From a virus (taxonomy: Duplodnaviria > Caudoviricetes), in the IMG/VR virus record IMGVR_UViG_3300048074_000029, positions 1 to 44,192 of that record: 44,192 bases of DNA; one strand, written 5' to 3'. Below are positions 1-44,192 of the stretch, in pieces (positions within the stretch are counted from its first letter, which is position 1; each line of letters begins with the position of its first letter). Below the pieces are notes generated by a model, which did not search any database, had not been told where the DNA came from, and saw only the letters and a list, made by a program, of their open reading frames with translations. The position numbers and the translations under genes are program-made.

Positions 1-130
1 TTCTTATGCCGACGAGCCGCCGCCTCCGCCGTTCGATGGTGATGCCGCCTTCGACGCGGCCGCCTCATCCGGCCATCTCTTCGACGACCGGCCCGCGCAG
101 AAGGCCGCCGCCCCGAAGCCGCGGACCGTC
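1..130. repeat. Terminal direct repeat copy 1 (circular/assembly overlap)
   Basis: 1-130 matches 44063-44192 with one mismatch at position 4 (synonymous TCT/TCC); the reading frame continues across the join. Confidence 0.97.
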
Positions 131-478
131 GAGCGCGCGCCCGCCGCAATCGCCGGGCCCGTCACCTTCCCGAACTTCATCGAGATACTGAACCGCGATG
201 TCCCGTCGAAGGACCGCCCCTCCTGGATGCAGAAAGCCCAGGGCGGGAAGGACGCCGTGCTCCTTGGCAGACTCGTAACGGAGATCCTTGCGGCCTATCC
301 GCGAGGCGCCGCGACCCCGGCGGACTCCCCGGAGCGGCTCCGCATCGACGCGATGGAGTACATCGGCTCCATCGTCCCGGAGCCGGATCGGGCCGTCCTC
401 CGGAAGGACCTGGAGAAGCTCGACGACGAGGCCGTCGCCGCGTTCCTCTCGGGACTGAGGGACCGCTATGAGCACTAG
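2..478 (+). CDS. C-terminal part of putative single-strand annealing recombinase (starts at 43362, wraps the circle)
   Basis: In frame with the ORF from 43362 through the terminal repeat; joined product is 392 aa; ORF 227..478 is its tail. Confidence 0.85.
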   Translation, partial: SYADEPPPPPFDGDAAFDAAASSGHLFDDRPAQKAAAPKPRTVERAPAAIAGPVTFPNFIEILNRDVPSKDRPSWMQKAQGGKDAVLLGRLVTEILAAYPRGAATPADSPERLRIDAMEYIGSIVPEPDRAVLRKDLEKLDDEAVAAFLSGLRDRYEH

Positions 479-812
479 CGCCACCATCCGGAGCGAGGAC
501 GAGAACCTGCGGCCCGACGCAAGCGCCGAGACCCTAAACAAGGCCCGCCGTGGGCTCGAGGCCGAGCTCGCAGCGTGTCGCATCCGGGCGCGGACGGCGC
601 GCCTCCACCCGCGGATCGCCTCGATCCTCGCGGCGTCCCCGCTAACGCGGCCCATGCTCGAGGCTGGTCTCTCCTGCCGCGAGCGGGAAGGGCGGGAAGA
701 GAATCTACGCATCAAGATCGCGGACAAGTTCTCGCTATCGCGCGGGGCCCTGGCGGCGGGAGAATACGGCGACCCGCGGGACATGGCGCTCGAGGCCATC
801 CCCGATGCCTAA
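468..812 (+). CDS. Hypothetical phage protein
   Basis: 114-aa ORF overlapping both neighbours; GAGG upstream. Confidence 0.65.
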   Translation: MSTSATIRSEDENLRPDASAETLNKARRGLEAELAACRIRARTARLHPRIASILAASPLTRPMLEAGLSCREREGREENLRIKIADKFSLSRGALAAGEYGDPRDMALEAIPDA

Positions 813-1032
813 CGCGATATGCCCCAGGTGCGGGGGCCCCGCAACAAAGCCGGGATACTTCGGCAAGGACGTTTACGATATCAGATGTCCCAGGTGCGGG
901 CCGGCGCGAGCCACGACGGACCACTGCGGAAGTTGCGGCGCGACGTTTCTTAACCATTATGCCTTCATCGCTCACATCAGGTTGTGCAGCTTCGGAGGCG
1001 TAAAAGCCCAAGTGAAGGAGAAAAGCAGATGA
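805..1032 (+). CDS. Small Cys/His zinc-binding protein
   Basis: CPRC, CPRC, CGSC and H-x3-C motifs; ATGA-coupled to next gene. Confidence 0.7.
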   Translation: MPNAICPRCGGPATKPGYFGKDVYDIRCPRCGPARATTDHCGSCGATFLNHYAFIAHIRLCSFGGVKAQVKEKSR

Positions 1033-1961
1033 GCACCACCGTAGAGGCCCCCGTCCTCGACCTCGTCGTCGAGGAGATGAACCTGGGCAAGCTGACGACC
1101 AACGCGGAAGCCCTTCGCGACATGGTCAAGAATAAGCTCGCCGGCTACAACGTCGAGAACTACTCCGGCGATCGGGTTAAGGAAGCGAAGACCGACAAGG
1201 CCGAACTGAATGCCTTCGCCAAGAAGCTAAACGACAAGCGGCTCGAGTTCGAGTGCATATGGATGAACCCCTTCGAGCCGTTCAAGGCCGTCGTCGACGA
1301 GACCATCAAGCTCATCAAGACCGCATCCGCGAAAATCGACGAGGTCGTCAAGGACGTGGAGCAGGGCGAGAAGGACGAGAAGCGCCGGCAGATCGACCTC
1401 TACTGGACGGGACAGAAGTGCGACCTCTTCCGCCTCGATCAGATATTCGATGAGCGCTGGCTGAACAAGACCACGAAGGTCCAAGCCATCCAGGACGAGA
1501 TCGACGACCGCATCAGGAAGGTCAACGCCGACCTCATCATCCTCGAGCGCCTAGGCGAGCCGGAGGCTAGGGTCTGCTACCTCGAGACCCTGGACCTCAA
1601 CCAGGCCCTCGACCGGGCCGACACACTCAAGCGCAACCGCGAACGGCTCGCCGAGGACGAGAAGCGGCGCGCCGAGTCGGAGATCCAACGTAAGGCCGAC
1701 CAGGAAGCACGGGAGAAAGCCTCGGCCGGAGCGAAGGAAGCCGATAAGGCCAATACCCTCGCCATCGTCGACGAGATCCTAGCCGAGGAGGGGATAGCTG
1801 TCGCGTCCGAGCCCGAGACGGAGTCCGAGCTTCCGGAGGCGGCATTCCACGGCGCGGTCCCCATCGTCGAGTACACGCTGATCGTCCGCGGTCCGGAGAA
1901 GGCCCTGAACGACCTATTCGTCTACATGAGCGCCCGCGGCATCGAGTACCGCCGGACATAG
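1029..1961 (+). CDS. DUF1351-family coiled-coil protein (recombination module)
   Basis: AAGGAG RBS before ATG 1029; AKTDKAELNAFAKKLNDKR...PFEPF...IDEVVK...WLNKT pattern; next to the putative SSAP. Confidence 0.8.
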   Translation: MSTTVEAPVLDLVVEEMNLGKLTTNAEALRDMVKNKLAGYNVENYSGDRVKEAKTDKAELNAFAKKLNDKRLEFECIWMNPFEPFKAVVDETIKLIKTASAKIDEVVKDVEQGEKDEKRRQIDLYWTGQKCDLFRLDQIFDERWLNKTTKVQAIQDEIDDRIRKVNADLIILERLGEPEARVCYLETLDLNQALDRADTLKRNRERLAEDEKRRAESEIQRKADQEAREKASAGAKEADKANTLAIVDEILAEEGIAVASEPETESELPEAAFHGAVPIVEYTLIVRGPEKALNDLFVYMSARGIEYRRT

Positions 1962-2086
1962 ATCCCCCCCTCGCCCACCCCGCCCTCACCCCAGGGCGGG
2001 AGGCCCGCAACGGGGCCGCCTTCGCGCGGCGCGGGCCGAGGCCGGCAGGACCGGCGCCAAGAGCCCCGAGAACACGAGGAGGGATC
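1961..2086 (+). promoter_or_regulatory. Structured intergenic RNA that sequesters the downstream RBS
   Basis: GATCCC 1961-66/GGGATC 2081-86 and CCTCG 1969-73/CGAGG 2075-79 close a multiloop containing hairpins 1979-2000, 2002-2017 and 2041-2055. Confidence 0.5.
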
Positions 2087-2089
2087 AGG

Positions 2090-2629
2090 ATGTGCGAGAG
2101 GGAATCGTTCTTAGCTATCAGAGGAGGGAGGGTCGCCTGGCTGATCGATAGCGACCGCCACGACGCGATCGTAGAGACCGAGGGGCTCGAGGACAATGAA
2201 CTCTGCGACCGCCGGTTCGTCCGCATCGAGTGCAAGCCAAAAGCCGACCCGTTCTCGACCAACCCGGACGACTGGGAGGTCCAGGAGGACGAGCCCGGCG
2301 GATCGCTCCCGGCGTGGTACGAGCGCGAGGAGTGGGCGCCGCTGATTCTCGACGAGCTGACGCTTCGCCGGATACCGGAGGAGCGGCGGACCGGGATCGT
2401 AGGCAAGCTCGTAATCCCGGCGGGCCAATTGTACCGGCTGCCGTGGCTCCGGACGGCCGCCGACATCTACGTGCACGAGAACGCGAAGCTGGACGCGCCG
2501 GCTCTGACCACGGCCGCCGACATCTACGTGCTCGAGAACGCGAAGCTGGACGCGCCGGCTCTGGCCACGGCCGCCGACATCGACGTGCATAAAAAGGGCG
2601 AACTCAACGCGCCCCTGCTGAAGCGGTAA
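2090..2629 (+). CDS. Phage protein with C-terminal 19-aa solenoid-type repeats
   Basis: GAGGAGG RBS; repeat TAADIYVHENAKLDAPALT x2.4. Confidence 0.8.
   Translation: MCERESFLAIRGGRVAWLIDSDRHDAIVETEGLEDNELCDRRFVRIECKPKADPFSTNPDDWEVQEDEPGGSLPAWYEREEWAPLILDELTLRRIPEERRTGIVGKLVIPAGQLYRLPWLRTAADIYVHENAKLDAPALTTAADIYVLENAKLDAPALATAADIDVHKKGELNAPLLKR
2453..2589 (+). repeat. 57-bp tandem repeat x2.4 (coding)
   Basis: Units start at 2453, 2510 and 2567. Confidence 0.95.
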
Positions 2630-2632
2630 CCC

Positions 2633-2739
2633 CGCCAGTCCCTGCCCGGAGCTGGCGATAAGGACGGGTCCCCGGACGAGCCGGAGAGACAGCACGGGCG
2701 GACGTGCACGGGCGGGAGGATGTTGCGGATCCCCCGCCC
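2633..2739 (+). promoter_or_regulatory. Four consecutive intergenic hairpins
   Basis: CGCCAG/CTGGCG 2633-57; GTC+CCGG 2668-90; GCACG/CGTGC 2692-2707; GGGCGGG/CCCGCCC 2710-39. Confidence 0.45.
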
Positions 2740-2756
2740 AAAAGGAGGAACGAAGG

Positions 2757-3311
2757 ATGAAGTGCTCCGAGTTCGAGCTCGGCAAGGGCGAGTTTTCCAT
2801 CATCGCCACCTATACCGAGCACAACGACGCCGCCGAGTCGGACGAGTCGACGACGATCCGCACCCACGAGCGCGGACGCCCGAGGCTCTACACCGACGCC
2901 GCGACGCTCGCCCTGGCCGCCGAGAAGTACTTCGAGCTCGGCGACCTGAAGGTCCAGCTCCGCAAGATCAACTTCACCGAGAACGACGACGGAAGGTTCG
3001 CGAAAGTTTCGCTCGAGACGCTCTCCGGGATCAAGGTCTCGCCGCCCCGCGTGAAGAGGGAGGAGTACATCGAGCCGGGCGAGGACGAGCCGAACCCGGA
3101 GCACCCGCTGAATGTCTTCCTCGCGGCCGTGGACCTCGTGGAGAACCGGATCAGCGAGTACCTCTCGGGTGACCGCGAGCAGCCGGATCTTCCCGTGAAG
3201 GCGGAGCCGGAGGCGCGGCCCGCGCCCGGCCTCTTCGACCGCGGCAAGGGCGCCGTGGGCGGGCGGCGCAAGAAGGCCGCCGCGGTCCTCGCCGAGACGG
3301 CGGGGGCGTAG
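2757..3311 (+). CDS. Hypothetical phage protein
   Basis: AAAGGAGG RBS; typical codon usage; 184 aa. Confidence 0.8.
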   Translation: MKCSEFELGKGEFSIIATYTEHNDAAESDESTTIRTHERGRPRLYTDAATLALAAEKYFELGDLKVQLRKINFTENDDGRFAKVSLETLSGIKVSPPRVKREEYIEPGEDEPNPEHPLNVFLAAVDLVENRISEYLSGDREQPDLPVKAEPEARPAPGLFDRGKGAVGGRRKKAAAVLAETAGA

Positions 3312-3329
3312 GGCATGGTCTGTGATCTT

Positions 3330-3648
3330 GTCTCGACCGGATTCGACGGGCTTACGGTCACGTCGACTTCGATCGGGATATCGAACTACTCAGCGTGCGG
3401 AGCGTACGACGACCCTATCGAGCTCGTCGCGCTCCGCCCCCTCGGCGCAGGGGTCGAGACCCTGGTCCGCCGGGGGCGCATGGGCGCCGGGCCATATATA
3501 CGTCGCAGGCAGGGCGAGCGCCGAGCCGTGGATGTGGCGCAGTTGCTCAAGTCCATACGGAGGCGAGCAGCGTGGACGCTCGGCTAGATTGTGGCCCTTG
3601 AACGGCAGCATCACCCGAAGCGCCGGGTTCCAGCGCTTAACAAGCTAG
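3330..3648 (+). ncRNA. Candidate structured non-coding RNA
   Basis: At least seven nested or adjacent helices (see findings); fills the largest gap in the early region; the overlapping 90-aa ORF has atypical codons and a weak RBS. Confidence 0.45.
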
Positions 3649-3664
3649 GCCGGCCGCGGTTCTT

Positions 3665-3736
3665 GCGCGAGTAGCTCAACGGTAGAGCAGCGGATCGTAT
3701 GCCGTGGTCGCGGGTTCGACTCCCGCCTCGCGCCCA
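3665..3736 (+). tRNA. tRNA-like element with a non-canonical anticodon arm
   Basis: Perfect 7-bp acceptor stem GCGCGAG/CTCGCGC, D arm GCTC-AACGGTA-GAGC, T arm GCGGG-TTCGACT-CCCGC, then CCA; anticodon arm is 16 nt (4 bp + 8-nt loop). Confidence 0.8.
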
Positions 3737-3758
3737 TAAGCCCCAAGGAGGGGCATTT

Positions 3759-4001
3759 ATGCACTACAGGAACGGAAGAGAAGCCAAGAACGGCGACAAG
3801 GTCGTCCAGCTCGACTTCAGCTCGGGCAAAGTCGTGGGCTTCGGCGTGCTCTACGACGCCGTGCCGGGCAACGACTACTGCAACGGCAAGATCGCGCCGG
3901 TCGGGCTGGATCATCTCGCAGCATGCCTGTGCGACTGCCTGAGCCTCGACGACCTGGAAGCGATCATCGCCGAGAAGGGCCTCGATAAGCGGCCCTTTTA
4001 G
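3759..4001 (+). CDS. Conserved-looking hypothetical phage protein (MHYRNGREAKNGD...)
   Basis: AAGGAGG RBS before ATG 3759; 80 aa. Confidence 0.8.
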   Translation: MHYRNGREAKNGDKVVQLDFSSGKVVGFGVLYDAVPGNDYCNGKIAPVGLDHLAACLCDCLSLDDLEAIIAEKGLDKRPF

Positions 4002-4026
4002 GAAGTAGCCCTTACCAAGGCCGGCG

Positions 4027-4401
4027 ATGAAGCGGAGCGGCTTCGACTGGTGCGTCCATTGCGGGCGCCCGCTCCGCGACGAGGGCAGCCGGGCGGCGGG
4101 GCTCGGGCCGGAGTGCGCGGCGCTCCCGGAGTGCGAGGGGCTCTTGAAGATGATCGCGAGGATTGAGAGGAACGGGCAACCGCTCCTTTTTCGGGAGGGG
4201 ATAGATGGGGGCGCGCAAGCGGACGATAGACCCTGGGATCTGGTCCGACGGAGGCTTTATGCAGCTCTCCGACGGCGCGCGGCTTTTCTTCATCGGCCTC
4301 ATCTCCAACGCGGACGACGAGGGCAGAGGGAGCGCCGTGACGAAAGCCCTGGCCGCGCGCATCTTCCCCAGCGAGGGAGCGGATCGGATCACGGCGATTG
4401 A
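4027..4401 (+). CDS. DUF6011-like zinc-finger protein
   Basis: CxxCGRPLxDxxSxxxGxGPxC motif; the 3' half overlaps the next gene by 197 nt. Confidence 0.65.
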   Translation: MKRSGFDWCVHCGRPLRDEGSRAAGLGPECAALPECEGLLKMIARIERNGQPLLFREGIDGGAQADDRPWDLVRRRLYAALRRRAAFLHRPHLQRGRRGQRERRDESPGRAHLPQRGSGSDHGD

Positions 4402-4615
4402 AGGCTACAAGGCCGAGGTCGTCGAGCACACGCATACGGTTTTCTACGAGGCGGACGGGTCGGCTTACTACGCGCTTTTGAAGTGGAAGGACTACCAGCG
4501 CGTCGACCACCCCCAGCCATCGGCGATCCCGCCGCCATCCATGGCGCGGCAGGCGGGGAGCTTCCGCCCAGCGGCGGCGGTCGAAGAACTTTTTGGAAAG
4601 GCGGCAGGAGCATGA
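4205..4615 (+). CDS. Phage replication initiator, N-terminal DNA-binding domain only
   Basis: ARKRTIDPGIWSD...LSDGARLFFIGLISNADDEGR...IFP...W..YQRVDHPQPS signature; GGAGG RBS; ends at 136 aa. Confidence 0.75.
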   Translation: MGARKRTIDPGIWSDGGFMQLSDGARLFFIGLISNADDEGRGSAVTKALAARIFPSEGADRITAIEGYKAEVVEHTHTVFYEADGSAYYALLKWKDYQRVDHPQPSAIPPPSMARQAGSFRPAAAVEELFGKAAGA

Positions 4616-5049
4616 ACTGGGAAAGCATCGCCGTGTTCAATGTCCAGGGCGAGCCGAAGGGCCAACCGCGGCCGCGGGCCTTCGTTAACAAGAAGACGGG
4701 GCGCGCGTCGGTCTTCGACAGCGGCCGCGCCGAGGGCTGGAAGGGCGCCGTCGCGCTGGCCGCGAAGCCGTATCTTCCGCCGGAGCCCCTCGACTGCCCG
4801 CTCCGGCTGACGGTCGCCTTCTTCTTCCCCCGGCCGAAGCGGCTCATGCGCGCCAAGGACCCCACGGAGGCGATCCCGCACACCGCGAAACCGGACGCCG
4901 ACAACGCGCTGAAGGCCGTTATGGACTGTATGACGCAGATCGGATTCTGGCACGACGACGCCCTCGTCTATTCGACCGTCGTCGTGAAGTACTACTGCGC
5001 GAAGGGCCAGCGCCCCGGCGCCGTCGTCCAAGTCTTAAAGGGAGGCTGA
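4612..5049 (+). CDS. rusA: RusA-family Holliday junction resolvase
   Basis: GEPKGQPRPR start, KPDADN and DDALV catalytic motifs. Confidence 0.9.
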   Translation: MNWESIAVFNVQGEPKGQPRPRAFVNKKTGRASVFDSGRAEGWKGAVALAAKPYLPPEPLDCPLRLTVAFFFPRPKRLMRAKDPTEAIPHTAKPDADNALKAVMDCMTQIGFWHDDALVYSTVVVKYYCAKGQRPGAVVQVLKGG

Positions 5050-5050
5050 C

Positions 5051-5257
5051 ATGATCGAAGTGAAGAACCTGCAGCTCGAGCCCCATGAAGTCGCAGCGCT
5101 TCGGGCCGAGTACGTCTCGAAGGGACTCGGGGACCTCGTGACGATGGGCCACCACCTGACGGGCCTGCCCAGCCTCCACGCAAAGCTCTACTCCGCGATC
5201 AGCCAGCCTACCTTCGATCGCGTCCTGGACACGCACAAGCCGGAGGGCTCGAAATGA
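5051..5257 (+). CDS. Hypothetical protein
   Basis: GGAGG RBS; coupled to neighbours. Confidence 0.7.
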   Translation: MIEVKNLQLEPHEVAALRAEYVSKGLGDLVTMGHHLTGLPSLHAKLYSAISQPTFDRVLDTHKPEGSK

Positions 5258-5424
5258 TCCTCGTAGTGAAGACCGCGAACCCGGCCTCGGCGATTCACAT
5301 CGTGGACGAGCGGAAGCTGGACCGCGCCCGGTGCGACGAGTACCTGAAGGACTACCTCGAGGTCCCGCGGGGGAAGATCGCGCAGCACCCCTTCTGCCCG
5401 AAGTGCATCGAGGCCCGCGCATGA
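5254..5424 (+). CDS. Small hypothetical protein (56 aa, CPKC)
   Basis: Translated by hand: MILVVKTANP...FCPKCIEARA; ATGA overlaps at both ends. Confidence 0.65.
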   Translation: MILVVKTANPASAIHIVDERKLDRARCDEYLKDYLEVPRGKIAQHPFCPKCIEARA

Positions 5425-5558
5425 AGACGACCCCGCCCGTCCTCCGCCGGGTCGCCGGCGCGAAGAAGGCGCGAGCCCGCGAAAAGAAGATGAAGGCCGC
5501 CCGAGCCGCCAAGGCTCAGGGCGCCCCGCGCCCCGAGAGCAAGGAGCCCAAGCCGTGA
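5421..5558 (+). CDS. Small basic protein (45 aa)
   Basis: MKTTPPVLRRVAGAKKAR...; ATGA/GTGA coupling. Confidence 0.55.
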   Translation: MKTTPPVLRRVAGAKKARAREKKMKAARAAKAQGAPRPESKEPKP

Positions 5559-5815
5559 GCGCGCGGGAAACGCGGCCCCTGGCCCCGCGGCAGGCCGAGG
5601 TCCGGGACTTCATCGCCGCGTTCAACAAGGAGCACGGATTCAGCCCGACCATGAAGGAGATCGGGGAGCGCTTCAAGATAACCGCCCCCGCAGCACATCA
5701 CCACGTCTGCGGGCTCGCGAAGCGCGGGGCGGTCGAGCTTGTCCGCTACCCGCCGAGCCGGAGGACCCTGCGCTATATCAACGTCCTCCCCTTCCCCCCG
5801 GAGCCCAGCACATGA
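5555..5815 (+). CDS. LexA-type DNA-binding domain without peptidase domain
   Basis: LAPRQAEVRDFI...HGFSPTMKEIGERF...HVCGLAKRGA pattern of the LexA N-terminal wHTH; AAGGAG RBS. Confidence 0.85.
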   Translation: MSARETRPLAPRQAEVRDFIAAFNKEHGFSPTMKEIGERFKITAPAAHHHVCGLAKRGAVELVRYPPSRRTLRYINVLPFPPEPST

Positions 5816-6027
5816 CCCGCTCCGCCGAGCTGATCGCCCGCGTCCGGGCCCTCGCACACCAGGAGCGGAACGCCAGCACCGAAGCATGTCGCGCCGCCCT
5901 GGCCCCGAGCCTGTCCGCCGCCGCCCTCGATCTGGCCGGGGAGCACGAGATCCTCGTCGCCCAGGCGCTTGCGGCCGAGCGGGCGATCCACAGCCTCGTT
6001 AAGGACGGGGAGGGGAAGACCCCATGA
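5812..6027 (+). CDS. Hypothetical protein
   Basis: ATGA-coupled at both ends. Confidence 0.65.
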   Translation: MTRSAELIARVRALAHQERNASTEACRAALAPSLSAAALDLAGEHEILVAQALAAERAIHSLVKDGEGKTP

Positions 6028-6827
6028 CCTGCTCCCGCCCGATCGTCCACTACCACGGCGGCAAGTGGATGCTCGCCCCCTGGATTATCTCCTACTTCCC
6101 GGCGCATCGAATCTACGTCGAGCCGTTCGGAGGGGGGGGCAGCGTGTTATTGCGTAAGCCCCGCGCCCGGGCCGAGGTCTATAACGACCTCGACGGCGAA
6201 CTAGTCAACTTATTTCGAGCTGCTCGCGATCACGGCGAGGACCTCCGCCGCGCCCTCGAGCTAACGCCCTTCTCCCGGGTCGAGTTCGAGGCCAGCTACG
6301 AGCCGACCGATGATCCTCTCGAGCAAGCCCGGCGCACCATCGTTCGCGCCTTTATGGGCTTCGGCTCCAATTCCCACAACAAAGCGACCGGCTTCCGCTC
6401 CAATTCCAACCGCTCGGGCACGACGCCCGCGATGGACTGGCGCCACTACCCGGGCGAGTTCGGCGCGATCATTGAACGCCTTCGGGGCGTGGTCATCGAG
6501 AACCGAGACGCGCTCGAGGTCCTCCAGATTCACGACGGACCCGCAACGCTCCATTACGTCGATCCTCCCTATCTCGCCGAGACGCGAGACGCGGGGGACG
6601 ACTACCGCTTCGAGTTGGACGAGTCCGCGCATGTTCGCCTCGCCGAGATACTCCGCGGGCTCCAGGGAGCCGTCGTCGTCTCGGGCTACCCGTCGCCGCT
6701 ATACGAGGACCTATACGCGGGATGGACTCGCGCCGAGCGAGCGGCCTTAGCCGATGGCGCTGCGCCCAGGACCGAGGTCCTCTGGATGAAGGGCATCGAC
6801 CTCGGGCTATTCGGGGCTGCCCCATGA
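6024..6827 (+). CDS. DNA adenine methyltransferase (D12/Dam-like)
   Basis: YHGGK, EPFGGGGSV (SAM binding), YNDLD, DPPY catalytic motif. Confidence 0.93.
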   Translation: MTCSRPIVHYHGGKWMLAPWIISYFPAHRIYVEPFGGGGSVLLRKPRARAEVYNDLDGELVNLFRAARDHGEDLRRALELTPFSRVEFEASYEPTDDPLEQARRTIVRAFMGFGSNSHNKATGFRSNSNRSGTTPAMDWRHYPGEFGAIIERLRGVVIENRDALEVLQIHDGPATLHYVDPPYLAETRDAGDDYRFELDESAHVRLAEILRGLQGAVVVSGYPSPLYEDLYAGWTRAERAALADGAAPRTEVLWMKGIDLGLFGAAP

Positions 6828-7195
6828 CCTCCCAGCTCGAGCTCTTCCCGATCGTCGCGCCGAGCTACCGCGGGCTCACGATTGCGGAAGCCTTCGCGGT
6901 GTTCCACGGAGCGAACCCGCACGTATTCCGCAACCTGCGCACGCTGGCCCTGGCCTGGCACGCGAAGCACCCGGCGGAGAAGGTCGGGATCAAGCACCTG
7001 TACGAGGTCCTCCGCTGGGAGTACGAGACACGGACGGACCGGCCCTCGAATGAAGCGAAGCTAAATAATAATTTCACCGCGTACTACGCGCGGCTCCTTA
7101 TGGCGAAGGATCCGATTCTCCGGGGCGTGTTCGAGATCCGGGCGCAGAACCCGGACCGGCCGCACCGCTCCGGCGTGAAAGCGAGGGCAGAATGA
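6824..7195 (+). CDS. Conserved-looking hypothetical phage protein
   Basis: FHGANPHV...LRWE...KLNNNFTAYYAR pattern; ATGA coupling. Confidence 0.75.
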   Translation: MTSQLELFPIVAPSYRGLTIAEAFAVFHGANPHVFRNLRTLALAWHAKHPAEKVGIKHLYEVLRWEYETRTDRPSNEAKLNNNFTAYYARLLMAKDPILRGVFEIRAQNPDRPHRSGVKARAE

Positions 7196-7497
7196 CGACG
7201 CGAGATCTTGCAGAGTATCAAAAGCGAGGCGGGAAGCTCTACCACATCGATCTAGGAAGAAACCTCTCGGAGACACAAGACGGATTCGAGGACGTATTCA
7301 TAAGCGAGTATTCCTTCAGGTTCGGAGGGAAGGTCCTTCGGACTAAGGTCGACAGCGCGAAGGTCCTCCTTGCCGCCGATCCCTCCGGAAGGCGGCTTGA
7401 GCTGGAGCTCGCCCAGCTTCCGAAGCCGCGCGGCGACCGCTGCCGCCTCGCGAAGATGAGGATTGCCCGGCACAAGCACCACCGGAGGCCCGCATGA
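7192..7497 (+). CDS. Hypothetical protein
   Basis: ATGA coupling. Confidence 0.65.
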   Translation: MTTRDLAEYQKRGGKLYHIDLGRNLSETQDGFEDVFISEYSFRFGGKVLRTKVDSAKVLLAADPSGRRLELELAQLPKPRGDRCRLAKMRIARHKHHRRPA

Positions 7498-7514
7498 ACG
7501 ACCACGAACTCGAG
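7483..7514 (+). repeat. 32-bp gene-junction direct repeat, copy 1
   Basis: CGGAGGCCCGCATGAACGACCACGAACTCGAG, identical to 7746-7777. Confidence 0.97.
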
Positions 7515-7760
7515 CGCCAATTCTTGCCGAGCAACCTACTCCTACCGATGGCCGAAGAGGCACTGAAACGCCAAAACAGCGGAGAGCGCGTCGAGATCGC
7601 AATCCCTATAGAACTAGGTTTTGCAATAGCAATGGAACTGGCCTCCCGCGTATATCCACACATCCCTGTCTGGCGCGAGAACCTCACCTCTTTGGGAGTA
7701 AAGGTCGCACACGATCCGACAACTAGAGTCGCCCATATCAGAACACGGAGGCCCGCATGA
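7494..7760 (+). CDS. Hypothetical protein (lower-GC cassette between direct repeats)
   Basis: 88 aa; starts MNDHELE like the next gene and ends RRPA like the previous gene. Confidence 0.7.
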   Translation: MNDHELERQFLPSNLLLPMAEEALKRQNSGERVEIAIPIELGFAIAMELASRVYPHIPVWRENLTSLGVKVAHDPTTRVAHIRTRRPA

Positions 7761-7777
7761 ACGACCACGAACTCGAG
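7746..7777 (+). repeat. 32-bp gene-junction direct repeat, copy 2
   Basis: Identical to 7483-7514. Confidence 0.97.
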
Positions 7778-7906
7778 GAGGCTATCCGCCGGATCGTATG
7801 CACCCTCCACGGCGAGGGGCTGGCCTCCGCCGCGGCGATTCAAGCGATCATCGCGGCGGCCCGGGCGTACGCCGGAGTGAAGCCCCAGGCAGGAGCGCCG
7901 TCATGA
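7757..7906 (+). CDS. Small hypothetical protein (49 aa)
   Basis: Translated by hand: MNDHELEEAIRRIV...QAGAPS; GGAGG RBS. Confidence 0.65.
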   Translation: MNDHELEEAIRRIVCTLHGEGLASAAAIQAIIAAARAYAGVKPQAGAPS

Positions 7907-8082
7907 ACGATCCCGACCTCTTCTCGGCCGCCGAGGACGACGCGCCGCACTTCTGCCGGGAGTGCGGGTACTGCCTCACGGATATGCACGGTCCAGGCCA
8001 CTACTGCGACCTGTCTAAGCAGGACGTGAAGCCGGACGCTTCGGCGTGCGGGAAGTTCACGGAGAACGGGAGGATGGCATGA
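7903..8082 (+). CDS. Small Cys-rich protein
   Basis: AGGAG RBS; CRECGYC...C...CGKF. Confidence 0.7.
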   Translation: MNDPDLFSAAEDDAPHFCRECGYCLTDMHGPGHYCDLSKQDVKPDASACGKFTENGRMA

Positions 8083-8513
8083 AGCGCCCGAAAATCACGA
8101 TCGAGGAGCTGATCGCGCGCGAGGGCGGATGGCTCGGGGGCGTGCGGCCGGCGGAGCTCTCCGTACGGACGCTCCACGAGGCGGCCGAGTACTTCGACTT
8201 CAAGTGGGCGAAGGACGCAATCGAGCACCCGTACCCGGAGCCCGAAACGCCATTCGACCGCTTCATGCGCGCGGCGCAATCGGCCCGCCTTTCGTTCGAC
8301 TTCATGGATAAGCCGAGTCCCGCGCTCGAGGGCATCCCCGTCCTGCGGCGCGACGATCCGCGCGTCCACCTGCCGCCGCCCGGCACGCGCGTCTACATCG
8401 ACGATCCGCATCGAGGCGAAACAAGGTGCGTCCCGCCGAGCAAGACAGTGCTCCGCATAATCGACGGGCCCTCACCTGGCGTGCGCGCCTATCGGTCGCC
8501 GGAACGCCCCTAA
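8079..8513 (+). CDS. Hypothetical protein
   Basis: GGAGG RBS before ATG 8079. Confidence 0.7.
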   Translation: MKRPKITIEELIAREGGWLGGVRPAELSVRTLHEAAEYFDFKWAKDAIEHPYPEPETPFDRFMRAAQSARLSFDFMDKPSPALEGIPVLRRDDPRVHLPPPGTRVYIDDPHRGETRCVPPSKTVLRIIDGPSPGVRAYRSPERP

Positions 8514-8860
8514 TGCCTTGCGACTACAGCCGGTACCCGCCGAACTGGTTCACGGAGATCCGCCCGCGCATCCTCGCTCGGTCGGAGGATTGCTGCGAGC
8601 GGTGCGGCGTCCCGAACCATACCCATATCGTCAGGACCGCCGACGGCTGGGAACTGGCGCTCGAGTCCGAAGAGGGCGCGGTTTGGATCATCCTGACGAT
8701 CGCGCACCTGGACCACGACCTCGAGAACAACTCCGACGAGAACCTGATGGCCTTGTGTCAGAAGTGCCACCTCGTCCACGACGCGCGCCAGCACGCGACA
8801 AGCCGGCGCGAGAACCGAGAGAAGCGGGACGGGCAACTCGTCCTAGAGGGGGGATCATGA
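8513..8860 (+). CDS. HNH-type endonuclease
   Basis: YPPNW...CERCG...LTIAHLDHD..N....NL.ALCQKCH. Confidence 0.85.
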   Translation: MPCDYSRYPPNWFTEIRPRILARSEDCCERCGVPNHTHIVRTADGWELALESEEGAVWIILTIAHLDHDLENNSDENLMALCQKCHLVHDARQHATSRRENREKRDGQLVLEGGS

Positions 8861-9180
8861 CGAAGAAGCGAGAGATCGCGGCCGCCGTAGCGGTGGCCCT
8901 GTTCGCAGGGCTCAGTCTCGGCGCCATCATCAGCCCGCGCCCCGATATGCCGGTGACGATCAGCGCGCCGGGGTCAGCCTGGACGCGGACCTACGAGTCC
9001 CCGCCCCCTGAGAACACGCCGATCGTCGGGTACTGGGCGTACAAGGGAGAGCGGATCATATTCGAGGCGGTCGGGGCCGGCGGGAAGTGGTTCGACTGGA
9101 CCGGGCGGGATGGCCCGGCGGCGGTGGTCTTCGAAGAGCCGCCGCTGGAGTGGATCGGCCAGCCAGGAGCGGCGAGATGA
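8857..9180 (+). CDS. Membrane-anchored or exported hypothetical protein
   Basis: Basic N-terminus then hydrophobic IAAAVAVALFAGLSLGAII. Confidence 0.7.
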   Translation: MTKKREIAAAVAVALFAGLSLGAIISPRPDMPVTISAPGSAWTRTYESPPPENTPIVGYWAYKGERIIFEAVGAGGKWFDWTGRDGPAAVVFEEPPLEWIGQPGAAR

Positions 9181-9812
9181 AAGAATGCACATGGAGCTAT
9201 AGCGGAATCACTTATTCGACCAAGTGCGGGCATGAGAACATCGGCGCCCCGGCGCCCGACGCGCTGTATTGCGAGTACTGCGGAGGACGCCTGCGGCACA
9301 TAGAACTAGCCACCCCGCCGCCCGAGACGAAACGCGACGAGGGGCCGAAGGCCGAAAAGCTCTATGCGATGGTGAGCGATGCACTCCGTGACTACGGAGC
9401 TCTGCTAGCGCTCCGCGGAGACTCCGGCGCTGTGGCCGAGAATGCCGGGCTCGCGCTCGATGAGCTGTGTGATCTCGCTTTATCTGCGCCGGGCGAGGCT
9501 TGTGCCCCCGCCCCGCAGTCGCAGGACGCGCGGGAAGGCGACATCGCAATTATTAAGGCGATGCTGCAAGACTACAAAGCTTCTCAGTGGAGTTGCTGCG
9601 AAGTATTAAATCTGTCATGGAACCCTGCGCCATACGACAAGGCTTTTGGAGCTCTTGCCCGCCTCTCCGCTCCCGCCGAGAAGACGGTGCCGATGGCGAT
9701 GCTGTGTGAAATAAAAAGTTTGGGTGAGTTTGCAGCTGAACACGACTTAAGTACGAGACCTAACGAGTTCGAAACTATCGCCGCACGCTACGGCATTAAG
9801 GTGGAGGACTAA
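9177..9812 (+). CDS. Mosaic hypothetical protein with N-terminal zinc ribbon
   Basis: AGGAG RBS before ATG 9177; C..W...KCG...YCEYCG. Confidence 0.7.
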   Translation: MKECTWSYSGITYSTKCGHENIGAPAPDALYCEYCGGRLRHIELATPPPETKRDEGPKAEKLYAMVSDALRDYGALLALRGDSGAVAENAGLALDELCDLALSAPGEACAPAPQSQDAREGDIAIIKAMLQDYKASQWSCCEVLNLSWNPAPYDKAFGALARLSAPAEKTVPMAMLCEIKSLGEFAAEHDLSTRPNEFETIAARYGIKVED

Positions 9813-9822
9813 GCCATGGACT
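9803..9822 (+). repeat. 20-bp gene-junction direct repeat (copy 2 at 10002-10021)
   Basis: GGAGGACTAAGCCATGGACT exact at both sites. Confidence 0.95.
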
Positions 9823-10001
9823 GTCCCGATTGTGGCGCAGAAATGGATTGTGTCGATACGACGTATTCAAATACAGGAAAGATATTCCCCGGCGTCAATC
9901 CTCAGCATACGGGAGATGTCTATAAATGCTCGAATGAATATTGCGAGAACAGATGGCTAGACAATTTCATAACTCGGACCTTGGAACGCTGGAACGGTTA
10001 A
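9816..10001 (+). CDS. Zinc-ribbon protein (low-GC cassette)
   Basis: CPDCG...YKCSNEYC; GGAGG RBS. Confidence 0.75.
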   Translation: MDCPDCGAEMDCVDTTYSNTGKIFPGVNPQHTGDVYKCSNEYCENRWLDNFITRTLERWNG

Positions 10002-10014
10002 GGAGGACTAAGCC

Positions 10015-10350
10015 ATGGACTACGAAGCAATCGCGCGAGAAATAATGCTTGCATGGTCCGATTTTAGCGAAGAGACGCGGACTAATATCGTCACCATCCT
10101 CCGCGCCCACTTCGAGCCGAAGGCCGAGCCGGGGCAGGATGCGAAGGACCTAGCGGAAGCCTGGGAGAAATGCAAAACCGAGCGTATAACAAAAGATTGG
10201 ACTATGGGGATGTCGTTCAATTATCAGGCATTCTTCACCTTAGGATGGGATGCCTCGAAGCGTTCACGAACAAAAATGACAGAGGCTATTGGGAATCTCC
10301 GCTCCGCCCTAGCCTCAAGCCCCCGCGAGGACGACAAGCATGCAAACTGA
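10015..10350 (+). CDS. Hypothetical protein
   Basis: AAGGAGG RBS. Confidence 0.7.
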   Translation: MDYEAIAREIMLAWSDFSEETRTNIVTILRAHFEPKAEPGQDAKDLAEAWEKCKTERITKDWTMGMSFNYQAFFTLGWDASKRSRTKMTEAIGNLRSALASSPREDDKHAN

Positions 10351-10519
10351 TACACCGTGCCCCGAGATATGCGAGGGATGCTGGTTTCTACTCGCAAACG
10401 GGAAAATATTTCCGGGCTGCACCCAGTGCTCGACGCTGGCAACGTATCGCCCGGACTTAGCACGTGAGACTGAAAAGATAACAAAGTGCGAGGACGACAA
10501 GGAGGTATCGGATGACTAG
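10340..10519 (+). CDS. Small Cys-rich protein (59 aa)
   Basis: Translated by hand: MQTDTPCPEICEGCW...GCTQC...EVSDD; flanked by GCGAGGACGACAAG repeats. Confidence 0.55.
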   Translation: MQTDTPCPEICEGCWFLLANGKIFPGCTQCSTLATYRPDLARETEKITKCEDDKEVSDD

Positions 10520-11051
10520 AGCAGCAGTTATTAAGAGTCTCCGGTCGCGAGCTGCGTGCCGCGAGTCGATGCAGTGGATTGCCCCACAGCGCGAGGCGAG
10601 CCCTCAGCAGCTATGGGATACCTGTCCGCACGGTGACTGGCTGTTGTGGCTGGCCGGGCGGATCAACATCAAGCGGGAGACGCTGGTACTGGCGGCGTGC
10701 GATTGCGCACGGCTGTCGCTGGTCTACGTCCCGGCCGGCGAGCTGCGGCCCCTCCAGGCTCTCGAGACAGCGGAAGCCTGGGCTCGTGGTGATGCAACGC
10801 TCGACGAGGTGAACGCCGCCGCCGTCGCCGCACGCGCCGCCGCATACGCCGCAGACGCCGTCGCCGCACGCGCCACCGCATACGCCGCAGACGCCGCCGC
10901 CGTCGCCGCACGCGCCACCGCATACGCCGCAGACGCCGCCGCCGTCGCCGCGGTTCTCCAGCAATGCGCCGACCTCGTGCGCGTTAGGATATCGTACCAA
11001 ATGGTCGAGCAGGCAATGCGCGAGGGCAACAAGGAGGGCGCACTTGGTTAA
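10512..11051 (+). CDS. Imm5-like (putative immunity family) protein with Ala-rich repeats
   Basis: WDTCPHGDWLLW...LAACDCAR...ELRPLQALETAEAWARG pattern; AAGGAGG RBS. Confidence 0.7.
   Translation: MTRAAVIKSLRSRAACRESMQWIAPQREASPQQLWDTCPHGDWLLWLAGRINIKRETLVLAACDCARLSLVYVPAGELRPLQALETAEAWARGDATLDEVNAAAVAARAAAYAADAVAARATAYAADAAAVAARATAYAADAAAVAAVLQQCADLVRVRISYQMVEQAMREGNKEGALG
10815..10951 (+). repeat. 36-42 bp tandem repeat encoding (AA)AVAARA(A/T)AYAAD
   Basis: About 3.4 near-identical units. Confidence 0.9.
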
Positions 11052-11649
11052 CATAACCGACAGAGCGCGGGAGCTGACCGAAGAGATCGGCGATAGATTC
11101 TCAGCGCACGCACTAAAAAAGGATTGGATGATTAAATATCTCGCCTCCGCCCTCCAGCGCGTACTGGACGAGGCGGCGGAACGCGGCGACGCATGGCTTG
11201 ATGAGCAGGCGAAAAGCTCGGGCATGGAAGGCAACCCGGCCTTCGAGCGCCTACGCATGAGACAGCATGCAAGCCTCCGCGCCGCCATCCAGGGCTCCAA
11301 GCCTCAAACCGAGCGCCCCGCGCCGATGGGCGGAGAGGCGAAGCTACGGGAGGCGTTGGAACGCGCCGAGAAGGCCGAGTCTATTCATGCCTGGGACGAG
11401 GCGAATGCGAAAGACTGGGAGAAGCGTGCAGGCGAGGCTATAGCCGAAGCGGCGAAGCTCGGGAAGGCGGCGTCTTTAGCTCTCGAATTAATCGAGCGCG
11501 CCGCGAAGGATGCCGGAGACAAATCGGGCCCGGGTTGTCCGTTTGAGTGCCATGACGAAGATTGCGAGCCTTGCTTACCGCAAAGAGCTGAAAAAGCCCT
11601 CCGCGAAGCCTTGGCCTCGTCCGCGAGCGCGGGGGAGGGGGAGGGATGA
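11044..11649 (+). CDS. Mosaic hypothetical protein
   Basis: AAGGAGG before the TTG start; LREAL segments; C-terminal Cys cluster. Confidence 0.7.
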   Translation: MVNITDRARELTEEIGDRFSAHALKKDWMIKYLASALQRVLDEAAERGDAWLDEQAKSSGMEGNPAFERLRMRQHASLRAAIQGSKPQTERPAPMGGEAKLREALERAEKAESIHAWDEANAKDWEKRAGEAIAEAAKLGKAASLALELIERAAKDAGDKSGPGCPFECHDEDCEPCLPQRAEKALREALASSASAGEGEG

Positions 11650-12251
11650 TCGCTGCGCTATTCGTCGAGACCGGCGGCGCCTATTTCGGCCTGCCGAACG
11701 TGGACCCGTGGGACGAGGCGCGAGACGCCCGGCTCTATGACGGCCCTTGGCCCGTCGTCGCGCATCCGCCTTGTGCGCGGTGGTGTCGGCTTGCTGGCCT
11801 CGTCGAGGCACGCTATGGGAAAAAGAAAGGCGACGATGGTGGATGCTTCGCCTCGGCGCTCGCCTCCGTCCGGCGATGGGGCGGCGTGCTCGAGCATCCG
11901 GCCTACTCCGACGCTTGGGCTACCCTTGGGCTTCCCGTGCCGCCATCTTCGGGCGGATGGATCGGCGATTTATTCGGCGGCTGGTCTTGTCAAGTCGAGC
12001 AAGGACATTATGGGCATCTTGCCCCAAAAGAAACTTGGCTTTACGCGGTTGGATGTAAATTGCCTATCCTCAAGCGCGGAAAGAGCGACGCAAAAATGGG
12101 CATTAACACGTGGTATCCGCTGGAACGGATGGACCCCGCATCAAGAAAGGCCGAGATACCTAAGCGCCTACGCGCCGCAACCCCGCAAGCCTTCCGCGAC
12201 ATCCTGATAGCCATGGCGGAAAGCGCGAGCAGGGAGGAGTCCCCATGCTGA
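11646..12251 (+). CDS. Short DNA cytosine-C5 methyltransferase-like protein
   Basis: AHPPC (catalytic motif IV), GVLEHP (motif VI-like), KETWLY; no canonical FxGxG motif. Confidence 0.65.
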   Translation: MIAALFVETGGAYFGLPNVDPWDEARDARLYDGPWPVVAHPPCARWCRLAGLVEARYGKKKGDDGGCFASALASVRRWGGVLEHPAYSDAWATLGLPVPPSSGGWIGDLFGGWSCQVEQGHYGHLAPKETWLYAVGCKLPILKRGKSDAKMGINTWYPLERMDPASRKAEIPKRLRAATPQAFRDILIAMAESASREESPC

Positions 12252-12379
12252 GCGATGACGCAATCGAGTGCCTGGCGATCGACATCGCGGCGAAGCTCGC
12301 GGACCTGCGCGACGCCCCCTTCGACGATCGCGTCGACGCGGTGGCGATTATGATCAAGAAGAGGTTGGAGAAGCCATGA
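12245..12379 (+). CDS. Small hypothetical protein (44 aa)
   Basis: Translated by hand: MLSDDAIECLAIDIAAKL...; GGAGGAG RBS. Confidence 0.6.
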   Translation: MLSDDAIECLAIDIAAKLADLRDAPFDDRVDAVAIMIKKRLEKP

Positions 12380-12615
12380 AGATCGAATACTACATCACCA
12401 CGCGCGGTGAGTGCGGGCGCCTCGAGTACCTCCCAAAAGGCGCGAGGGTCGATGCGATCGACAACCGTGAATTCCTGGCCTTCTGCGAAGGTTGCGGCAA
12501 GCCCATTCTCGCCGAAGACGCGGGGAAAGATATACCTGCGGATCACTACCAGGCTGACGGCGAAGGGGATTATCTCTGCGGGACCTGCCTCGATGAACTG
12601 AGGAAGGAGCCATGA
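12376..12615 (+). CDS. Zinc-finger hypothetical protein
   Basis: CEGCGKPI...LCGTC; ATGA coupling. Confidence 0.7.
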   Translation: MKIEYYITTRGECGRLEYLPKGARVDAIDNREFLAFCEGCGKPILAEDAGKDIPADHYQADGEGDYLCGTCLDELRKEP

Positions 12616-12896
12616 GCCGCCACGTCGAGGTTCCCTGCTGGGTTGACGGCGTACCTTTTGAGAATATGACGCTCGCCGCGGACGACCTCGGCGTTAACGT
12701 CTCCGTGCTATCCCGTGCCCACAAGGACCATACCCGCTTCCAGGTCCTTGACGAATCTAACCGCCTGCGGACGGTGGACTTCCAAAACCCGGGCCCGGTT
12801 GAGCCGCCTCCACCTCCTCCTCTGCCGCACCCGCGCCGCCCGGGCGAGCCCCTTCTCCGCTTCCCCATAACCCACCGCCTAGGAGCCTATCGATGA
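12612..12896 (+). CDS. Hypothetical protein, possible HTH
   Basis: AAGGAG RBS; DGVPFENMTLAADDLGVNVSVLSRA. Confidence 0.65.
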   Translation: MSRHVEVPCWVDGVPFENMTLAADDLGVNVSVLSRAHKDHTRFQVLDESNRLRTVDFQNPGPVEPPPPPPLPHPRRPGEPLLRFPITHRLGAYR

Positions 12897-13192
12897 GCAA
12901 GCGCGACCCGATCATGCTTCCGCCGGGGAGCGTCGTATACACCGTGGTCATCACCAGGGAGACCAAGCCGAAGGAGAACGACTTCACCCCGCCGCGGATT
13001 ATCTACTCGGCAGCGCTCATGCGCGGGAACGCCCTCGTCAGCGGGGCATCCGGCGGGCTCTCCCCGATGATCGCCAAGAGCCTAGACAAAGAGACCCGGA
13101 AGGTGCGAGAGATGGAGGCGTACGGCCAGGTGATAGCCACGCTGGCGAAGATCATCATCTCGGACTCGGCGGATAGGATCGTGGGAGGCTGA
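12893..13192 (+). CDS. Hypothetical protein
   Basis: AGGAG RBS; ATGA coupling. Confidence 0.65.
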   Translation: MSKRDPIMLPPGSVVYTVVITRETKPKENDFTPPRIIYSAALMRGNALVSGASGGLSPMIAKSLDKETRKVREMEAYGQVIATLAKIIISDSADRIVGG

Positions 13193-13194
13193 GC

Positions 13195-13548
13195 ATGCGC
13201 GAGATCAAGTTCAGGGCGTGGGACGGCGACGGGTTGGTTTATTCCGACGACTTCGCGGACAAGCTCGAAGGATTTTTTGCGACCTACGACGGCGACTATA
13301 ACCACGACCTAAGAGAGCAGTACACCGGCCGCCATGACAAGAACGGCAAGGAGATATACGAAGGGGATGTCGTACTAGTAGAAGGCAAGGGTATGCATTT
13401 AGTGCGGTGGGATGAAGAAGCTAACGCATGGGCCCTCGGGAATAATGTAGAGACATGGCGCTGGCTTAAGACGTGCTACACTAATCAATATGTTGTCCTA
13501 GGCAATATTCACGAGAGCGCCGCAGGGAAAGAGGAGCTCTTGAAGTGA
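13195..13548 (+). CDS. YopX-family protein
   Basis: MREIKFRAWD...QYTG..DKNGKEIYEGDVV...VLGNIHE signature. Confidence 0.92.
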   Translation: MREIKFRAWDGDGLVYSDDFADKLEGFFATYDGDYNHDLREQYTGRHDKNGKEIYEGDVVLVEGKGMHLVRWDEEANAWALGNNVETWRWLKTCYTNQYVVLGNIHESAAGKEELLK

Positions 13549-14135
13549 AGGACCCGTACAAGACCCTCGGCGTAGCCCGAGACGCGAGTCACCAGGAGAT
13601 CAAGCGCGCCTACCGCGCCAAGGCCAAAAAAGACCACCCGGACGCCGGAGGCCGCGAGTCCGAGATGGCCGAGCTGACCGGCGCCTACGCCCTCCTCTCC
13701 AGCCCGGAGCGCCGCAAGAACTACGACGAGACCGGCGAGGATCGCCAGCGCGACCGGACGGGCCTCGTCATGCAGAAGGTCGCCCAGATGGCCGCCGCGG
13801 TGTTCTTCGAGCAGGCCGGCCGCCGTGTCGACGGCTTCCTCGCCGAGTACGAGGCCCGATGGAAGCAGCGCTACGAGGACGACAAGGCCGAGGGCGCGAA
13901 GCGTCGCGCGCTCATCGAGGCGGCCCAGGCGCGGCTGGTGAAGCGGCCGGAGCGGGACGCCATCGGGGACTTCCTCGAGAGCCACCTCGCGAGCATCGAG
14001 CGGACCCTCCGCACGCTGGAGGAGCAGAACGAGATCGAACTCGAGGCCCTGGCAGTCATGCGGTCCTATAAGTACAAGGAGCCGCCGGCGGTGATCTCGA
14101 CCGTCTACTACACGCTCGGCGGGTTCGGCGGATGA
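13545..14135 (+). CDS. J-domain (DnaJ-like) protein with coiled-coil C-terminus
   Basis: DPYKTLGV...EIKRAYR..AK..HPD...AYALLS.PERRKNYD. Confidence 0.92.
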   Translation: MKDPYKTLGVARDASHQEIKRAYRAKAKKDHPDAGGRESEMAELTGAYALLSSPERRKNYDETGEDRQRDRTGLVMQKVAQMAAAVFFEQAGRRVDGFLAEYEARWKQRYEDDKAEGAKRRALIEAAQARLVKRPERDAIGDFLESHLASIERTLRTLEEQNEIELEALAVMRSYKYKEPPAVISTVYYTLGGFGG

Positions 14136-14176
14136 ACCTGGCGCCGGATTGACTGGAATAGGGGTAGCATAGAGCC

Positions 14177-14848
14177 ATGGCACGGCCGACGAAGTACAAC
14201 CCGGAGATCCACCCCGCACTCGCCGAGGCATGGGCAAGCGCCGGGAAGGTGGACAAGGAGATCGCCGCGAAGCTCGGAATATCCGAGGCCACCCTGAACA
14301 CATGGAAGAAAGAACATTCCGAGTTTCTGGAGTCCATAAAAAGAGGGAAGGCAGCCCCCGACGACAACGTGGAGCGAAGCCTTTACGAGCGGGCAATCGG
14401 GTATAGCTTCAACAGCGAGAAGATACTGACCGTGAACGATGGACACGGGCTCGGCTCCCACATCGAGCGCGTCCCAGTGGTGGAGCATTGCCCCCCCGAC
14501 CCGACCGCGATCATCTTCTTCCTCACCAACCGCAGGCCGGAGAAGTGGCGCCGCCGCGGGGAGCTGAAGCTCGAGACGCCACCGGCGAGCGAAGGCGGGA
14601 CAGCCTTCGCCCTCGTCGAGAAAAGGAGCATCGAAGAATGGGAGAAGCACTTCGAGCATGGGAACCCCAGCCCCGACAAGCCCAGGCCCTCGCCTGCCCA
14701 GCCTTCGAGCTCTTCTACGGCGGGGCGAAAGGCGGCGGGAAGTCGGACTTCCTCCTCGGGGACTTCCTCGCGGGCGTCGAAGAGTACGGCGAAGCGTGGA
14801 AAGGCATCATCTTCCGCCGCACGTACAAAGAGCTCGAAGAGATCATAG
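14177..14848 (+). CDS. terS: Terminase small subunit
   Basis: ARPTKYNP, HTH, VERSLYERAIGY, PPDPTAIIFFLTNRRPEKWR; directly upstream of TerL. Confidence 0.85.
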   Translation: MARPTKYNPEIHPALAEAWASAGKVDKEIAAKLGISEATLNTWKKEHSEFLESIKRGKAAPDDNVERSLYERAIGYSFNSEKILTVNDGHGLGSHIERVPVVEHCPPDPTAIIFFLTNRRPEKWRRRGELKLETPPASEGGTAFALVEKRSIEEWEKHFEHGNPSPDKPRPSPAQPSSSSTAGRKAAGSRTSSSGTSSRASKSTAKRGKASSSAARTKSSKRS

Positions 14849-16020
14849 CCAGGTCCCGCGAGATCTACGGCAAGTACCCCGGCGCCACGTACACGGCCTC
14901 GGGGGAGAGAGAGAAGACCTGGATATTCCCCACCGGCGCCGCGCTCAAGTTCCGGCATCTTGAATCCGACCTCGACGTGGGAGGATACCAGGGCCATCAG
15001 TACACCTGGATCGGCTTCGACGAACTCTCCGAGTTCCCTTCCCCTGGCCCGTACATCTTCATGCTCTCGTGCGCGCGCTCAGCTGCCGGCGCGCCCTGCT
15101 ATGTCCGGGCGACCGGCAACCCAGGCAGGCCCGGCCATGGATGGATCAAGGCGCGCTTCATCGACCCAGCGAAGCCATTCGCTATCTACCGCGACCCGGA
15201 GACCGACCTGACGCGCTGCTACATCCCGGCCCGCCTCGAGGACAACACCCGGCTTATGGAGAATGACCCGGACTATGAGAAGCGGCTTCTCCTCCTACCG
15301 ATGCACCTGCGGAAAGCCTTCCGCCTGGGCGACTGGGACGTTATCGTCGGGCAGGTCTTTCTCGAGTTCCGATGGGAGCGAAACACAATTGATCGCCAGC
15401 CGCTTGACGCGACCTGGGGGAAGTTCTCGGCCCTGGACTGGGGCTACGCGAAGCCGTTCAGCCTCGGCAAGTACGCCGTCAACCAGGACGGCCGCGTCAT
15501 CAGATACGGCGAATGGTACGGGTGCGACCCGCACGACTACAATGTCGGGCTCAGGATGGGCGCTCGCGAGGTCGCGAAAAAGTGGTGGTCACAGTGTATC
15601 GACGACGGGATTACCGTAATTGTCGCGGACCCGGCGTGCTGGTCGAAGGACGACGACAACCCGAGTATCGCCGAGACCTTCGAGTCTGTCGGCTTCACGA
15701 TGGTTAAGGCGAACAACGACCGCCATAATGGGCTCCAGAAGCTCCACGACCTCATGCAGGTAACCGGGCTAGACGGAAAGCCTATGTTCCTCGTGACGAG
15801 GAATTGTACGGCGTGGATCCGCACGGTCCCGAACCTGACGGCCGACCCTCGCGACCCGGAGGACATCGACACCAACCTCGAGGACCACCCCTTCGATGAG
15901 ACGAAGTACGCCCTCATGTCCGAGTACATCCAGAACCCGCGCCGCCTCATCCGTTCCCCCGTGCTCCGCGCCTCCGCAGCCCCCCGCAAGCCCTACGACC
16001 CCCTGAGCCAGCCCCTCTAG
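14638..16020 (+). CDS. terL: Terminase large subunit
   Basis: AAAGGAG RBS before ATG 14638; YGGAKGGGKS Walker A, IGFDE Walker B, TGNPG, LDWGYAKP nuclease motif, DHPFDETKY. Confidence 0.95.
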   Translation: MGEALRAWEPQPRQAQALACPAFELFYGGAKGGGKSDFLLGDFLAGVEEYGEAWKGIIFRRTYKELEEIIARSREIYGKYPGATYTASGEREKTWIFPTGAALKFRHLESDLDVGGYQGHQYTWIGFDELSEFPSPGPYIFMLSCARSAAGAPCYVRATGNPGRPGHGWIKARFIDPAKPFAIYRDPETDLTRCYIPARLEDNTRLMENDPDYEKRLLLLPMHLRKAFRLGDWDVIVGQVFLEFRWERNTIDRQPLDATWGKFSALDWGYAKPFSLGKYAVNQDGRVIRYGEWYGCDPHDYNVGLRMGAREVAKKWWSQCIDDGITVIVADPACWSKDDDNPSIAETFESVGFTMVKANNDRHNGLQKLHDLMQVTGLDGKPMFLVTRNCTAWIRTVPNLTADPRDPEDIDTNLEDHPFDETKYALMSEYIQNPRRLIRSPVLRASAAPRKPYDPLSQPL

Positions 16021-16118
16021 TACGATTTTCACGATTTCCCTCCCGCGTTTTCCACCCGCATAGAACCGCCAACACGCGACAGCGCTACCACTGGGACTGC
16101 CCACGCTACGCGCACCAC

Positions 16119-16255
16119 GGGGGAACGCCCCCTCTAGGCAGATTGCAATCCAAGGAGTAGGAGGAAGGTGGTCCTCCTTACAAGCCGGCGGCGGCCGGTA
16201 AGCCAGAACGGGGCGGTGAAGCGCTGGGGCCTACTACTTCAGCGCCATTCCGCCC
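16119..16255 (+). promoter_or_regulatory. Hairpin-rich spacer between terL and portal
   Basis: GGGGG/CCCCC 16119-32, GATTGCAATC 16141-50, AGGAGG/CCTCCT 16159-78, GCCGGC/GCCGGT 16184-99, GGGCGG/CCGCCC + GCGCTG/CAGCGC 16211-55. Confidence 0.45.
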
Positions 16256-16267
16256 ACTTTCTAAGGG

Positions 16268-17965
16268 ATGCGGATGGAAAGATTCGACGAGAACGTCCGC
16301 GAGCTCATATCCCAGGACTCCGCGCTCACCCAGCGCCGCGAGTCCTGGATCGCCTTGTGGAAGACCATCGCCGATTTCGTCCAGCCATACCGCCAGTTCT
16401 ACGCCCCCGACGACTCCACCCGAGCCAAGGACCTGAAGACCCTGTACAACAGCCGAGGCGTCCTAGCCCACGGGACGGCCTTCGCGATGTTCCAGGCGTA
16501 CACGGCCAACGAATACTCGCAGTGGTTCAAGCTCATGTTTACCGACGCGAGCCTGATCCGGTACCCGGGCGTCGCGGACTGGCTCGAGGAAGTCGAGAAG
16601 ATCCTCTACCAGGTCTTCATGCGCTGCGGGCTATACCAGGCCCTCGCCGAGTACTCGGCCGACCTCCACGGCGTCGGGACCGCGACGCTCTACATGGAGC
16701 GCGGGAAGAAGCCGGGCGAGATGATCTACCAGACCCGCCACCCGCGCGCGCTCACCCTCGCCGAGGGCCCGGACGGCAAGGTGAACACCGTGTTCGAGGA
16801 CGCCTTCATGACGGCCCGGAACGCGGTCGAGCGGTTCGGCGAGGACAGGGTCCCGGAGCGGGTCAAGACCGCCAACGAGAAGACCCCCTACCTGGATGTC
16901 ATCCTAAAGCACTCCGTCATGCCGATGGACAAGAAGTTCCGCTCGTACGCGAAGCGGGACTTCGATCCGCGCATGCCCTACGTCTCGATATGGTGGGACA
17001 AGGCATCCTCGAGCATTCTGGACGTCGCCGGCTACTGGAACTTCCCCTACGCGGTCGGCCGCCGCTCGAAGAACTCCGGGGAAGACTACGGCCGCTCGGA
17101 GGCTATGAACGCGCTCGGCGACATCAAGGGCGCGAACCAGATCACCAAATCCACGATCATGCTCGCCCAGCTCATCGCCGACCCGACCTTCTTGGCGAAC
17201 GAGGAGCTCGAGGGCCGCGACGAGGTTATCCCCCACGGGCGGGTATACACATCGGCGAACGACACCCGCTTCGAGCCCGTCGAGCTCGGGGCGCATTACC
17301 CGATCACCACCGACCGCGAAGAGCGAGTCGACGCCATCATTAACGAGCACTTTTTCATCCCGTTCTATGCCGCGATGGCCTCGATCGAGGGCGGGCCCGT
17401 CCGGTCAGCGACGGAGATCGTCGAGAAGATCGGCGAGAAAGCCGCCGTGCTCGGGTACCTCACGGGTCGGCATCACACCGAATGCCTCCAGCCGGTAATC
17501 CGAAACACCGTCAATGCCCTCATGCGGGACGGGCTCCTGCCCTCGCCCCCGCGGATCGTCCTGGACGCCTACCAGGCGAACGTCGGGCTCGACATTTCCT
17601 TCCGCGGGCGCCTGTCGCAGATGCAGGCGCGGTACTTCCAGTCCGACGCGATCACCGCGACCGCCGCGCTCATGGCCGGCGCCGCCCAGCTCTTCGGCCC
17701 CGAGGCCCTGGATAACGTGGACTCGGACGAGTACGTCCGCGAGGGCCTCGAGTCCGTCGGCGCGCCGCAGAAGGTCATCCGCGAGATGCCCGACGTGGAG
17801 GAGCGGCGCCGCCAGCGCGCCGAGGCCATGGCCGCCCAGCAGCAGCAGGCCATGCAGTTCCAGAACCAGCAGGCAATCCTCCAGAACGCCCAGGGCCTCG
17901 GCCAGAAGCCGCAGCCGGGGAGCCCCCTCGAGGAGATGGCGGCCGCGGCGGGAGGCGCTCGATGA
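16268..17965 (+). CDS. Portal (head-tail connector), podovirus type
   Basis: Follows TerL; WFKL, GTATLY, FPYAVGR...GEDYGRS..MNALGD, RSATEI motifs of T7/BPP-1-type connectors. Confidence 0.93.
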   Translation: MRMERFDENVRELISQDSALTQRRESWIALWKTIADFVQPYRQFYAPDDSTRAKDLKTLYNSRGVLAHGTAFAMFQAYTANEYSQWFKLMFTDASLIRYPGVADWLEEVEKILYQVFMRCGLYQALAEYSADLHGVGTATLYMERGKKPGEMIYQTRHPRALTLAEGPDGKVNTVFEDAFMTARNAVERFGEDRVPERVKTANEKTPYLDVILKHSVMPMDKKFRSYAKRDFDPRMPYVSIWWDKASSSILDVAGYWNFPYAVGRRSKNSGEDYGRSEAMNALGDIKGANQITKSTIMLAQLIADPTFLANEELEGRDEVIPHGRVYTSANDTRFEPVELGAHYPITTDREERVDAIINEHFFIPFYAAMASIEGGPVRSATEIVEKIGEKAAVLGYLTGRHHTECLQPVIRNTVNALMRDGLLPSPPRIVLDAYQANVGLDISFRGRLSQMQARYFQSDAITATAALMAGAAQLFGPEALDNVDSDEYVREGLESVGAPQKVIREMPDVEERRRQRAEAMAAQQQQAMQFQNQQAILQNAQGLGQKPQPGSPLEEMAAAAGGAR

Positions 17966-18255
17966 GCATCCCCAAGCTCGCCGCGCGGCTTCTGCCCTGG
18001 AAGCACCAGACAGAGAAAGAGCAGATGGCCGAGATCCAGGCCATGTTCCGCCGCGTCTTCTACACGAAGGAAGGCGCGATCGTGCTCTCCGCCATCCTCC
18101 AGGACCTCGGTTGGAATACGAAGACCACGAGCCCGGAGGCCGGAGCGCTGAAGAACTTCGCGACCCACCTCTTGCAGTCCCGGCTCGGAGTCACGAACGA
18201 CACGCTCGCCACGATAACGGCGATCCTGAATAGCGAAATCAAGGAGACACCATGA
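17962..18255 (+). CDS. Small head-module protein (Bbp19-like)
   Basis: FRRVFYTKEGAIVLSAIL.DLG pattern; between portal and scaffold. Confidence 0.7.
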   Translation: MSIPKLAARLLPWKHQTEKEQMAEIQAMFRRVFYTKEGAIVLSAILQDLGWNTKTTSPEAGALKNFATHLLQSRLGVTNDTLATITAILNSEIKETP

Positions 18256-19130
18256 ACACGGACGGACAGGCTGCCGATCCGGGCGCGAGCTCGGGCAATC
18301 ACAGCCAGGCCAGCGGTGAGGGAGCAGGGGACGCCGGAAAGACCCTTGTGACCGAACTCGCCCAAGCGCAACCCGGAAGCGGTGCCCTCGCGTCGTCGAC
18401 GCAGGGCGCCCAGGATGGACAAGCAGGGAGCGGCGAGGGAGCGGCGCAGGCCGTTACCGAGCCCAAGCTCCCCGGCTATGCGGCTGGCCTTACCGGATCC
18501 TTCAAGAGCAAGCCCGAGGTCGTGGCATACGTCTCCAAGTTCAAAAGCTTGGATGACCAAACCACGGCCGCGATGGAGCTCGAGAAGAAGATGGGAGGGA
18601 TGGTCGCCTACCCGAACGAAAAGTCCACCCCCGAGGAGATCGCGGCCTTCTGGTCGAAGGCAGGCGTTCCCTCAAAGCCGGACGAGTACAAGCTCGACCG
18701 GATCCAAGGACTACCTTACGACGACACCCAGGAGAACGAACTCCGGAAATTCTTCCACGAGAACCACGTCCCGCAGGCCGCCGCGTCCGCCCTCTACAAG
18801 ATGATGGGCGAGCGCATGGCCCAGGAGATCGCGGCGTTTACCGCCAAAAAGGACGAGATCAAGGCGGCCACCATGGCCCAGCTCCAGAAAGAGCAGGGCC
18901 AGAACTACGATGGCTTCCTGACCGCCTTCAGGCAGGGACTCGCCATGTACGCGACCCCCGCGCTCATGGAGAAGCTGGAGAAGTCGGGCTTCGGTAACGA
19001 CTACGACGTGATCCAGCTATTCGCCAATATCGGTTCCCTCGTGAAGGAAGACACGGCCGCGCAGCGCGGAGGCGCCCCGGCAGGGCACATCTCCGACGCG
19101 AAGGTCCTTTTCGGAGAATCCTCGAAGTAG
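18252..19130 (+). CDS. Capsid scaffolding protein
   Basis: Disordered N-terminus, KFKSLDD, FWSKAGVPSKPDEY, IGSLVKED; precedes the major capsid gene. Confidence 0.85.
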   Translation: MNTDGQAADPGASSGNHSQASGEGAGDAGKTLVTELAQAQPGSGALASSTQGAQDGQAGSGEGAAQAVTEPKLPGYAAGLTGSFKSKPEVVAYVSKFKSLDDQTTAAMELEKKMGGMVAYPNEKSTPEEIAAFWSKAGVPSKPDEYKLDRIQGLPYDDTQENELRKFFHENHVPQAAASALYKMMGERMAQEIAAFTAKKDEIKAATMAQLQKEQGQNYDGFLTAFRQGLAMYATPALMEKLEKSGFGNDYDVIQLFANIGSLVKEDTAAQRGGAPAGHISDAKVLFGESSK

Positions 19131-19151
19131 TCGTCGCGACAGGAGCCTTTT

Positions 19152-20177
19152 ATGGCTCAGGAAACGACTGGCCTCGCGGTAACCCTGGCGGACTTTAAGG
19201 CCCGCCTCGACCCGAACGACAAGATCGCCCGCATCATCGAGGTGCAGACGAAGTCCAATCCCATCCTCGAGGACATGATGTTCGTCGAGGCGAACGAGCT
19301 GCTCGGGCACGTCTCGACCGTCAGGACGAGTCTGCCCTCCGTCTCGTGGCGCCGATACAACAAGGGCGTCGCGGCCTCGAAGTCCAAGACCGCGCAGGTC
19401 CGCGACAAGATCGGCGAGGTCGCCGCGTGGGCCGTGGTCGACGAGGAGATGGCTAAGCTCAACGGTAACGTGGAGGAGTACCGGCTCTCGGAGTCGGTGT
19501 CCTTCCTCGAGTCCATGAACCAGGAGATGGCGACGGCTCTGTTCTACGCGAACGAGAACGTCTCCATCGACAAGTTCACCGGATTCGCGCCGCGGTACGC
19601 CACGTACTCGACGACCGACGGCAACATCGGCACCAACGTCATCCCGTACCACGACGAGAGCGCGGGCTCGGGCTCCGACATCTACGACATTTTCCTTGTT
19701 GTATGGGGGAAGAACACGGTCCACGGGATCTACCCGAAGGGGTCGCAGGCCGGTTTCTCGATGAGGGACTACGGCCTGACGACCGCCCTCGACGACGACG
19801 GCAACGAGTACCCGGCGTACAAGGCGTACTTCAAGTGGGAGATGGGGCTCTGCGTCCCGGACTGGCGCTACGCGGTCCGCGGCTGCAACGTCGACCTCTC
19901 CGACATCGCCGCCGAGACCACAACCGTCGCCCTCCTGGACCTCATGGACAAAATGTACTGGCGCCTGCCGCAGGACTTCAGGTCTAAGGGCCGGGCCGCC
20001 TGGTACGTCCCGCCCGCTCTCGGACCCTACCTCCAGAAGCAGGCGGCCCGCGGCGGCGCGAACGCCCTCACGTTTCAGAACCCCACCGGCGGCGGGGCCT
20101 ACGTCGCCCACAACATGATACCCATCCGCGCGTGCGACGCGCTCGTCGCCTCCTCGGACGAGATCACCATCAGCTAG
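19152..20177 (+). CDS. Major capsid protein (BPP-1 Bbp17-like)
   Basis: NPILEDM.F.EAN...RTSLP..SWR.YN.GV, F.G.APRY, HGIYPKGS.AG, DWRY..R..N motifs. Confidence 0.93.
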   Translation: MAQETTGLAVTLADFKARLDPNDKIARIIEVQTKSNPILEDMMFVEANELLGHVSTVRTSLPSVSWRRYNKGVAASKSKTAQVRDKIGEVAAWAVVDEEMAKLNGNVEEYRLSESVSFLESMNQEMATALFYANENVSIDKFTGFAPRYATYSTTDGNIGTNVIPYHDESAGSGSDIYDIFLVVWGKNTVHGIYPKGSQAGFSMRDYGLTTALDDDGNEYPAYKAYFKWEMGLCVPDWRYAVRGCNVDLSDIAAETTTVALLDLMDKMYWRLPQDFRSKGRAAWYVPPALGPYLQKQAARGGANALTFQNPTGGGAYVAHNMIPIRACDALVASSDEITIS

Positions 20178-20193
20178 GCGAAAGGAGCAGGAC

Positions 20194-20628
20194 ATGAGAA
20201 TCGATAACGAGCTGGTCCTCGCCGAAGGCTGGGCCTCCAGCGTATGGGGCAACGCCGGCACCTACTACGGCGAGAAGATCATCGACCAGACGAAGACCAA
20301 GACTCAGACTGGGAAGCCGATGTTCCTCGTCGTGAAGATGTCCGAGGCCGCAGCCACGGGCACGAGCCTGAACTTCGAGCTCGTCGGGTCCACCGCACCG
20401 TGGACGGCGGCGGCTGGCACGGGCGGAACCTTCACGGTCATCGGGCAGTCGGGCGCCATCCTCACGGCGGCCCTCCTGAACAACACGAGGGTCTGGGTTT
20501 TCAGGCTCCCGGAGACCATCAGCCAGCGGTACCTCGGCCTCGCCGTCGTGTCGGTGGAGTCCTCGGACTTCACGACCGGCAAGATCGACGCGTACCTCAC
20601 CGACGAGCCCCCGCTCGCGGCGTATTAG
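20194..20628 (+). CDS. Capsid cement protein (Bbp16-like)
   Basis: Beta-rich 144 aa after the MCP; RYLGL...TTGKIDAYL. Confidence 0.8.
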   Translation: MRIDNELVLAEGWASSVWGNAGTYYGEKIIDQTKTKTQTGKPMFLVVKMSEAAATGTSLNFELVGSTAPWTAAAGTGGTFTVIGQSGAILTAALLNNTRVWVFRLPETISQRYLGLAVVSVESSDFTTGKIDAYLTDEPPLAAY

Positions 20629-20641
20629 GAAGGAGGAAGTC

Positions 20642-20911
20642 GTGGCGACCATGAAGGAAGTGGTCTGCATCAGGGCAGGCCACTCAAACAAGACCGACGA
20701 AACCTACAAGCCCGGCGAGGTCTACGTCGTCGACCTCGAGAACCCGCGCACCGTGAAGTTCTTCGCCTACCCGGAGGACGACAAGGAGGCGCAGGCTCTC
20801 AAGAAGCAGCACCTCGCGCTGTTCGCCGCGGAGAAGGCCGGGAAGGGCAAGGCTAAGAAGGCCGAGCCCGAGGGCGACCCCGCCGCGGAGAAGGCCGGGA
20901 AGGGCAAGTAG
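20642..20911 (+). CDS. Small virion-module protein
   Basis: AAGGAGG RBS; internal 28-bp duplication 20824-51/20881-908. Confidence 0.75.
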   Translation: MATMKEVVCIRAGHSNKTDETYKPGEVYVVDLENPRTVKFFAYPEDDKEAQALKKQHLALFAAEKAGKGKAKKAEPEGDPAAEKAGKGK

Positions 20912-20952
20912 GAGAAAGGCCCCGGAGCTTGCGCCCCGGGGCCGATCTCCTA
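20909..20952 (+). terminator. Strong hairpin after the capsid genes (terminator or processing site)
   Basis: GGCCCCGG/CCGGGGCC extended by TAGGAGA/TCTCCTA; no U-tract. Confidence 0.5.
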
Positions 20953-21010
20953 TCACCATGACGATCACGAACGTCAACGCGCAGCTCGATAAAGCTCCGG
21001 TACTACTTCG

Positions 21011-21721
21011 ATGAGCAGTCTGATCGCCGTCGCTCATGGCTATAGCGCATCCGACGCGATCAGCGTCGACGCTTCATCCCTCAATGTCCAGGCCGGCGAT
21101 CTTCTCGTCGCGATCGCAAATTGGCAAGAAGCCTCGACGGTTACTTTCGGCGTCGTTGACTCGGACGGAACGACTAACGCCATGACGGCTCTTGCGGTCG
21201 TCAGAAACGACGGAGGCGGAATTTGTGTTGCCTTCGCCTATCGTATCGCGGCAAGCGCCGACACCACGGCTGTCATGCGGCTCACGATGAGCGCCGCCGT
21301 CTTAGACCTTACTCTCGACGTTTATCAATTCCGCCCCGACGCGGGGGAAACCTTTGCCTTTGACGGCGGTCCGGCTGACGCAGACAACGACTGGGGTAGC
21401 GCTCCGCAGTCCGCCGCCCTCGCGCTTTCTGCCGGAGGTGTCGCCGTCGCGGGAATCCGTGCTGGCTACCCTGTCGACCCGAGCCTATTATCCTCGTTGA
21501 CCATCGGAGGTGCGGCGGCACAGGGCTCTTATACGAGCGCCCACGGGATCGTCGGGTATTCGATCTACGCATCTGCACAGGGAAGTGTTCGCGCCGCAGC
21601 AACTCAGTCGTCAGATAACACCTGGGTCGCCGGAGCCGTGGCCTTCCGGATCGCAGGCGGCGGCGGATCGCTCAGTATTCCTGTCGCGATGCACCACCGC
21701 CGAATGCAGGGGGTCAGCTAA
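21011..21721 (+). CDS. Beta-rich virion accessory protein with C-terminal peptide tail
   Basis: GDLLVAIA beta-sandwich-like body, GGGGS linker, IPVAMHHRRMQGVS tail. Confidence 0.7.
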   Translation: MSSLIAVAHGYSASDAISVDASSLNVQAGDLLVAIANWQEASTVTFGVVDSDGTTNAMTALAVVRNDGGGICVAFAYRIAASADTTAVMRLTMSAAVLDLTLDVYQFRPDAGETFAFDGGPADADNDWGSAPQSAALALSAGGVAVAGIRAGYPVDPSLLSSLTIGGAAAQGSYTSAHGIVGYSIYASAQGSVRAAATQSSDNTWVAGAVAFRIAGGGGSLSIPVAMHHRRMQGVS

Positions 21722-23790
21722 TGGTCTATCTTCGTCAATCAACCGCGAGCCAGGAAGTCGAGATCGGCCCGTTCGTCGACTCTTCGGACGGCAACACCGA
21801 GGAGACCGGGCTCACGATCGCGAACACCGACATAAAGCTCTGGAAGTCCGGCGCAACGACGCAGGCCAATAAGAACTCAGGCGGCGCGACGCACATCGCC
21901 GCGGGCATGTACTACATCGTCCTCGACGCGACCGACACCAATACCATCGGACCTATGAAGATTTCCGTTCACGTCTCGGGCGCGCTCTACGTCGTCGAGT
22001 CATGCGTCGTTCTCGCTGGGGCCGTGTACGACGTGCTGTTCGGAACGACCGCTCCGTCGACGCTCGCGGCCGGGGCCCTCATGGGCCTGGCCGACAGCGC
22101 CATAACTACCGCCAAGTTCGCCGCGAACGCGATCAACGCGGCCGCTATCGCAGACGGAGCGATCGACGCCGCCACCTTCGCGGCCGGGGCCATTAACGCC
22201 GCAGCCATCGCCGCCGACGCGATTGGCGCTTCTGAACTCGCTGCAGATGCCGCGTCCGAGATCGCCACGGCCGTTGCGACTGCGCTCGGAACCGGGAGCG
22301 GCCTCTCGGCGCTCGCTACGGCGGCCGAGCTCGCCAAGGTCCCGAAGTCGGACGGATCGGCTTCCTGGAATGCGACGGCGCTCGCGGCGATTAACGCCGA
22401 GGTCGACGGCGCGCTCAATACGGCAATCCCCGGATCACCGACCGCCAACTCGATAAACGAGCGCATCGCGACGATGGACGACGGCCTGACTGCTGCTCGC
22501 CTGGGCACCTTAACTGACTGGATCGACGGAGGGCGCCTCGACCTCTTGCTCGACACGCTCCTAACACGACTTTCGTCCGCGCGTGCTGGTTATCTGGACC
22601 TCCTGAACACCTACCTCGACGCGACGATCAGCTCGCGCCTAGCGACCTCTGGTTATACGGCGCCGCCTGACGCCGCCGCCATCCGCGCCGCCGCGGGCCT
22701 CGCCGCCGCGAACCTAGATGCCCAGCTCGCGGCCCTGGCCGCCTATATCGATACCGAAGTAGCGGCCATCCTTGAGGACACAGGAACGACCCTGCCGGCC
22801 GCCATCGCGGCTGTCTCCGCCCCGAGCGCTGCAGCTGTCGCCGCTGCGGTCCTGGATGAAACTCTCGCGGGGCACGCCGGGGCCGGATCGGTCGGCGCGG
22901 CCATCGCGGCAGCAGGAGCCGCAGGCGACCCGTGGATTGCCAACCTTCCTGGCTCCTACGGCGCTGGCACCGCGGGCGCGATCATCGGGTCATTCCTTTC
23001 TATTCCGCGGACGCCGTTCACACCTGGCGCACCGCCTGTCTCCGCTTTCGAGATCGCCGAGCTTGCCCTTCGCGAGTGCGACGACTTCACTATCCTGTCG
23101 GCCACGACCTTCTCCGCCCCCGCCCCGGACGTTAAGCAAGAGATCCTCGTTGCAAAGTTCTACGACCTCGTACGCCGGGACGTGCTTCGCGCCGCGCCAT
23201 GGACGTGCATCGCCAAACGCGCACCCCTCGCGGCGAACGCCTGGGCGGCCTCGACCGCCTTCTCCTTAGGCGCGCGGATGTACGCCGGCGGGTACGTCTA
23301 CGAGGCCACTACGGGCGGGACCTCCGGCGCCACCGCTCCGACGTGGGTAGGCTCGGGCACCGTGGCCGACGGATCGGTGGTCTGGACCTACCTGTACGCG
23401 TACAAGCGCCTGCCGGGCGAGAACTACAGCGAGTTCGAGTACGCTATCCCCGTTCCCTCGGACTATATCAACCAGATCGAGGTCTACGACCAGATCACCG
23501 GCAAGGCCGCCGCCGACTTCCGCCTCGAGGCCGATATTCTCTACACGGACGTGGAGTTCCCGATACTCCTGTACGTTCCCGACTCCGGCGACGTGCAGCA
23601 CTGGGACGCGCACCTGACAAGCGCCATGGTCTACGCCCTCGCCGGGCGGCTCATGACCCCGCTCTCCGGGGATGAAAAGAAGGCCCTGACCCTCCTCAAC
23701 CTCGCCGCGGGCGCGGCCGCCCAGGCAACCGGAGCCACGCGGCGCGAGCGGAAGCAGGGTCCGCAGCCGGCCGAGGGCTGGTACAAGTAA
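21721..23790 (+). CDS. Head-tail adaptor (tail tubular A-like) fused to a long N-terminal fibre-like extension
   Basis: C-terminal EIAELAL...FYDLVRRDVLRAAPW...EFEYAIPVPSDY...WD...LA.RL..PLSG; Ala-rich N-terminal ~430 aa; immediately precedes the nozzle gene. Confidence 0.75.
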   Translation: MVYLRQSTASQEVEIGPFVDSSDGNTEETGLTIANTDIKLWKSGATTQANKNSGGATHIAAGMYYIVLDATDTNTIGPMKISVHVSGALYVVESCVVLAGAVYDVLFGTTAPSTLAAGALMGLADSAITTAKFAANAINAAAIADGAIDAATFAAGAINAAAIAADAIGASELAADAASEIATAVATALGTGSGLSALATAAELAKVPKSDGSASWNATALAAINAEVDGALNTAIPGSPTANSINERIATMDDGLTAARLGTLTDWIDGGRLDLLLDTLLTRLSSARAGYLDLLNTYLDATISSRLATSGYTAPPDAAAIRAAAGLAAANLDAQLAALAAYIDTEVAAILEDTGTTLPAAIAAVSAPSAAAVAAAVLDETLAGHAGAGSVGAAIAAAGAAGDPWIANLPGSYGAGTAGAIIGSFLSIPRTPFTPGAPPVSAFEIAELALRECDDFTILSATTFSAPAPDVKQEILVAKFYDLVRRDVLRAAPWTCIAKRAPLAANAWAASTAFSLGARMYAGGYVYEATTGGTSGATAPTWVGSGTVADGSVVWTYLYAYKRLPGENYSEFEYAIPVPSDYINQIEVYDQITGKAAADFRLEADILYTDVEFPILLYVPDSGDVQHWDAHLTSAMVYALAGRLMTPLSGDEKKALTLLNLAAGAAAQATGATRRERKQGPQPAEGWYK

Positions 23791-26300
23791 TGCAGGACGC
23801 CTTCTTCACGGACTTCTCGGCCGGGCAACTCTCCCGGAAGTTCCAGGGCCGCTTCGACTCCGAGATCTATTCCAAGGGCGTGCAGAAGATAAAAAACCTA
23901 GTACCGCTGATCCCGGCCGGCGCCACCCTCCGGCCCGGGACGCGGTACGTCGGCGCGCCCGTTGCGGCGCCGAACCTCTTCACCTGGATCATCTCCCCGA
24001 CGATTGTCTATCTCCTCGAGTTCACGACCTCCGCCATACGCTTCTGGCGGGACAACGTCTACCGCGGCGCGATCATCCTTTCACCGGCCATTTCAGATGC
24101 TGACCTCGCCTCTATCCACCTCGTGCCGTACCAGACCTTCCTCTTCCTGACGACCGGCACGAGGACGTGGGCGCCGAAGGTCATCCGGTATACGGCCGCC
24201 GACACCTGGAGCTTCGGGGACGTGGCCTTTATCGGGAATACTGGCGCAGTGCCATTCGGGTCGGCCGGGAACTACCCTGCACGCATCGGAATGCACGAGG
24301 GACGCATTCACTATGGCAACACCGCAAACGAGCCGAACAGGGGATGGGCCTCGCGGCCGGGCATCTTTTACTACGATCCCTGGAAGGGCACCACCTCCGA
24401 CGAGGACGTAGAGTACGCGGTCGGCGACTACATTACCGCCGTGGACAGAACGAAGCGCGTCGTCTTTAGATGCACCACCGCAGGGATAGCAGGATCCACC
24501 GAGCCGACATGGCCGGGCTCCGGGACCGTCGCGGACGGTACCGTCGTGTGGACCTACTACGCGGCGTACCTCGTCGACCTCACCGAGTACGACGAGATCA
24601 CCGAGACCCAAGACCTCGAGCGTGTGGCGGCTTTAGCGTTCTCTGGGGATACGACATCCGGGGCGCAAACCATCTCGAATATCAGCGCGAAGCTGGTTAA
24701 GAAAATGAAAGTCGGCGACCGTGTTATCGGATCGGAGCTTGTGCCGATTCGCGCTGCGCTCGCTTCGTCAAGTTCCTATTCCTACGACGAGAAGTATTCG
24801 ACTGGGGGCTGGTGGATATTCCAAAACTATGCGTACAAGCACCTTGGCGCAACTACCGCCGGATCAAACGTTATACAGGGCCTATCCAGCGATATAACGA
24901 GCCAGCTTTATGTAGGCGAGCGCGTTTCTGGGGACAATATTCCCGTGTCCATTATAACGGCGATAGGGACCAACTCGATCACGATCAACCATAACGCGAC
25001 GACAACGGACGACGCTATTTCAATCAATTTCGGCGCGATCGTGTCGTACATACACTCGATCCCTTCTGCAACCTCGATCACCTTCCGATCGTACAGCGTG
25101 CTTGGCGACGAGGACGCCCTCTACCTCCCCGCGCTCGGGGCCAAGGCTACCAAATCAGCCGGGTCTTTTTATTCGGGCTGGCATGATCCCTTGATCCCCG
25201 AGACGGAACCCGACACCGAAACACGCAAGCAGGTCTCCGCGGACAACGCCTACAGCTACGCCCTCGCCTCGGACCAGAACGACGAGATCCAATGGTTCGC
25301 GTCGACGCGGGTCCAGATCGTCGGCACCATGACCGGCGAGCGCATCGTACCGCCCGGGACCACGGCGCTGAACCCCTCCTGCCCGCGGCACACCGGCTAC
25401 GGCTCGGCGGACCTCGACCCCATCGTCATCGGGGAATCCGTGCTCTTCATCGACGCGGCCCGGACGGCCGTCCGCGAGTACGTCTACACCGAGGAGACGG
25501 GCGGCTTCTCTCCCCCGCTGTCCTGGACGACGGACATCTTCACCGCGCAGATCGTCAAGATGGACTACCAGACCAGTCCCGTCCCGATCGCGTGGTTTCT
25601 TCTGTCGACCGGCGTACTCGTCGGATGCGTCCTCGCCAAGTCCATCGGCATCACGGCATGGTTCACCGTCGAGACGACCGGGACCATCGAGTCGATCGCC
25701 GTGCTTCCCGTGGCGGGCGTGGATACCCTCTACCTCGCGACGCTGCGCAACGGCGTCCGCTGTATCGAGCGCATGCTTCCACTGGAGACCGCCGGCGAGC
25801 ACCTGGACGCCTCCGTCGTCGGGACCGTCGCCGCGGGAGCGGTCTCGGGCTTGACCCACCTCGCAGGCCAGGCGGTTCGGGTCTACTACTCCGGCGCCGT
25901 CTACGACCTCACGGTTTCAGGGGCCGGCGTCGCGACGATCCCGGCCGCAATTCCGAACGGCTCGAGCGTGCTCATCGGCTACGGCTTCACCGGGGTGATC
26001 GGGACCATGGCGCCGAACCCGTACGGCGACGGGCAGATCCAGGCCCAGAAGCAGAAGATCGCGTACTCGTTCTATACCCGCGTCCTCGACTCGTACGCCT
26101 TCGACGCTGCGCCATCGGAGACCGGAGCGCACAACCGCGCCCAGCTCCCGCCCGGCGAGACAGCCCCCTACTCCGGGGACATCAAGGTCCCGCTTCTATC
26201 CAATCACAACTCGGACGGCTCCGTATGGATCCTCCAGCCTGACCCCTTCGATACGACCATCCTCGCCATCACGGCGCAGGTCGACACAGGAGGCCGCTGA
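23790..26300 (+). CDS. Tail nozzle (tail tubular B-like) with inserted domains
   Basis: TDFSAGQLS...GR.D...Y, G.ATLRPGT.YV, YLLEF, YP....HEGR..Y, YGS, AW, IERM motifs. Confidence 0.88.
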   Translation: MQDAFFTDFSAGQLSRKFQGRFDSEIYSKGVQKIKNLVPLIPAGATLRPGTRYVGAPVAAPNLFTWIISPTIVYLLEFTTSAIRFWRDNVYRGAIILSPAISDADLASIHLVPYQTFLFLTTGTRTWAPKVIRYTAADTWSFGDVAFIGNTGAVPFGSAGNYPARIGMHEGRIHYGNTANEPNRGWASRPGIFYYDPWKGTTSDEDVEYAVGDYITAVDRTKRVVFRCTTAGIAGSTEPTWPGSGTVADGTVVWTYYAAYLVDLTEYDEITETQDLERVAALAFSGDTTSGAQTISNISAKLVKKMKVGDRVIGSELVPIRAALASSSSYSYDEKYSTGGWWIFQNYAYKHLGATTAGSNVIQGLSSDITSQLYVGERVSGDNIPVSIITAIGTNSITINHNATTTDDAISINFGAIVSYIHSIPSATSITFRSYSVLGDEDALYLPALGAKATKSAGSFYSGWHDPLIPETEPDTETRKQVSADNAYSYALASDQNDEIQWFASTRVQIVGTMTGERIVPPGTTALNPSCPRHTGYGSADLDPIVIGESVLFIDAARTAVREYVYTEETGGFSPPLSWTTDIFTAQIVKMDYQTSPVPIAWFLLSTGVLVGCVLAKSIGITAWFTVETTGTIESIAVLPVAGVDTLYLATLRNGVRCIERMLPLETAGEHLDASVVGTVAAGAVSGLTHLAGQAVRVYYSGAVYDLTVSGAGVATIPAAIPNGSSVLIGYGFTGVIGTMAPNPYGDGQIQAQKQKIAYSFYTRVLDSYAFDAAPSETGAHNRAQLPPGETAPYSGDIKVPLLSNHNSDGSVWILQPDPFDTTILAITAQVDTGGR

Positions 26301-26983
26301 TGTTCATGTTTTGGGCCATGCTCGGCGCCTCGGTCCTCCAGGCGGCGGGCGGCGTCATCGGCCGAGCCCAGGAGCGCAAGAACGCGAAGGCTGAAATAGA
26401 CCAGAAGCTGAAGGAGTTGAACCTCGAATCCGCCCAGGGTGTGACGAGCCTGGAGAACCAGAAGATCTCCGACAAGGCTCAGGCCGACGCCGCCGCGATG
26501 CAGATCGGCAACGAGACCCGGACCGGCCAGCTCGCCGCGCGCGACAACCTCCTCGGGATGCAGGCCGAAGGCAAGCAGGCGGCCGGGAACCTCGCGGCGG
26601 GCATGGCGGCCGGGGGGCTGGAGAGCGGGACCACCGTCCAGGACGTACTCAACCAGAACATCCAGACCGCCGTCAACCAGGAGCGCGAGCGGATCGGTGT
26701 CGCGAGCTCGGGCGCGAACATGAGAATCGACGAGATGCGCCGGAGCTTCCAGCCCGGCAGCGCGTACATGAACCTGTACGAGTCGAAGAAGGATTCGATC
26801 CTCCAGGGCGCCGCGATGCAGAAATCCTTCCTGGAGGATCAGCGGGACTCGTACAACTACGACCTGAATTGGTTCGCCCAGGACCTCTTCGACGTGGTCG
26901 GCACCGCGGCGAATTTCGCCGCCAAGGGCTACGAAAATAAATGGTGGGGGTTCTCGCTCCCCACAAAAGAGGATAAGAAATAA
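26300..26983 (+). CDS. Internal virion (ejection) protein
   Basis: Hydrophobic Gly/Ala N-terminus, AGMAAGGLESG motif; position after the nozzle. Confidence 0.7.
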   Translation: MFMFWAMLGASVLQAAGGVIGRAQERKNAKAEIDQKLKELNLESAQGVTSLENQKISDKAQADAAAMQIGNETRTGQLAARDNLLGMQAEGKQAAGNLAAGMAAGGLESGTTVQDVLNQNIQTAVNQERERIGVASSGANMRIDEMRRSFQPGSAYMNLYESKKDSILQGAAMQKSFLEDQRDSYNYDLNWFAQDLFDVVGTAANFAAKGYENKWWGFSLPTKEDKK

Positions 26984-29148
26984 TGGCCCGCTTCGCCCCC
27001 GGCAACCTCGGCCAGACCATGCAGCGCGCGGGCGCCGCGCTCGGGAACCTCGGGCAGACCGTCTTCGACATCGAGGCCGAGGAGCAGTTCCGGACCGGGC
27101 GCCTCGCCCTCGTCTCGAGCCTCGAGAAGTTCAAGCAATCCCTATGGCAGGACCCGGACTACGGCACCCCCGGCCAGGGCGACGGCTACGTCGGCAAGTT
27201 CCAGGAGTTTATGCAGGGCACCAAGGGCCAGCCCGGCGCGGTCGGCGCGACGATCAGCGGCCTGTCGAACGTAATGGCTCAGGGGAAGCTCGACGAGTAC
27301 GCCAAACAGCTCGAGCTCGAGCAGGGCGCGGAGATAGAAGAGCTTCAGTTCAAAAAGTGGGCGGTCGGCACGGTAGCGAAGAGCGACAAGCGCATCCTGA
27401 CGCTCGCCGACTCCCTCTCGGGGCAACAGTTTTTTGACGCCATGGCCGACGAGCTCGAGACCCAGCGCGGGCACAACCTCATCGACGAGCCCGAGTACGA
27501 ACGCAAGGCGTATGAGTTTTCGCAGGTCGCCATTAAGAAAGGGCTGAAGAAGGGCGCCCTCGCTGCGATGGACTCGGCCGCCGATCCATTCGAGGGCTAC
27601 GCCGCGGCGATGAAGTATATCGGCGAGAATTCCGAATCCTTCACCGCCGGCGGGGGAACGTTCACCGCCGGCGAACAGGTCCGGGAAGCCGTCTCGACCG
27701 ACGTAAAGGCCGAGTACGCCATGCGCGAGGCCGCCTTCCAGAAGCGCGGCGAGGAGTTCCTATCCTCCTACCAGACCCAGCTCGACACCGACCCGGAATC
27801 GATCATCTCCGACGTGTCCGCCGAACTAGCGAAGATCGAGGGCCAGAACATCCCAAAGGCCGCCAAGGATAAGGCGACCATGGCCTTGTGGAATCACAAC
27901 GGCGATGCGCTTTACTCCTATAGCTCCAATCGAATCTCGAGCGCTCAGACCCTCGGCGACCTCACCGGGACGCTTCAGTTCCTCCAGGATTCCGGGGCGC
28001 TCTGGCAGGGCAAGCGCCAAGAGCAGGACCGCGCCAGCCTCATCTCGCAGGTCCGCGGGTTGATCGCAGAGCGGGAGCGCGCTGGCGCCGGCGGAGACGA
28101 CAAGGACGTGAAGAAAGCCACGTACGGCATGAAAATCCTGAACGCCAAAGAATCCGTACTTCGGAAGGATATGCCCTCGGAAGAACTCAAGCGCGGGGCT
28201 CGGGTCGAGATCATGGGCTACGGATGGGAAGCCGCTAGCCTCGGGATCGACATCTCCTCCGACATCAACTCGGCGCTCAAGGAGCTTGGAGTAATCACGC
28301 CAAAGGTTGCCGCATCGCTAGACGCGTACGAGGCCATGTACCTGAAGGCCGTTTTCCCTGGGGACAAGGCTCCCGATAAGAAAAAGTTAAGCATTCAGCA
28401 AAACCAAGAACTCGTCAACTTCACTGACACTATCCTCCGCATGGGCGACGAGGGGACAAAGAGGCAAGAAGAGATCGACGCCTACATCGAAGGGGCCCTT
28501 CGAGATCAGACGATAGGCGCCTTCAAAGCAATGCGCGAGGACAAGCTCGGCGGCACGACACTGACGACGGACACGATGCTCGACGCGGTCGGGCTCATCC
28601 AGAGCGGCAAGCTCGCGAACCAGATGCCTGTGGTCGCCGGCCGCCGGATGGTCAACCCGACGATCGACGCGAACGTCAAGAAGGCCGAGGACTACATGGG
28701 CGGCGAGATCGTGAAGCTCGGCTTCACCGATATCACGCCGAAGCCGCAGCCGGACGGGTCCTACGAGTTCGCCGCGAAGCGCCCGGGTCTCGCCCAGCCA
28801 TACCGCCTGAAGCCGCAGATCGACCAGGAGACCGGGAAGATGGTCCTCCAGGAATACATCCAGTCGCGGAAGGCATGGGAGACTTGGAAGAACCCCGCCA
28901 CGGGAGCCGCGGTCCAGATCACCCCGAAGGCCGAGGCACCGCAAGAGAAGGACCGCGAGGAGATCAAGAAGATCGTCTCCACCGGAGGAGATGACCCCGC
29001 GATGATCGCCAACCAGTTTGTAAACGCAATCCTTGGCGGCCGACTGAACCTTCGGTCCGTCCTTACCGCCGGGCCTACCCTTGGAAAATTCGCCGACCTT
29101 CTGCCTCAGCTTGTCTCGGAAGAGTATGAGCGAAGGACTCAGCAGTGA
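26983..29148 (+). CDS. Internal virion (ejection) protein
   Basis: 721-aa helical protein between the small and giant ejection proteins. Confidence 0.7.
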   Translation: MARFAPGNLGQTMQRAGAALGNLGQTVFDIEAEEQFRTGRLALVSSLEKFKQSLWQDPDYGTPGQGDGYVGKFQEFMQGTKGQPGAVGATISGLSNVMAQGKLDEYAKQLELEQGAEIEELQFKKWAVGTVAKSDKRILTLADSLSGQQFFDAMADELETQRGHNLIDEPEYERKAYEFSQVAIKKGLKKGALAAMDSAADPFEGYAAAMKYIGENSESFTAGGGTFTAGEQVREAVSTDVKAEYAMREAAFQKRGEEFLSSYQTQLDTDPESIISDVSAELAKIEGQNIPKAAKDKATMALWNHNGDALYSYSSNRISSAQTLGDLTGTLQFLQDSGALWQGKRQEQDRASLISQVRGLIAERERAGAGGDDKDVKKATYGMKILNAKESVLRKDMPSEELKRGARVEIMGYGWEAASLGIDISSDINSALKELGVITPKVAASLDAYEAMYLKAVFPGDKAPDKKKLSIQQNQELVNFTDTILRMGDEGTKRQEEIDAYIEGALRDQTIGAFKAMREDKLGGTTLTTDTMLDAVGLIQSGKLANQMPVVAGRRMVNPTIDANVKKAEDYMGGEIVKLGFTDITPKPQPDGSYEFAAKRPGLAQPYRLKPQIDQETGKMVLQEYIQSRKAWETWKNPATGAAVQITPKAEAPQEKDREEIKKIVSTGGDDPAMIANQFVNAILGGRLNLRSVLTAGPTLGKFADLLPQLVSEEYERRTQQ

Positions 29149-32100
29149 GCGATCCCTACGAGACCCCGCTCTCGCGCTTCGAGGAGGGCGAATTCCAGAA
29201 GTGGAAGCAGAAGTACGCCCCGAACGACTCCGGCTTCGACTACGACCTCCGCGGCGCCTTCAAGGCCGGGGTCACCCCCGACCCGGCGACGGGCAAGTGG
29301 CCGGACACCTTCAAGAAGCCGAGCAACCCGACCTTCTCCGCCGGGAGCCAGTACAGCACGCTCGCCCCGCCCGCCGAACCGAAACCCGCCGCTTCCCCCA
29401 TCCCCGCCCCGCCCTCCGCGGGCGCGGCCCTCGCACAGGGGAAGGCAGCCGCGCTCTCCGCCGACAGGGCGCCGGGCGCCGCCGGCGCCGCGCTCGCGCA
29501 GGGGAAGGCACAGGCCCAGGCCGCCGAGGAGCCGTACAAGGAATTCGCCGTCCAGCATCCGGACCTGATCGATATCGACCCGGCCGAGTACGACCTCATC
29601 AAGCAGCACGCTCTCGCCGCGAACCCGGACAACCCGGAAGACGAGCTCTATAAATGGGGCACGGCGTTCGCCTTCTCGAAGATCATCCCAGGCACCCAAC
29701 CCGAAGACCTGATCGGCCAGGTCGACAAGCTCACCGAATGGTACACGGGCAAGAGCCAGACCCCGAAGTCGAACTACCGAGCCGTTGCGGACTCATGGCG
29801 GCTCGGCGAGGCCATGTCGAAGTACAACAACCTCGGCGACGACCTCGGAACTCTCGAGGCTCAGCTCGAGGACGCGCTCTCGTCCGGCGACCACCAGGCG
29901 TATTATGCCCTCGTCCCGCAGATCGAAAAGATCAATAAGGACATGGCCGATCAGTACCAGTTCATGGGCCAGCTCGAGGACGCCTACCCCCGGCCGCTCG
30001 GGATTGACCTTCTGAAGGCGGCCGCCGTCTCCGCGCCGTTTACGCTCAAAGCGGTAGTCTCGGGCGCCGCCGCTGGCGCCGTGACGGGCGGGCTCGGAGG
30101 CGGAGCGGCTCTTGTCGGGCTCGTGGCAAAACTCGCCTCGTCCGCCGCGACCATTAAGGAGATAGCGGGCGCCTCGTACCTCGCCCTCCGGGAGTCCGGG
30201 GTCAACCCGCGGCTGGCGCGGGACCTGTCGTCCTTCCTCGACGCCCCCCTCCAGTCCGCTATCGAAACCTCCCTCGGCGAGACCGCGGGCTACCTCGGGC
30301 GCTTCGCTGGAGTCGGGAACCTGTCGGCGAAAGTCGCGCGGCGCATGATAACCCAAGGGACGTGGGGCGCGGTCGGGGCTTCGATCTACCAATACGCGAC
30401 GGGGATCGGCGGGGAGGGCGCGGAAAACCTTCTCCAAGGGCTTTCGACCAATGGAATGAAGGCTATCGCGTCCGTCCTCCAAGAGGAAGGCGTCGAACTT
30501 CCAACGGCCGAAGCGGTCGCCCGTCAAGCGTGGAGCGACTTCTCCACCGGCGTCCAGGGCGCAATCGTACTCGGCGGCCCCGGCCTTGTGATCGACATAA
30601 AGCGCAACGTCCGTGCGGCGGACACTGTCCAGGCCACGAAGAAGGCCCTCGCCACCGAGGAGAAGCCGGAGGCCACCCCGGAGCCCGTCGCAGTCGACGC
30701 CGCAGCTTTCGCCAATCGCGCAGCCGAGCCCCTGCCCGCCGGGACCGTTATCCAGGCCCGCGAGGAGATCGAGGGCGAGCAGTACATCTTGAAGGCCGGG
30801 AATAAGGACTCCGGGGAGCGCGCCGGCTTCGTCCGCTACGAGCTCGACCCGGAGACGCAGACCGCGCGGATCCTCGGATTCGAGAAGGCGGAGCCGAACG
30901 TGCAGGCGTTCCTCGTCCGGGGCCTGGCCGCGCGGCTGCCGGGCTGGAACATCGAGATGGAGCCGAAGACCGGGAGCCAGACCGCCCTCCGGGACTACCT
31001 CATCGCGCAGAACCCCCGCGGCCCGGAGGCGGGCCTTCAGTACAACGAGGCGCCGGCGGCCCGCGTGGACCGCGTGACCGAGGACTACGTGCGCGAGCGG
31101 CTCCAGGAGGTCGCCCCGGGCTGGCAGAAGCCGGACGTGGACCTCGCCGTGAAGGTCCTCCCCATGTGGGCCCGTCGAATGGGCATGACCGGCTCGGAGC
31201 TCGCGGACGCGGCGCTCTCCCGAAACGTGTTCGGCCAGGTGTACAACAAGTCCGCGGCCGCCCAGGCCGAGGGCCCCATCCCCGCCGGCGCGTTCCTCCC
31301 GGTTCGCGAGGGCGAATGGACCCGCGGGCTGATCGACATGGCGCCCAAGGCCAACCCGTCGACCGCGATCCACGAAATGACCCACGCCGTCGTCAACTTC
31401 GCCCGCCAGGCCCGCGAGACCCCCCAGGTCGCGCAGTTCCTCCAGGAGCTCGAGGGGGCCCTCGGCGTCGAGAACGGCAACTGGGAAGCGGAATTCGCCG
31501 GATGGACCGAGGAGTACGCCCCGGCGCGGAACATCGAGAAGACGCGCCAGGACCGCCCTCTCTCGCTTTCCTACCTCGAGGCCCTGACCTACGGCCTCGA
31601 GGACTACTTCGTCACCGGTAAGGCCCCGAAGCCGGAACTCGAGGGGCTCTTCCGCAAGCTCGCCCAGTGGATCCTCGACATCTACGAGGGCATGAAGGGC
31701 GCTCGCGTGAAGATGAGCCCCGAGATGACGGCCTACTTCGACGACCTTATCGGCGGGGAGGGATCGCCCTTCCTTGAAGGCAAGGCGGGCCGTAGCGAGG
31801 CCGACCTCGCTATCCGCGACCGCGAGCTCGGCCAAATACCCCCGGACGCGCTGGAGGCCCAGGAAGGCGCCCCCGCGGCCGCGCGCGAGGAGCGCCGCGG
31901 CATCGCTGGAGCACGTAGAGACCTGTCCTCCGCGCGCGAGCGCATCGCTGCCGGCGAGGACGCCGAGGCGGTCGCACGTGAAACAGGATGGCGCGAGCAG
32001 AACGGCGAATGGCGCCAGGACCGCGCTTTCCAGAGCGCCCCTGAGTACGAGACCGACGAGCGCGAGCGCGCGGTCCAGGAGGGCAAAAGCGCCGAGGGCG

Positions 32101-35100
32101 CGCCGGAGCCCCTCGGCCCCGCGGTCTTCACCGAGAAGGCGTACCCGGCCGAGCCCGAGCAACTCTACCAGGGCGAGGCGGAGCGGGCCGATACGTCGAG
32201 CCCGGAATTCCGCGCGTGGTTCGGCGACTCGACGGTGGTCGACAAGGCCGGTGCGCCTCTCGTCGTCTACCACGGAACGGGCTCAGTGTTCGACGCGTTT
32301 GATCCCACAAAAGCCCGAGACATCGGCATGCATTTTGGGACGAAAAGCCAGGCAAAGAAATTTTCAAATGATCCGGGCGCCTACTACCTTTCAGCGAACA
32401 CCGGCGAAGGAATACTCCCTGACGTATTCTCAAATAAAGATCTCCATTTCTCGGATATTGCCTATGAACTCTACGACGAAGATCTCATCACCATAGATCA
32501 ACGAAAGATCCTCGATGATAAATTTGATACCCCTTATTATCGCGACATGCGAGATCGTGCCACATACGAGGATGATAGGGACGGAGGCGATTTCTGGGAA
32601 GAATACCAAAAAGAACAACGCAACTTCTGGGAGGCCGCAAAGGCTTTGCTTCTCGAAAATGGCGTAACCGGCATCAAGTATGAAAACAAATTTGAAGGGA
32701 GAGGTTATTCTTATGTAGTCTTCTCTCCCTCCCAGATTAAGAGCGTCTTCAACCGCGGGACGTGGGATCCGAACGACCCGCGGATACTCTACCAGTTCGA
32801 TTGGGGCCGGAAGATCCCCACCGAGGAAGGCGCCGGCCAGGCCGCGGTCGATGCGCTACTCGAGGCGAAGTACGGATACGCCGGCCGGATCATCTATCGC
32901 CCGGAGGTCGGATGGCTCGACCTGCCATGGGGCAACATGGGAAATATCGACAAGGACTTCGCGGGCGGAGCCGGGCTTGAGCACATTTGGAAGAAGCACG
33001 AGGAGACCGACCACGTCATCAGCCAGATCGCCAAAATAGCGCAGTACGGCAGGATGGAGGCCGAGCCGGGAAGAAATGATCGGCGGCGTCTATTCATGGG
33101 CCCCTACCGGATGGTCATCCAGCTTGCCCGCGACAACGGAAAGCCCGCGCCGTGGATCGTGACCGCTTTCCTGGAGGAGAAGAAGAGAAAAGGGACGCTT
33201 GCGGCTGGTGGTAACGCGACCGACACAAGGGGTTATACCCCAAGCACCCCCAGCCAGCCCACGGGAACCGCGGGCCTCGCCTCGTCTATTCCCGAGGCTC
33301 TGCCTGGAGATGTCCCCCCAGGCGCCCCCGAGCGGACTCCCTCGGCGGGCAAGCGTAAGCTCATAGTACGCTCGAAACCCGCTCCCGGCAAGACGCTGGA
33401 CCAGAACGACATCAAGCCGCCCGAATCAGGCGGCGGGGCCCTCTTCCAGGGCGACCGCGGCGTCGGAACCGTCGTCTATACCTTCCCGGAGGACCTGAAG
33501 GGCTACTCGGATATCCACTCGCAGGCCCAGCTTCCCGCGAGCATGAACGTCTTCGGCCGCGGCGTTGTGGCCCCGTCCGGCGAGATTCGTCTCGGAAACG
33601 CTGGCAGCTCGCACGTCGGTCTCGCCTCGGGCCTTCAGGACGCGAAGCGGTTCTATTTCGGGTACTCCCGCGAGAAGAAGTCCGTCTACGTCGTCGCGAA
33701 GAACGGCATGGATACCGACTACCTCCAGAAACCGGCGGTGCTTCAGCGGATACTCTCGCAGGTCTTCGACCAGTACCATCTCTCCGTGGCCGGGCGGCTT
33801 CAGTTCGCGGACGCGCTCTTCCAGGGGGAGGCAGAGGAGATCGGCGACCTCGTGGCCGTCCACAACATCAACGCCTCGAAGCTCGCCTTCGCGGACAAGC
33901 TCGGCGGGCTGGCGATGCCGTCCCTCGCAGTCATCAATCGCAAGATCCCCTTCGAATCGTTCGGCGACATTACCCTAGTCGCCCCGAAGACGCGGATCGA
34001 TCCGAAGGTCAACCCGGGCGTAAAGGTGTTCAACGCGGATATCTACTCGCCCAGGTATCCGTCCCTCGAATATAAGATCGACGACAAGAAGCTCATGCCG
34101 ATCGCGGAGAAGATCGCCGATGCGCTCACGCCACTTTATGCAGAGCAAAACCGGAAGCCGAGCAAGTACACAATTGCCGAGAACCTAAAAGACCGATTCA
34201 ATCGCCACGGTCTCGAAGACATAGAATATGACCGGGACCTCGTCGCGTACTGGCGATCCGTAGTTGACAAACAAAAAAGTGCAAAAAAGAAGCTGGTCGA
34301 TTATAAAATCCAGACAGGATCAGAAGAGGAACGATTTATCGTATGGGCGAAAGAAACCTTTGCCCCGCTCCTCGATAATCCCCAGATGTTCAAGGGCTAC
34401 ACGAACGCCGGGAACCGCCGGTATGCCCCGTACACCCTTGAAAACGTCGCCGCGGAGATGAAAAAGGCGGGACTCCAGGGAGGCGAAGGATTCAACTACG
34501 GGCTCCCATCCATCCGCGCGGTCGTCGCCAAGGAGTATAAGTCTCTCGAGGTGATGAAGAAGGACAAGAACAAAATCCTGTCCGACGAGGACTTCGAGAA
34601 AGCGAAAGAGGCGACGGGCACTCTATTTGACGAAATACTGACCCTCGCAGGGGGCAACTCCTCGCGCTTCGTGGACAACCTGATCGAGGGGATACGGCGC
34701 AAGAACATCCGCGCCGAGCTCGAAGAGTTCGGATTCCCCGGCCTGACAGACGAGACCTACGAGAAGATCAATATCCTCATCCAGGTCCTCCGCGACATGC
34801 CGACCGAATACTTCGAGGCCAAGATCAAGGGGACGCTCTCGCTCCAGTCGTTCTATGGGGCCGTCATCCCGCAGTCAGCAGACGCGAAGACCCGCGAGAT
34901 TCTCGACCGCAACGGCATCCGAATCGAGGAGTACAAGGACCGGGACAAGCAGGACCGCGCCGCGGCGATCACGCGCCTCGCTATGGCCCTCGGGCCCGTA
35001 GACATCCTCTTCCAGGGCGAGGCCCTCGCCGACTCCCAGACGCGCATGTTCCAGGGCGACGGCGGCGACGAGGTCGGCGTCTCGACCCTGAAGGACATCG

Positions 35101-38100
35101 CCCGGAGCTTCCCCTCGTGGGAGGAGTTCGCCGCGTTCATCGACGGGACGGACTTCCACGATGCGGACGAGCCCCAGGACCTCGGCCCCGCCGCGCGGAT
35201 GGAGTGGTTTAAGGCCGCATGGCAGGCCGCCCGCGAGCAGAAGCCCGTGGACCTCGAGGACTGGACCCGCCGTCTCGAGGCGGACAACTACTCGGGCCTC
35301 ATCGACTTCCTCGAGGGAATTTGGAACGAGATCCTCCTGCCCTCCTCCATGCGCGACCTTCAGGCCGAGGACATGGAGGGCGTCGATCGGATGCGGGAGA
35401 TGAAGGGCGAGCTCGCCGAGACCATCGTCGCGGGCGCGCAGCGCGTCGGGACCGGGCGGCGAGACTTCGACCCGCGCTTCCTGCGGTCCCTGGCTGGCAC
35501 GATCCGCAAGAACCCGGAGGAGTACGCCCGCATCTACGGCGAGGTCATGGCCCAGCCCGAGATCGGCAAGCTCGGGGCGGCGCGGGAGCGCGAGAAGTAC
35601 GCCGACATCAAGGACCCGAAGATATTCGAGCGAATGAGCATTTCGCAGAAAGCCGTCCTTCGCGAGCGGATCAAGGACGAAGAATTCGGCGCGGCCATCA
35701 TGTCCGGGAAAGTCCAGATGGACGAGAAGGCCCTCGAGCACATCAAGAAAATGGCGGCCGACCAGAAGGCCGCGAAGAAGAAGATCGCCGCGCTCGAGAG
35801 CGAGCTGAAGGCGGCCGAGGGCGGGCTCTCCGCTTCCGAGCGCCGGCTCGCGGCCGCGCGCGCCGAGGCCGCCCGGACGAGCCAGGAGATCGGCCGAACC
35901 CGGAAGCGGATCGAGCGCTTCCTCGCGAAGGGCCAGAAGGTCCCCCGTGGCTACGAGGAGAAGCTCAGGACCCAGGAGCAGCGGGCGAAGGCCCTCCGCT
36001 CCGCCCTCCAGCGCGCCGGCGACTTCGAGGCCCTGACCGCCCAGGCAAAGGCCCTGGACGCCCGGCTCGAGCGCATCGCGGCCGCCGAGTCGACCCCGGA
36101 TCTCCTCGCCCTCCGCTCCCGCCTCCAGTCCGAGCGCCGGGCCTTGGAGCCGAAGCTCGCGGCCGCCGGCGAGAAGTGGAATGACCTCCCGGGCCTCCAG
36201 ACCTACCTCGTGAAGGCCGAGGCCCTCGCCAAGGCCCAGGAGAAGTACCAGACCCGCGACGCCGAGCTCCGGGCCCGGAAGAAGCTCCGGGCCGAGTTTA
36301 CGCGGCTCTCGAATATCATCATGCTCGAGCGCCGACGCAAGCAGACCAAGGATAAGCCCGCAACGATCAACGTCACCCAGGCCAAGGCGATCGCGCAAAT
36401 ACAAGACCTCCTCGACCCGCACTTCCGATCCGAGAAGACGCAGGCGCAGATCGACCAGCTCCGCGCCGAGCTCGAGGCGAACCCGGAGCTCTCCCGCGAG
36501 ATCCCGAAGGAGTGGCTCCGCCGGGCAACGGCGAAGAACCTGAACGAGATGAGCCTCTCCGAGCTTGAGGACATGGCGCGAAAGGTCCAGAACCTCCGGG
36601 CCTTCGGTCGGGCCGTGAAGAAGGCGCGGGACCGGGAGCGCGCCGAGCGCGCCGAGCGCCTCGCCGCCGAGATTACCGCCACCATGCGCGGCGGCCGCGG
36701 CTTCAAGCCCCCGACCGGCTACGATCCGGAAAAGAGCTTCCTTGAGCGCTGGCGCGACCGGCTCCGGGGAACCGATTACGCCTGGCTCTCCATGCGCCGC
36801 TTCTCGAATTGGATGGATGGCGGGAAGGATGGCCTGAACGTTGAGATACTCCACCACGAGATGAACCGCCACTATAACGAGGAGATGCGGGGCATCGACC
36901 GCCGGACGGCCGCTATTCTGAAGGCGTTCGCCGACGCGGGCGTGAAGCCGGAGGACTGGTACGCGCAGACCGTGGACATCGTGGGGGCATTCCCGGGCGG
37001 CGCGACGAAGCCGCTGCGGAAGTCCGACCTCATGGCGCTCGAGATGGCCTTCCGCAACGAGGACAGCCGGGCCGCGGCCCTGTACGGATGCTTTTTCTCC
37101 GAGACCGAGCGCAAGGCCCACGGCCCCAAGAAGCAAGGCGGCGATGGCGACCTCGATTGGTTCGACGCCGAGGGGGCGAAGCGCTTCGAGGCCATCCGGA
37201 AGGCGATCGACTCCGTCCTCACCCCGGCCGACGAGCAAGTCCTCTTCGCCTTCGCCCTCGATGCTGAGTCCGCGGGCTCACGCCTGGCTGAGGTAGTCGC
37301 CGCGGTGGAGAATCGCATCTTCGCGTTTGTCCGCAATTACTTTCCCATTTTCCGCGTAAACGCCGTCAATGAGCCGACCGACGTGCAGATCACCGGGGAC
37401 GTGTTGAACCGGACCGCGGGCCTCCGCCGGCCGCCGAAGAACGGATTCACGAAGAGCCGGACCACGATCCCGCCGTGGAGCCAGACCGAGATTAAGCTGG
37501 ACCTCCTCACCACGTGGCTGTCGGCGATCCAGTCCCAGGAGCATTACCTCGCGACGGCCGAGTACGCGAAGAAGCTGGACGCGGTCTACACGAACGAGCT
37601 CATGCGCGAGCACATCCGCGGGCTCCTCGGGGATCCGGGCGTCGAGTACGTCAAGGAGTACATCACCGAGGTCAAGAATCCGGGCAGTAACCAGAACGTC
37701 AAGCGCTGGGATCAGGCGATCCGGTACCTCCGCGGCAACCTCGGCGCCGCTTATCTCACCTTTCGCGCCTCCTCGACCTTGAAGCAGATCCTCACGAATG
37801 GCTGGGCGTCCCTGCCCTACGCGGGCCCGCGCGTGCTCTCCGAGTCATTCAAGTGCATGGCAAACCCGGTGAAGTATCTCCATGAGACCGAGGCATTGAG
37901 TACATACCTAAAGCACCGAACGCGAGACCTTTCCTATCAGGCAATTAAGGACGCGAAGGCGGCCTCGGGCCCAGCAAAGGCGCTCCTTGCGGCGGAAAAA
38001 ATCGGCGTGAGGGGCCTCGAGCTGGCCGACCGCTTCCCAGTGGCGATCGCTTGGAGGGCGTGCTTCGAGAAGGCCCTCGTCGAGTTCAAGGGCGACGAGG

Positions 38101-38711
38101 TGAAGGCGATCGAGAAGGCCGACGACCAGATCCAGAAAAGCCAGCCCTCCGCCCGCGGCGTCGACCTTGCGCCGATCTACCGCGAAAAGGGCGAGGCGAT
38201 GCGGCTCCTTTTGCAGTTCACTATGCCCCTGAACGTAGTCTGGCAGAACATCCGCTACGACCTTCCGAACGCGATCAAGAATCACCAGTACAGAACGGCG
38301 ATCGGTATCATGATCAGCTACGCCATGGTAGGCGTCATCCTCAACGCCCTCACATCGAAGGCGCCGCCCCCGGACGAGACCGACGAGCAGAAGCGGAAGC
38401 GGCTCGCCTTCTGGGTGCTCTCCCAGGGCACCGACGCGCTCCCGCTCGTCGGTGCTGACGCGACGCGGATACTCCGCCAGGTCATCACGGGGGAGAAGGC
38501 ACCCACCTTCCCGGACACCGCGCTGCCGGGAATCCAGGGGATCTTCGACAGCGTCAGCCAGCTCACGGAAGGCGACCTCGAGCAGGGCCTTCAGAAGTTC
38601 GCCCAGGGCGCCGGGATGATCCTCGGTGTACCGGTCTCGGGCGTTAAGGAACTGATCCGCGCAGGAGAGGGCGACCTCGGCGCCCTGATAGGAAGACCCC
38701 GTGCCGACTAA
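29145..38711 (+). CDS. Giant polyvalent ejection protein (zincin HExxH, LPD23-like, ART-like, BECR RNase-like and unknown modules)
   Basis: 3188 aa; STAIHEMTH; ARETGW...GEWR; FRAWFGDS.VVD..G.PLVVYHGT; GWLDLPWG...GAGLEHIWKKH; DLVAVHN...LGGLAMPSLAV. Confidence 0.85.
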   Translation: MSDPYETPLSRFEEGEFQKWKQKYAPNDSGFDYDLRGAFKAGVTPDPATGKWPDTFKKPSNPTFSAGSQYSTLAPPAEPKPAASPIPAPPSAGAALAQGKAAALSADRAPGAAGAALAQGKAQAQAAEEPYKEFAVQHPDLIDIDPAEYDLIKQHALAANPDNPEDELYKWGTAFAFSKIIPGTQPEDLIGQVDKLTEWYTGKSQTPKSNYRAVADSWRLGEAMSKYNNLGDDLGTLEAQLEDALSSGDHQAYYALVPQIEKINKDMADQYQFMGQLEDAYPRPLGIDLLKAAAVSAPFTLKAVVSGAAAGAVTGGLGGGAALVGLVAKLASSAATIKEIAGASYLALRESGVNPRLARDLSSFLDAPLQSAIETSLGETAGYLGRFAGVGNLSAKVARRMITQGTWGAVGASIYQYATGIGGEGAENLLQGLSTNGMKAIASVLQEEGVELPTAEAVARQAWSDFSTGVQGAIVLGGPGLVIDIKRNVRAADTVQATKKALATEEKPEATPEPVAVDAAAFANRAAEPLPAGTVIQAREEIEGEQYILKAGNKDSGERAGFVRYELDPETQTARILGFEKAEPNVQAFLVRGLAARLPGWNIEMEPKTGSQTALRDYLIAQNPRGPEAGLQYNEAPAARVDRVTEDYVRERLQEVAPGWQKPDVDLAVKVLPMWARRMGMTGSELADAALSRNVFGQVYNKSAAAQAEGPIPAGAFLPVREGEWTRGLIDMAPKANPSTAIHEMTHAVVNFARQARETPQVAQFLQELEGALGVENGNWEAEFAGWTEEYAPARNIEKTRQDRPLSLSYLEALTYGLEDYFVTGKAPKPELEGLFRKLAQWILDIYEGMKGARVKMSPEMTAYFDDLIGGEGSPFLEGKAGRSEADLAIRDRELGQIPPDALEAQEGAPAAAREERRGIAGARRDLSSARERIAAGEDAEAVARETGWREQNGEWRQDRAFQSAPEYETDERERAVQEGKSAEGAPEPLGPAVFTEKAYPAEPEQLYQGEAERADTSSPEFRAWFGDSTVVDKAGAPLVVYHGTGSVFDAFDPTKARDIGMHFGTKSQAKKFSNDPGAYYLSANTGEGILPDVFSNKDLHFSDIAYELYDEDLITIDQRKILDDKFDTPYYRDMRDRATYEDDRDGGDFWEEYQKEQRNFWEAAKALLLENGVTGIKYENKFEGRGYSYVVFSPSQIKSVFNRGTWDPNDPRILYQFDWGRKIPTEEGAGQAAVDALLEAKYGYAGRIIYRPEVGWLDLPWGNMGNIDKDFAGGAGLEHIWKKHEETDHVISQIAKIAQYGRMEAEPGRNDRRRLFMGPYRMVIQLARDNGKPAPWIVTAFLEEKKRKGTLAAGGNATDTRGYTPSTPSQPTGTAGLASSIPEALPGDVPPGAPERTPSAGKRKLIVRSKPAPGKTLDQNDIKPPESGGGALFQGDRGVGTVVYTFPEDLKGYSDIHSQAQLPASMNVFGRGVVAPSGEIRLGNAGSSHVGLASGLQDAKRFYFGYSREKKSVYVVAKNGMDTDYLQKPAVLQRILSQVFDQYHLSVAGRLQFADALFQGEAEEIGDLVAVHNINASKLAFADKLGGLAMPSLAVINRKIPFESFGDITLVAPKTRIDPKVNPGVKVFNADIYSPRYPSLEYKIDDKKLMPIAEKIADALTPLYAEQNRKPSKYTIAENLKDRFNRHGLEDIEYDRDLVAYWRSVVDKQKSAKKKLVDYKIQTGSEEERFIVWAKETFAPLLDNPQMFKGYTNAGNRRYAPYTLENVAAEMKKAGLQGGEGFNYGLPSIRAVVAKEYKSLEVMKKDKNKILSDEDFEKAKEATGTLFDEILTLAGGNSSRFVDNLIEGIRRKNIRAELEEFGFPGLTDETYEKINILIQVLRDMPTEYFEAKIKGTLSLQSFYGAVIPQSADAKTREILDRNGIRIEEYKDRDKQDRAAAITRLAMALGPVDILFQGEALADSQTRMFQGDGGDEVGVSTLKDIARSFPSWEEFAAFIDGTDFHDADEPQDLGPAARMEWFKAAWQAAREQKPVDLEDWTRRLEADNYSGLIDFLEGIWNEILLPSSMRDLQAEDMEGVDRMREMKGELAETIVAGAQRVGTGRRDFDPRFLRSLAGTIRKNPEEYARIYGEVMAQPEIGKLGAAREREKYADIKDPKIFERMSISQKAVLRERIKDEEFGAAIMSGKVQMDEKALEHIKKMAADQKAAKKKIAALESELKAAEGGLSASERRLAAARAEAARTSQEIGRTRKRIERFLAKGQKVPRGYEEKLRTQEQRAKALRSALQRAGDFEALTAQAKALDARLERIAAAESTPDLLALRSRLQSERRALEPKLAAAGEKWNDLPGLQTYLVKAEALAKAQEKYQTRDAELRARKKLRAEFTRLSNIIMLERRRKQTKDKPATINVTQAKAIAQIQDLLDPHFRSEKTQAQIDQLRAELEANPELSREIPKEWLRRATAKNLNEMSLSELEDMARKVQNLRAFGRAVKKARDRERAERAERLAAEITATMRGGRGFKPPTGYDPEKSFLERWRDRLRGTDYAWLSMRRFSNWMDGGKDGLNVEILHHEMNRHYNEEMRGIDRRTAAILKAFADAGVKPEDWYAQTVDIVGAFPGGATKPLRKSDLMALEMAFRNEDSRAAALYGCFFSETERKAHGPKKQGGDGDLDWFDAEGAKRFEAIRKAIDSVLTPADEQVLFAFALDAESAGSRLAEVVAAVENRIFAFVRNYFPIFRVNAVNEPTDVQITGDVLNRTAGLRRPPKNGFTKSRTTIPPWSQTEIKLDLLTTWLSAIQSQEHYLATAEYAKKLDAVYTNELMREHIRGLLGDPGVEYVKEYITEVKNPGSNQNVKRWDQAIRYLRGNLGAAYLTFRASSTLKQILTNGWASLPYAGPRVLSESFKCMANPVKYLHETEALSTYLKHRTRDLSYQAIKDAKAASGPAKALLAAEKIGVRGLELADRFPVAIAWRACFEKALVEFKGDEVKAIEKADDQIQKSQPSARGVDLAPIYREKGEAMRLLLQFTMPLNVVWQNIRYDLPNAIKNHQYRTAIGIMISYAMVGVILNALTSKAPPPDETDEQKRKRLAFWVLSQGTDALPLVGADATRILRQVITGEKAPTFPDTALPGIQGIFDSVSQLTEGDLEQGLQKFAQGAGMILGVPVSGVKELIRAGEGDLGALIGRPRAD

Positions 38712-40428
38712 GCCGACGAAGAAATACGTATTCGACGGGGACGCCGAGTTCCACGGCGCTATCCAGGCCCGAGGCGGCGTTAACGACCCTAAGGCTGCGG
38801 CCAAGACGCGGGCGCTCGAGGCCAGACTCTCAAGGAACGAAGCCGCCTCGGCCCGCGCCCAGGCGTCCGCGTCCGTTCTGGACGCCCAAACCGCGCTCGC
38901 GGGTGTACGGCTTGAGTTGTCCACGACCAACGTCTCGGTCTCTCGCGCGGGCACGTACTTCCCCGCCGCGATCACGGCCCGGGCGAAGGCGATCGACGGC
39001 GCCTCGTACTACGGCCGGTTCATCATCGCGACCTCGGAGGACGCCAGCACCTGGACTGACCGCTACACCTCGGCGGCCGACGAGAGCTTGCATGCGTACA
39101 CCTTCACGACGGGCGTCTACGTCCGCGTCCGCCTATATGAGAAAGGCGGGATCGGGAACCTCCTTCGGGAAGCGATCATCACCGTCACCGAGGATGTATC
39201 AGCGACGCCGCTGTACTGGGGGCCAAGAACCACGCCTCCCGCTTCGAACTTCAAGGAGGACGACTACTACTTCGACTCGAACGTTCCGGCTTCGGGCGGC
39301 GGCGTCATCCGGTACTACGACGGCTACTCATGGGAGGAGATGACCTCCGCGCACCCGCTCTACCACACGGCGATGGGGAATATAGACATGCTCGCCGATA
39401 TGTGCGAATGGGCGACCAATCAAGCGACGGTTATCGCGGCGGCGACGGCTATCGTACAAAAGCTAGTCGCCTCGGATGCACTTATCAAAAATCTGTATGC
39501 GCTAAAAGTAAAAATACAGCCGGGGGGGAGCCTACGCGGCGGAGATAGATATGATAAAGATGGCGCGATTATTGACCCAGACGAACCCGGGTTTTATTTA
39601 GGAGCCGACGGAGTTCTGGAAGCAAAAGATGTAAATTTGTCGGGATATATTGAGGCCGATTCGGGGAATTTTTTGGCATCAATAAATACCCCTATTATAC
39701 AGGCGCTCCTCGCATCTAACGTTGCGCCATGGACCGCTCCGTCGCCATCATGGCTTGGCTCTGTCCTCATAGCTGCGATGGCTAGTATTATAGATCGGGG
39801 TATTGTACGAGCCACTGGCGTATTTGGTGGGAAGACAGTGGTAGCTATCGAGGTACATAGCACATCTGGCTTCGTCTGGTTTAGCGACCATACTGGTTTT
39901 GTTTTTATGGCCGCCACTACATACACAATCCAAGGGACTATTGATCCATCTGCGGATGGAGAAGTACGCATAAATGGTCCGCTGCTGCCATTCTTGGACG
40001 CAGTGCCTCTTAGTATAGGAGCTAGCGATAATAGATTTAATAATATTTATGCGAGTTATCTTGATGTTGTTAATGGCGTATATGCTGCCGGAGACATCGT
40101 AACGACCCATAATGTCCATGCGACTGAATCAATATATTCTTTTGGAATGCATGATGACACGGTTGGAAACACATGGAAGACTGTATGTTCCCTTCCTGCG
40201 ACTACCCCAAACGCTATAGGTTTTTTGGGCTATTGGGATTCCTATCTTGGATCGGCGGTTCGCCTTACGTTTGCTGTTATGTTTGGAGTTCTAAAAATAC
40301 TTACTTACGATGGCGATATTGCAGACTATGTTGACTACATCAGGGTAAATAGCAACAACCTTCAATTCAGAAACTACGGATCGTCCGGGCATGTGGCATC
40401 TATTTCCGGGATCAAAATGCCGGGGTAG
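38701..40428 (+). CDS. Tail fibre / receptor-binding protein
   Basis: After the ejection genes; beta-rich; low-GC C-terminal half from about 39460. Confidence 0.7.
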   Translation: MPTKPTKKYVFDGDAEFHGAIQARGGVNDPKAAAKTRALEARLSRNEAASARAQASASVLDAQTALAGVRLELSTTNVSVSRAGTYFPAAITARAKAIDGASYYGRFIIATSEDASTWTDRYTSAADESLHAYTFTTGVYVRVRLYEKGGIGNLLREAIITVTEDVSATPLYWGPRTTPPASNFKEDDYYFDSNVPASGGGVIRYYDGYSWEEMTSAHPLYHTAMGNIDMLADMCEWATNQATVIAAATAIVQKLVASDALIKNLYALKVKIQPGGSLRGGDRYDKDGAIIDPDEPGFYLGADGVLEAKDVNLSGYIEADSGNFLASINTPIIQALLASNVAPWTAPSPSWLGSVLIAAMASIIDRGIVRATGVFGGKTVVAIEVHSTSGFVWFSDHTGFVFMAATTYTIQGTIDPSADGEVRINGPLLPFLDAVPLSIGASDNRFNNIYASYLDVVNGVYAAGDIVTTHNVHATESIYSFGMHDDTVGNTWKTVCSLPATTPNAIGFLGYWDSYLGSAVRLTFAVMFGVLKILTYDGDIADYVDYIRVNSNNLQFRNYGSSGHVASISGIKMPG

Positions 40429-40465
40429 TACCCCGTCTCAGGCTGGAATACGTAAGGGAGGCGCG

Positions 40466-41152
40466 ATGAAGTCCGACAAACCGAGCAGAACTACGCGACG
40501 AACAGCCAAGCCGGACTTCATTCCCCTCGATCCCCGCTATGTCCTCGATCGTCTCGCGATTATGGAGAAGGATCAGGCCGACCACCGCGAGTACCAAAAG
40601 AAAGAGGCCGAGATAGCCGCCCGAACCGCCGCGCAGCGGGACCGCGAGATGCTCTCCTCCATCGAAAAAGCGGTAGGGGCCGCGGTCCGCGAAGCATCCG
40701 CCGGTCAGGCGGCCTTTCTCGACGAGCGATTCGGACGCCTGGCTGCCGAGGTTAAGCTGATCGTGGAGCCCCTCCGCTCATGCATCGACGAGGAATCCCG
40801 ACGCCGCGAGCTCCTCGAGGCGGAGGTCCACCAGATACCGGACCGCGAGGAGTTCGAGCGATTCGTTAAGCATGAGGATGCGGACCGGCATGACCTCGAA
40901 TTACAGATCACAGGGGTAGCCGCAAGCTTTCGCTCAGAACTCTTCGACGACGGTGGGGTCGAGCCGCGACTCCGCGCCGTTGAGGACGCAATCCCTAAAG
41001 AGCTCGACGAGCGACTCCGCGCCGTTGAGCAGACGCCCGGAAGAACCGTTCTCACGATCGCGGGGGCCGTAGGGGCAACGGCCCTCACCATCAAGGGGCC
41101 GGCTATTTTCGAATGGCTCAAGCATCTCTTTTCGAAAGGAGTAGCGCCATGA
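40466..41152 (+). CDS. Coiled-coil protein with C-terminal TM segment (lysis module)
   Basis: AAGGGAGG RBS; TVLTIAGAVGATALTI; precedes the endolysin. Confidence 0.65.
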   Translation: MKSDKPSRTTRRTAKPDFIPLDPRYVLDRLAIMEKDQADHREYQKKEAEIAARTAAQRDREMLSSIEKAVGAAVREASAGQAAFLDERFGRLAAEVKLIVEPLRSCIDEESRRRELLEAEVHQIPDREEFERFVKHEDADRHDLELQITGVAASFRSELFDDGGVEPRLRAVEDAIPKELDERLRAVEQTPGRTVLTIAGAVGATALTIKGPAIFEWLKHLFSKGVAP

Positions 41153-41631
41153 GTCGCAGACTCGATCAACTAGCCCAAGCCCCGCAGGAGGCCGCGAAGA
41201 AGGCCCTCGCGGAACTTGAGAAGCAAGGCGACGCCGTTTTCGTAGACTCCACGCGCCGCCTCGACGCAGAGCAGGTGTCTCTTTACGCGCAGGGCCGCGA
41301 GCCCCTCGCCGTCGTCAACGCACTCCGCGCCGCTGTCGGGTTCTATCCGCTCACCGAGGAAGAGAACAAGCGGATCGTCACCAACTGCGACGGCGTGAAG
41401 ATCCGCTCGGCCCACCAGGACGGCAGGGCCCTCGACGTGGTGCCCGCCGTGAACGGAAAGCCGGTCTGGCCCGTTGCATCCGATCCCCGCTGGCGAAAGA
41501 TAGCCGCGGCGTTCACGGCCCAGGGGTTCACCTGGGGCGGGGACTGGGACGGCGACGGTAAGACGCGATCGGACGGCGACCTGGACGAGAAATTTATTGA
41601 CTATCCGCATTACGAGTGGAGGAAGAAATGA
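41149..41631 (+). CDS. Endolysin, M15-family (L-Ala-D-Glu-type) peptidase
   Basis: R...EQ..LYAQGR, SAHQDGRALD (SxHxxGxAxD), WGGDW, DYPHYE. Confidence 0.93.
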   Translation: MSRRLDQLAQAPQEAAKKALAELEKQGDAVFVDSTRRLDAEQVSLYAQGREPLAVVNALRAAVGFYPLTEEENKRIVTNCDGVKIRSAHQDGRALDVVPAVNGKPVWPVASDPRWRKIAAAFTAQGFTWGGDWDGDGKTRSDGDLDEKFIDYPHYEWRKK

Positions 41632-41942
41632 CACTATCCATGTTCCGAGAGGCCCCCGCCCCAGACGGGGCCCCGGGCCCGGTCAGCTTCCGGCGCGTCG
41701 CGGCCGCGGTCCTCCTGGTTGCGGCTCTCGCCCTTTTCGGCGCCGCGCTCGGCGTCGTCCAGCGCATCACCATCGCCGCGGCCTGGGTGGTTTTCATCCC
41801 GGGAGCGGCGTGCCTCGTCGTCGGGTCCCTCATGCCGATCCTGACGACCATCTCCGACGTGCAGGCGATCATTAATGCCGCTCGAGGGAAGACGGCGGGC
41901 GAGTCCGGCTCGATCGGGCTCAAGCCCGGGGCGGCACCGTGA
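41628..41942 (+). CDS. Putative holin (two TM segments)
   Basis: GGAGG RBS before ATG 41628; two hydrophobic segments; after the endolysin. Confidence 0.7.
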   Translation: MTLSMFREAPAPDGAPGPVSFRRVAAAVLLVAALALFGAALGVVQRITIAAAWVVFIPGAACLVVGSLMPILTTISDVQAIINAARGKTAGESGSIGLKPGAAP

Positions 41943-42358
41943 GATGCGCGCTCGCGGTGTTATTGGCCTGCTTCTGCTCGGCATCGCTCTCGGCGCAGGA
42001 GGGATATTCCTTGCCGATCGCTACGCCCCCGGCAGCCTCGGCCAGTCTCTCGACGCAGCTCGACGAGCTCGCGACGATATTAGAGCAATCCATAACCGAC
42101 TCGGCGACGGACTGGGATCTCTTGTCCGAGACCTTGACCTCGCTCTACTCGAGGCTGGAAAAGCTGGCGACGTTATCGCGCGGCTTAGAGCAAGAGAACG
42201 AGTCTATGCGGAAGTCGCTGGACGACTTAGGGATCTCGCTCGATCAAGTGAAGGCGGAGGCCCGGCGGCAGAACCGTGAGCTTTGGGCCTGGAGGATCGC
42301 AGCGGTGCTCGGGTTAGCCGCGGGCGCTGCCGGGATTGGATACGGGCTTACGCGCTAA
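41939..42358 (+). CDS. Spanin-like protein: signal/lipobox, coiled coil, C-terminal TM
   Basis: MRCALAVLLAC..LSAQ signal; heptad region; WAWRIAAVLGLAAGAAGIGYGL; GTGA-coupled to the holin. Confidence 0.7.
   Translation: MRCALAVLLACFCSASLSAQEGYSLPIATPPAASASLSTQLDELATILEQSITDSATDWDLLSETLTSLYSRLEKLATLSRGLEQENESMRKSLDDLGISLDQVKAEARRQNRELWAWRIAAVLGLAAGAAGIGYGLTR
41944..42279 (+). CDS. Embedded i-spanin-like protein (N-terminal TM + coiled coil)
   Basis: MRARGVIGLLLLGIALGAGGIFL then amphipathic helices; lies entirely inside 41939..42358 in another frame. Confidence 0.55.
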   Translation: MRARGVIGLLLLGIALGAGGIFLADRYAPGSLGQSLDAARRARDDIRAIHNRLGDGLGSLVRDLDLALLEAGKAGDVIARLRARERVYAEVAGRLRDLARSSEGGGPAAEP

Positions 42359-42474
42359 AGCGGATGGTCCCTCCCGCATCTTCATCCCTCTAATTTTACA
42401 AATTCGCCGAGGGCTCGACGAGCATTCGGCGAGCCTTAAATGTCTAATACGAGTACATCTCTCCATTATTCCCT

Positions 42475-42505
42475 TGTGCATAACCTGTGAATTGCTTGTG
42501 GATAA
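42475..42505 (-). promoter_or_regulatory. DnaA-box cluster
   Basis: TGTGCATAA 42475-83 and TGTGGATAA 42497-505 match TTWTNCACA on the minus strand; degenerate TGTGAATTG 42486-94 lies between; 11-bp phasing. Confidence 0.75.
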
Positions 42506-42579
42506 CTTTATCTCTAATTTCTCTATGCCCCTTTATAAGTAGGGATTCCAACTAAGCCCACTACAACAACTTGTGCGCT

Positions 42580-42640
42580 TTCTAAGAACGTTCTCGGATC
42601 ATTCTAAGAACGTTCGCGGATCATTCGCGGATCATTCGCG
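42580..42640. repeat. 11-bp iteron-like array
   Basis: TTCTAAGAACG/TTCTCGGATCA/TTCTAAGAACG/TTCGCGGATCA/TTCGCGGATCA/TTCGCG; three GATC sites. Confidence 0.85.
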
Positions 42641-42641
42641 C

Positions 42642-42664
42642 TAATTAATTAATTAATTAATTAA
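42642..42664. repeat. (TAAT)n pure-AT tract, candidate DNA-unwinding element
   Basis: 23 consecutive A/T bases, self-complementary, adjoining the iterons. Confidence 0.8.
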
Positions 42665-42752
42665 GAGAATATTCGCATGCGCGCGCGAAGAGCATAGCCT
42701 ATGCCAAAACATCGCTACACCTCGCAAGAAAAGTTTTCGCAAATTCGCGACT

Positions 42753-42793
42753 CCCTCTTGTGTCGAGGGGCGGCGGGGGGTATGTTACTCGGC
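42753..42793 (+). promoter_or_regulatory. Putative sigma70 early promoter, leaderless, with an operator-like inverted repeat
   Basis: TTGTGT 42758-63, 17-bp spacer, TATGTT 42781-86, ATG 7 nt later; CCCTC-N7-GAGGG 42753-69 spans the -35. Confidence 0.55.
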
Positions 42794-43027
42794 ATGGACA
42801 CTACTTTGGCGAAGAAGATTAAGGCAGGGATGAGCGCGAAGGGATGGACAGCCGCCGCTCTCGCCGGGCAGCTCGTGAGCATCGGGGTTCAGGTGAGCTG
42901 GAGATCCGTAGAGCACTGGGTCCAGGGATCTAGGTGTCCTAGACCCGAGGCGAGGGAGGCCCTCGTCCATCTCGGGATTCTCCCTAATCCCGAAAAGCCC
43001 GCGGCCCCCGCCGAGGCCCGCGCATGA
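42794..43027 (+). CDS. Cro-like XRE HTH regulator
   Basis: KGWTAAALA..L...VSWRSVEHWVQGSRCP HTH pattern; first gene after the origin. Confidence 0.8.
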   Translation: MDTTLAKKIKAGMSAKGWTAAALAGQLVSIGVQVSWRSVEHWVQGSRCPRPEAREALVHLGILPNPEKPAAPAEARA

Positions 43028-43122
43028 AGCGGCGCCCGCGGCTCCGCGTGCTCTGCCGGATCGTCCGGCAGTCCGAGCTCCGCGGCCGCGCGCTCCTCGC
43101 AGCGATCCGGGGGCGCTCATGA
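43024..43122 (+). CDS. Small basic peptide (32 aa)
   Basis: ATGA overlaps on both sides. Confidence 0.45.
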   Translation: MKRRPRLRVLCRIVRQSELRGRALLAAIRGRS

Positions 43123-43337
43123 GCCGCCCCGAGGCCGAGGACCTCCTGTCCTACAAGGAGGTCGCCGAGCGCACCGGCGTGAGCCTGCGGACTGTGGAGC
43201 GGTGGGCCTATGAGGGCCGCGTGCCGGTCTACCGGCCGCCGGGATCCGGGCCGCGGATGAAGTGGTCAGAGGTCCTGGCCTACTACGAAGCGCATCGAGT
43301 TTCTCCGGTGGGGGAGACTGCGCCCGCTAGGACGTAG
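43119..43337 (+). CDS. Excisionase-like HTH (MerR/HTH_17) protein
   Basis: LLSYKEVAERTGVSLRTVERWAYEGRVP.YR. Confidence 0.85.
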   Translation: MSRPEAEDLLSYKEVAERTGVSLRTVERWAYEGRVPVYRPPGSGPRMKWSEVLAYYEAHRVSPVGETAPART

Positions 43338-43361
43338 AACGCCAAGGCAAGGGGGGGGATC

Positions 43362-44192
43362 ATGGGGGACACGGTAGAGAAGGGACTGGCCGTCCTCGAG
43401 GAGCGCAGCGTCGCCGAGGTCACGGCCCAGGTCCAGAAGATCCAGGAGCTCATGCGGTCCGTGATGAAGGACGGCGAGCACTACGGCGCGAGCTTCCCCG
43501 GCGACAAGAAGAAGAACCTTCTGAAGCCGGGAGCGGACAAGCTCTGCTTCACCTTCCGGCTCGAGCCTGAGTACGCGATCGAGCGCGACGACCTCCCGAA
43601 CGGGCACCGCGAGTACCGCATCGTGACGACGATCCGCAGTATGGCGACCGGCCAGGCCGTCGCGCAGGGCGTCGGCTCGTGCTCGACGATGGAGTCCAAG
43701 TACCGCTGGAGAAAGACCTACCTCGAGGCCGATGTCGGATCGGTCCCCAAGGCGTACTGGGACGTTGACCGCAACGCGCCGGACTGCCAGACGCGCCGGG
43801 ACGCGATCCTCGTCGGCCTCTTCGGCCAGGGGAAGTATAAGACCAAGAAGATCGACGGCGCCTGGAAGGTCCTGAAGATCGAGGGCGACGGCGAGAAGGT
43901 CGAGAACCCGGACATCGCCGACACCTACAACACCGTCCTCAAGATGGCGAAAAAGCGGTCCTACGTGGACGCGACCATCACCGCGACCGCGGCCTCGGAC
44001 ATCTTCACCCAGGACGTGGAGGAGATGCTCCCGGAGACCCGGCAGGCCGAGGACGCGCACGCTTCCTATGCCGACGAGCCGCCGCCTCCGCCGTTCGATG
44101 GTGATGCCGCCTTCGACGCGGCCGCCTCATCCGGCCATCTCTTCGACGACCGGCCCGCGCAGAAGGCCGCCGCCCCGAAGCCGCGGACCGTC
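43362..44192 (+). CDS. Putative single-strand annealing recombinase, N-terminal part (continues to 478)
   Basis: Translated by hand: MGDTVEK...LLKPGADKLC...GVGSCSTMESKYR...NTVLKMAKKRSYVDATITATAASDIFTQD; near DUF1351; no stop before the window end. Confidence 0.7.
   Translation, partial: MGDTVEKGLAVLEERSVAEVTAQVQKIQELMRSVMKDGEHYGASFPGDKKKNLLKPGADKLCFTFRLEPEYAIERDDLPNGHREYRIVTTIRSMATGQAVAQGVGSCSTMESKYRWRKTYLEADVGSVPKAYWDVDRNAPDCQTRRDAILVGLFGQGKYKTKKIDGAWKVLKIEGDGEKVENPDIADTYNTVLKMAKKRSYVDATITATAASDIFTQDVEEMLPETRQAEDAHASYADEPPPPPFDGDAAFDAAASSGHLFDDRPAQKAAAPKPRTV
44063..44192. repeat. Terminal direct repeat copy 2
   Basis: Matches 1-130. Confidence 0.97.

What the first reader, a model, noticed from the sequence alone, without database searches (positions are those of the whole stretch)
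3665..3736. tRNA mimic: perfect acceptor, D and T arms but no usable anticodon
Seen: three arms are fully paired, while the anticodon arm is 16 nt (GCGG-ATCGTATG-CCGT) and CCA follows the acceptor stem with no separate discriminator base. The body resembles tRNA-Gly (G1-C72, C2-G71, G3-C70). Damage confined to one arm suggests selection on the elbow/acceptor shape. Inference: an RNase P/Z processing signal that matures the upstream RNA (mascRNA-like logic), a decoy for tRNA-targeting defence enzymes, or a non-translational aminoacyl carrier.
Basis: partly seen in the sequence, partly recalled or inferred. Interest (0 to 1): 0.7.

Follow-up and report, generated by a model that had tools for sequence, protein, structure and literature searches.

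The report
tRNA-shaped mark before phage replication genes
A phage carries, just upstream of its DNA-replication genes, a tRNA-shaped sequence whose anticodon arm is too short, and related phages keep only the top half of that shape at the same spot, so it likely serves as a cutting mark for the host's tRNA-processing enzymes and probably does not read codons.

Summary
The tRNA-like element at 3665-3734 is real and is no assembly error: the short arm is identical in runs of three studies besides the possible source. It lies in the early operon of a 44-kb phage, ahead of the replication initiator. Three related phage records carry five such elements in the same slot, and a near-identical strain carries another version. 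[quoted passage not shown] The interior runs from 9 to 94 nt, never with a normal anticodon loop, and the discriminator varies. Selection on the top half is therefore supported; the glycine identity, a meaningful built-in CCA and a matured upstream RNA are not. Best reading (0.5): a cis mark for host RNase P and 3' trimming enzymes in the early transcript, like plant mitochondrial t-elements; cleavage is untested. Main rival: a released decoy RNA (0.2). The scan has already met this kind of element in several other phages; nine literature searches found no paper describing it in phage operons. New variant of a known kind; interest 0.5.

The parts
3665..3734 (+). tRNA-like element, G1 to discriminator C73
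   Evidence: ARAGORN, Rfam RF00005 53.1 bits, model 1-71, fold
3665..3671 (+). Acceptor stem, 5' strand (pairs with 3727-3733)
   Evidence: 7 of 7 pairs; paired with changed sequence in relatives
3674..3688 (+). D arm, 4 pairs, loop with G18 G19
   Evidence: strain X2 shows T3676 and A3686 changed together
3690..3705 (+). Defective anticodon arm, 16 nt: 4 pairs and an 8-nt loop that holds U-CGU-A
   Evidence: identical in runs X1, X4, X5, X8; replaced by a longer domain in X2
3710..3726 (+). T arm, 5 pairs, loop TTCGACT
   Evidence: loop TTCGA(C/T)T in 6 of 6 slot elements
3727..3733 (+). Acceptor stem, 3' strand
3652..3664 (+). 13-nt leader shared with the closest relative, ending in the predicted RNase P cut site at 3664/3665
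   Evidence: same 13 bases at G006:1376, one base before its element; absent from G007 and G008; cut site is inferred
3735..3761 (+). Predicted hairpin that starts one base after C73 and covers the ribosome-binding site and start codon of the next gene
   Evidence: -11.9 kcal/mol, z -2.21, 1 of 200 shuffles as good
3759..4001 (+). 80-aa gene of unknown function, widespread in phages; an accessory insert absent from X2 and L258
   Evidence: 422 relatives in viral contigs; skip 3733 to 4025 in X2; no Pfam, PHROG or PADLOC family
4027..4401 (+). DUF6011 reading frame; directly behind the element in X2 and L258
   Evidence: PF19474 E 3.7e-10
4205..4615 (+). Replication initiator (N-terminal family match)
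   Evidence: phrog_2149 E 2.9e-21; 90% identical in L258
2757..3311 (+). Conserved upstream gene of unknown function used as the anchor for synteny
   Evidence: 11 proteins at E<=0.001 including itself; alignment A2; 3 viral loci
3315..3587 (+). 90-aa open frame in the upstream spacer; coding status unresolved
   Evidence: no homologue; L258 has an 80-aa frame from the same start, BLASTP E 1.2

Best explanation
The element is a tRNA top-half mimic held in a fixed slot of the phage early operon, just ahead of the replication initiator, and it likely works in cis as a mark at which the host's tRNA-processing enzymes cut the early transcript. Shown: the shape, its position, its conservation by paired changes, and the free variation of the decoding half. 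Inferred: the element is transcribed with its neighbours; RNase P would measure the 12 pairs from the T loop and cut before G3665; RNase Z or RNase E plus exonucleases would cut after C3734, or the fold would stay on as a protective 5' cap; either way the message for the small gene, DUF6011 and the initiator would get its own defined 5' end, 14 to 47 bases before the next start codon (1 base in one case), which would set its stability and translation apart from the upstream genes. The window's version looks like a class I tRNA (Thr-CGU-like arm) that lost a base once decoding was no longer needed (inferred).
For: Same slot in every relative found: L258 one element, L299 three, L300 one, plus strain X2. 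Window against L258: 12 of 12 acceptor and T pairs kept, 6 changed on both sides, 1 on one side, though blastn aligns nothing between 3322 and 4024. Over six elements 70 of 72 pair cells hold, G1-C72 and the T loop in 6 of 6; interiors are 9, 28, 32, 38, 45 and 94 nt. A strict top-half descriptor finds 6 matches in four genomes, all in the slot; shuffles give 0.10-0.22 per genome, about 0.004 per 2 kb of one strand. The initiators behind the slot belong to three families (phrog_2149, PF09681, PF14297), so the slot follows the function, not one gene. Internal control: G007 and G008 each keep a normal 7-nt-loop tRNA(CAU) elsewhere. Acceptor, T stem and T loop are what bacterial RNase P reads, and hairpins made of these alone are cut correctly (PMC11143913, passages). 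Precedent: t-elements whose ends match mRNA ends (PMC1920247, section 35).
Against: No cut, end or expression was observed: only contigs were available. The one RNA-library contig over the element (X8, 3653-3836) begins 12 bases upstream of G1 and runs on into the next gene, so uncut molecules (or DNA) exist. None of the elements encodes N73-CCA, and the RCCA contact matters for RNase P in E. coli and B. subtilis, although T4 precursors lack CCA. The descriptor was written after seeing the elements; its looser form gives about 1 chance match per genome. Only three relative records and one low-depth strain contig (depth 2.8) were found. Only 1 of 40 loci with a relative of this initiator has a top half within 1.5 kb upstream, so the link is not general for this initiator family. 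Three tandem copies in L299 and the swapped interior in X2 fit a trans-acting product as well. L258 folds differently once downstream sequence is added.
Confidence: 0.5

Rival explanations
1. The point is the released small RNA: the top half lets host enzymes cut out and stabilise it, and it acts in trans as a decoy or sponge for tRNA-cutting defence nucleases or other tRNA-binding proteins, the interior being a swappable payload.
For: A strain about 99.5% identical downstream (2 differences in 363 bases) has a different D loop and a 42-nt domain in place of the 20-nt one, as expected under conflict; L299 has three copies and a Tad2-like anti-defence gene in the same stretch; full D-T elbow with G18 G19 is kept in the window.
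Against: Known phage counter-defence tRNAs work by decoding in place of the cut host tRNA, not by competition (PMC12445682, section 40). A 9-nt interior (L299) offers no anticodon bait. Constant position before initiators of three families is not needed for a trans decoy. No antisense target was found.
Confidence: 0.2
2. A decayed tRNA gene or recombination relic with no present function; the conserved T arm merely serves as a shared stretch for module exchange.
For: The window's arm is a single base short of a normal one and keeps U-CGU-A; gene content changes exactly at the 3' end of the acceptor stem; T arm plus acceptor strand equals that of many cellular tRNA-Leu genes; folding z only -1.33.
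Against: Both acceptor strands are present and pair; six two-sided changes with no broken pair against L258; 0 of 5 relative elements and not the X2 version has a normal anticodon arm, while real tRNAs of the same phages do; no recognised integrase lies beside it.
Confidence: 0.1
3. An uncut structured leader: the fold shields the downstream message from nucleases or binds a host tRNA-recognising protein to tune translation of the initiator, without cleavage.
For: Ribosome-binding sites start within a few bases of N73 in X2, L258 and L300; a hairpin over the start codon abuts C73 in the window; X8 shows an uncut molecule.
Against: A 7-pair acceptor with G1, a canonical T loop and a single-stranded pyrimidine before G1 is a strong RNase P substrate by the published rules; predicted accessibility of the start region changes little with or without the fold.
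Confidence: 0.1
4. A working threonine tRNA for ACG codons with an arm shortened to escape anticodon nucleases.
For: U-CGU-A is kept; G1-C72 and C2-G71 suit ThrRS (recalled) and the discriminator matters little for Thr (PMC9976931, passage); ACG makes up 195 of 539 Thr codons in 25 window genes; phage tRNA-Thr with shorter stems resist P2-OLD and still decode (PMC12445682, sections 40-41).
Against: Those tRNAs lose a pair by substitution and keep their length; here a base is missing, leaving no 7-nt loop on a 5-pair arm. No relative keeps any anticodon in this slot.
Confidence: 0.06
5. A non-translational aminoacyl carrier (for example glycine for cell-wall or other synthesis).
For: G1-C72, C2-G71, G3-C70 are present.
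Against: Bacterial Gly identity needs U73, C35, C36, all absent; discriminator is C, T or A and acceptor pairs 2-6 vary among relatives; no partner enzyme among the window genes scanned.
Confidence: 0.04

Closest known systems
t-elements of plant mitochondria (Forner et al. 2007, PMC1920247; abstract and section 35 read)
   Same: tRNA-like folds recognised by the T-arm motif, without a decoding role, lying next to mRNA ends; proposed cut marks for RNase P and RNase Z
   Different: Here in a bacterial virus, in one slot before the replication initiator; ends are not mapped; versions range from a minihelix to an oversized cloverleaf
Phage RNase P substrates: C4 antisense RNA of P1/P7 and M3 RNA (named in PMC11143913, passages)
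   Same: Phage RNA cut out of a precursor by host RNase P, in an early or immunity region (region recalled)
   Different: No Rfam C4 match; canonical D and T loops; no antisense target above chance
Bacterial and phage Y RNAs, YrlA (PMC4201824, passages)
   Same: tRNA-like domain with D, T and acceptor-like arms, no working anticodon; one is cut by RNase P
   Different: No Ro60-binding stem, not permuted, no YrlA match in Rfam, no Ro60 gene among the 18 window proteins scanned
Canonical phage tRNAs, including nuclease-resistant tRNA-Thr (PMC12445682, abstract and sections 35, 40, 41)
   Same: Class I body, Rfam tRNA 53.1 bits, CGU triplet between U and A
   Different: Arm one base short; relatives keep no anticodon in the slot
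mascRNA (recalled; one search listing seen)
   Same: tRNA-like fold with reduced anticodon arm that marks an RNase P/Z cut
   Different: No conserved long RNA upstream; the constant neighbour is a downstream mRNA
Candidate tRNA-like structured RNAs of viruses (Fremin et al. 2023, PMC10690425, passages)
   Same: Predicted tRNA-like folds in uncultured phage genomes
   Different: No function or position assigned there; four relative record names were not found in 3 of the 9 supplementary files; the other 6 could not be searched

Membership tests
Canonical decoding tRNA | 7-pair acceptor, D arm, 5-pair T stem with TTCRANY loop | tested here: met
Canonical decoding tRNA | 17-nt anticodon arm with 7-nt loop | tested here: not met
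   16 nt, 4 pairs and 8-nt loop; span 20 nt against 22-23
Canonical decoding tRNA | Aminoacylated and used on the ribosome | not testable with these tools
   needs an assay
tRNA-Gly | G1-C72 and C2-G71 | tested here: met
   identity set
tRNA-Gly | U73, C35, C36 | tested here: not met
   C73; loop holds CGU
t-element (works like) | GGTTCRANYCC T-arm motif within a tRNA-like fold | tested here: met
   3713-3723
t-element (works like) | Not a decoding tRNA; lies beside a protein gene on the same strand | tested here: met
t-element (works like) | Ends coincide with mapped transcript ends | not testable with these tools
   only contigs were served; they cannot show ends
t-element (membership) | Plant mitochondrial genome | tested here: not met
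   tailed-phage record
RNase P substrate | 12 stacked acceptor and T pairs, T loop, G1-C72, single-stranded leader | tested here: met
RNase P substrate | 3' RCCA | tested here: not met
   C-C-A-T after C72; no relative encodes N73-CCA
C4/CI antisense RNA | Rfam C4 match | tested here: not met
C4/CI antisense RNA | Loops complementary to a phage mRNA | tested here: not met
   longest match 9-11 nt, reached by 132-487 of 500 shuffles, 5 elements
YrlA Y RNA | Rfam match, permuted tRNA-like domain, Ro60 gene nearby | tested here: not met
   (18 of the window's proteins scanned)
tmRNA | tRNA-like domain plus tag reading frame and pseudoknots | tested here: not met
   ARAGORN finds no tmRNA; two relative elements hit only the ends of RF00023, 27.5 and 22.8 bits against 47
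Allo-tRNA | 8/4 or 9/3 acceptor branch | tested here: not met
   7/5
mascRNA-like | Conserved long non-coding RNA upstream whose 3' end it makes | tested here: not met

The most novel reading that the evidence does not exclude
Temperate-type phages punctuate their early operon with 'phage t-elements': tRNA top halves placed before the replication initiator, which tie initiator synthesis to the host's RNase P and tRNA 3' processing, while the decoding half is a free, swappable payload (from nothing to a 94-nt branched domain) exchanged even between near-identical strains, possibly as bait in the conflict with tRNA-cutting defences.
Probability: 0.35. Interest if true: 0.75.

Novelty: new variant of a known kind. 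Interest (0 to 1): 0.5.

Why it matters
Phage 'undetermined' or 'pseudo' tRNAs are usually dismissed as decay. Here an allele series in one slot shows which part selection keeps: the surface that tRNA-processing enzymes read. If these marks are cut, phages use host RNase P to shape the message for their replication initiator, a bacterial counterpart of organellar tRNA punctuation and a link between host tRNA metabolism and phage replication. Five of the six slot elements fall below Rfam's cut-off, so the class is under-counted by standard annotation. It is cheap to test in vitro. The scan has noted the same kind in other phages, so this case strengthens a pattern more than it opens one.

Tried and rejected
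Exact and gapped patterns of the window's 5' half and arm found nothing in viral contigs; in metagenome contigs 25 matches were all canonical tRNAs; cultured phages gave only ordinary tRNA matches; so no second copy of this exact version is in those collections. The downstream 80-aa gene is a poor guide: 2 of 79 loci have a T arm within 300 bases upstream. The single upstream protein found no viral locus; its alignment found 3. The upstream 350 bases as a structured RNA: no Rfam family, z -1.66; as a conserved protein: no homologue, E 1.2 to the L258 frame; left open. The 185-nt spacer between two L299 elements folds at z -0.94: no support for a matured RNA there. Antisense function: rejected at chance level. 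No sigma-70 promoter and no plus-strand terminator in 2500-4300, so the element has no evident unit of its own. Expression: RNA-library runs X3 and X8 hold short pieces of the region, X3 not over the element; contigs cannot show level, strand or ends, so nothing is concluded. Host not determined. Attachment-site relic: several viral matches to the 3' 24 bases look like att remnants (L113, L128, L132, L136), but this element has both acceptor strands. No covariance model was built, as the interiors do not align. A check of canonical tRNA-Thr(CGU) arms across a phylum was not made.

Full report
Setting. The window is a whole virus record of 44,192 bases whose first and last 130 bases repeat, so it is probably a complete circular genome. 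It encodes terminase, portal, a GP7-type capsid protein, RusA, a DNA methyltransferase and a replication initiator. The host was not determined. The finding lies on the coding strand of the early region, between a conserved unknown gene (2757-3311) and, downstream, an 80-aa unknown gene, a DUF6011 frame and the initiator (4205-4615).

ARAGORN calls tRNA-??? at 3665-3735 and Rfam scores 53.1 bits against a cut-off of 29; it is the only such match in the record. Acceptor (7 of 7), D (4 of 4) and T (5 of 5) stems are Watson-Crick paired; U8, A14, G18, G19, A21 and the T loop are canonical; the arm at 3690-3705 has 16 bases, folding as 4 pairs and an 8-base loop. The span from position 26 to 49 is 20 bases, against 22 in 23 of 25 and 23 in 2 of 25 canonical tRNAs with the same 5' part. 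The loop still holds U-CGU-A, so the arm reads as a Thr(CGU)-type arm one base short (inference); a cellular-type tRNA in runs X2, X5 and X6 aligns over 3681-3719 with two more bases and no listed change in that core (read by eye). The version is genuine: contigs without a difference cover the arm in X8, X4 and X5, three studies besides the possible source X1 (7 of 10 runs laid). Folding energy alone is unremarkable (z -1.33); the case rests on the covariance score and on the relatives.

The CCA at 3734-3736 is better read as discriminator C73 followed by CA: Rfam ends its model at 3734, none of the five relative elements encodes N73 plus CCA, and C3735-A3736 open a predicted hairpin over the next gene's ribosome-binding site and start codon (-11.9 kcal/mol, 1 of 200 shuffles).

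Relatives decide the question. First, run X2 holds one contig of 504 bases (depth 2.8) that matches the phage downstream with 2 differences in 363 bases but carries another version of the element: 12 other letters and 22 added ones, ten of the twelve itemised, all in the D loop, D stem and anticodon-variable region, including a two-sided change in the D stem; none is listed in the 5' acceptor strand, the 5' T strand or the start of the T loop; the two that are not itemised lie near an end of the aligned piece, so the 3' strands are not proven identical. It has T at position 73, no CCA, lacks the 80-aa gene, and runs through a ribosome-binding site into DUF6011. By eye its 42-base domain has no U33-type 7-base loop. 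Second, L258 (record G006, initiator 90% identical, 15.6 kb of the window alignable) has the same 13-base leader and then an element at 1390-1466 whose 12 acceptor and T pairs all hold, 6 changed on both sides and 1 on one side, although blastn aligns nothing between window 3322 and 4024. Third, a profile of the upstream gene found two distant phages (under 900 bases of the window alignable). L300 has one element with only two small hairpins inside, 27 bases before a Lin1244-type initiator; L299 has three, with interiors of 94, 28 and 9 bases, the last a bare minihelix, ahead of a replisome-organiser initiator. So 3 of 3 relative records found through the anchor gene, and the X2 strain, have the top half in the slot. 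Over the six elements held as sequence, 70 of 72 pair cells hold, G1-C72 and the loop TTCGA(C/T)T are in 6 of 6, and none has a normal anticodon arm. A strict descriptor finds just these 6 in the four records, against 0.10-0.22 per shuffled genome; it was written after seeing them, and a looser form gave 2, 1, 5 and 3 matches against about 1 by chance. G007 and G008 each keep a normal tRNA(CAU) elsewhere, so these phages do preserve anticodon arms where they matter. Against generality: only 1 of 40 loci with a relative of the window's initiator has a top half within 1.5 kb upstream, and 2 of 79 loci with the 80-aa gene have a T arm within 300 bases.

How it most likely works. What is kept (12 stacked pairs, T loop, G1-C72, a pyrimidine before G1) is what bacterial RNase P reads, and hairpins made only of acceptor, T stem and T loop are cut at the right place (PMC11143913, passages). 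What varies (anticodon, D arm, discriminator, acceptor sequence) is what synthetases and the ribosome read. The constant neighbour is downstream: initiators of three families, with the next start codon 24, 14, 27, 47 and 1 base after N73 in five elements. The upstream side is not constant: no Rfam family, z -1.66, an unresolved 90-aa frame, and protein genes in its place in L299 and L300. No promoter or plus-strand terminator was found nearby. I therefore read the element as a cis mark at which host RNase P, and probably a 3' processing enzyme, cut the early transcript and give the initiator message its own 5' end (confidence 0.5). Transcription, cleavage and any effect are inferred, not shown. 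Against it: no RCCA is encoded, which matters for RNase P in E. coli and B. subtilis, though T4 precursors also lack CCA; the one RNA-library contig over the element starts 12 bases upstream of G1 and continues into the next gene, which shows an uncut molecule or DNA; L258 refolds when downstream bases are added.

Rivals. A released decoy RNA (0.2) fits the swapped interior in X2, the three copies and a Tad2-like gene in L299, but known phage counter-defence tRNAs act by decoding, not by competition (PMC12445682, section 40), and a 9-base interior offers no bait. A relic (0.1) is hard to square with the two-sided changes. An uncut protective or regulatory leader (0.1) remains open. A working short-armed tRNA-Thr (0.06) has a precedent in stems shortened by substitution (section 41), not by loss of a base. 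An aminoacyl carrier (0.04) lacks conserved identity. An antisense role was tested and found at chance level in five elements.

Comparison with what is known. It works like the t-elements of plant mitochondria (PMC1920247, abstract and section 35) and recalls phage RNase P substrates such as C4 and M3 RNA and the tRNA-like domain of YrlA (PMC4201824, passages), but it is a member of none: no C4, YrlA or tmRNA match at cut-off, a 7/5 branch unlike allo-tRNAs (PMC5389517, passages), and a review of non-canonical tRNAs does not mention phages (PMC7609411, passages). Nine full-text searches returned no paper on such elements in phage early operons; the library lacks most subscription papers. Fremin et al. 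2023 list candidate tRNA-like folds in viral genomes (passages); four relative record names were absent from the 3 supplementary files searched, and 6 files could not be searched, so an earlier unlabelled prediction is possible. The scan's own notes describe the same kind of element before replication genes in other phages; none covers this DNA. I took the t-element comparison from those notes and checked the paper; they are unchecked AI notes and are not counted as support.

Verdict. Real, conserved in shape, non-decoding in all versions seen; a new variant of a known kind of tRNA-like processing mark, with an unusually clear series from minihelix to oversized cloverleaf in one slot. Interest 0.5; 0.75 if the class and the cut are confirmed.

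Noticed in passing
window 1-130 and 44063-44192: The two ends repeat (130 bases, 99.2% identical), so the record listed as linear and 75% complete is probably a whole circular genome; no integrase was recognised among the proteins scanned.
   Followed up: partly
window 3553-3563; L258 1464-1474; L116 D loop: The same 11-base word CCATACGGAGG stands 110 bases upstream of the element in the window, at the 3' end of the L258 element and in the D loop of the L116 element; it holds a GGA core like a ribosome-binding or CsrA-type site (recalled). Unexplained.
   Followed up: partly
L006 2397-2500: A 94-kb phage has another tRNA-like element with an odd interior directly before its copy of the 80-aa gene, with a similar hairpin over the ribosome-binding site; the DNA match to the window runs from the T arm through the gene (73%), suggesting the gene travels with a tRNA 3' end.
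   Followed up: partly
L115, L122, L125 (about 1455-1524), L116 1499-1587, L123, L131, L134, L080, L083: Unrelated phages carry top halves like the window's with other odd interiors (4-pair arm with 8-base loop, long bulged hairpin, tetraloop, 15-base linker); L083 lies right before a Mu-like transposase-type gene (recalled likeness).
   Followed up: partly
run X5, record 17 (window 3625-3654): A contig leaves the window sequence after 3654, ten bases before the element: perhaps a further version in the same population; its letters were not shown.
   Followed up: no
runs X2, X5, X6 over window 3681-3719: A cellular-type tRNA that seems to join an A1-U72, G73 acceptor with a CGU loop, an unusual pairing for threonine; read by eye from tables only.
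   Followed up: no
L299 3025-3339: Tad2-like (Thoeris anti-defence) gene between the anchor gene and the three elements.
   Followed up: no
window 2757-3311: The anchor protein gives weak PADLOC hits to Cas6 models (best E 7e-4); probably chance, but an RNA-processing fold next to the element would be worth a structure prediction.
   Followed up: no
L258 1345-1384: A strong hairpin (z -3.37) followed by TTCTT directly precedes the element, like a weak terminator; the window keeps only its 3' arm as the shared 13-base leader.
   Followed up: partly
L160 and L249: Arrays of tRNA-like repeats with a shared inner motif; in L160 they lie before an RtcB-like RNA ligase gene (recalled likeness).
   Followed up: no
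window 29145-38711: A 3,188-aa reading frame in the virion region.
   Followed up: no

Follow-up and report, generated by a model that had tools for sequence, protein, structure and literature searches.

Border tags in a phage polyvalent protein: probable cleavage sites of its own HExxH protease

Known polyvalent proteins and the gene in the window

Iyer et al. 2017 (PMC5512222) described phage polyvalent proteins as large virion-slot proteins that combine a zincin-like metallopeptidase (MPTase) with domains such as ART-PolyVal, PBECR1, PBECR5 and LPD23, and proposed their autoproteolytic release by analogy with RNA-virus polyproteins. The main text of that study names neither a cleavage site nor a linker motif ('LFQ' and 'linker' both occur zero times), and we found no published cleavage site for polyvalent proteins in the literature searched. 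Relative to that main text, (i) a border tag, (ii) cassette exchange at this tag and (iii) protease-linked tag dialects are new here.

We analysed a window of 44,192 nt (positions 1 to 44,192 of virus record IMGVR_UViG_3300048074_000029), in which one open reading frame encodes a phage polyvalent protein in a T7 gp16-type slot. Portal, GP7 capsid, tail and T7 gp14-like genes of a virion morphogenesis block lie upstream, and ART-PolyVal, PBECR1 and PBECR5, at least two of them unrelated conflict domains, all score above the Pfam cut-off within this single polypeptide. Synteny with BPP-1 Bbp10 points to the third internal-virion (T7 gp16 / IVP-D-type) position of the podophage structural block; in the epsilon15 group this slot likewise follows the portal, GP7 capsid, tail tube and T7 gp14-like gene (Hardies et al., PMC4819975). 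Judged by this slot and by Bbp10, an IVP-D homologue, the protein is probably carried inside the phage head and leaves it together with the DNA. Bbp10 has a protease of the same clade and two F/Y-Q tags flanking a cargo-like stretch; its short cargo precedes the protease, whereas four cassettes follow it in the window, and outside the protease the two scaffolds share no more than weak matches at the C-terminus. The features are as follows.

29145..38711, +: whole gene, polyvalent protein of 3,188 aa (ORF with Pfam/PHROGs scan; slot by synteny with BPP-1 Bbp10)
29145..31034, +: N-terminal scaffold, Gly/Ala-rich hydrophobic segment at aa 309-327, no border tags
31035..31784, +: putative scaffold MPTase; Ser739 at position H-4 (31359), HEMTH (31371-31385), Glu812 as third ligand in EALT (31578)
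31914..32015, +: partial LPD23-like stretch below the Pfam cut-off, continuous with the protease (this lineage has lost the intervening tag)
32025..32036, +: AFQS, probably no functional tag, possibly a decayed one
32163..32174, +: tag 1, Q-LYQ-G
32172..32795, +: cassette 1, ART-PolyVal ADP-ribosyltransferase-like, 208 aa (Pfam E 1.2e-11; cluster K0, 32 members)
32787..32798, +: tag 2, I-LYQ-F
32796..33449, +: cassette 2, PBECR1 predicted RNase, 218 aa (Pfam E 9.5e-09; cluster K8)
33441..33452, +: tag 3, A-LFQ-G
33450..33824, +: cassette 3, 125 aa, no Pfam family (cluster K12; tag-bounded relatives in L010 and L015)
33816..33827, +: tag 4, A-LFQ-G
33825..35015, +: cassette 4, PBECR5 predicted RNase extended by a long C-terminal part, 397 aa in all (Pfam E 1.8e-24; cluster K14)
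35007..35018, +: tag 5, I-LFQ-G
35046..35057, +: tag 6, R-MFQ-G, 13 aa past tag 5 (doublet kept in P0002/P0003, P0004 and P0006)
35055..38711, +: C-terminal scaffold without border tags; coiled-coil-like stretch, and one hydrophobic segment within the conserved last 600 aa

The tag at cassette borders

The initial annotation had read seven short peptides behind HEMTH as self-processing sites between cargo modules. All seven peptides and HEMTH are present in the single ORF at the coordinates given, and six of the peptides hold as tags. AFQS is unconserved and probably no site: SFTS and EFRS stand in its place in the two closest relatives, although a true LFQG/LYQG lies near this position in 3 of 14 aligned relatives (P0019, P0021, P0022). 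The first tag after the protease, present in 13 of the 14, is missing in the window. Bracketing by tags was borne out for the ART-like and BECR RNase-like modules; the LPD23-like stretch, a weak partial match (21.2 bits against a cut-off of 27), is not bracketed here, and one of two modules left unassigned proved to be PBECR5. For cassette 3, an ESM Atlas lead to a phosphodiester-glycosidase (NAGPA; 0.90) was not accepted, its recognition lying below the tool's mark. The cargo is in part poor in GC, as had been noted: 0.52 for the ART and 0.57 for the PBECR5 cassette compared with 0.66-0.68 in the scaffold, the other two cassettes being at 0.64.

The motif exceeds background and lies outside Pfam-matched stretches. 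[LM][FY]Q occurs six times in aa 743-1975 against a shuffle mean of 0.37 (six reached in 0 of 20,000 shuffles), [LM][FY]QG five times in the whole protein against 0.08, and none of the seven Gln residues falls inside a Pfam-matched stretch. Across 65 non-redundant genes of the family, the consensus is hydrophobic-L-[F/Y]-Q: [ILTVM]L[FY]Q is found 160 times in 77 kaa of cargo regions and 4 times in 111 kaa of scaffold outside them, and no other last residue rises above 10 inside the cargo regions. The tags mark cassette borders family-wide, an enrichment that the initial annotation had suggested looking for in homologues. With tags masked, homology starts within 10 aa after a tag in 180 of 257 cases (null mean 56) and ends within 10 aa before it in 129 of 257 (null mean 50). 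In an out-of-sample test, masked cassettes predicted 158 borders in 67 of 95 other proteins; the last position was Q at 141 of these borders and was preceded by F/Y at 139. Tags can be lost, and 30 of the 158 are not exactly [FY]Q. The tag terminates 51 different cassette clusters, 24 of these cassette types having no Pfam match.

Picornaviral 3C and potyviral NIa (TEV) are chymotrypsin-fold cysteine proteases that cut Q/G or Q/S, and there, too, a hydrophobic-x-aromatic-Gln tag punctuates a polyprotein. The system in the window differs in its candidate enzyme, a zincin, and in its free residue after Q (T 47, G 39, E 31, L 29, P 8, S 6; n = 257). Gly and Ser together account for 39 + 6 of the 257 sites; since Gly after Q is not general (15%) and even Pro occurs at 8 sites, the picornaviral Q/G reading given to the motif earlier fails. 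Among the 19 ORFs scanned in Pfam and 17 in PHROGs, from a genome ~75% complete, no chymotrypsin-fold protease family was detected. A head-maturation-type signal was likewise rejected, the tag being absent from capsid and scaffold protein with three matches in the portal. LFQK/IYQG-like strings in the last helix of the protease fit the regular expression but lie beyond the cargo region, and the tag counts leave them out.

The scaffold protease and its tag dialects

We consider the tags to be, probably, self-cleavage sites of the scaffold's own HExxH protease. A conserved scaffold would carry a variable row of enzyme-like cassettes, each closing with a hydrophobic-L-[F/Y]-Q tag, and the scaffold zinc protease would free them by cutting at the tags, either after ejection or late in the head. 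If cleavage occurs, a cut before Q is more likely than one after it, and we lean slightly towards a bond between F/Y and Q with Gln in the S1' pocket, in which case each freed piece starts with Gln. The predicted pieces of the window protein are 108, 24, 24, 14, 45, 1.5 and 137 kDa. The self-processing proposed in the initial annotation is partly supported, on comparative evidence.

By its motif signature, the scaffold MPTase is a putative zincin-like protease. HExxH and a downstream Glu are invariant in 61 of 61 aligned members and the catalytic Glu in 238 of 238; HEMTH followed by EALT agrees with the gluzincin-type arrangement of HExxH and a downstream Glu helix (E-x-x-A/F/T/S/G), ExxT being a gluzincin second motif (PMC7213743). 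Structure prediction did not confirm the zincin fold. Two AlphaFold models (pLDDT 83-84) show helices in place of the three-stranded sheet that should precede the active-site helix, confidence being low at model residues 70-90, and four fold searches with them gave best Z scores of 5.6 and 5.3 without a clear match; a putative metal-dependent hydrolase (3dl1) appeared at Z 3.8 and 4.3 amid unrelated rows. Weak Pfam metallopeptidase matches occur in only a few family members, a PDB sequence profile search with the protease returned nothing relevant, and ESM Atlas placed it in unnamed clusters. A predicted complex that combined the protease (alignment A4), zinc and a 33-aa peptide spanning tags 5 and 6 scored 0.01 and gives no indication in either direction. 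The protease profile matches 12,015 clusters at 50% identity, and cultured phages bearing this clade include Cobetia phage Carin1 (gp32), Octadecabacter phage OANV1 (gp16) and Pseudomonas phage UFJF_PfDIW6. Cargo-type HEIQH proteases (cluster K2, 20 segments) cannot be the general tag reader, since only part of the family has them.

The last tag residue switches together with protease position H-4 in two lineages. Three genes (P0174, P0191, P0192) carry 8, 6 and 9 LFE-type tags in cargo regions without a Q tag, P0193 and P0230 carry 4 and 5 LFH tags, and several of these dialect tags sit at borders of cassettes common to Q-type genes. Of 41 conserved protease columns, H-4 alone has rare residues in both groups, with K, R and L in the E-type and H and H in the H-type, compared with S60 T9 N5 V4 R1 of 79. 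The MMP-1 residue four positions ahead of His218, residue 214, determines how deep S1' is, and a similar pocket role for H-4 is suggested by analogy. The link amounts to two lineage events; a rare H-4 residue (N or V) also occurs in 6 of 44 nested Q-only clades, representing two lineages, and P0137 has Arg at H-4 alongside Q tags. A loose pattern had placed P0095 with the E-type, but homology-defined borders assign it to the Q-type. The codons for Q, E and H are one base apart.

An unlikely alternative is that the tag stays uncut and acts as a binding or handling signal, by which the end of each cassette would bind the scaffold, possibly at a protease-like cleft, or be recognised while the protein is packaged, unfolds or moves through the ejection channel. 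The enrichment, border and dialect data are compatible with any phage-encoded reader, and P0191 keeps its six tags with EESFH in place of HExxH, that is, with an altered first zinc ligand. The MPTase-bearing N4 virion RNA polymerase is packaged uncut and purified full length, and ArdC, whose MPTase is dispensable and without a substrate found, also remains whole. Against such a signal stand the invariant zinc ligands and catalytic Glu, the doublet tags, which at spacings of 11-27 aa fit redundant cut sites better than docking, and some ART cores, which begin 2-4 residues past Q as a freed N-terminus would.

Less likely still, another protease, from the host or a separate phage gene, would cut the tag, and the MPTase would target, for example, a host protein or the cell wall. 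A change of host could equally switch every tag of a lineage, the tag resembles 3C/TEV sites, and a metallopeptidase of phi24B gp47 has been proposed to act on peptidoglycan. However, other scaffolds (P0123, P0106, P0051, BPP-1 Bbp10) also pair the tag with this protease clade, as do phages assigned to spirochaetes as well as to proteobacteria, [LM][FY]Q is absent from the window's capsid, scaffold and second ejection proteins, and the dialect switch follows the MPTase pocket position.

Cassette exchange and its implications

Integron and polymorphic-toxin systems gain, lose or replace whole modules at fixed joints. Here, 57 genes show 55 distinct architectures, and close relatives gain, lose or swap entire cassettes at the tag. 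What separates near-identical pairs is entire cassettes, and the breakpoints lie at Q+0/+1 and Q-2 to Q-6; in ten large exchange events, both ends lie at a tag in six and neither end in three. We propose that swaps concentrate at tags because (i) 5-12 shared bases permit in-frame crossovers and (ii) a clean enzyme is freed only from products that retain flanking tags on either side. The recombination joint suggested initially stands as cassette exchange at tags, but not as a site-specific DNA repeat. One public run, possibly the source, contains the whole stretch. No contig joint skipping a cassette at tags was found in four public runs, but rare forms are dropped from contigs, so this result carries no weight. 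Locus searches from single sequences, the C-terminus and P0174, gave no match, so E- and H-type genes enter the analysis as proteins.

That the tag is a mere translation of an integron-like DNA recombination site, devoid of protein function, is very improbable. Recent-swap breakpoints do fall within tag codons with 5-12 bases in common, TTC is somewhat enriched (132 vs 102), Gln codons are shared within genes slightly more than expected (348 vs 311), and single-base steps separate the Q, E and H codons. Synonymous tag positions nevertheless vary at background over GC 37-65%, no palindrome or other inverted-repeat structure pairs the tags, and the permitted bases respect the genetic code's split boxes, with selection for F over L, Y over stop and Q over H. 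CAA encodes the tag Gln 73 times against 74.5 expected, and all six Leu codons are in use. Because tag codons match background, the constraint acts on the peptide rather than on a DNA site; unlike in integron and polymorphic-toxin exchange, the joints are peptide-defined and several internal cassettes share one frame. The near-identical DNA reported for the copies is real for three 17-nt copies (88-94% alike) and follows from the codons the gene prefers, CTC, TTC/TAC, CAG and GGC, a dedicated repeat being unsupported. Neither chance nor a structural end common to a single domain family such as ART-PolyVal (the largest, 32 of 192 segments, with a conserved tail that includes the tag) retains more than a negligible probability, both being refuted by the enrichment, the shuffles, the 51 clusters and the out-of-sample borders.

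Self-cutting of polyvalent proteins by their own metallopeptidase has been a proposal since 2017, with the site unnamed in the literature found. Our analysis supplies an exact tag, predicted fragment sizes, a testable mutant and natural specificity variants that predict enzyme-tag pairing. The tag also offers an explanation for the in-frame shuffling of unrelated enzymes within an essential virion gene, and the tags delimit dozens of candidate early-acting phage effectors with putative anti-host action. More tentatively, a widespread clade of ejection proteins may consist of self-cleaving polyproteins with a protease-tag code and a shared cassette pool. The zincin would read hydrophobic-L-F/Y and cut before a Gln seated in a polar S1' pocket, every effector set free would begin with Gln, the same 12 bases would serve as in-frame joint for at least 51 cassette types in the shared pool, and enzyme and tags would have been re-keyed jointly in different lineages (Q, E, H). 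If this code is true, the tag becomes a search rule that excises candidate anti-defence effectors with exact ends, and a sequence-specific zinc protease of switchable specificity could serve as a reagent.

Tags and cassettes in the polyvalent protein

The virus record, whose completeness is estimated at 75%, places the gene under study behind a block of structural genes.

Structural block, in order: terminase, T7-type portal, scaffold-like gene, GP7 major capsid protein, tail proteins
Then: T7 gp14-like gene (weak, E 6e-4) and a 721-aa gene
29145-38711 (+): ORF of the 3,188-aa polyvalent protein
31371-31385: HEMTH, the HExxH motif of its scaffold protease, a predicted zincin-like metallopeptidase (MPTase)
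Within the ORF, cassettes bounded by tags: ART-PolyVal (208 aa), PBECR1 (218 aa), an unassigned module (125 aa) and PBECR5 (397 aa)
33195-33440: long Pro/Ser/Thr-rich linker at the end of the PBECR1 cassette; a related tail precedes tags in the related protein P0002
Elsewhere: DUF1351 protein (984-1961), D12-class adenine methyltransferase (6024-6827) and M15 peptidase endolysin (41113-41631)

The ORF occupies the slot of BPP-1 Bbp10, given in PMC4819975 as a homologue of T7 internal virion protein D, and from this slot and homology we infer that the 3,188-aa protein is packaged and ejected. In databases, bbp10 (NC_005357.1) and relatives with the HExxH protease are labelled 'crystallin beta/gamma motif' or 'lysis protein', which looks misleading. 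Compared with genomes, the C-terminal profile gave 22 of 23 matches in spirochaete bins, and the nearest match (46%) lay in a Syntrophobacteraceae bin. GC drops to 0.54 over 38701-41152, which covers what is probably the C-terminus of a tail fibre together with the gene that follows; the dip suggests that a host-range module was swapped recently.

All LFQG/LYQG-type peptides reported in the initial annotation were confirmed with their coordinates, and the motif exceeds background: six [LM][FY]Q occur in aa 743-1975 against 0.37 in shuffles, with 0 of 20,000 shuffles reaching six. AFQS is probably not a site: the two nearest relatives do not conserve it. The protein lacks the post-protease tag that 13 of 14 aligned relatives have, and a tag doublet, 13 aa apart, follows the PBECR5 cassette.

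Tag enrichment and cassette exchange across the family

We collected 51 relatives from two protein searches and 117 long genes from locus scans (68 once near-copies were removed; L handles denote these genes). Exclusion of L052, L105 and L005 (distant, or with the protease not in the same ORF) left 65 genes including that of the window. In L005 the gene lies in two ORFs (8168-11134 and 11138-17836), with a single stop codon between them beyond the protease portion; this may be a split gene, read-through or a sequencing error. They have a common layout in which an N-terminal scaffold leads into an HExxH domain around aa 700; the middle that follows is hypervariable, and the C-terminus is conserved. 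With the cargo middle defined as HExxH+110 up to 1,000 aa before the protein end, the 65 genes hold 198 strict L[FY]Q in 77,156 aa of middle and 29 in 111,421 aa outside; for [ILTVM]L[FY]Q the counts are 160 and 4.

The tags, hydrophobic-L-[F/Y]-Q peptides, are enriched at domain borders in homologues: homology starts near 94 and ends near 81 of 167 tags (null means 34 and 30; 37 of 45 non-redundant proteins). This signal survives tag masking, with starts at 180 and ends at 129 of 257 tags against null means of 56 and 50. In an out-of-sample set of 95 further proteins (16 near-copies removed from 111), cassettes lacking the final four residues were used to predict borders, giving 158 in 67 proteins. 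The final residue was Q in 141, F/Y stood before the last position in 139, the ending was exactly [FY]Q in 128, and the fourth residue from the end was I, L, T, V, M or F in 150; the third tag position was looser than the others (L in 99).

Cutting at tags yields 161 segments of at least 80 aa in 51 clusters (single linkage; some merged), and 55 distinct architectures in 57 genes. Cluster representatives match ART-PolyVal, PBECR1/3/5, LPD3, LPD23, RadC, GGDEF, GNAT and MuF-C, and 24 of the 51 clusters gave no match at E 0.01. Cluster K2 (20 segments; e.g. L066:6191-7015) combines LPD23 with a HEIQH-type metallopeptidase as cargo, distinct from the scaffold protease.

We compared 10 groups of near-identical genes, five of which had no large internal difference. 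The remaining five contained 10 large events, counted by eye: both ends at tags in six, one end in one (L123) and neither in three, of which one is a swap within the core of the ART cassette and two lie in the linker that follows the protease. The events with both ends at tags are:

L066, insertion
L027, insertion
L026/L027, replacement
L037/L046, deletion
L082, replacement
L130/L131, replacement

The tags are thus the principal joints, others being used as well. Exact events have about 5 to 12 bases common to both parent sites. A second level of swapping, away from tags, is seen in L026, L027 and L061, where the ART core (about aa 949-1148 of L026) is replaced between a conserved VYH start and QIKSA tail. 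In the L031 cluster (aa 853-1026) and L038/L123, an exchangeable module directly after the protease has a tag at neither end.

Candidate protease and competing explanations

All 61 of 61 aligned domains carry H743, E744, H747 and E812, and the catalytic Glu is invariant among 238 profile-matched domains. E812-A-L-T matches the gluzincin second motif as quoted in PMC7213743, and the HExxH domain is predicted to be a candidate gluzincin-type protease. Structure models and fold searches gave no confirmation of the zincin fold. The protease profile matched 12,015 clusters, of which the best 150 were examined. The same protease occurs on other scaffolds with the same tag at cargo borders (related proteins P0123, with four, P0106, P0050, P0051 and P0010). 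Eight named phage records were compared: in Rhodobacteraceae phage MD07, part of whose gene was translated, six tags follow the protease, BPP-1 Bbp10 has two flanking a cargo-like stretch, and a looser pre-protease site was read by eye in Jess A (LLAQ), UFJF (RFDQ), DC33 (PLRQ), AF (LLNQ) and Carin1 (AYNQ). In the protease alignment (31248-31290 in the window), a loose AAQ-G directly precedes the protease's first strand in many members, a place where other scaffolds such as Jess A and AF carry hydrophobic-x-Q; this string could be a site freeing or inhibiting the protease.

Judged from sequence comparison, the protein's own scaffold protease probably cuts the tags, freeing cassettes that would act in the cell. 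The protein would be ejected as a large channel-forming component, the protease would cut either in cis or on other copies, and the cassettes, ART and RNase types among them, would act ahead of phage gene expression; swaps would be held in register by short homology at tag codons together with selection for intact tags. The polyvalent class and the idea of MPTase self-processing are already published (PMC5512222, PMC9503650). No paper naming a cleavage site was found in a search that covered subscription papers thinly. New here are the tag with its statistics over >130 proteins, recent swaps located exactly, the test of codon use and the Q, E and H dialects.

We count against self-cleavage in general that N4 virion RNA polymerase (compared for its MPTase) is packaged uncut and is full length on purification (PMC13492108), that the ArdC protease is dispensable and its substrate was sought and none found (PMC7213743), and that for phi24B a preprint proposes peptidoglycan as the target of a domain of this kind. 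We regard an uncut handling signal as unlikely, and cutting by another protease as somewhat more doubtful still. In P0191, EESFH replaces HExxH (Glu for the first His) with the tags retained; the Glu may serve as a ligand in place of His, or else the case speaks against the protease as tag reader.

That the tag is a DNA site only is highly improbable, since codon use near background places the constraint on the peptide. At 257 tag sites, in genes of GC 37-65%, CAA encodes Gln 73 times (74.5 expected), and each of the six Leu codons is represented. Within-gene codon sharing between sites is 102 against 99 expected for Leu, 205 against 193 for F/Y and 348 against 311 for Gln, and TTC occurs 132 times against 102; these small excesses may come from exchange between sites. 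By this codon test, the tag constraint acts on the peptide. The near-identical DNA initially noted at the motifs is present, but is explained by the strong codon bias of the window gene.

Tag dialects and the proposed position of the cut

P0174 has eight LLFE/FLFE tags and zero Q tags, and a search with its protease returned further proteins of E-type (P0191, 6 tags; P0192, 9) and H-type (P0193, 4 LFH and 1 LYQ; P0230, 5), named for the last tag residue. Several of these tags lie at borders of cassettes common to Q-type genes. The whole-protein switch to LFE (P0174, P0191, P0192) or LFH (P0193, P0230) is accompanied by changes ahead of HExxH. In the protease tree, the E-types form one clade (support 0.914) and the H-types another (1.0), so that the dialects represent two events, with kin sharing traits; in 64 of the 148 domains left after de-replication, tags were too sparse for typing.

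The 79 Q-type domains have 41 conserved columns, of which three are rare in all E-types and eight in both H-types; H-4, the residue four before the first His, is the only one rare in both groups. In a control on 44 nested Q-only clades, H-4 came out rare in 6, which fall into two lineages (N and V), and Arg at H-4 also occurs in Q-type P0137. According to PMC7290392 and PMC7650666, the S1' pocket of MMP-1 takes its shape from residue 214, which stands four positions ahead of His218. If this carries over to the MPTase, the tag residue that switches would be P1', placing the cut before Q. Such a cut agrees with the freedom of the position following Q; Pro follows Q at 8 of 257 tag sites and 12 of 158 predicted borders. 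With cuts after Q, 38 of 257 sites would leave L, F, Y or W at the new N-terminus. A cut before Q would give every piece an N-terminal Gln, a residue that is stable under the bacterial N-end rule.
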